DNA from: Bellilinea caldifistulae
GTDB lineage: Bacteria > Chloroflexota > Anaerolineae > Anaerolineales > Anaerolineaceae
Direction of reading: 5' to 3'
DNA: 32,000 bases
Assembly: GCF_001306055.1 (NCBI RefSeq)
Contig: NZ_LGHJ01000017.1
Location: forward strand, 150,001 to 182,000
Below the pieces are notes generated by a model. It saw only the letters and a program-made list of their open reading frames with translations, ran no database searches and was not told the DNA's origin. Below, one piece after another: positions 1 to 32,000 of this stretch (within the stretch, counting starts at the first letter, position 1; each line of letters begins with the position of its first letter). A program made the translations under genes and the position numbers.

Positions 1-1
1 C

Positions 2-199
2 GTTGCCGCCGGAGCATTGGTCACAAAAGACGTACCGCCTTATTCGATTGTTGCTGGTGTTCCGGCGCGGGTGATCAAACTTCGTTTTGATAGTTTAGAA
101 ACCACTCTTGAACATGAGCGCATCCTCTACCCGCCTGAACAACGTTTGCCCGTAGATGTTTTGATTGAAAGTGTTCAATCCGTGTATGAAAAAGGCTGA
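2..199 (+). CDS. Hexapeptide-repeat (left-handed beta-helix) acetyltransferase, C-terminal fragment; the 5' end lies outside the window
   Basis: The open frame runs from the window edge. [29 protein letters not shown] is the typical last LbH turns plus C-terminal tail of sugar/xenobiotic O/N-acetyltransferases. Stop at 197-199. Confidence 0.6.
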
Positions 200-1331
200 A
201 CCCGCCAGCAAATTATCTGTAATGCTCGCCGGTCATTTACACCCACCGGTCGGGGGAATTTCCGCTTACTTTGCTGCATTGTTGAGTTCCTCTCTCCCCC
301 AACAGGTCGAACTCCACTTTGTCCAAACCACTTCACCGCAGCGACCGTTCCATCAGGCAGGAAAATTCACTTTTCCAAATCTGCTTACGGCTTTAACCGA
401 TTGCTACCAATTTACTCAGGCTGTTTTTTCCGTCCGACCTCAAATTGTCCACATCGCTACGGCGTTCGGCTGGTCGTTCATCAAGCACTCATTCTGCGTG
501 CTGATTGCCAAAGCGGCCGGCTGCCGGGTTCTGCTTCATCCCCATTGCAGTTTTGCCGCCATGTACAGCAATCATTCGTCCATTTGGAAGTTCATCTTTC
601 GTTTTCTCATCCGCTTCCCCGATGCAGTGTTGATTCTTTCGTCGGAGTGGATGCAGCTCCGCGAAATATGCCCAGCCTGCAAAACCTATTTGCTCCACAA
701 CGCCATTGATTTAAGGCCATATCTGCCGCTTGCCAACGACCGAATCACCCAGCCCCATACCTCTTCACCAACTCAGATACTCTTTCTGGGTCACATTGGA
801 AAGGCGAAAGGTTCTTTTGTGCTGGTTGAAACCGCCAGGATCTTAAAGAAAAAAGGAGAGGTCTTCTTCATCCATCTGGTAGGGTCAGAACTGACTAAAG
901 GTGAAATCGTTTACCTGCAAAAAGTGATTGAAGAAAACCAGATGGAGGAGGTAATCCAAATTCACCCGCCTGCGTTTGAAGAGCAAAAATTTGAATTTTT
1001 CAGGCAGGCGGATGTGTTTGTTTATCCCTCCTTCCACGAAGGCATTCCCATGGCTGTCATCGAGGCAATGGCTTGTGGGCTGCCGGTTGTTGCAACCCGC
1101 GTTGGCGGACTACCAGATTTGATTCAGGAGGATGTCAACGGATTTTTAGTCCCGCCCGGTCGGCCTGATGCACTGGCCGATAAAATTGCTCTTTTGATTC
1201 GGGATGTCCCTCTCCGCCAGAAAATGCAGCGCGAGAGTTATCGTCTGGCTCAAAATCAATTTGAGATAGAGCAGCATGTAGAGAAACTGGTGCGTATCTA
1301 TCGTACGCTTTTGCAAACAAACCAGCAATAA
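186..1331 (+). CDS. Glycosyltransferase family 4 (GT-B, retaining)
   Basis: C-terminal GT4 signature: [57 protein letters not shown]. The ORF opens at TTG 165, but ATG 186 is the first ATG and overlaps the upstream stop. Confidence 0.85.
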
Positions 1332-1365
1332 CCCAATTCAACCGATTCATCTTTTCTATAAACAA

Positions 1366-2631
1366 TTGGACTGGAAATTGAAAATCCTGATGCTCGTTCC
1401 CCATTATGAACCCGACCTCGGCCCCAGTGCGCCGTTATTCACCCTGCTAAGCACCGAACTGGCCAAGCGAGGTCATCATGTCTGTGTGCTGACCACTGTT
1501 CCCCATTACCCCAGCGGCATCGTCCCCCCTTCTTTTCGGAAAAAGCCGATTCAGCTCTCCATCGAAAATGGTGTGGAAATTTATCGGATTCGCGTGCCTT
1601 CCATGGATCGCTCCCGTCTGACCGCCCGAATGCTGCAATTCATTGCCTTTCAATGGGGTGCGACCATCAAGGGTTTATCGCTTAAGTACGATGTGGTCTT
1701 TGCTGCTAACCCGGCATTGTGGGTCTGGCTTCCCTTTACCTGCCTTTCCGTTCTACGCCGAAAACCGGCTGTCTTTTCCGTTTATGACCTTTACCCAGAT
1801 GTGGGAGTTCAATTAGGAATCTTTCGCAGCCAACTCGTCATTGAGATGGTTGGATTGCTGGAAAAATTTTGTTTGCGTCATTCCGCCATTGTACGCATCA
1901 TCTCGGAATCTTTCAGAAGTAGCATCCGCCGCTTTGGTATCCCGGACTCGAAAATCCGCTTGATACCGGACTGGGTGGACACGGAACTTATTCGCCCCCT
2001 GCCGCATCAAAATTCCTTCACAAGCCAGTACGGTCTGAACGGCCGCTTCATCATTCAGTATGCCGGTAACATCGGATTTTCGCAAGGTCTGGAGCAGATT
2101 CTCGAAGCTGCCCAATCACTGACAAAGTATCCGGAGATTCTGTTTGTGCTGGTGGGAGATGGCAGTGGTAAAGAAAAACTTCAGCAGGATGCACAAAAGC
2201 GCAACTTAACCAATCTTCGCTTCATCCCTTTTCAACCCCGCCAACGATTAGCCGAAGTGCTGGCAGCCGCAGACGTGTCTCTGGTTGTACTAAAACCAGG
2301 GGTAGCCTACACCGCCATGCCCTCCAAAATCCTTTCTATTTTGGCAAGCGGCAGACCCATCATTGCCTGTGTGGATCAGGACAGCGAAACATGGAATTTC
2401 ATCCAGCGGACGGGTGCAGGGCTGTGTGTTTGGCCTGACAAGCCTGAAGAATTTATTCAGGCTATCCTGACTCTCCACTCAAATCCTGATCTGCGCAGCC
2501 AAATGGGCTGCATCGGCAGACAATGGGTATTGCAAAACCACACCCCTGCCGTTGCCGCGGCAACCATGGAGCGTCTGTTTTTATCCATACTGCGCTATTC
2601 TCACCCAAAACCCCAAACCATTTCCTCTTGA
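1366..2631 (+). CDS. Glycosyltransferase family 4, WcaI-like
   Basis: The N-terminus KILMLVPHYEPDLGPSAPLFTLLSTELAKRGHHVCVLTTVPHYPSG is typical of WcaI-type GT4 enzymes, with the C-terminal SKILSILASGRPIIA motif. Start is TTG 1366 or TTG 1378. Confidence 0.85.
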   Translation: MDWKLKILMLVPHYEPDLGPSAPLFTLLSTELAKRGHHVCVLTTVPHYPSGIVPPSFRKKPIQLSIENGVEIYRIRVPSMDRSRLTARMLQFIAFQWGATIKGLSLKYDVVFAANPALWVWLPFTCLSVLRRKPAVFSVYDLYPDVGVQLGIFRSQLVIEMVGLLEKFCLRHSAIVRIISESFRSSIRRFGIPDSKIRLIPDWVDTELIRPLPHQNSFTSQYGLNGRFIIQYAGNIGFSQGLEQILEAAQSLTKYPEILFVLVGDGSGKEKLQQDAQKRNLTNLRFIPFQPRQRLAEVLAAADVSLVVLKPGVAYTAMPSKILSILASGRPIIACVDQDSETWNFIQRTGAGLCVWPDKPEEFIQAILTLHSNPDLRSQMGCIGRQWVLQNHTPAVAAATMERLFLSILRYSHPKPQTISS

Positions 2632-2685
2632 ATTCTCTACGCCGCCTGAAAACCCTTAGCCTGGCATCCTCATCTGGTTCTACCC

Positions 2686-3345
2686 TTGAATAATCCCACC
2701 TTAGCCAGAACTTCTTTCTGGATCTTATGGAGTTTGCTGATCCTCATCTTTGCTTCGCTGCTTGTTTTCTATCCTGTTTTTTTGAAAGCAATCGGGGAAT
2801 TTCTGATTATCGAGGACCCGCTCACCCATGCCGATGTGATCCATGTGATTGCTGGTGAGGACTACCGTACCCAATACGCCATCCAACTTTATCAGCAAGG
2901 ATACGCCGACTCTCTGTTTTTCACCGGAGGTTGGTGCGATAAGCACCAGTGGGAGCACGGCGTACATGCCCGGCAAATGGCAATTGCGCAGGGCGTACCC
3001 CCTCAGTCCATTGGAAGCGACGATTCACCGGTGACGAGCACCTATTCTGAGGTGCAAAATCTTAAGAAGTGGGTCATCTCCCAGCCGGCTTCGCTTCACA
3101 CCATTATGGTAGTCAGTGATCCCTATCACATGCGCAGGGCAAAATGGACTTATCAGATTGTGTTTGGAAAAGAATTCACCATTCTGATGGCACCGGTACC
3201 ATTCGACCAGACTCCCTATCGGCAGGAATGGTGGAAAGATGCGGAAACCCGACATTTTGTCATGGAGGAATATCTCAAAATTTTGTATTACCTGCTTCGC
3301 TACGGATTGTCCATTCAATGGCTTGAAATTCTGGATACGGAATAA
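2686..3345 (+). CDS. DUF218 / YdcF (SanA/ElyC-like) family membrane-anchored protein
   Basis: N-terminal TM helix (FWILWSLLILIFASLLVFYPVF), then IHVIAGEDYRTQYAIQLYQQGYADSLFFTGG and VVSDPYHMRRAKWTY, the conserved DUF218 core. TTG start. Confidence 0.7.
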   Translation: MNNPTLARTSFWILWSLLILIFASLLVFYPVFLKAIGEFLIIEDPLTHADVIHVIAGEDYRTQYAIQLYQQGYADSLFFTGGWCDKHQWEHGVHARQMAIAQGVPPQSIGSDDSPVTSTYSEVQNLKKWVISQPASLHTIMVVSDPYHMRRAKWTYQIVFGKEFTILMAPVPFDQTPYRQEWWKDAETRHFVMEEYLKILYYLLRYGLSIQWLEILDTE

Positions 3346-3347
3346 AC

Positions 3348-4292
3348 ATGAACGTTGAGATTTTTGCTGAATGGCTGCGCCGTCAAGGCCACCATATTTA
3401 CCAGACTGCCAGTAGTTACTGGTACGATGCCGGCCCGCGAGTACTGCAGTCTTTTCCATATCACTGGTTAATTCAACCATCTTCCCGTGAAATTCAAGAC
3501 CTGCTGTGGAAGAAGAACATCCTCGCCGTGCGCTTTTCTGCGCCGGTAAACTCCCCGACCGGAATGATCAGTTATCACGTTGTGCTGGAAGATCCAGAAT
3601 ATTGCCTTGAAAAACTGAAACCTCAGGCTCGCAACGGCATCCGCCGGGGTCTGGAAAATTGCCGAATAGAACAAATTTCTTTTGAGCGTCTGGCAGATGA
3701 GGGCTGGCAGCTTCAACGGGACACCCTGGAAAGACAAAACCGATTAAACAGCATGAAAAAAGAGCAATGGCAAAGGATTTGTCTGGCAGCGATTGGTTTG
3801 CCCTCTCTCACAACCTGGGCGGCACTGGTCAGCAGTGAGCTGGCCGCCGCCATCATCACCTGTCGGTTGGCTGATAAGGTATATGTGCCGTATGCGCTCA
3901 GCCGGAGTACCTTTTTAGGACTGCATGTCAACCAGGCTCTCTTCTACACCGCCTGTCGCGAGATAATGAGTGAGCCGGGTATAACCGGCATCTTCTTCAA
4001 TCTCCATTCGCTCGATGCTCCCGAAAGCGTGGACGAATTTAAGTTCCGTCTCGGCTTCACTGCAAAACCCGTTCGCCAGCAAATCATCTTCCACCCATTG
4101 GTGAAACCGTTGATTAACAAAACAACCTATCGAATCATTGTTTCACGCATTGAAAAAGATCCGCAAAATACTTTCTTGAGGAAAGTGGAAGGGATGATGC
4201 GTTTTTTCCTGCGGGGCAAACAACCGCTGGCAGACCAACCATGGCCGAAATGTCTTGAAAACGCCAGAGAGGAATGGCAGCCTATTCAATAA
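3348..4292 (+). CDS. FemAB-like / GNAT-fold (Acetyltransf_6-type) acyl- or aminoacyl-transferase, putative
   Basis: The pattern KPQARNGIRRGLENCRIEQISFERL ... ELAAAIITCRLADKVYVPYALS ... VDEFKFRLGFTAKPV resembles FemAB-related GNAT proteins common in EPS loci. ATG lies 3 nt after the upstream stop. Confidence 0.5.
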   Translation: MNVEIFAEWLRRQGHHIYQTASSYWYDAGPRVLQSFPYHWLIQPSSREIQDLLWKKNILAVRFSAPVNSPTGMISYHVVLEDPEYCLEKLKPQARNGIRRGLENCRIEQISFERLADEGWQLQRDTLERQNRLNSMKKEQWQRICLAAIGLPSLTTWAALVSSELAAAIITCRLADKVYVPYALSRSTFLGLHVNQALFYTACREIMSEPGITGIFFNLHSLDAPESVDEFKFRLGFTAKPVRQQIIFHPLVKPLINKTTYRIIVSRIEKDPQNTFLRKVEGMMRFFLRGKQPLADQPWPKCLENAREEWQPIQ

Positions 4293-4332
4293 AAACCAGC
4301 CGGATATTTATGCTTAAGTGAGATCAGAACAG

Positions 4333-4896
4333 ATGTTTAACGACCCGTACAGCCAGTGTCAGATTCCCGCTTTATCCAAAATCGCCGAAGGCGAACAAAA
4401 AGACACTTCCCTGCCTTTCCTCGTCCGCTTTAAGCGCCGATTCGCGAAGGTGTGGAATTACACAGTCAAGAACCGCCTGAAAAAAATTGATAAAACGCTC
4501 TCCAAAAAACACAAACTGAACACCACTGCCACAATTTTCCCGGAAAAGTTACAGGCAGGTGATTGGGTAAGGGTGCGACCGGCCGAAGACATCCAATCCA
4601 CACTGGACAGGTGGCATGAGTTGAAAGGATGTGCTTTCCTTTCCGAGATGTGGCAGTATTGCGGCACAACCCAACGGGTATTGGTACGCATGGAAAGATT
4701 TTTGGATGAGCGTGACTATAAGGTTAAAAAATGCAATGGAATTGTCCTGCTGGAAGGATTGATGTGCACGGGAACCCCGGTGTTTGGCCGGTGCGATCGG
4801 CGCTGTCACTTTTTCTGGCGGGAAGAATGGCTGGAAAAAATCAACTCAGAAGATCCTGTTTATGAGGCTGCCAATTCAAGCCGGAATCGAGAATAA
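4333..4896 (+). CDS. Hypothetical Cys-rich protein of unknown function (basic N-terminus, conserved-looking C-terminal domain)
   Basis: The 192-aa ORF has possible starts at GTG 4318 and ATG 4333. The C-terminal region reads GDWVRVRPAEDIQSTLD...YCGTTQRV...KKCNGIVLLEGLMCTG...GRCDRRCHFFWREEWLEKI. No family could be named from memory with certainty. Confidence 0.5.
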   Translation: MFNDPYSQCQIPALSKIAEGEQKDTSLPFLVRFKRRFAKVWNYTVKNRLKKIDKTLSKKHKLNTTATIFPEKLQAGDWVRVRPAEDIQSTLDRWHELKGCAFLSEMWQYCGTTQRVLVRMERFLDERDYKVKKCNGIVLLEGLMCTGTPVFGRCDRRCHFFWREEWLEKINSEDPVYEAANSSRNRE

Positions 4897-4899
4897 CTG

Positions 4900-7029
4900 T
4901 TGAAATTTTCAATAAACCGATCTAACACCTTCCCCCACAGAGTACACCATAAAACCATAGAATCCCGATTTGGTCATTTTCTTTACCTTACACCTTCAAA
5001 AGAAAGACTTACGCAAGTGGTGCAGAGAACAATTTACCGCATCTTAAAACGAGCCATAGATATCCTGGCATCCGGCTTTGGTTTGCTGCTGCTTGCGCCC
5101 TTCTTTGGTTTGATTGCGATCCTCATCAAGCGAGATTCGCCCGGGCCGGTTTTCTTCTGGTGCACCCGCGCCGGCAGATATGGAAAACCGTTCCGCATGT
5201 TGAAATTTCGCACCATGTACGAACAGCCGAGCAGTTACCTGGGACCGCCAATCACCTGCCACGCTGATGAACGCATAACACCCATTGGCCGCTGGCTGCG
5301 GGACAGTAAAATCAACGAACTCCCCCAACTCTGGAATGTCTTGATCGGCGATATGAGCCTCGTTGGGCCGCGCCCGGAGGATATTCACGTTGTGGAGCAT
5401 TGGCCAGCCGATGCAAAAGATGAAATCCTCTCTATACGCCCGGGCATTACCAGCCCGGCAAGCATCCTCTATCACGATGAAGAACATCGAATTCGATCCG
5501 ACAATGTAATGGGGGAATACCTCCGGCAAATTCTTCCAGACAAAATGCGCCTGGATCGGCTCTATGTCCGCAACCAATCACTGACCGCAGATCTGGACAT
5601 TATATTCTGGACGCTGGCTATATTTATACCCATCCTTGCCAAAGCAAAAATACCTGAAAATCTTCTCTTTTTTGGCCCACTCTCCCGCCTTGTTCATCGT
5701 TACCTGAACTGGTTTGTGTTAGATCTCATTGTTTCGCTGTTTGCGTTTACGCTGGTCGGATTGATTTTCCAAAGCCAGTTGCCAGATTTTTGGGGTCTCC
5801 GTCAATTGTTCATTCTAGCCATCATCATGGCACTGACCTTCAGTGGGATCAATTTCTTGTTGGGATTCAATCGAATTGTCTGGCGATATGCCACTGCAAA
5901 TGACGGTATTAACCTTCTGGCTGCTACCTCCTTGTTATCTCTGGTGGTCTTGATCTTCAATCACCTCCAGGGAATGTACCGGTGGTTCGCTTTTCCGGCG
6001 CTGCCGTCGCAATTGATTTTGATCATGTGTATGCTGGCACAGATCGGTTTATTGACCAGCCGTTACCGGCTAAGATTGCTTTCGTCAATCTCGAGCCGAT
6101 GGCTGAAATGGCGAAGATACTCCACCGGTATTGGCGAAAAAGTGGTGATTGTCGGCTTGGGAGGAAGTTTCCATACGGTGGTTCAATTATTGAGAAGTGA
6201 AGCCTTTCGTTATGTGTTTCAAACTATCGGTGTAGTGGATGATAACGCCACCTCCGAGATTGGGATGTGGGTGGAGGAATGTCTTGTACTGGGCAGGACA
6301 TCTGATCTACCTGACTTGATTGAGAAACACGACATTGGCATCCTTTTTGTGGCGGATGAAAATATACCGGATGAAGTAAAGCAAATGATCTGCGGTCTGC
6401 GCCATACTCACAGCGACCTGCGAATTGCAATAGCCTCACAAATCCTTCAAAGGCTGGAACAACAAATGATTCAAGCCAGCCGCCGGCTGCCTGATCAACT
6501 TATCTGGTCACCCGATTCCACCTTCTACTTAACCCTGCACGATCCGTTAACGGAACTGCCCAACCAATACCTGTTTTGCAAAGAGCTTCAACACGCCCTG
6601 GCATTCTCATCCAGATACCACACCACCCTGGCCATTCTTTTGATTCGACTGAATACAACTCTCCCGCGGGAGATCTGTCTCACCAAAGCAGAGACTTCAT
6701 CGTTGATGAAACAGGCAGCCCACCGGCTGATGACCCTCAAAAGAAAGAGTGATACCCTCGCCTGTCTGGGAGAGAACGAGTTCGGCTTAATCCTCGAAAA
6801 TCTTCTCAGCCCGAAAAACGTTATCCAAATTGCTCGTCGGATTAAACAAACACTCGCCGAGCCGGTCATCGTAAACAATCATTGTATCCAGTTGAGTGCT
6901 GAGATCAGTCTTTGCTCCAATTTCGAATCAGCCGAACAGATGGAACTGCCCAACCAACTACTCGACTGGATCTTGAAGCACCGTAAACCCCTTTCGTTTA
7001 CCCAGGAGGGCGTTTATGAACTGGGCTGA
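4900..7029 (+). CDS. Multidomain protein: bacterial sugar-transferase (phosphoglycosyl transferase) domain, about 4 TM helices, Rossmann-like (WbaP CoA-binding-type) domain, and a degenerate GGDEF domain
   Basis: PGT motifs: KRAIDILASGFGLLLLAPFFGLIAILIKRDSPGPVFF, PFRMLKFRTM, INELPQLWNVLIGDMSLVGPRPE, RPGITS, DRLYVRNQSLTADLDIIFWTL. Hydrophobic helices at about aa 255-400. Rossmann-like region: KVVIVGLGGSFHTVVQLL...IGVVDDN...VLGRTSDLPDLIEKHDIGILFVA. GGDEF-like region: HDPLTELPNQYLF...RKSD-TLACL-GENEFGLIL. There is no ATG at the 5' end; the start is TTG 4900 or GTG 5017/5020. Confidence 0.85.
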   Translation: MKFSINRSNTFPHRVHHKTIESRFGHFLYLTPSKERLTQVVQRTIYRILKRAIDILASGFGLLLLAPFFGLIAILIKRDSPGPVFFWCTRAGRYGKPFRMLKFRTMYEQPSSYLGPPITCHADERITPIGRWLRDSKINELPQLWNVLIGDMSLVGPRPEDIHVVEHWPADAKDEILSIRPGITSPASILYHDEEHRIRSDNVMGEYLRQILPDKMRLDRLYVRNQSLTADLDIIFWTLAIFIPILAKAKIPENLLFFGPLSRLVHRYLNWFVLDLIVSLFAFTLVGLIFQSQLPDFWGLRQLFILAIIMALTFSGINFLLGFNRIVWRYATANDGINLLAATSLLSLVVLIFNHLQGMYRWFAFPALPSQLILIMCMLAQIGLLTSRYRLRLLSSISSRWLKWRRYSTGIGEKVVIVGLGGSFHTVVQLLRSEAFRYVFQTIGVVDDNATSEIGMWVEECLVLGRTSDLPDLIEKHDIGILFVADENIPDEVKQMICGLRHTHSDLRIAIASQILQRLEQQMIQASRRLPDQLIWSPDSTFYLTLHDPLTELPNQYLFCKELQHALAFSSRYHTTLAILLIRLNTTLPREICLTKAETSSLMKQAAHRLMTLKRKSDTLACLGENEFGLILENLLSPKNVIQIARRIKQTLAEPVIVNNHCIQLSAEISLCSNFESAEQMELPNQLLDWILKHRKPLSFTQEGVYELG

Positions 7030-8005
7030 TCAAACAGTACTGGTAACTGGCGCTGGCGGCTTCATCGGAAGTCATCTGGTGGAAACGTTAGTTGGCAGGG
7101 GTGCTACCGTGCGGGCATGGGTGCGTTACAATTCCCGCGGCGACCCGGGGTTACTTAAGCTTTTATCCGGCGAAACTTTATCAAAAGTTGAAATTTTCAG
7201 CGGGGATCTCCTCAATCCCCATACTGCTCTCAATGCCGTGGAAGGATGCCAAATTATCTTTCATTTGGGTGCTCTCATTTCCATTCCATACTCCTACGCA
7301 CACCCCGATGAAGTCATCCAGACCAACCTTTTAGGGACATTAAACATTCTGATGGCGTGCCGGAAATCCGGCATTGAAAAATTGATTCATACCTCCAGCA
7401 GTGAGGTCTATGGAACTGCACGCTACGCGCCTATCAATGAGGAACATCCCCTGCAGGCCCAATCTCCCTACGCTGCCAGCAAAATTGGCGCGGACAAACT
7501 GGTTGAAAGTTTCTATCGCGCCTATGGCCTTCGGGTGGTGACTGTGCGGCCATTCAATACCTACGGCCCCCGCCAATCAGCCCGGGCGGTAATTCCTGCC
7601 ATCATCACTCAGGCACTGGTCAACAAAAAAATTCATCTTGGCAATGTAGAAACCAGCCGTGATTTCACTTTTATTACCGACACTGTGGCGGGGTTTATCC
7701 GCGCAGCCGAAACAAGCGGCATCGAAGGAATGGTGATAAATCTGGGATCCGGGCGAGAGATCCGCATCGGTGACCTGGTGCAATTAATCATTCAGAAAAT
7801 TGATCCATCAGTTGTTGTGGCAGTTGATCCGGAAAGGCTCCGACCGCTGAAATCCGAAGTCTTCCGGCTGATCTCCGACAATTCTCTTGCTGGCAAAGTT
7901 CTAGGCTGGCAGCCAACTGTATCCCTTGACGAGGGAATCAGCATAACAATTGATTGGATAAAACACCACCTGTATCTCTATCATATCGGAAGATATGAGG
8001 TTTAA
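7016..8005 (+). CDS. NAD-dependent NDP-sugar epimerase/dehydratase (extended SDR), likely a 4,6-dehydratase-type enzyme
   Basis: VLVTGAGGFIGSHLVETLV (GxxGxxG), SSSEVYG and YAASKIGADKL (catalytic YxxxK). Overlaps the upstream gene by 14 nt. Confidence 0.85.
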   Translation: MNWADQTVLVTGAGGFIGSHLVETLVGRGATVRAWVRYNSRGDPGLLKLLSGETLSKVEIFSGDLLNPHTALNAVEGCQIIFHLGALISIPYSYAHPDEVIQTNLLGTLNILMACRKSGIEKLIHTSSSEVYGTARYAPINEEHPLQAQSPYAASKIGADKLVESFYRAYGLRVVTVRPFNTYGPRQSARAVIPAIITQALVNKKIHLGNVETSRDFTFITDTVAGFIRAAETSGIEGMVINLGSGREIRIGDLVQLIIQKIDPSVVVAVDPERLRPLKSEVFRLISDNSLAGKVLGWQPTVSLDEGISITIDWIKHHLYLYHIGRYEV

Positions 8006-8015
8006 GAGGTGAACG

Positions 8016-8732
8016 ATGAAAGCGGTCATTTTAGCGGGAGGTAAAGGAACACGGTTGGCACCCTACACCAAAATACTGCCAAAGCCGTTGATGCCGATTG
8101 GGGATATGCCCATTCTGGAAGTGATTTTACGGCAATTAAGTTGGGCCGGCATCCATGAAGTCATATTGACAGTTGGGCACCTTTCTGAATTATTACGTGC
8201 TTTCTTTCAGGATGGGAGTCGTCTGGGCATTCAAATTGAGTACTCTTATGAAGATACCCCTCTGGGAACTGCCGGCCCATTAGCGCTGGTTGAGGGTCTG
8301 GATGAAACCTTTTTAGTGTGCAATGGGGATGTACTTACCGACTTGAATTTGTGCGAACTGATTCAATTCCACAAGAAAGAAAAAGCGGTGGCTACTATTG
8401 CAGTACATCATCGTCAGGTCAAAATTGACTTTGGAGTCATTGAATGGAACGAGAAACCTCATATTGCCTGTTACATTGAAAAACCAACCATCGATTACAT
8501 GGTCAGCATGGGAATTTATGTGTTTGAGCCCGCAGTTTTGAAGTACATCCCACGCGGTCAGTATCTGGATTTTCCAGATCTGGTCAAAATTTTATTGGCT
8601 GCCGGCGAAAGAGTGGTCGGTTATCTGTTCGAAGGATACTGGCACGATCTTGGTCGGCCAGATGATTACGAACATGCAACCGCTGATTTCGAAAAGATGC
8701 GTTCACAGTTCTTTCACGAGACAAATCCATGA
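8016..8732 (+). CDS. Sugar-1-phosphate nucleotidyltransferase (NTP_transferase family)
   Basis: The N-terminus MKAVILAGGKGTRLAPYTKILPKPLMPIG is the canonical nucleotidyltransferase signature. A GAGGTG Shine-Dalgarno (SD) sequence lies upstream. Confidence 0.85.
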   Translation: MKAVILAGGKGTRLAPYTKILPKPLMPIGDMPILEVILRQLSWAGIHEVILTVGHLSELLRAFFQDGSRLGIQIEYSYEDTPLGTAGPLALVEGLDETFLVCNGDVLTDLNLCELIQFHKKEKAVATIAVHHRQVKIDFGVIEWNEKPHIACYIEKPTIDYMVSMGIYVFEPAVLKYIPRGQYLDFPDLVKILLAAGERVVGYLFEGYWHDLGRPDDYEHATADFEKMRSQFFHETNP

Positions 8733-9877
8733 ATTGGAAAGTACCGCTTGCCGACCTGGATATTGGCACCGATGAGATTTTGGCAGTTCAAAAAGTGCTG
8801 GAAAGCCGTTGGCTGACCATGGGTTCAGTCACCCAGCAATTTGAACAGGAATTTGCCAAAAAAATTGGTGCCCGTCACGCTTTTGCCGTAACCAATGGCA
8901 CGGCCGCTCTGCACCTCGCCTGTCTGGCGCTGGGACTTGGCCCGGGAGATGAGGTCATTGTCCCCTCACTGACCTTCGTGGCTTCCGCCAACGCCATTCG
9001 TTACACCGGTGCAACCCCCGTTTTTGCCGAGATTGTCAGTCCAAAAGACCTTAACATCTCACCGGTTGCCGTCGAAAAAAGGATCAACCCGCGCACCAGG
9101 GCAATTATGGTCGTTCATTATGGCGGTTATGCCTGCGACATGACCGCCATTCAGACCATTGCCGAAAGACACAATCTAAAAATCATCGAAGATGCCGCTC
9201 ATGCTGTGGGTGGTGAATTGGAGGGGACAGCGCTGGGATGCTGGGGAGAGATTGGATGTTTTAGTTTTTTCTCCAACAAAAACATGACCACCGGCGAAGG
9301 CGGCATGGTTGTGACCAATGATGATGAACTGGCTGACCGGCTGCGCTTATTACGCTCTCATGGCATGACCACCCTTACGTGGGATCGTCATCAGGGGCGC
9401 GCCATAGATTACGATGTGGTGATGCTCGGTTACAACTATCGGCTGGACGAAATTCGATCCGCAATTGGGCTGGTTCAATTAAACAAACTGGAGAAAAATA
9501 ACGAACAACGCCGAAAGCTCACCAGACACTATCACTCCATGCTCAAAAAGACACTGCCACAAGTGGAAACACCCTTTGAGAATTACCGCGGAAAAACTTC
9601 TGCTCATTTACTGCCGATTTTGCTGCCACAAGCCGCAAACCGCCGTAAGATCATCGAATTTCTCAAAAGCCGCGGAATTCAAACCAGCATCCACTATCCG
9701 CCTGTTCACCAATTCTCCATCTACCAACCGGATACCCGTCCTAACAATCCGGCACTTCCGATTACCGAAGAAGTTGGCCAAAGGGAATTGACTCTGCCAT
9801 TATACCCGGCCATGACCGGCGAGGATGTTGCGCTGGTGGTTAATACTCTTGGGGAGGCTCTGGAAGCCTTTAAGTAA
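8729..9877 (+). CDS. DegT/DnrJ/EryC1/StrS-family PLP-dependent NDP-ketosugar aminotransferase
   Basis: GTAALHLACLALGLGPGDEVIVPSLTFVASANAI, DAAHAVG, and FSFFSNKNMTTGEGGMVVTND (PLP lysine). ATGA overlap with the upstream stop. Confidence 0.9.
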   Translation: MNWKVPLADLDIGTDEILAVQKVLESRWLTMGSVTQQFEQEFAKKIGARHAFAVTNGTAALHLACLALGLGPGDEVIVPSLTFVASANAIRYTGATPVFAEIVSPKDLNISPVAVEKRINPRTRAIMVVHYGGYACDMTAIQTIAERHNLKIIEDAAHAVGGELEGTALGCWGEIGCFSFFSNKNMTTGEGGMVVTNDDELADRLRLLRSHGMTTLTWDRHQGRAIDYDVVMLGYNYRLDEIRSAIGLVQLNKLEKNNEQRRKLTRHYHSMLKKTLPQVETPFENYRGKTSAHLLPILLPQAANRRKIIEFLKSRGIQTSIHYPPVHQFSIYQPDTRPNNPALPITEEVGQRELTLPLYPAMTGEDVALVVNTLGEALEAFK

Positions 9878-9909
9878 ACACTTTTTTTACCCCCCACAGG
9901 CAAAGCCTC

Positions 9910-9934
9910 AGCGCCCTTACGGGCGTTTTTTCTT
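9910..9934 (+). terminator. Rho-independent terminator of the glycan operon
   Basis: aGCGCCC-ttac-GGGCGt stem (7 bp including a G-U pair) followed by TTTTTTCTT, 33 nt after the DegT stop. Confidence 0.6.
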
Positions 9935-10019
9935 AATAAATTGGCGTCGAAGTTGCAACTGTGATACATTACATCCATGAATACCTGTTTCCAAAACAAA
10001 TCAGATTACAGGTGGCCGC

Positions 10020-12121
10020 ATGCCTTTTCACCAATGGTTGAAACTTTTTATCCTGACCTGCCTCGTGGTGTTACTCACTGCCCCAGCACCACCGCCCTTG
10101 CAACCGGCCTCCGAGTCGGTCCAAAACGACCTGTGGTTCGCATTCAAGCAGCGGTTGGGTGGCGATGCAGTCAGCCGACCTCTGGCTTTCGACCTGTTCA
10201 CCCCGGAGCTGGATACCGCCTTCCTGACGGCTGATGGAAAAACCGCTGTTCTCTGGCTGGCACTGAGGGATGACTACGGACGGCGGCTGGCAACCGAACC
10301 CGCCCTGGCTCTGGCGCGTCGAACACCGACCGGCTGGCAGATTTTACTGCCTTCTGACCCTGAATGGCAGACAGCGCTGGCTTCCCTGCCCCCTCAATCG
10401 CTCCCCGCTGAAATTCAACCTGATCCAGCAAATTTACTCAACGAAAATATCATCAACGCCCCCTTAACCGGTTATTACCTGCCCTACGCCGCCGGTACAG
10501 CCCGCTGGATGGAAGGTTCGATCAGCCATTTTCAATCCATCCCAGAATTGGGGTATCCATCATGCAGCCAGGTTTATTGCCGTTACGCTTACGACTTCAC
10601 CGATTATGCCCCCTTTCCGTTGCTGGCTTCCAAAGAGGGTTATGTCCTGGCTTCGCGCGACTCGTGCCCGGACGGCAGCCCGACCTGCACCAATTACATC
10701 GTCCTCCACAATCGTGATGAAGATACCTATCAAATTTACCTGCACCTTGCCCACGGCACAATTCCGGATAAACTGACTCCAGGCACATTCGTCCAGCGTG
10801 GCCAGTACATTGGCGACAGTGATGACACCGGTTACAGCACATCCCAGCATGTTCATTTCATGGTGGTTCATAAAAACACCCTCTACTTCAGCAACAGCGG
10901 TTATTACTGGGGGCAGTCAATAGATATTCGATTTGCAGATGTACCGATCAACAACGGCATCCCGCGCAATTGCTACGAGGTGACCCGATTCCCGATTTAT
11001 GACGGCGCAACCGAATGTCTGGGCAACAAACTCGACCCGCGCAACCCGGCCAATGACTGGTACGTGTCCGGTAACGTTGGGGCGTTCCCGCCGACGGGTA
11101 GTCTAACCCGCCCAACCAGCGGAGCAACCCTGTTGCAAAACACCGATTCAAAGATAGATGTCACTGCAACCGCCACCGATGATGTGCTTGTCACCGCTGT
11201 CAGCCTTGTGGTAAAGGTCAACGGTCAATGGATGGAAGCCGGCCCGAAAATCACCAACCCGGCCCAGCCCGGAGTGTATGACTGGGATGTAGATCTTTGT
11301 TCTGTCGGCCCTTTGAATGGCGAGGTCGAAGTTGCTCTACGGGTTTGGGATCACGAAGGCAACGTTGCTCCCGCCCTCAGTCCGCGCAGCGTGTTTGTGG
11401 ATCACGCCTGCCCGCCCTCCGCCAGTCAGTTGAAACCAGCGGAGGTCTTTGATTCAACCGCCGTGCAGTTAACCTGGGACGGATTCGACAATGGGGCTGG
11501 TTTTGGCGGATTTGATCTCCAATGGCGGCCTGAGCCGGGAGGATGGGAGGATGGGAGGATGGCGGCATCATCCATGTGCCTGCTCACCGGCGTTCCATCT
11601 GGTTTGTGGGCGAGCCGGGTCAAACCTATGCTTTCCGTTTGCGCGCAATGGATATCAACGGGCAACTGGAAAATTGGCCGGCCGGTGATACCGCCGAAAC
11701 ATCCGCAACCATACCTTCATCCTGTCAGCCGGATGATTATGAATCGGATGATACACCTGCTGAGGCAAGATTACTGAACATCGGCGAGCCGGCCGTTGGC
11801 AACCTGTGCCCGCAGAACAACGCCGATTGGTTTCGCATCGTCATCAACCAGCCGGACAATTACTTGATCAGCGCATTTTCTCAAAGCGGCGGGGCGGCAG
11901 TGCAGCTGCGCCTGTTTGAAGAGGATGGGCTAACCGAAGTGGCTGCCGTTCAAGCCCCCGCTGCTGGAGAAAACACCCTCCTGCGCTTCCGGCCACCCGC
12001 CCCGGCAATCTATTACCTGAAAGCCGAACCGTTTCAGCCGAATCTGTTCGGTTCACAGGCAGTTTATCGCCTGACCTTGTGGCCAGTGCAGGATACTTTT
12101 CTACCGCTGATCTCGCGATAA
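10020..12121 (+). pseudogene. Secreted M23 (LytM-type) metallopeptidase with Ig-like, FN3 and PPC (pre-peptidase C-terminal) domains, disrupted by a frameshift at 11553-11560
   Basis: Signal peptide: MPFHQWLKLFILTCLVVLLTAPAP. M23 core: YQIYLHLAHG...GQYIGDSDDTGYSTSQHVHFMV. The FN3 begins VQLTWDGFDNGAGFGGFDLQWRPEPGGWEDG in frame 3 (ORF 10020-11777) and continues GIIHVPAHRRSIWFVGEPGQTYAFRLRAMDINGQLENW in frame 2 (ORF 11543-12121). PPC domain: DDYESDDTPAEARLL...NADWFRI. Confidence 0.75.
11537..11560 (+). repeat. Three perfect tandem copies of the 8-bp unit GGGAGGAT inside the peptidase gene
   Basis: Read directly: gggaggat at 11537-11544, 11545-11552 and 11553-11560. Removing one unit fuses the two ORFs in frame (…PGGWEDG-GIIHVPAH…). 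Confidence 0.95.
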
Positions 12122-12136
12122 TTGCGCCACAATCGA

Positions 12137-12186
12137 ATCAGAAATTCCCGCGCCAACCCACAAGCGCGGGAATTTCTGATTTTCCG
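12137..12186. terminator. Bidirectional intrinsic terminator between convergent genes
   Basis: Perfect 18-bp inverted repeat: aatcagaaattcccgcgc (12137-12154) and gcgcgggaatttctgatt (12165-12182), with a 10-nt loop and a trailing TTTT on the + strand. Confidence 0.7.
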
Positions 12187-12214
12187 TTTCACCGGGCAAC
12201 AGATTGAAGTGGAT

Positions 12215-12412
12215 TCACGGAATCTGGAACAAACCCAGTTCCTTGATTTCCTCTTCAGTTACTTCAGGCAAGCCTAAGATGACATCTACCTGACGGTCAA
12301 AGGTATCCGGCAACTTGTATTTCAGGTAATCGGCCGTCATGATCACGGCTTTGCGCGCAGTCTCTTCAGAAATGCCCAGTTTTTCGGACATCCGCTTGAT
12401 CAGTTCTTCCAT
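12215..12412 (-). CDS. Small hypothetical protein (65 aa), acidic and helical
   Basis: Strong SD (AAAGGAGG) 8 nt upstream of the ATG; MEELIKRMSEKLGISEETARKAVIMTADYLKYKLP. No family recognised. Confidence 0.6.
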   Translation of the reverse strand: MEELIKRMSEKLGISEETARKAVIMTADYLKYKLPDTFDRQVDVILGLPEVTEEEIKELGLFQIP

Positions 12413-12483
12413 ATTCCATACCTCCTTTCAGTCAACCCCGTTGTTGACTGTTTAAAGGATAGCACGGAAGTGTAAGATTTTCG

Positions 12484-13782
12484 TTAATCGTCCATGTGAT
12501 GGATTACGGCATCGCCAAATTCAGAACATTTAAGCAGGGTCGCGTCTTCCATCAGACGATGAAAATCATACGTCACCGTTTTGGCGCTGATTGCGCCTTC
12601 CATGCCGCGGATGATCAGGTCAGCGGCCTCATTCCAGCCCAGATACCGGAACATCATCTCACCGGAGAGAATCACCGAACCCGGGTTGACCATATCCTTA
12701 TCGGCGTACTTCGGGGCAGTACCGTGGGTGGCTTCGAATACGGCATGGCCGGTATCGTAATTGATATTGCCGCCCGGCGCGATTCCAATCCCGCCCACCT
12801 GTGCCGCCAGCGCATCGGAAAGGTAATCACCGTTCAGGTTCATGGTCGCCAACACATCAAAATCTCGGGCACGGGTGATGGTTTGCTGAAAGACGATGTC
12901 CGCAATTACGTCCTTGACCAGCAGTTTACCGGCCTTGAGGGCGGCATCCTGTTCGGCATTGGCGGCTTCTTCCCCTTTGACGGCTTTGGTGCGCTCCCAT
13001 TGCGCCCAGGTATAGACCTGATCGCCGAATTCCTGCTCGGCCAGTTCATAGCCCCAGTTGCGGAATGCGCCTTCGGTGAACTTCATGATGTTTCCCTTAT
13101 GCACCAGCGTCACACTGCGCCGTTTGTACTGTAATGCGTAACGCAGAGCGGCCCGCACCAACCGATGAGTACCTTCTTTGGAAATTGGCTTCAAACTGAA
13201 CGCAGCCGTCTTGGGGAAGCGGATTTTCTGGTATTCCTGCGGAAAATGCTCGCTTAACAGGGCTTTGAAACGCTCGTTGGCTTCTGTCCCCAGTTCAAAT
13301 TCAATACCGGTGTAAATGTCTTCGGTATTCTCGCGGAAAATGACCATGTCCACATCTTCCGGCCGGCGCACCGGCGAAGGCACACCCTTGAAGTAACGCA
13401 CCGGTCTCAGACAGACATATAAATCCAGGGCTTTACGTAGCGCCACATTCAAGGAACGGATTCCGCCGCCCACCGGCGTGGTCAGCGGACCTTTAATACC
13501 CACCAGATACTCCCGAAAAGCTGTCAGGGTCTCTTCCGGCAGCCAGTTACCGGTCTGTTGAAAGGCTTTCTCCCCTGCCATTACCTCCAGCCAGTGAATC
13601 TTGCGCTTCCCGCCGTAGGCTTTTTCTACCGCGGCATCGAACACCCGCTGCGAGGCCCGCCAGATGTCCCTGCCCGTCCCATCACCTTCCACAAAAGGAA
13701 TGATCGGCTGATCCGGTACGATCAGTTTGCCCTCTTCCATGCGTATTTTTTCACCCTGATGAAATGCCTGTCCTGCGCTCAT
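12484..13782 (-). CDS. icd: NADP-dependent isocitrate dehydrogenase (homodimeric, E. coli type)
   Basis: [80 protein letters not shown], and [12 protein letters not shown]. Confidence 0.95.
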
Positions 13783-13929
13783 TCAATTTCCTCCCGCAAT
13801 TCGAAATTAAGTTTATGATGAATTATCCCGATTATATCAAAATTAAAATCCCCTGTTGAAATAAAAGCCCCAAACAAGGTTTGGCTATAATTGATTCATC
13901 CACCTCAACATAAGTTTTTAAGAAAAAAC

Positions 13930-15918
13930 ATGATGAAGAAATCATCGCAATGGATTGCTACCCTTTCAGCATTTCTCATCCCCTTGCTGGTCATCGCCGG
14001 TTATTACGTAACCCACAAACCATTTGATCTGTCTTTTGCGCTTGCTTTCACGCTGATAATTTGGCGGCTTCTGCTGGCGGGATGGATTCTCTCGCTGGCT
14101 GGTGGCTTGGGAGCCCACCTCTTGCACCGCCTCCCCCTTCACCCGTTGGCCGCCCTCACCGTCCAGGCTACCGCCGGATTGGGTCTGCTCGCTCTGATCA
14201 TTTTACTCACGGGTGCCTTAATCGGCACAGCGCTTGGGTGGATGGCTGTCTTGATGATTGGCCTGTCCTTTCTGCTGCGCCGCTCGATCCGTGTTTGGCT
14301 TTTGGAATGGAAGGCCTGGCGCGAGGTCATTCAAGCCAGCAGTCCGGCTGAACGCTGGATCGGCGTGCTCATCGGGATTGCTCTTTCTGCTTCTCTTTGG
14401 ACGGCACTTGCTCCGCCGGTCAAGTACGATGCCCTTGTCTATCACCTGACCCTGCCGCAAGCCTACCTGGCTGCAGGTAAAATCACCCACGTGAGCTGGC
14501 TGATGATGAGCGGTTACCCCCAGAATGCAGAAATGCTCTACCTGCTGGCAATGGCACTGGGGGGCGCCTCGGCAGCCCCTGTTCTGGGGTGGGGTTTTGC
14601 TCTCCTGGGACTGGCTGGCCTTTTAGGCTGGCTGGTCGAAGCATGGGGCAGCCGGGCTGCCTGGACAGCCTGCGCCGCTTTATTTGCCGGCTCGACACTG
14701 GTTCTTTCCAGCGGCTGGGGTTATGTGGACTGGCTGGGTTTGTTATTTGGGCTGGGGTGTCTTATCTCGCTGGATATCTGGCAAAAAGAGGTTCGCCAAA
14801 GACGCTATTTGATGCTGGCTGGTGCATTCAGCGGCATGGCTATCGGCACGAAATATCCTTTTGGGATGCTGGCGCTGGTCGGGCTGGTGGTGATTGGGTT
14901 TCTCTTCCGCCGCTCGCTCCGCCAAATCTTTCGGCACTCATTGATTTTCTCGCTGGGGGTATTTTTGTTCGTCCTGCCGTGGCTGGCAAAAAACTATCTG
15001 TTTACCGGCAACCCGGTTTATCCCTTCTTCTTCCCGGCCGCCGATATGGACGAAATTCGCATTGCCATTTATTTTGAAGATGAACCCTACGGCGACTGGC
15101 GGGACGTGTTCCTGTTACCTTTGCGCGCCACCATTTGGGGAGTGGAAGGCGGGCCCGGCTACGGAGCCTCCATCGGGCCGTTGCTGCTGGGATTTGGATT
15201 GCTGGCCGGGCTCAACTGGCACAAGGGCAATGAACCACAAAGGCAAATCCTTCAACTGACAGCGGTATTTGTCCTTGCCACATGGTTCTTCTGGGCGCTG
15301 GGCGGGCGGTACACCGCCTATTTTCTTCAGACCCGCATGTTCTACCCCATGCTGCCGGCTTTCGCCGCCCTGGCTGGTATCGGTTTTCTCGCCGCCAGTT
15401 CGGTTCAAATTGGCTCAATACGTCTTCAGCGCGTCCTCACCGCCATGGTCATCATGGTACTGGCTTTCACCGCGCTGGAGGTTCAGCTGGATTTGCTCCG
15501 CCGATTCACGCCGCAGGCAGCCCTGGGTTTGCTGGAAACCGAAAAGTACCTCGAAAGAAATACCGGCTGGTATCAACCGGCCATGGAAGCCGTCCGCAGC
15601 CTGCCAGAAGACAGCCATACCCTTCTGATTTATGAACCGCGCGCATTCTACTGCCGACCCGTCTGTACACCGGATGAAAATCTCGACCGCTGGCGGCGCG
15701 ACTGGACGCGCAACCGTGATTTCAACGCCATTCGGCAGCAGTGGCAACAGGAAGGATTCACCCACCTGCTCGTCTTTCGTTCAGGTGTACAATTTATGAA
15801 AGAAAACCCCGATCCCAAACACCCCATGGCAAGTCTTACGGCGCTGGAAGAATTTCTCACCACCCTGCCGGTTGTGGAGGATTTTGGGGAGGTGTATCAG
15901 TTATACTTGTTGAAATAA
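13930..15918 (+). CDS. Polytopic membrane protein, GT-C fold glycosyltransferase-like (ArnT/PMT, GT39/GT83-like), with a C-terminal soluble domain
   Basis: At least 12 predicted hydrophobic helices, an early loop YDALVYHLTLPQAYLAAGKI, and a soluble tail of about 130 aa. The ORF opens at TTG 13891; ATG 13930 (MMKKSSQW) is preferred because a TATAAT box sits at 13886-13891. Confidence 0.65.
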   Translation: MMKKSSQWIATLSAFLIPLLVIAGYYVTHKPFDLSFALAFTLIIWRLLLAGWILSLAGGLGAHLLHRLPLHPLAALTVQATAGLGLLALIILLTGALIGTALGWMAVLMIGLSFLLRRSIRVWLLEWKAWREVIQASSPAERWIGVLIGIALSASLWTALAPPVKYDALVYHLTLPQAYLAAGKITHVSWLMMSGYPQNAEMLYLLAMALGGASAAPVLGWGFALLGLAGLLGWLVEAWGSRAAWTACAALFAGSTLVLSSGWGYVDWLGLLFGLGCLISLDIWQKEVRQRRYLMLAGAFSGMAIGTKYPFGMLALVGLVVIGFLFRRSLRQIFRHSLIFSLGVFLFVLPWLAKNYLFTGNPVYPFFFPAADMDEIRIAIYFEDEPYGDWRDVFLLPLRATIWGVEGGPGYGASIGPLLLGFGLLAGLNWHKGNEPQRQILQLTAVFVLATWFFWALGGRYTAYFLQTRMFYPMLPAFAALAGIGFLAASSVQIGSIRLQRVLTAMVIMVLAFTALEVQLDLLRRFTPQAALGLLETEKYLERNTGWYQPAMEAVRSLPEDSHTLLIYEPRAFYCRPVCTPDENLDRWRRDWTRNRDFNAIRQQWQQEGFTHLLVFRSGVQFMKENPDPKHPMASLTALEEFLTTLPVVEDFGEVYQLYLLK

Positions 15919-15939
15919 ATCCAGAGGAGGACTTTAACC

Positions 15940-18432
15940 ATGGCGCTTTCTAAGGACGGCCTGTTTTATCTGGGCAAGCAATACGACCCGGTCGAGAAAA
16001 AACTACTGGATCAGCCCATTCTGTACGAGCCAGCTGATCTGACCACCCACGCTGTCGTTACCGGCATGACCGGCTCCGGTAAGACCGGGTTATGCGTGGG
16101 GTTACTGGAGGAAGCCGCTTTGGAAGGCATCCCGGCTATCATCATTGACCCAAAAGGTGATCTGACCAACCTCCTCCTGCACTTTCCAGATCTGCTGCCG
16201 ACCGACTTTGAACCGTGGATTGACCCCGAAAACGCCCGGCGCGAGGGAAAAACCACTCAACAACTGGCTGAGGAAACCGCCGAGCGCTGGAAAAACGGGC
16301 TGGCAGAATGGGGCTTAGGCCCCCAGCAAATCAGCGAGCTGAAAGACGCTGTGGACTTTGGTTTGTACTCCCCCGGTTCATCGGCAGCAACACCGGTCAA
16401 CATTCTTTCCTCGTTCGAGTCTCCGGATCTGCCATGGAACGAGAACCGCGAAATCCTGCGCGAAAAAATCTCCACCATCATTACCGCACTGCTGGGGCTG
16501 ATTGGATTCAACGACATAGACCCCCTGCGTTCCCGCGAGCACATCCTCCTCTCCAACATCCTGGAACACGCCTGGAGCAGTGGCAAATCGCTCGACCTGA
16601 CCGAACTGATCTTACAAACTCAAAAACCGCCATTTGACCGGCTTGGAGCTTTTCCGGTGGACAACTTTTTCCCCGAAAAAGACCGCCTCTCGCTGGCGAT
16701 GCTGCTCAACAATTTTCTCGCCTCGCCGTCCTTTGAAATATGGCGCGAAGGCCAGCCCTTGAGCATCGAAAGGCTGCTCTACAGTCCGGATGGCAAGGCG
16801 CGCCATAGTATCTTCTATCTGGCCCACCTGAGCGAAAGCGAGCGGATGTTCTTTGTTACCCTTTTGTTTGCCTCAATTGAGTCGTGGATGCGCAATCAGC
16901 GCGGCACGGGCAACCTGCGTGCCATCATTTACATGGATGAAATTTACGGCTACCTGCCGCCGCTGGGCAACCCTCCCTCGAAAACCATCATGCTACGCAT
17001 GTTAAAACAGGCCCGCGCTTTTGGGGTGGGGCTGTTGCTCGCCACTCAAAACCCGGTGGATGTGGACTATAAGGGTTTATCGAATGCCGGCACATGGATG
17101 ATCGGCCGTCTGCAAACTGATCAGGACAAACAACGTCTGTTGGATGGACTGGACTCAGCAGGCGGCGGCGTCAATCGCCAGGAGATGGACCGCCTGATTT
17201 CCACGCTGGGCAAACGCGTATTTGTCCTGCACAGCGTTCACGCCAAAAAACCGGTTTTGTTCCAAACCCGCTGGGTGCTGAACTTCCTGGCCGGCCCGTT
17301 GACCCGCGCTCAACTGCCAGCTCTGATGCCGCTGACCAGCACACCTCCGACCCCAACGGCAGCATCGCCACAGACCGGCGGCGAAACTGCCGCCAAACGA
17401 CCCGGTACGCCCACAGCCGCTACCTCAACCTCGACTTACACGGCCGTCCGTCCTCCCGTTCCCAGCGGAGTGGAGGAATATTTCCTGCCCAATGATCTAC
17501 CCCTATCCGAAGCCATCCGGCAGGCGGGTATTCCGGCCTCCGCCCAGATTGAGCAAAAAGGATTTGTCTACCATCCGGCCTTGTTTGCACAGGCGACCAT
17601 CAACTACCTGGCGCGCAAATACAACCTCGAACTCAACCGTGAGGTTACCGCGCTGGTGCAAGAACCGCGCGGCCGCTCGATTGAGTGGGATGACTGCCCG
17701 TGGCGCAGTTTCCAACGGAGCGAAATCACCACCGACCCGCTGCCCTCTGCCCAGTATGCTCCCCTGCCGGGTTGGCTGACTGATGCCCGCCAGTTGAATG
17801 CTTACCAGCAGGAATTCATCGAATGGGTCTACCGGAACGCCACCATCCGCTTGCGCGCCAATGAAAAACTGAAAGTCTATGCTCCACCGGAAGTCTCCAC
17901 CGCCGAATTTCGCGAGCAATGCGCCCAGGCAGCCCGCTCGGCTCTGCAAGGTGAAGTGGATAAACTGGAAAATCTCTATCAGAAAAAAATCGAAGACCTG
18001 AATCGAAAAATCGAGCGGGCAAAGAGCGATGTGGATGATAAGGAAAACACCTACAAACAGCGTCAAATGGAGGAGTTAGCCACCCACGGACAATCTTTGA
18101 TGAACCTGTTCGGAAAGCGGCGCGCCACTCTCTCCAGTTCTATGACCAAACGGCGTCTGACCAGCGAGGCCAAAGACCGGCTGGAAAAAGCCCGGCTGGC
18201 TCTGGAACAATTACAAAAACAGCTCAAAGATGTCGAAGCCGAGAAAAACCACGAAATAAAACAACTTCAAGATCGCTGGGCAGATGTCGTCAACGATGAG
18301 ATGGAAATTCCGCTCACCCCTTACAAAAAAGATATTTTCGTCCAGCATTATGGTATCATCTGGATGCCGTATTATACCCTGCTCGTGGACCAGCAGGTAA
18401 GGGAAATCCCCGCTTTCCGCAAGCCTGCCTGA
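15940..18432 (+). CDS. HerA/FtsK-superfamily P-loop NTPase, YjgR (DUF853/DUF87)-like, with a long C-terminal extension including a coiled coil
   Basis: Walker A in HAVVTGMTGSGKTGLCVGLLEEAALEGIPAIIIDPKGDL; Walker B-like IIYMDEIYGY; ATQNPVDVDYKGLSNAGTWMIGRLQTDQDKQRL. A P/T/A-rich linker at about aa 480-510 and a heptad-rich region at about aa 650-790. GAGGAGG SD sequence upstream of the ATG. Confidence 0.8.
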   Translation: MALSKDGLFYLGKQYDPVEKKLLDQPILYEPADLTTHAVVTGMTGSGKTGLCVGLLEEAALEGIPAIIIDPKGDLTNLLLHFPDLLPTDFEPWIDPENARREGKTTQQLAEETAERWKNGLAEWGLGPQQISELKDAVDFGLYSPGSSAATPVNILSSFESPDLPWNENREILREKISTIITALLGLIGFNDIDPLRSREHILLSNILEHAWSSGKSLDLTELILQTQKPPFDRLGAFPVDNFFPEKDRLSLAMLLNNFLASPSFEIWREGQPLSIERLLYSPDGKARHSIFYLAHLSESERMFFVTLLFASIESWMRNQRGTGNLRAIIYMDEIYGYLPPLGNPPSKTIMLRMLKQARAFGVGLLLATQNPVDVDYKGLSNAGTWMIGRLQTDQDKQRLLDGLDSAGGGVNRQEMDRLISTLGKRVFVLHSVHAKKPVLFQTRWVLNFLAGPLTRAQLPALMPLTSTPPTPTAASPQTGGETAAKRPGTPTAATSTSTYTAVRPPVPSGVEEYFLPNDLPLSEAIRQAGIPASAQIEQKGFVYHPALFAQATINYLARKYNLELNREVTALVQEPRGRSIEWDDCPWRSFQRSEITTDPLPSAQYAPLPGWLTDARQLNAYQQEFIEWVYRNATIRLRANEKLKVYAPPEVSTAEFREQCAQAARSALQGEVDKLENLYQKKIEDLNRKIERAKSDVDDKENTYKQRQMEELATHGQSLMNLFGKRRATLSSSMTKRRLTSEAKDRLEKARLALEQLQKQLKDVEAEKNHEIKQLQDRWADVVNDEMEIPLTPYKKDIFVQHYGIIWMPYYTLLVDQQVREIPAFRKPA

Positions 18433-18461
18433 AACGATTTTCACAATTTTAGAGGTAAGCC

Positions 18462-19409
18462 ATGCCACCTGAAGCCACTCGCGACCGGGTTGACCCCGAA
18501 AAGTTCGATACCACCCCTCTGCGCCGTCCCTCCTGGATTCGCGTTCGCGCCCCAAGCGGTGAAACTTTTGAACAACTCCAACAATTAATGCGCCGTAAAG
18601 CACTGCACACGGTGTGTGAGGAAGCCGGTTGCCCCAACATGGGCGAATGCTGGGGTGCCGGAACGGCCACTTTTCTGATGATGGGTGACGTTTGCACCCG
18701 CACCTGCGGCTTTTGCGACATCAAACGCGGCCGCCCGGATGCCCTAGATTGGCTTGAACCGGAGCGGGTTGCTCAAGCCGTCAAAGCCATGAACCTTCAG
18801 CATGCCGTGATCACCTCGGTCAACCGCGACGACCGCAAAGACGGCGGCGCGCCGATTTTTGCCATGGTCATCCGCCGCATCCGCCAGATTCATCCTGGCT
18901 GCTCGATTGAGGTGCTCATTCCCGATTTCAAGGGTAGTGTCGAAGCGCTTCGTATCGTGATGGATGCCCGACCGGAGATTCTCAATCACAATGTGGAAAC
19001 TGTACCACGCCTGTTCAAACTGGTGCAACCGCAGGACCGCTATGAGTGGGCCAAAGCCACCCTGAGTAACGCCAAAAAACTCGATCCGGATGTGCTGACC
19101 AAATCCGGTATCATGGTGGGGTTGGGCGAAACAATTGACGAAGTCAAAGCCGTCATGGAAGATTTGCGTTCGTGGGGCGTTGAAATACTCACCATTGGCC
19201 AGTATCTCCAACCCAGCCGCAAACACCTGCCGATTGCCCGTTATTACACCCCTGAAGAATTTGCGCATTTGCGCGAATTTGGCCTGAACATCGGCTTCAA
19301 ATGGGTGGAAAGCGGTCCGCTGGTGCGTTCATCCTATCATGCGGCAGAACAGGTGCGCGCCTTGAGCGTGGTTCACCGCCAGTTGTACGGTGATCCGCTC
19401 AGCAAATAG
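18462..19409 (+). CDS. lipA: Lipoyl synthase (radical SAM)
   Basis: [12 protein letters not shown] (auxiliary cluster), [10 protein letters not shown] (CxxxCxxC radical SAM), and the C-terminal [11 protein letters not shown] motif. Confidence 0.95.
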
Positions 19410-19426
19410 GCTATACGCAACGGGTT

Positions 19427-20515
19427 TCACTCATCCCCAAGCGAAATTCCCATCTCCCGCGCCGTTTGAATGAGGTCGCTATCCAGGCTGACCCGACGCG
19501 GCCTTGCCAGCGCTTCCTCCAGCGATACATCCACCACCTCGCCGCCGCGTAGAGCCACCATCCGACCAAAACGGCTGGCTGCCGCCAGCCGCACGGCTGC
19601 TCCGCCCATCCGCGTACACAGGACGCGATCGAAGGCAGTTGGGCTGCCACCGCGCTGCAAATGTCCCAGCACGGTTACACGGGTTTCCACCCCGCAGGAA
19701 GCCGCCAGCGCCTCAGCCACCTGTTGACCAATACCACCCAGGCGCGGCAGAAACACCTGATCTCCCTCCATGCGGTAAACCCGCTCACCCCCGGCGGGGT
19801 GCGCCCCTTCAGCCACCGCAATGATGCTGAAAAATGCCCCCGCCGCCACTCGATCCTGAATTTTGGCGCAAACTGACTCGATGTGGAAGGGAATTTCGGG
19901 TATCAGAATCACATCCGCGCCACCGGCAATCCCGGCATACAGCGCAATGTAGCCAGCGTCCCGCCCCATCAATTCCAGAATCATCACCCGGTGATGCGAT
20001 TCGGCCGTCGTATGCAGCCGGTCAATTGCCTCCATTGCCGTGTTTAAGGCCGTGTCAAAGCCAAAAGTAAAATCGGTGCCGTTAATGTCATTGTCAATCG
20101 TCTTGGGGACACCAATGACCGGTACACTTAACTGCTGATACAGTTTCAGCGCAATGCGCAAGGTGCCATCACCGCCGATCACAATCAGGGCATCCAGATT
20201 CAGGCTCTGAATGCGCTCAATCACCCGCTGGGAGGTGTCCTCAACGACCTCAACCCCATCCCGCATCACTTTACGGGCAAATGGATTACCCCGGTTAGCC
20301 GCGCCGAGTATCGTGCCGCCGCGCGGTAAAATACCGCGCACATCCCCGAGCGTGAGGGGGAAGATACCACCTTCGTCCACAAACCCATCAAAACCGTTGC
20401 GTACCCCCAACACCTCACAATTGTAGCGCAGGATGGCCGTCTTAACCACAGCCCGAATGACAGCGTTCAAACCGGGGGCATCACCGCCGCCCGTCAATAC
20501 GGCTAATTTTTTCAT
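19427..20515 (-). CDS. pfkA: 6-phosphofructokinase (PfkA family)
   Basis: MKKLAVLTGGGDAPGLNAVIRAVV, IVIGGDGTL, GVPKTIDNDI, MGRDAGYIAL. The ORF opens at TTG 20542, but ATG 20515 matches the usual family N-terminus. Confidence 0.9.
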   Translation of the reverse strand: MKKLAVLTGGGDAPGLNAVIRAVVKTAILRYNCEVLGVRNGFDGFVDEGGIFPLTLGDVRGILPRGGTILGAANRGNPFARKVMRDGVEVVEDTSQRVIERIQSLNLDALIVIGGDGTLRIALKLYQQLSVPVIGVPKTIDNDINGTDFTFGFDTALNTAMEAIDRLHTTAESHHRVMILELMGRDAGYIALYAGIAGGADVILIPEIPFHIESVCAKIQDRVAAGAFFSIIAVAEGAHPAGGERVYRMEGDQVFLPRLGGIGQQVAEALAASCGVETRVTVLGHLQRGGSPTAFDRVLCTRMGGAAVRLAAASRFGRMVALRGGEVVDVSLEEALARPRRVSLDSDLIQTAREMGISLGDE

Positions 20516-20583
20516 CCCCCTAATTATAGACCGGATTCTCAATTACCTTCTACATTTTATGAGGCTCGCAGATGGGCAGGGCA

Positions 20584-20589
20584 TATAAT
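20584..20589 (+). promoter_or_regulatory. Consensus -10 hexamer (TATAAT) upstream of the photolyase operon
   Basis: TATAAT lies 31 nt upstream of ATG 20621. No good -35 box is present, which would be consistent with activator or repressor control. A GAGGT SD sequence lies 8 nt upstream of ATG 20621. Confidence 0.35.
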
Positions 20590-20620
20590 TGAGATGAAAA
20601 TTGTTTCGAGGTCTTTCCCC

Positions 20621-22018
20621 ATGCCCACACATATCTGGTGGATTCGCCGCGACTTGCGGTTGAAGGACAATCCCGCCCTCCACAGCGCCCTGCAAGGCGG
20701 GCACAGCGTCCTGCCGCTCTTTATCCTCGACCCGCGTCTGCTTAACACAGCCGCCGAAAACCGCCGGCACTTTTTGTTTAATGGCTTGCGTAGGTTAGAC
20801 GAAGACCTGCGTTCGCGCGGCAGCCGATTAATCGTCCGCAGCGGACTGCCGGAAGAGGTCCTGCCGGCTGTGGTAGCCGAAACCGGCGCCGACGGGGTAT
20901 TCGCCGAGGAAGACTACACCCCCTATGCCGTTCGCCGTGACGCGAACCTTGCCAGATACATCCCACTCCAGCGGGTTGTCGGTGTAACCGTCCACCATCC
21001 TGCGGCGGTGGTCAAGCCGGATGGCAGCCCCTACACTGTGTTTACCCCCTTCAGCAAAGCCTGGAAAGCCCTGCCGCTGCCCAAGCCACTACCTCCCATC
21101 CCAGACCATCTTCCCCCGCCGCCGTTCCTGCCAAGCGATCCCATTCCCCCAGCGCCAGAAAATGCTTACTTTCCGGCTGGCGAGGCCGAAGCCGAACGGC
21201 GATTATTGGAATTCCTGGATTCGGCTGTGTTTGCGTACGCCGATGACCGCAACCGGCTGGATGTAGATGGCACATCCCGTCTTTCCCCCTATCTCCGGTT
21301 CGGGATGATTTCCGCCCGCCGCGCCGCGGCCCTGACGATGGAAAAAATTCAACAGACGGCCGATCCCGCCGGGCGTAAAGGCGCCGAAACTTTCCTGAAC
21401 GAATTGATCTGGCGTGAGTTTTACAACGCCATTCTCTACCACTTCCCTCATGTTCTGCAAACCGCCTTCAACCCCGCCCTGCGCAATATCGAATGGCGGC
21501 ATGCACCCGCAGAACTGGCTGCCTGGCAACAGGGCTTGACCGGTATTCCGGTTGTGGATGCCTGTATGCGTCAATTGCTCACCATGGGCTGGATGCACAA
21601 CCGCGGACGGATGATTGTGGCCTCTTTTCTGGTCAAAGACCTGCTGATCAACTGGCAGGAGGGTGAACGCTGGTTCATGCGTCATCTGGTGGATGGCGAT
21701 CCGGCGGCCAACAACGGCGGCTGGCAATGGACGGCTGGAGTCGGCACGGATGCAGCTCCTTACTTTCGCATTTTCAACCCCATCCTGCAAAGCAAGAAGT
21801 TTGACCCCTACGGGCATTTCATCCGCCGCTGGCTGCCGGAACTGGAGCGTTTGCCGGATGAATACCTGCATGAACCGTGGCTAACGCCAGCCGAAATTCA
21901 GCGCAAAACCGGCTTCAAACCCGGCCGCGACTATCCGCTGCCGCTCGTAGATCACGCACAGGTGAAGGAACGCACCCTGCGCGCTTACCAACAATCCAAA
22001 CCACGGGAGGGAACATGA
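20621..22018 (+). CDS. phr: Deoxyribodipyrimidine (CPD) photolyase, class I
   Basis: IWWIRRDLRLKDNPAL, TSRLSPYLRFGMIS, NELIWREFY, and GWMHNRGRMIVASFLVKDLLINWQEGERWFMRHLVDGDPAANNGGWQW. The ORF opens at ATG 20594; ATG 20621 is preferred. Confidence 0.9.
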   Translation: MPTHIWWIRRDLRLKDNPALHSALQGGHSVLPLFILDPRLLNTAAENRRHFLFNGLRRLDEDLRSRGSRLIVRSGLPEEVLPAVVAETGADGVFAEEDYTPYAVRRDANLARYIPLQRVVGVTVHHPAAVVKPDGSPYTVFTPFSKAWKALPLPKPLPPIPDHLPPPPFLPSDPIPPAPENAYFPAGEAEAERRLLEFLDSAVFAYADDRNRLDVDGTSRLSPYLRFGMISARRAAALTMEKIQQTADPAGRKGAETFLNELIWREFYNAILYHFPHVLQTAFNPALRNIEWRHAPAELAAWQQGLTGIPVVDACMRQLLTMGWMHNRGRMIVASFLVKDLLINWQEGERWFMRHLVDGDPAANNGGWQWTAGVGTDAAPYFRIFNPILQSKKFDPYGHFIRRWLPELERLPDEYLHEPWLTPAEIQRKTGFKPGRDYPLPLVDHAQVKERTLRAYQQSKPREGT

Positions 22019-23004
22019 TCCGCAATCAATGGTATGCTGTTCTCGAATCCAGAGAAGTGCCGAGGGGTAAACCGCTGGGGGTCACCCGCATGGGAGAAAA
22101 ACTGGTTTTCTGGCGCGACCGGCAAGGAAAAGTGCACTGCCTGAGTGACCGCTGTGCCCACCTGAGCGCCAGCCTCAGTCAGGGCAAAATCACCGCCGAA
22201 GACCGCCTGGCCTGTCCGTTTCACGCCTTTGAATACGATTCCAGCGGACAATGCCGCTACATTCCATCGCTGGGACGCAATGCTGAACCGCCCAAAGCCA
22301 TGCGGGTTCACAGCTACCCCACCTGCGAGGCGCATGATCTCATCTGGATCTGGTGGGGAGAACCCCGCCCCAACTTAACCCCGCCGCGCTGGTTTGACAT
22401 TGACGAAACCTTCTCGTACAGCGGCTACCACGAACAGTGGCCGGTGCATTACTCCCGCATGATCGAGAATCAGATGGATGTGATGCACCTGCCCCACGTT
22501 CATTACAATACGATTGGGCGCGGCAGGCGGGTGGTCGTGGACGGGCCGATAGTTACCCTGGAGGATGACATCATCCGTATGTGGGTTTACAACCGGGTGG
22601 ATGACGGAACGCCGCCGCGCAAGCCGGAAGAATTACCCCCGCCCCAACGCCCGCCGTTTCTCGAATTCATTTTCCCCAACATCTGGCAAAATCGGATCAG
22701 CAACGATTTACGCATTTTCGTCGCCTTTGCGCCGGTAGATGAAGAAAACGGCATGTTTTACCTGCGTTACTATCAACGCATGGTTCGCGTACCGGTGATC
22801 AAGACCCTCATCAACTGGGTTGGGGTGCTGGGAAGCCGTTATATCGCCAATCAGGATAAGCGGGTGGTCAGCCGGCAGGATCCCAAAAGATCCTCCTTGC
22901 GCAATGGAGAAAAATTTGTGCAGGGCGACCGGATCATCCTCACCTACCGGCGAAGACGGGAAGAACTGATTGCCGAAAACAACCGTACCTCCGCTTCCCT
23001 ATGA
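22015..23004 (+). CDS. Rieske [2Fe-2S] non-heme-iron oxygenase, alpha-subunit-only type (PAO/KshA-like)
   Basis: Rieske ligands C47-A-H49 ... C67-P-F-H70 (nt 22153-22224). Mononuclear iron motif ENQMDVMHLPHVH (E-x3-D-x2-H-x4-H). ATG 22015 overlaps the phr stop (ATGA), with a GGGAGGG SD sequence upstream. The 46-codon extension back to 21877 lies inside phr and is rejected. Confidence 0.85.
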   Translation: MIRNQWYAVLESREVPRGKPLGVTRMGEKLVFWRDRQGKVHCLSDRCAHLSASLSQGKITAEDRLACPFHAFEYDSSGQCRYIPSLGRNAEPPKAMRVHSYPTCEAHDLIWIWWGEPRPNLTPPRWFDIDETFSYSGYHEQWPVHYSRMIENQMDVMHLPHVHYNTIGRGRRVVVDGPIVTLEDDIIRMWVYNRVDDGTPPRKPEELPPPQRPPFLEFIFPNIWQNRISNDLRIFVAFAPVDEENGMFYLRYYQRMVRVPVIKTLINWVGVLGSRYIANQDKRVVSRQDPKRSSLRNGEKFVQGDRIILTYRRRREELIAENNRTSASL

Positions 23005-24530
23005 GGCTCACTTTCCTCATCACCATGTGCGATCTTTCGCTGGCGGAATTGAAAAATTATCCGCCATCCGAAACTCGCATCCTGATGATTGAGTCACAAC
23101 GCAAGTGGCAAGCCCTCCCATTTCACCGGAAAAAATTAGTGCTCGGCATTTCTGCCATGCGCCATTTCAAACTGGAATTGGAGCGGGCCGGATACGAGGT
23201 GGACTACCGCCATGAAGCCGATTTTGCCAGCGGTCTATGGGCGCATTGGCGGCAATATAACCCGCAGCGGATTCTGGCATTTCAGCCACGCGAATGGGGA
23301 ATGCAGCAAATCCTGAGCAAACTGGCGCAAGACCTGCCTCTTGCTCTGCTCCCCAATCCGTTTTACATCCTTCCGCGCGAGGAATTTATCCGCTGGGCAG
23401 ATTCGCAGAAAGACTTGCGTATGGAAACCTTCTACCGCTGGATGCGCAGGCGGGAAAACATCCTTATAAAGAACGGTCAACCAGTCGGCGGAAAGTGGAA
23501 CTTTGACAAGGACAATCGAAAACCTCCACCGGATCGAGCCTACCCCGAACCGCCCTTTGTCGAGCCGGATGACATTACCCGCACCGTAATTGGAATCATC
23601 GAAGGTCAGCCGGGGTTATGGGGCAGTGCCACGGATTTCCGATTACCGGTCACCCGCAGTGCGGCTTTGAAGTGGATGGAGCATTTTTTCCGCTGGCGCT
23701 TTGCCGACTTCGGGCCGTACGAAGATGCCATGCGGCAGGGTGATTTCATCCTGACCCACTCGCTCCTTTCGGCTTTTTTGAACCTGGGACTGCTCCACCC
23801 CAGCGAGTTGATCGAACGTGCCATCGCAGCAGCAGATGAGTACGCCGTACCATTGAACTCGCTGGAAGGATTCATACGCCAGATTCTCGGCTGGCGTGAG
23901 TACATTCACGGCATGTACTGGTATAAAATGCCCGAATATCGTCAGGTCAATTACTTTCAGCATCAACGGGGTTTACCCCGCTGGTACTGGGACCCAGAGG
24001 AGTGTGAACTGGCATGCCTGCGGGACTCTATTGAAATGGTCAAACAACACGGTTTTGCTCACCACATTCATCGTTTGATGGTGCTGTCCAATTTTGCGAA
24101 CTTAATCGGCATCCATCCCTTGCGGCTCTCCGAATGGTTTTGGGCAGGCTTTGTAGACGCATATGAATGGGTGGAGCTGCCCAACGTCCTCGGCATGGCC
24201 ACCTATGCGGATGGTGGCCTGCTGGCCAGCAAACCCTATATTTCGAGCGGCAGTTATATCCATAAGATGAGTAATTACTGCGCTTCCTGCCGCTTTGATG
24301 TGAATCAAAAATACGGTGAGAATGCCTGCCCTTTCAACTACCTTTACTGGGCTTTTCTGGAAAAACAGCGGGACAAATTAATTCACAATCCGCGGATGGC
24401 GGTCATGTACCGAATGCTCGATCGTAAAACCGCTGAGGAAAGAGCAAGCATCCGCCGGGAAAGCGAGCGCTTTATTGCCAGTCTGCCGGAAGAAGATCCC
24501 CGTTATCATTTTGAGTATGACGCCGGCTAA
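23001..24530 (+). CDS. FeS-BCP / CryPro-type cryptochrome-photolyase family protein (PhrB/CryB-like, predicted (6-4) photolyase; COG3046-type)
   Basis: The family-typical N-terminus includes HRKKLVLGISAMRHFKLELERAGYEVDY. Four Cys are spaced C-x87-C-x2-C-x12-C (CLRDS ... YCASCRFDVNQKYGENACPF), matching from memory the 4Fe-4S ligands of CryB (346/434/437/450). ATGA overlap with the Rieske stop. Confidence 0.85.
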   Translation: MRLTFLITMCDLSLAELKNYPPSETRILMIESQRKWQALPFHRKKLVLGISAMRHFKLELERAGYEVDYRHEADFASGLWAHWRQYNPQRILAFQPREWGMQQILSKLAQDLPLALLPNPFYILPREEFIRWADSQKDLRMETFYRWMRRRENILIKNGQPVGGKWNFDKDNRKPPPDRAYPEPPFVEPDDITRTVIGIIEGQPGLWGSATDFRLPVTRSAALKWMEHFFRWRFADFGPYEDAMRQGDFILTHSLLSAFLNLGLLHPSELIERAIAAADEYAVPLNSLEGFIRQILGWREYIHGMYWYKMPEYRQVNYFQHQRGLPRWYWDPEECELACLRDSIEMVKQHGFAHHIHRLMVLSNFANLIGIHPLRLSEWFWAGFVDAYEWVELPNVLGMATYADGGLLASKPYISSGSYIHKMSNYCASCRFDVNQKYGENACPFNYLYWAFLEKQRDKLIHNPRMAVMYRMLDRKTAEERASIRRESERFIASLPEEDPRYHFEYDAG

Positions 24531-24573
24531 GTTGCATTTTCATTGCAAGTACCACAAAATGACCGGAAAACTC

Positions 24574-24601
24574 TTGCCAATTCAATCCAATTGTATATAA
24601 T
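24574..24601 (+). promoter_or_regulatory. Near-consensus sigma-70-like promoter in the 3' intergenic region
   Basis: TTGCCA (24574-24579), a 16-nt spacer, then TATAAT (24596-24601). It lies between the FeS-BCP stop and two hairpins, with no + strand ORF downstream. Confidence 0.3.
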
Positions 24602-24607
24602 AAACAT

Positions 24608-24722
24608 TGTCAATCGCCTGGGTGCCCCCCTCACCCCGGCGATTGATTATTAGCGGTAATCTTACCGGTAGAACCCACAGGAAACGAGAAGAGCCAGCCG
24701 ATCGGCTGGCTCTTTTTCTTTT
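24608..24722 (+). ncRNA. Candidate small RNA (about 110 nt), or alternatively tandem terminators
   Basis: Hairpin 1 at 24611-24645 (caatcgcc-t-gggtg / caccc-c-ggcgattg, 13 bp). Hairpin 2 at 24654-24667 (cggta/taccg). Terminal hairpin at 24689-24714 followed by TTTTTCTTTT. Preceded by the promoter-like element at 24574-24601. Confidence 0.25.
24688..24722. terminator. Bidirectional intrinsic terminator (photolyase operon on +, plsY on -)
   Basis: aagagccagcc-gatc-ggctggctctt stem (about 11 bp), flanked by an A-rich 5' side and TTTTTCTTTT on the 3' side. Confidence 0.7.
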
Positions 24723-24739
24723 ACAAGCCACAAAAATTA

Positions 24740-25351
24740 TTACAGGTCTTTGAGTCGGGTATACAGCCTTTTGAGCGAAGCCCGCACCAGCAAGGGTTTG
24801 CTAAAATCCGCGCGATGCTTCCAGATCGAAAGAACCAACAACAACACCCACACCACCCCCAGTAACCAATCAGGATGATACAGCCATAAAAACGCCCCCA
24901 GCACCCCCTCAGAGAAAACGACCACCCAACCGCTGTTCTCAAAAATTAAGTAAAAAAGCCCCATGGCCGCCCCCAGAATAAGAGGGGCTTCAAACAGGGT
25001 CAACCCGGTCCAAACCCCAAAAATGGAGGCAATGGCTTTACCGCCCTTCCCCCTCAAAAATGGTGAAAAAGCATGGCCGAGCGCTGGAGCGACAGCAATG
25101 GCGGCCATCCATGGCAAGCTCGGACGATCAAACCAGTAAACCCACCCAACCGGAACGGCGGCCTTCAATCCATCCAGTAAAATTGCCAGACCGCCCCACC
25201 ATCCCCCTCCGGCACGCACCAGGTTGGTAGCGCCCGGATTGCCATCCCCAAACCGGCGAATGTCGCGGTTCAGAAGAATTTTACCCAGCAACAAAGAATA
25301 AGGCACACTGCCCGATAAGAAGGCAAGTGCCAGCCAGAGCCATTCATTCAT
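24740..25351 (-). CDS. plsY: Glycerol-3-phosphate acyltransferase PlsY (acyl-phosphate dependent)
   Basis: GSVPYSLLLGKILLNRDIRRFGDGNPGATNLVRAGG, and GHAFSPFLRGKGGKAIASIFGV. About 5-6 TM helices. Starts 4 nt after the crtB stop. Confidence 0.9.
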   Translation of the reverse strand: MNEWLWLALAFLSGSVPYSLLLGKILLNRDIRRFGDGNPGATNLVRAGGGWWGGLAILLDGLKAAVPVGWVYWFDRPSLPWMAAIAVAPALGHAFSPFLRGKGGKAIASIFGVWTGLTLFEAPLILGAAMGLFYLIFENSGWVVVFSEGVLGAFLWLYHPDWLLGVVWVLLLVLSIWKHRADFSKPLLVRASLKRLYTRLKDL

Positions 25352-25355
25352 GCCC

Positions 25356-26267
25356 CTATACCTGTGCCAGCAGCGGCGGTTTTAAGCGCATCACCTTCCA
25401 AAGAATACCCGGCAGCAACGCCAGTTTTTGCAATGCACCGGTATGCGCCCTGCGGGCATATACATTGTAGTTCAAAGCCTCAATTTCATCCAGAATTGCC
25501 GCGTACAACAGCGCAGCCGCACCAACCGCCGGACGTGCGCGCCGCGAAAGCAACGCAATACCCGGAAGAGCCTCTTTATACAGGCAGCGAGCTCTTTCAA
25601 TTTCAAACTTCATCAAGGCAATGAACCGTTCGTCGTACACCTGATCGCGAATGTCTTGCAAGGTCAGCCCAAAACGCGCCAGATCTTCCTCCGGGAAGTA
25701 AACCCGCCCGCGCCGCGCATCTTCTCCGACATCCCGTAAAATGTTGGTCAGCTGTAAAGCAATCCCCAGTTGAATGGCATAGGGTGCAGCCTGGTCAAAG
25801 GTGACCCCCTCAGCCAGTCCGATAATTGGCATGGAAAGCAACCCAACCGTCGAAGCGACCCGGTAACAATAAACTTGCAGTTCCTCCCAGGTGGCGTAGG
25901 GCTTAAAGTGAACATCCATGCACACACCGTCAATTAATTCGCGTTCGTACTTAAGGTCAACCCCGTAGCGTTCGCGAATCAGTGACCAGGTCAGCAGAAC
26001 AGCATGGGTTTGCTGTTGGGGAGGCAGAGCCGTTTGCGCCCGCCAGTTTTCAATATCAGCGAGGGTTGCCTGATCCGAATCGACCAGATCATCCGTCGCC
26101 CGGCAAAAAGCGTACAGGGAACGAATTGCCCGACGAACCGAAAAGGGCAGCAACCCGGTTGCAAAATAAAAGGTTTTGGAATGCTCCCGAATGACCTGCT
26201 CGGTGGCGCGAAAAGCCGCCTGTAAATTCGGCGCAGTCAGATGAAGTTCAGCAGATTGCCATGACAT
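25356..26267 (-). CDS. crtB: Phytoene synthase (squalene/phytoene synthase family)
   Basis: SKTFYFATGLLP, YAFCRATDDLVD (first Asp-rich motif), and QLTNILRDVGEDARRGRVYFPEEDL (second motif). ATG 26267 has a GGGAGG SD sequence 7 nt upstream; the ORF opens at ATG 26282. Confidence 0.9.
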   Translation of the reverse strand: MSWQSAELHLTAPNLQAAFRATEQVIREHSKTFYFATGLLPFSVRRAIRSLYAFCRATDDLVDSDQATLADIENWRAQTALPPQQQTHAVLLTWSLIRERYGVDLKYERELIDGVCMDVHFKPYATWEELQVYCYRVASTVGLLSMPIIGLAEGVTFDQAAPYAIQLGIALQLTNILRDVGEDARRGRVYFPEEDLARFGLTLQDIRDQVYDERFIALMKFEIERARCLYKEALPGIALLSRRARPAVGAAALLYAAILDEIEALNYNVYARRAHTGALQKLALLPGILWKVMRLKPPLLAQV

Positions 26268-26309
26268 TCGGGAGCCTCCCATGGAATTAACTGATTAACC
26301 CTGAAATCA

Positions 26310-27791
26310 TCAAGCCGTTTCGCAGATGAGATTTTCCACGATTTTTGACGAGGAAAGCACGCCCGGCAAACCAGCACCCGGGTGAGTGCCTGCCCCGACG
26401 AAGTAGAGATTATCAAACTCTTCCGAGCGATTGTGCGGGCGGAACCAGGCTGACTGGGTCAAAATGGGTTCAACCGAAAAAGCCGAACCGAGATAACTGT
26501 TCAGGGTATCCCGAAAATGGAGCGGGTCAATATAATGTTCGGCAACAATGTTGGCGCGCAGATCAGGCAGGTAATTCTTCTCCAAAAACTCAATAATTCG
26601 GTCACGGTACGGTCGGGCTTGTTTGGACCAGTCAATGCCCGAGCCGAGGTGTGGTACCGGTGAAAGCACATAAAAAGCTTCCATGCCCTCCGGGGCCATG
26701 CTGGGATCGGTCAGCGTGGGCATGTGCAGGTAAAGCGAAAAATCATCTGCCAGAATCTTTTTGTTGAAAATATCGTCCAGCAGCGGTTTGTAGCGGCTGC
26801 TCAAGATGATATTGTGGTGTGCCAGGCGGGAGTCCAGATAGCGCCGTTTGGTGCCAAAGTAAATCACGAACAACGACATGGAATAGCGCATCCGTTCAAT
26901 CCGACGGTTGGTGTATTTTTTCCGGTAAACTTCCGGAATCATGTAGCGGTAAGTGCTGGCCACATCTGCATTGGAAACCACCATGTCCGCAGGGTGAAAT
27001 TCACCGTTCCGCAGCCGAATACCGGTCACCTTGCGATTTTGAACGGTGATTTCGGCAACATCTGCATTCAGATGGATTTTTCCGCCCAGTTCGACAAACA
27101 GACGACCGAGGGCATCCACAATTGCGCCGGTTCCGCCGATGGCGTAATGAATGCCCCACTGGCGTTCAAGATAGTGAATTAACGCGTAAATGCTGGTCGT
27201 ATCAAATGGATTGCCCCCAATCAGTAGAGGATGAAAAGAAAAGACCTGTCTGAGAAAATCATTCTTTACAAATTGAGACACGTATTGATAAACGGTTTTG
27301 TAAGATTGCAACCGAATCAAATCCGGGGCAATTTTGAGCATATCGGTGAATTTGAGGAACGGCTTGTCAGCCAGTTCCACAAACCCTTTTTGAAAAATCG
27401 CTTTGGTGGTTTCAATGAAGCGCTGGTAACCCTCCTTGTCCTCCGGATTCCACAGGTCAATTTGAGATAGGATGAACTGCGGGTCACCGTTGTAATCAAA
27501 GCACTTTCCCTCGTGGTTGAAAATGCGATAAAAGGGATTAACCGGCACCATCTGGAAGTAATCTTCCCGCCGTCTGCCGGCCATTTCGAAAATCTCATCA
27601 AACATGAAGGGTGCGGTGATAACCGTCGGACCACCGTCAAACTTAAACCCGTTAATTTCGTACACGTAGGCTCTGCCCCCCAATTTGTCGCGCTTCTCGA
27701 AGATTTCAACATCAAAGCCGTGAGCGGCCAGTCTGACTGCTGCGCCCAGCCCCCCAAAGCCAGAACCGATCACAATAATTTTTTTGGACAT
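26310..27791 (-). CDS. crtI: Phytoene desaturase (bacterial CrtI type)
   Basis: [41 protein letters not shown] (FAD dinucleotide fold), and the C-terminal [24 protein letters not shown]. Confidence 0.92.
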
Positions 27792-27885
27792 ATTCCCTCC
27801 AGAAGATTTGGTATGCGAAAATGGGATCGCACGGATATGTTTGATTTTGACACAAATCCACCCTCAGGACAAACGATTGTACAAA

Positions 27886-29409
27886 CTATGTAGAATGCGA
27901 CATGTCTCGTTTCAGATGAATGATGGTTTTCGCCTTCCGCCGTTCAGCGTAATAATCCACCACCTGACGGGCAACCCGGATCGCCCCCAGAGTAACCCCG
28001 GCAGTGGACTGCCCCGGAAAAATCGAATCGCCAACCAGCCAGATGTTGGGAATGCCCGTCCACGACCCACGGGCAGCCAGCAGAGAAGTTTGCGGAAATC
28101 CTCCAACCATACCGTAGGGGCGGCGGGTGTAAAATGCAAACGTTCGCGGTGTGCCCGGCAGACACAAGCGCACCGCCCGGCGGATACCCGGCAGCGCCAT
28201 TTCGGCCGTCGCCAGCATTTTTTCCGTATAGAATTGCCGCTTTTCTTCATACGCCGAACGGTCGTCAAACCACCAATCCTCAACAGGGGTATGGGTTGAG
28301 AGCGTGGCTGCCCGCATCCCTGGGGGAGCTCGCAGGGGGTCATCTTCCGGCGAAAGCGAGATGAAGACCGAGTTTCCATCCCCCAGAGGCCGGTTGACAT
28401 CCACAATAACCTGAAAGTGATCGGTGGGTAAATTGTTCAGGAAAGACCGTTCCAGGCCCAGATACAGGGTGAATGCTCCCCAGCCCTTGGGTCGCGATTG
28501 CATCTCATCTTGTAAGCGTCGGGGAAGATGCTCACCCAGCACTTCGGCAAGTCCCCACGGCGTCAGATTGGCAACCACGCCATCGGCTTCTACTTCAAGT
28601 CCTTTGCGGGTTTTCACCCGAATCCAACCGTCTTCTCCGAGTTGGATTCGCTCAACCTGTTGGCGATAATACAGCCTTGCGCCGTTGTCGGTCAGCCATT
28701 TCGTAAGAGTCCCGGCAAGCTGCCCAATGCCGCCCCGCACGTGATTCACCCCCCTGCGCGGCAGATCGAGCGCTGCGCTGCCATAAAGCGCATTGGCAAA
28801 TGGTGAGGTGGTCTGTGCCGAGATCAACAATTGCGAATCCACAAAAACCTTCAGGCGTTGACTGGCACGACGCGGCATTAAATGACCAATGGTCAGCAGA
28901 CCAAACGGAGCCGCCAGCAGGGTTGTTGGCCGCAGCGCAGCCGCCAGTCGTCCAAGTTCCTGCAAGGACTGGGGAGGATATGGAAAATCACGCGCCGAAA
29001 CCTGCCAGGCCTGTTCAGCCAGCCATTCCTGTATTCTCCAAAACGCACCGCTTTCGGGAAAGTTTTGCGCAATTTCCTCCCGCCACCGCTCTCGATCAGC
29101 CCACTGAAAAACTGGCTTTCCCTCAATCAGGGTTACCCAGGCCGGGTTAACTGGCTGAACTGGCCAGGTGATACCCAGCATTTGTCCAATTCGTTCGTGC
29201 GGGCCGCCCGGGGCGAACCCGCCCGCCAGTGTCGCGCCGGCATCGAAACGGTAGCCTTGATGGTAAAAAGTTCCTGCCGAACCACCCGGGTAAACATGGG
29301 CTTCAAACACCGTTACCTGTAAACCGACCTTGACCAGTAAAGCCGCAGCTGTCAGACCCCCGACACCTGCACCCACCACGACAATGTGCGGGTCTTGACG
29401 GGTTTTCAT
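27886..29409 (-). CDS. CrtI-family FAD-dependent carotenoid oxidoreductase (CrtD/CrtH/ketolase-like; the exact reaction is not assignable)
   Basis: HIVVVGAGVGGLTAAALLVKVGLQVTVFEAHVYPGGSAGTF, and the C-terminal NIWLVGDSIFPGQSTAGVTLGAIRVA. ATG 29409 (MKTRQDPH) overlaps the upstream stop as ATGA; the ORF opens at 29508. Confidence 0.8.
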   Translation of the reverse strand: MKTRQDPHIVVVGAGVGGLTAAALLVKVGLQVTVFEAHVYPGGSAGTFYHQGYRFDAGATLAGGFAPGGPHERIGQMLGITWPVQPVNPAWVTLIEGKPVFQWADRERWREEIAQNFPESGAFWRIQEWLAEQAWQVSARDFPYPPQSLQELGRLAAALRPTTLLAAPFGLLTIGHLMPRRASQRLKVFVDSQLLISAQTTSPFANALYGSAALDLPRRGVNHVRGGIGQLAGTLTKWLTDNGARLYYRQQVERIQLGEDGWIRVKTRKGLEVEADGVVANLTPWGLAEVLGEHLPRRLQDEMQSRPKGWGAFTLYLGLERSFLNNLPTDHFQVIVDVNRPLGDGNSVFISLSPEDDPLRAPPGMRAATLSTHTPVEDWWFDDRSAYEEKRQFYTEKMLATAEMALPGIRRAVRLCLPGTPRTFAFYTRRPYGMVGGFPQTSLLAARGSWTGIPNIWLVGDSIFPGQSTAGVTLGAIRVARQVVDYYAERRKAKTIIHLKRDMSHST

Positions 29410-29867
29410 GAAGCCCGTTTCCTCCGTTCCAGGATCCATCGTGTGATTTGACTGCGGTAGAAGAACAACAACCGCAGGGCAATCGGTGAATAAACCAGGC
29501 GGGTCCACCAGCCGGCGATGCCCGGCGGATATTCAAATTCGATTTCTTCTCTGATCAGCGTCCTTTCAGGTTGAAGCGCCTTGAAGGAATGGCGGTGCTG
29601 CCAGAATCGCAGCGGGCCTTTGACCATCGTATCGGTAAATCCACTCAGGAAATCCACCCGGCTATGAACCGCCCGCCAGCGTACCGGGAAGGGCCCAAAC
29701 CACAAGGTAAACTCCGCCACCGAGCCTTCCGCTATTGGCTCAAGGTGGTGAAACTGCACCCAGATTGGCGGTGGAGTCAGCCAGCGCAAAGCGCGTGTAT
29801 CGCGGTGAAACTCGGCAACCGCTGATTGGGAAGCACCCACCTCAAATTGATAGCGGAAGTGGCGCAT
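29406..29867 (-). CDS. SRPBCC (START/Bet v1-like, cyclase/dehydrase-type) hydrophobic-ligand-binding protein, putative, with a C-terminal hydrophobic helix
   Basis: 153 aa; MRHFRYQFEVGASQSAVAEFHRD...FTLWFGPFPVRWRAVH...GPLRFWQHRHSF. The fold call is from the sequence pattern only. The tail is WWTRLVYSPIALRLLFFY. Confidence 0.5.
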   Translation of the reverse strand: MRHFRYQFEVGASQSAVAEFHRDTRALRWLTPPPIWVQFHHLEPIAEGSVAEFTLWFGPFPVRWRAVHSRVDFLSGFTDTMVKGPLRFWQHRHSFKALQPERTLIREEIEFEYPPGIAGWWTRLVYSPIALRLLFFYRSQITRWILERRKRAS

Positions 29868-29877
29868 GAACCGATCC

Positions 29878-31086
29878 TCATCGGATTGGGGGCGTTACCA
29901 CTGCCGCCAGTTGTGCCGGGCGGTAAACATAACGGTAAACGTAAGTTGCCAGCCAGAACAGGAGCAGCGCTGAAAACACACCCGGCGCCCAGGTACCTAT
30001 GGTATCCAGCATTAAACCCGCCAGCGTGGGTGAAAAGACGCGTGTAAGGCTCTCCAGTGATGCCGATAACCCCAGCGTACCACCCACCTCCAACGGGGTA
30101 ACCGATTTGCTGATGGCGCTGTTGATGACCGTGTTCAGCACGCCTCCCCCCAGAGCAATGGGAATTAAGTCCAGCAACAGGGTGGGAATGGTGGAGACCA
30201 GCGCCCACCCCAGCAAACCGATCGCCATCAACACGGTGGCTGAGAAAATCAGGAACGGCTCGCTGAACCGGCGGGTCAAACGCCCAATCAGGAAGCCCTG
30301 CACAAAAGCCGAAAGGAAACCAACATAAGTCAGCAGGTAACCGGTTGTCTGGGCGGTCAGATTCAGCCGCTGCAAGCCCCACAGCGCAAAAATCGTTTGG
30401 AAGGTAGAAAACGCGATCGCAAAGAAGAAACGAGTATGCAGCAGAGGCCCTACCACTGGCTTACGCAGGGTGGAAAGCAAGGCTTGCAAGGTAAACGGCG
30501 GACGTTTGCCCCGTGCCATAGTCGCACGGCGTTCAGCCGTCAGTGATTCGGGCAGCCAGAAAAACACCATCACGAAGTTGACTGCCGAAAGCACGGCGGC
30601 AGCAAATGAAGGCACCGCAAAGCCAAACCGGCTGAGCAATCCGCCGATGGCCGGGCCGAGAATGAAACCCAGTCCAAAAGCCGCCCCAATCAACCCCAGC
30701 CCACGGGCGCGGTTGCTCTCATCGGTCACATCGGTAATATAGGCCTGGGCTACACTGATATTACTGCCGATAATCCCCGCCAGGATGCGGGCAGCGAAAA
30801 GCATCCACAGGTTAGCTGCCAGCCCCAGCAGAACAAAGCTGAGGATATTCCCCGCCAGACTGATCAATAAAACCGGACGGCGTCCAAACCGATCCGAAAG
30901 GCGGCCAAAAATCGGGGCTGCCAGGAATTGCGCCAGCGCGTAAACCGCCACCAGCAAGCCAATTTCAAAAGAACTGGCATTGAACTGCTTGGCATAGTAA
31001 GGAAGCAGGGGCAAAATCAGACTGAAACCCAGCAAGTCAATAAAAATGATCACAAATACGGTTGAAAGTGCCTTGTTCTTGAACAT
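29878..31086 (-). CDS. Major facilitator superfamily transporter (DHA1/TetA-like)
   Basis: 12 TM helices and motif A, GRLSDRFGRRPVLL, between TM2 and TM3. AAGGAG SD sequence upstream of the ATG. Confidence 0.9.
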   Translation of the reverse strand: MFKNKALSTVFVIIFIDLLGFSLILPLLPYYAKQFNASSFEIGLLVAVYALAQFLAAPIFGRLSDRFGRRPVLLISLAGNILSFVLLGLAANLWMLFAARILAGIIGSNISVAQAYITDVTDESNRARGLGLIGAAFGLGFILGPAIGGLLSRFGFAVPSFAAAVLSAVNFVMVFFWLPESLTAERRATMARGKRPPFTLQALLSTLRKPVVGPLLHTRFFFAIAFSTFQTIFALWGLQRLNLTAQTTGYLLTYVGFLSAFVQGFLIGRLTRRFSEPFLIFSATVLMAIGLLGWALVSTIPTLLLDLIPIALGGGVLNTVINSAISKSVTPLEVGGTLGLSASLESLTRVFSPTLAGLMLDTIGTWAPGVFSALLLFWLATYVYRYVYRPAQLAAVVTPPIR

Positions 31087-31109
31087 AAAAAACTCCTTGC
31101 TACAAAATT

Positions 31110-31140
31110 GCGCCTGATTTGAAATCAGGCGCGTGTTAAA
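31110..31140 (-). terminator. Intrinsic terminator or attenuator between the carH-like gene and the MFS gene
   Basis: gcgcctgat / atcaggcgc, a 9-bp stem (31110-31118 / 31124-31132). Read on the - strand it is followed by AATTTTGT. Confidence 0.45.
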
Positions 31141-31166
31141 CCAAAATGAAAAAGTGCCGTTTCAGA

Positions 31167-32000
31167 TTAATCACCGACCATTAATTGCTCAATGCGCGCC
31201 ACAATTTCGGCCGGCGTACCGTTGAGATAGACCGCCGGAATTTCCTCCGGCAGCTGATGATCCAGAAAAGCCCGGCCGCCCAGCACCACGATTGGCTGCG
31301 GATCGGGGAATTGTTTTAGGATGTGGGGCAACTGGCTCAATTGAACTGCCGAATCCCTGCGTGTGGCGGTGAACAACAAAAGACGCGGTCTGAGTGGGAG
31401 CAACGCCTCTTCAAGGCGATCTAACGGTAGATCCTGCCCAAAGTACTTGACATCCCACCCGCGCCAGCGCAACATCACGACCAGCATGAGCAAGCCAATC
31501 TGGTGCAGTTCCCCCGGGGCGCAGGCGGCAACTATCACACCCGGGCGAGCCGGCGGCGCAGAAGCCGAGAGCATACTCATCAGGTACTGCATACAGAACT
31601 GAGTGGCATAATGCTCCACCGCAATCGGCAATTCGCCGCGGTGCCAGCGTTCTCCCAATTCAACCAGCACCGGGGTAATGATGTGCACCAGCACCTGATC
31701 CACCGAATACAACGAGAACGAACGCCGTAAAATTTCTGTGGCAGACTCCTCGTTGAAATTGATTAAGGCATTCAAAAACTGGTGGGAAAGCGCCTCCAAA
31801 GAGGCCGAGCGCTCCGGCTGAACGACCGTCTGCTCGGCGAGAGGGTCTTTCCCCATTGCACGCAATTCATTGAGGTACTCGACCGCCCGTCCAATGCTCA
31901 TGCCAGCATCCACGTGGCGCTTCAACCATTGCAACAGGCGCAGATCATATTCCGAGTACAGGCGGTAACCCTGATCACCCCGCGAAGGGCGTGGCAAACC
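31167..32000 (-). CDS. carH: MerR-family, B12-binding light-responsive transcriptional regulator (CarH/LitR type); the N-terminus lies outside the window
   Basis: MerR wing: RGDQGYRLYSEYDLRLLQWLK. Wx9EH motif: W118-HRGELPIAV-E128-H129 (nt 31611-31646). Cobalamin motif: GELHQIG (E-x-H-x-x-G, nt 31494-31511), followed by VVLGG. Confidence 0.85.
   Translation of the reverse strand, partial: GLPRPSRGDQGYRLYSEYDLRLLQWLKRHVDAGMSIGRAVEYLNELRAMGKDPLAEQTVVQPERSASLEALSHQFLNALINFNEESATEILRRSFSLYSVDQVLVHIITPVLVELGERWHRGELPIAVEHYATQFCMQYLMSMLSASAPPARPGVIVAACAPGELHQIGLLMLVVMLRWRGWDVKYFGQDLPLDRLEEALLPLRPRLLLFTATRRDSAVQLSQLPHILKQFPDPQPIVVLGGRAFLDHQLPEEIPAVYLNGTPAEIVARIEQLMVGD

Follow-up and report, generated by a model that had tools for sequence, protein, structure and literature searches.

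The window analysed here is a stretch of 32,000 nt from Bellilinea caldifistulae (assembly GCF_001306055.1, contig NZ_LGHJ01000017.1, positions 150,001–182,000 of the forward strand), and all positions given below are those within the window. It contains a polysaccharide cluster in which a gene for an N-terminal phosphoglycosyl transferase (PGT) with a C-terminal degenerate GGDEF domain is followed by three sugar-nucleotide genes (Table 1). The two proteins of unknown family that are encoded directly upstream of the PGT gene gave no PADLOC or NCBIfam match, and in the related locus L001 they form a single fused ORF. On the downstream side, the dehydratase gene begins slightly ahead of the PGT stop codon, so that the two genes overlap, and this dehydratase is syntenic in the window and in L001, L002, L003, L011, L014, and L016, with the slot in L015 being held by a weakly similar (24%) epimerase/dehydratase. 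The complete order of PGT, dehydratase, nucleotidyltransferase, and aminotransferase is kept in the window, L001, L002, L003, L011, and L014, and is partial in L015, with its divergent dehydratase, and in L016, whose contig goes no further than the third gene. The operon neighbors show higher conservation than the PGT gene. Seven clusters that include Wzy_C, Wzz/PCP kinase, flippase, or GT4 genes have the PGT gene as their sole Bac_transf gene within about 10 kb, and neither a second Bac_transf gene nor a WecA-type gene was found in these seven annotated clusters.

The ORF begins with a TTG, and a GTG at 5017 (codon 40) is the start that gene callers have used in close homologs. Since the 39-residue N-terminal extension is in frame and conserved in the L011 ortholog (83%), the TTG is a plausible start codon. 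More than 120 independent contiguous homologs of equal length rule out that the ORF is a frameshift or chimeric artifact.

Table 1. Features of the PGT gene and its neighborhood in the window.
Feature	Position	Strand	Remarks
Two GT4 glycosyltransferases and a DUF218 protein	165..3345	+	upstream section of the cluster
Two conserved proteins of unknown family (314 aa, 192 aa)	3348..4896	+	directly upstream of the PGT gene
Whole gene, PGT(Asn-Glu)-4TMH-DUF-degenerate GGDEF	4900..7029	+	709 aa from TTG
Re-entrant membrane helix of the PGT domain, aa 46-81	5035..5142	+	hydropathy, AF2 helix, conservation
Bac_transf (monotopic PGT) catalytic domain, aa 50-242	5047..5625	+	Pfam E 3.4e-53
Asn139-Glu140 at the position of the catalytic Asp-Glu dyad	5314..5319	+	KINELPQL vs LDELPQL in WbaP
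Four TM helices, aa ~260-389	5677..6066	+	AF2 helices, hydropathy
Rossmann-like accessory domain (CoA_binding_3/'DUF' of large PGTs) and stalk helix, aa ~410-530	6127..6489	+	
GGDEF-fold domain, catalytically degenerate, aa 546-679	6535..6936	+	Pfam, PDB matches, Foldseek
RLNTTL, aa 583-588, replacing the metal-binding DxDxFK strand	6646..6663	+	
I-site RKSD, aa 615-618 (R615, D618)	6742..6753	+	aligned to RxxD of solved GGDEF domains
Degenerate signature GENEF, aa 624-628	6769..6783	+	
Arg647, distal I-site arginine	6838..6840	+	Arg in 119/121
LegB-like NDP-sugar 4,6-dehydratase	7016..8005	+	TIGR04180 E 3e-120, below cutoff
Sugar-1-phosphate nucleotidyltransferase	8016..8732	+	
PseC/LegC-like NDP-4-keto-6-deoxy-sugar aminotransferase	8729..9877	+	

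A preliminary description of this DNA had assigned the protein an N-terminal PGT domain, about four transmembrane helices, a Rossmann-like domain placed after instead of before the catalytic domain, and a C-terminal GGDEF fold, and this order from the N- to the C-terminus (Bac_transf, four transmembrane helices, CoA_binding_3-like Rossmann domain, GGDEF) was borne out by our analyses. Of the three Pfam domains that had been expected, Bac_transf (PF02397; 180.3 bits with a curated cutoff of 27) and GGDEF (PF00990; E 9e-14, 52 bits with a cutoff of 23.8) score above their cutoffs, and only CoA_binding_3 (aa 328-485; E 8e-5) remains, with 23.2 bits, slightly under its Pfam cutoff of 25 in the window protein, a cutoff that relatives do pass. 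The Bac_transf assignment is also backed by alignments to WbaP and PglC from the PDB, and the accessory domain contains the stretches KVVIVGLGG (aa 414-422) and IGVVDDN (aa 443-449). In the AlphaFold2 model (pLDDT 84), a PglC-like domain is followed by four long helices and an alpha/beta domain, and a stalk helix leads to a GGDEF fold. The transmembrane helices lie at model residues 221-250, 261-282, 294-321, and 331-350 (the model numbering begins at codon 40), and Foldseek matched the model to PglC (8g1n, TM 0.74) and to solved GGDEF domains (TM 0.75-0.79).

The permuted order is real, as the profile of aa 254-545 aligns with residues 141-250 of ordinary large PGTs (L005, L007), and in these proteins that region lies upstream of the catalytic domain. 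Large monotopic PGTs carry the four-helix module and the accessory domain N-terminal to their catalytic domain; the window protein has both modules, but C-terminal to it, and TIGR03025 scores below its cutoff (248.5 with a cutoff of 295.55), with the match being split over two stretches. Among the relatives, the position X behind the four helices and the DUF is taken by a PglF-like dehydratase, a receiver domain, a GGDEF domain, or nothing, which suggests that a small PGT became fused with a 4TMH-DUF-X protein to give the permuted order, and renders a genuine circular permutation of a gene of the WbaP type the less likely origin. One such relative, P0262, has the order PGT-4TMH-DUF-Polysacc_synt_2 and is in effect a PglC–PglF fusion. 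The preliminary description had not recognized the architecture as a described one, and indeed we found no description of a PGT with a GGDEF domain, or of a sugar transferase with a diguanylate cyclase, in the literature. The architecture is not rare: at least 120 database clusters share it, those with a named source being Chloroflexota/Anaerolineae, and it is that of a large, automatically annotated, uncharacterized Chloroflexota family. The conservation figures given here refer to 121 aligned sequences of this family, and the signature counts to 123 relatives.

In the GGDEF domain, the stretch HDPLTELPNQ starts at nt 6538, and the two assertions that had been made about this domain, namely a degenerate active site and an intact RxxD motif five residues upstream of the signature, proved correct, with all motif coordinates being exact when the ORF was checked again. 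Canonical GG[DE]EF is found in 0/123 relatives; the signature is freely variable, with GFDKF being the commonest form in the family. At the metal-binding strand, RLNTTL takes the place of 'DLDRFK' and 'DVDNFK' in alignments with solved cyclases, and Asp is unconserved at this column across the family. The Pfam and NCBIfam matches and the source annotations of relatives ('diguanylate cyclase (GGDEF)-like protein') could be taken to mean that the sugar transferase carries a working diguanylate cyclase, but TIGR00254 scores below its cutoff (36.2 with a cutoff of 37.4), and with signature and metal site lost across the family, this extremely improbable reading is effectively refuted by sequence.

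The inhibitory site shows the opposite pattern of conservation. Both R615 and D618 are invariant (121/121), the gap from D618 to G624 is exactly five residues, and the pattern RxxD-5-xxxxF is present in 121 of the 123 relatives. In the alignment to solved cyclases, the distal arginine, Arg647, falls on the Arg of 'ARKL' and 'LERI' ('aeRi' helix), and on the basis of our own alignment we take it to be the probable equivalent of PleD R390. Even relatives with less than 30% identity (P0136, P0137, P0153, P0154, P0186) retain the RxxD motif, the five-residue spacing, the degenerate motif, and the distal Arg. There is thus strong comparative support for the predicted function of the GGDEF domain as c-di-GMP receptor. 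The domain could instead be only a structural or dimerization module, or it could bind GTP, (p)ppGpp, or a GDP-sugar donor, without any c-di-GMP signaling. N555, which presumably corresponds to a guanine-contacting residue of the A-site, is largely conserved (116/121), the closest match of the operon's dehydratase is LegB, which belongs to the GDP-sugar legionaminic acid pathway, so that guanine nucleotides may matter, and structures of PleD with ppGpp exist (9g85). We nevertheless regard this as improbable, because the strict conservation comprises exactly the I-site triad, with the A-site being freely variable, and because an orthologous operon with a PilZ fusion speaks for c-di-GMP in particular. 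In place of the GGDEF domain, the PGT ortholog P0165 of this operon has an N-terminal PilZ domain (26 bits with a cutoff of 22.5) with intact motifs (RxxxR at aa 5-9, NxSxxG at aa 32-37), and its operon is equivalent, with Wzy and glycosyltransferases upstream, and dehydratase and NTP transferase downstream. Another relative, P0166, has a C-terminal receiver domain (E 1e-22). Together with the I-site conservation, these PilZ and receiver alternatives point to regulatory, mostly c-di-GMP, inputs in the family.

What, then, would be regulated? The PGT domain is the best-conserved region of the protein, with 32% of its columns being invariant and a mean identity to the query of 66%, as compared to 33-42% in the other domains. 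In the re-entrant helix, which corresponds to the long N-terminal helix in the AlphaFold2 model, K50, D54, and P67 are kept in each of the 119 sequences that span them (2/121 are gapped), and the equivalence to D11 and P24 of PglC, the re-entrant-helix Asp and the helix-breaking Pro, follows PMC12802240. D231/D233, at the position of the stabilizing Asp (PglC D168; residue role from PMC12802240), is invariant in 121/121 sequences. The substrate-orienting residues K59, R88, and R111 of PglC have their counterparts in K102 (120/121, with 1 gap), R134, and R158 (both 121/121), and, including E94, all of these PglC hallmarks have invariant counterparts.

The exception is the catalytic dyad, where Asn139 replaces the Asp, a substitution that the preliminary description had passed over. 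Asn139 and Glu140 are each invariant in the 121 aligned sequences, and Asn is also present at this position in most of the permuted relatives, whereas the dyad is DE in the ordinary PGTs of L005-L008 and L010, and kept as Asp-Glu in P0262. In characterized monotopic PGTs, this Asp acts as the catalytic nucleophile (see also the statements in PMC10519829 and PMC12802240). The Asp-Glu dyad has been described as common to all members of the superfamily (PMC10519829). In addition, the conserved 'PGxTGxWQxxGR' stretch of ordinary PGTs is altered to 'RPGITSPASxxYxxEE' in the family. A relocation of the nucleophile to the family-specific 'PRPED' or 'YHDEE' motif is unsupported, as the permuted relatives that retain the Asp, P0262 and P0153, also carry PRPED/PRPDD and very similar versions of the other clade motifs.

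With Asn in place of the catalytic Asp, the hedge of the preliminary description, a 'priming-like scaffold', becomes a live alternative and the chief competitor of the active-enzyme reading. The protein could be a c-di-GMP-dependent organizer or sensor that recruits or licenses other enzymes of the cluster, with priming being done by a PGT encoded elsewhere; its PGT domain, lacking the nucleophile, would have lost catalysis and would still bind polyprenyl phosphate and/or the NDP-sugar. PelD plays such a recruiting or licensing role for PelF. The invariant Asn139 and the nucleotide-binding stretch that is unlike that of ordinary PGTs count against an active initiating transferase and, together with the presence of Asn in most permuted relatives, would fit such a pseudo-enzyme; moreover, characterized degenerate-GGDEF receptors, PelD and BcsE among them, act as non-catalytic partners (PMC8461298). 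However, the strongest conservation in the PGT domain and the invariance of all its other hallmarks are not what a decaying active site would usually show, no other PGT candidate was found in the seven clusters, and the gene is tightly linked in an operon to a dedicated sugar-nucleotide pathway, as is pglC with pglFED. We counted these points as evidence of a real enzyme, and consider the pseudo-enzyme possible but rather unlikely.

We therefore lean, with some reservation, toward the interpretation that the protein is the initiating transferase of a Wzx/Wzy-type cluster, with a built-in c-di-GMP receptor and an altered catalytic center. In the mechanism that we propose for this initiating transferase, the N-terminal monotopic PGT domain would be placed at the cytoplasmic face of the membrane, and the stalk helix would lead to a GGDEF domain that is unable to make c-di-GMP and retains the I-site residues R615, D618, and R647. 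There, c-di-GMP would bind, probably as an intercalated dimer, and the signal may pass through the stalk and the dimer interface of the accessory domain and the transmembrane helices to alter PGT activity. Polysaccharide synthesis would thereby be gated at its first membrane-committed step, with the donor probably being an NDP-4-amino-4,6-dideoxy-hexose supplied by the three genes immediately downstream. The Asn-Glu site would still have to be capable of turnover, for which, for instance, Glu140 could serve as nucleophile or the polyprenyl phosphate could attack directly. For the clade as a whole, we only tentatively propose that PGTs with Asn in place of the Asp nucleophile could nonetheless serve as sole initiators, working without an Asp acyl-phosphate and being gated by c-di-GMP via interchangeable GGDEF I-site or PilZ modules.

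If this were true, several aspects would be of general interest. The first membrane-committed step draws on the limited undecaprenyl-phosphate pool, and the second messenger would act precisely there if the PGT carried its own c-di-GMP receptor. An Asp acyl-phosphate intermediate is regarded as universal in the monotopic PGT superfamily, and an invariant Asn at the nucleophile position, within an active site that is otherwise intact and strongly conserved, calls into question the view that all monotopic PGTs use an Asp-Glu dyad; the Asn139 family offers a natural way of testing the covalent-intermediate mechanism. Environmental Chloroflexota harbor the family in abundance, and their surface glycans and the regulation of their biofilms have, as far as we know, hardly been studied. 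The fused protein would also be a single-polypeptide system for studying how signaling via an accessory-domain or dimer interface reaches the active site of a monotopic PGT. Direct post-translational control by c-di-GMP has been established only for synthase-dependent systems, namely cellulose, alginate, Pel, and PNAG (PMC8461298), and the post-translational regulation of Wzx/Wzy systems has been described as incompletely understood (PMC12802240). If the tentative reading for the clade holds, this would be the first case of a post-translational action of c-di-GMP on the priming step and not on a synthase.

Known systems resemble the window protein in individual aspects. The closest parallels for the GGDEF domain are PelD of Pseudomonas aeruginosa, PopA, and BcsE, which likewise combine a degenerate GGDEF domain with an I-site. 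PelD is a membrane-anchored protein of an exopolysaccharide locus whose GGDEF domain lacks the cyclase signature and keeps the RxxD motif, and it is a post-translational c-di-GMP receptor (PMC8461298). It has no enzymatic domain, its GGDEF domain is paired with a GAF domain, and it serves a synthase-dependent pathway, whereas the predicted receptor of the window protein is on the same polypeptide as the PGT domain and belongs to a Wzy/Wzz-type cluster. In the case of BcsA and Alg44, a c-di-GMP module is fused to or partnered with a polymer-making enzyme, and this module is PilZ, as it is in P0165; these systems are processive GT2 synthases, in contrast to the polyprenyl-phosphate priming step that would be the target here.

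With regard to the transferase, the large PGTs WbaP, WcaJ, CpsE, and EpsZ (TIGR03025/TIGR03022) consist of the same three blocks, a four-helix bundle, a CoA_binding_3-type domain, and a Bac_transf domain with a re-entrant helix, and the window protein differs from WbaP-type enzymes in that the catalytic domain comes first, the dyad Asp is an Asn, and a GGDEF domain is appended. The accessory domain of WbaP binds uridine nucleotides, mediates dimerization at the dimer interface, and has been implicated in nucleotide-dependent regulation (PMC10942596). PglF carries the module of four helices and accessory domain N-terminal to its own catalytic domain (PMC10942596), and the 4TMH-DUF-X arrangement is thus shared with PglF-like dehydratases and bifunctional PGTs, with X being a degenerate GGDEF domain in the window protein instead of a dehydratase. 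A regulated large PGT is known from Myxococcus xanthus, where the response regulator EpsW activates EpsZ, the priming enzyme of a Wzx/Wzy pathway (PMC12802240). In that system, a signaling domain likewise acts on the accessory-domain or dimer interface; the regulator is separate and the signal is phosphorylation, whereas the sensor of the window protein is fused and its predicted signal is c-di-GMP, and P0166 has a receiver domain in cis.

The window protein is read from a TTG codon, and gene callers start its close homologues at a GTG at codon 40; the TTG start is plausible because the 83% identical orthologue has the 39 residues ahead of that GTG conserved in the same frame. All motifs of the preliminary description lie in this frame at the coordinates given there, and the three domains anticipated there were recovered with Pfam: the monotopic phosphoglycosyl transferase (PGT) domain Bac_transf, GGDEF, and a CoA_binding_3-like accessory domain, slightly under a cutoff that several relatives reach. 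TIGR03025, the NCBIfam large-PGT model, matches two separate stretches with a score under its cutoff. The AlphaFold2 model (input alignment of 117 sequences, mean pLDDT 84) shows, in this order, a long N-terminal helix with a PglC-like domain, four long helices (4TMH), a beta-alpha-beta domain, a stalk helix and a GGDEF fold. Foldseek matched it to PglC (8g1n, TM 0.74 on target), to WbaP, to many GGDEF domains (TM 0.75-0.79), and to PleD and WspR, which align over the accessory domain and GGDEF in a Rec-GGDEF fashion. The proposed permutation of the domain order was borne out by a family profile of aa 254-545, which matches residues 141-250 in two large PGTs of ordinary type (L005, L007), upstream of their catalytic domain with its 'DE' dyad near residue 360.

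Features of the window protein, its upstream neighbours and two relatives with other input domains
Feature	Position	Strand	Basis or remark
Unknown-family protein, 314 aa	3348-4292	+	directly upstream of PGT gene
Unknown-family protein, 192 aa, Cys-rich	4318-4896	+	directly upstream of PGT gene
PGT-GGDEF ORF, 709 aa, TTG start	4900-7029	+	translation of window
Bac_transf	aa 50-242	+	Pfam E 3.4e-53
CoA_binding_3	aa 328-485	+	Pfam E 8e-5, slightly under cutoff
KVVIVGLGG	aa 414-422	+	sequence motif
IGVVDDN	aa 443-449	+	sequence motif
GGDEF	aa 546-679	+	Pfam E 9e-14, over curated cutoff
RLNTTL	aa 583-588	+	sequence motif
RKSD	aa 615-618	+	sequence motif
GENEF	aa 624-628	+	sequence motif; five-residue gap after RKSD
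P0165, Asn-Glu PGT-4TMH-DUF, N-terminal PilZ, no GGDEF	L016 8001-10013		PilZ over Pfam cutoff
P0166, Asn-Glu PGT-4TMH-DUF, C-terminal receiver in place of GGDEF	L017 1155-3185		receiver E 1e-22

The GGDEF domain had been described as degenerate in its active site and intact in its I-site, the RxxD pocket for c-di-GMP, and the family alignment upholds both statements. A GG[DE]EF signature occurs in none of 123 relatives, among which GFDKF is commonest, and the metal-binding Asp strand is not conserved; we regard an active cyclase as scarcely credible. R615 and D618 of the I-site are invariant (121/121), and position 647, on the helix after RxxD, is Arg in 119 of 121 sequences. In alignments with solved cyclases R647 falls on the Arg of their 'aeRi' helix, and it is presumably the counterpart of PleD R390. 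Even in five relatives of less than 30% identity (P0136, P0137, P0153, P0154, P0186), RxxD stands five residues ahead of a scrambled signature, and the distal Arg is retained. A freely drifting active site beside a frozen allosteric site would be the pattern expected of a c-di-GMP receptor, and a purely structural domain, or one in a role outside c-di-GMP, appears improbable; this reading and the active cyclase are much less likely than the two leading ones, which differ in the role of the PGT domain.

That domain is the best-conserved part of the protein, with 32% of columns invariant and a mean identity to the query of 66%, compared with 33-42% for the other domains. The 'PGxTGxWQxxGR' of usual PGTs is replaced by 'RPGITSPASxxYxxEE', nearly constant across the clade. 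In the alignment to solved WbaP structures, 'KINELPQL' lies opposite 'SLDELPQL' with high confidence, and the Asp of the catalytic dyad thus corresponds to Asn139. Asn139 and Glu140 are each invariant (121/121), and Asn-Glu is found in almost every permuted relative, whether or not it carries GGDEF, the exceptions being P0262 and P0153 with Asp-Glu, as in all five ordinary PGTs retrieved by the same scan. The Asp of the dyad is the nucleophile, as Das and colleagues are said to have reported in 2017. Its loss speaks for the main rival, in which the PGT domain is a ligand-binding pseudo-enzyme and the protein a PelD-like organiser, a reading that we consider possible but doubtful. Apart from Asn139, the alignment shows a complete and invariant active site, the counterparts of PglC K59, R88, E94, R111, D11, P24 and D168 all being conserved. 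We moderately favour a c-di-GMP-gated initiating transferase, in which both binding and catalysis are predictions.

The gene lies inside a polysaccharide cluster, behind two GT4 transferases, a DUF218 protein and the two unknown-family proteins, and ahead of a LegB-like 4,6-dehydratase, a sugar-1-phosphate nucleotidyltransferase and a PseC/LegC-like aminotransferase. The dehydratase ORF starts 14 nt ahead of the PGT-GGDEF stop (overlap 7016-7029), and the nucleotidyltransferase and aminotransferase ORFs share 4 nt (stop of the former at 8732, start of the latter at 8729), which is consistent with translational coupling along the operon. This four-gene unit recurs in the comparison loci L001, L002, L003 (member without GGDEF), L011 and L014, and partially in L015 (divergent dehydratase) and L016 (contig end at the third gene); the PGT gene itself is less well conserved than its neighbours. 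Wzy_C, Wzz/tyrosine-kinase and flippase genes are close by in family neighbourhoods, and in the seven annotated ones neither a second Bac_transf gene nor a WecA-type family is listed. The arrangement resembles pglC beside pglFED and argues for predicted priming with the amino-dideoxy sugar of the adjacent genes. With its dedicated nucleotidyltransferase and LegB-like dehydratase, the cluster may use a donor other than UDP, possibly GDP, but this is only a lead, as both enzymes score under their family cutoffs. The 314-aa and 192-aa proteins, without a match in Pfam, NCBIfam and PADLOC, are conserved ahead of the PGT gene in L011 and L013, and a single ORF (8353-9903) encodes both in L001. Together they probably make up an accessory enzyme in two parts that acts in the pathway, e.g., a 4-amino-sugar acyltransferase.

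Elsewhere in the window, a 675-aa protein without family match (13891-15918, +) is followed by an 830-aa HerA/DUF87-like ATPase (15940-18432, +) with weak PADLOC mad8/HerA matches. Conserved counterparts of the 675-aa gene occur in L001 and L011, in the latter with a DUF87 gene right behind it, and of the ATPase gene in L012; the pair may serve in defence or DNA translocation. A DNA photolyase, a Rieske/VanA-like oxygenase and a photolyase-related DPRP protein stand in a row (20594-24530, +), and the oxygenase ORF shares about 140 nt with the 3' end of the photolyase, which suggests that the GTG start at 21877 was called too early. The run at 24740-31997 (-), with PlsY, phytoene synthase, two phytoene-desaturase-like flavoproteins, an MFS transporter and a MerR-type regulator with B12-binding domains (CarH/LitR type of light-responsive regulator), looks like a light-regulated carotenoid cluster.

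The preliminary description did not recognise the architecture as a described one. Our literature search indeed found no paper describing a PGT-GGDEF fusion, but in databases it is common: all 120 best clusters (42-99% identity, about 650-715 aa) combine Bac_transf and GGDEF, with automatic annotations that read, for example, 'diguanylate cyclase (GGDEF)-like protein' or 'sugar transferase', and their named sources are Chloroflexota, Anaerolineae or Anaerolineales metagenome bins. By these sequence matches it is not a one-off. A truncated Asn-Glu member (46% identity) is on the short 4 kb contig JAGTRI010000034.1 (L004) of a Bathyarchaeota bin, for which a binning error is more likely than an archaeal homologue. 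When the C-terminal 455 residues were searched exhaustively, 41 clusters (50% identity level) came up at E ≤ 1e-30; many matches are PGT-4TMH-accessory domain proteins of 500-590 aa without GGDEF. The relative P0165 occupies the same operon slot, with Wzy and glycosyltransferases upstream and a 329-aa dehydratase and a 236-aa nucleotidyltransferase downstream, and its PilZ motifs are intact (RxxxR at aa 5-9, NxSxxG at aa 32-37). Two unrelated c-di-GMP-binding modules on orthologous proteins are the strongest evidence here for the predicted c-di-GMP control. P0154 has an extra N-terminal GT2 domain, and P0262 (854 aa), a PGT(Asp-Glu)-4TMH-accessory domain-Polysacc_synt_2 protein, is in effect PglC joined to a PglF-like dehydratase, which suggests a route to the permuted order. 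As PglF-type dehydratases are known to carry the 4TMH and accessory module too (PMC10942596), that order is best explained by fusion of a small PGT ahead of a 4TMH-DUF-X protein with exchangeable X.

In the gated transferase, c-di-GMP would bind the I-site of the inactive GGDEF domain, and the signal would reach the PGT domain by way of the stalk helix and then the accessory-domain/TM bundle, to activate or to inhibit it. This route is plausible given two precedents: WbaP dimerises through its accessory domain and TM bundle, and this accessory domain is implicated in nucleotide-dependent regulation (PMC10942596); EpsW, a response regulator of Myxococcus, is proposed to favour dimer formation by the large PGT EpsZ (PMC12802240). 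The finding is specific, has strong comparative support and can be tested directly in vitro; c-di-GMP binding and catalysis, which make up its biochemical core, are predictions. Post-translational control by c-di-GMP is covered in reviews for synthase-dependent polysaccharides only (PMC8461298), and regulation of the Wzx/Wzy pathway is called incompletely understood (PMC12802240). I-site receptors with a degenerate GGDEF, like large PGTs, are already a known kind; new here are their union on one polypeptide, the reversed order and the clade-wide Asn-Glu active site.
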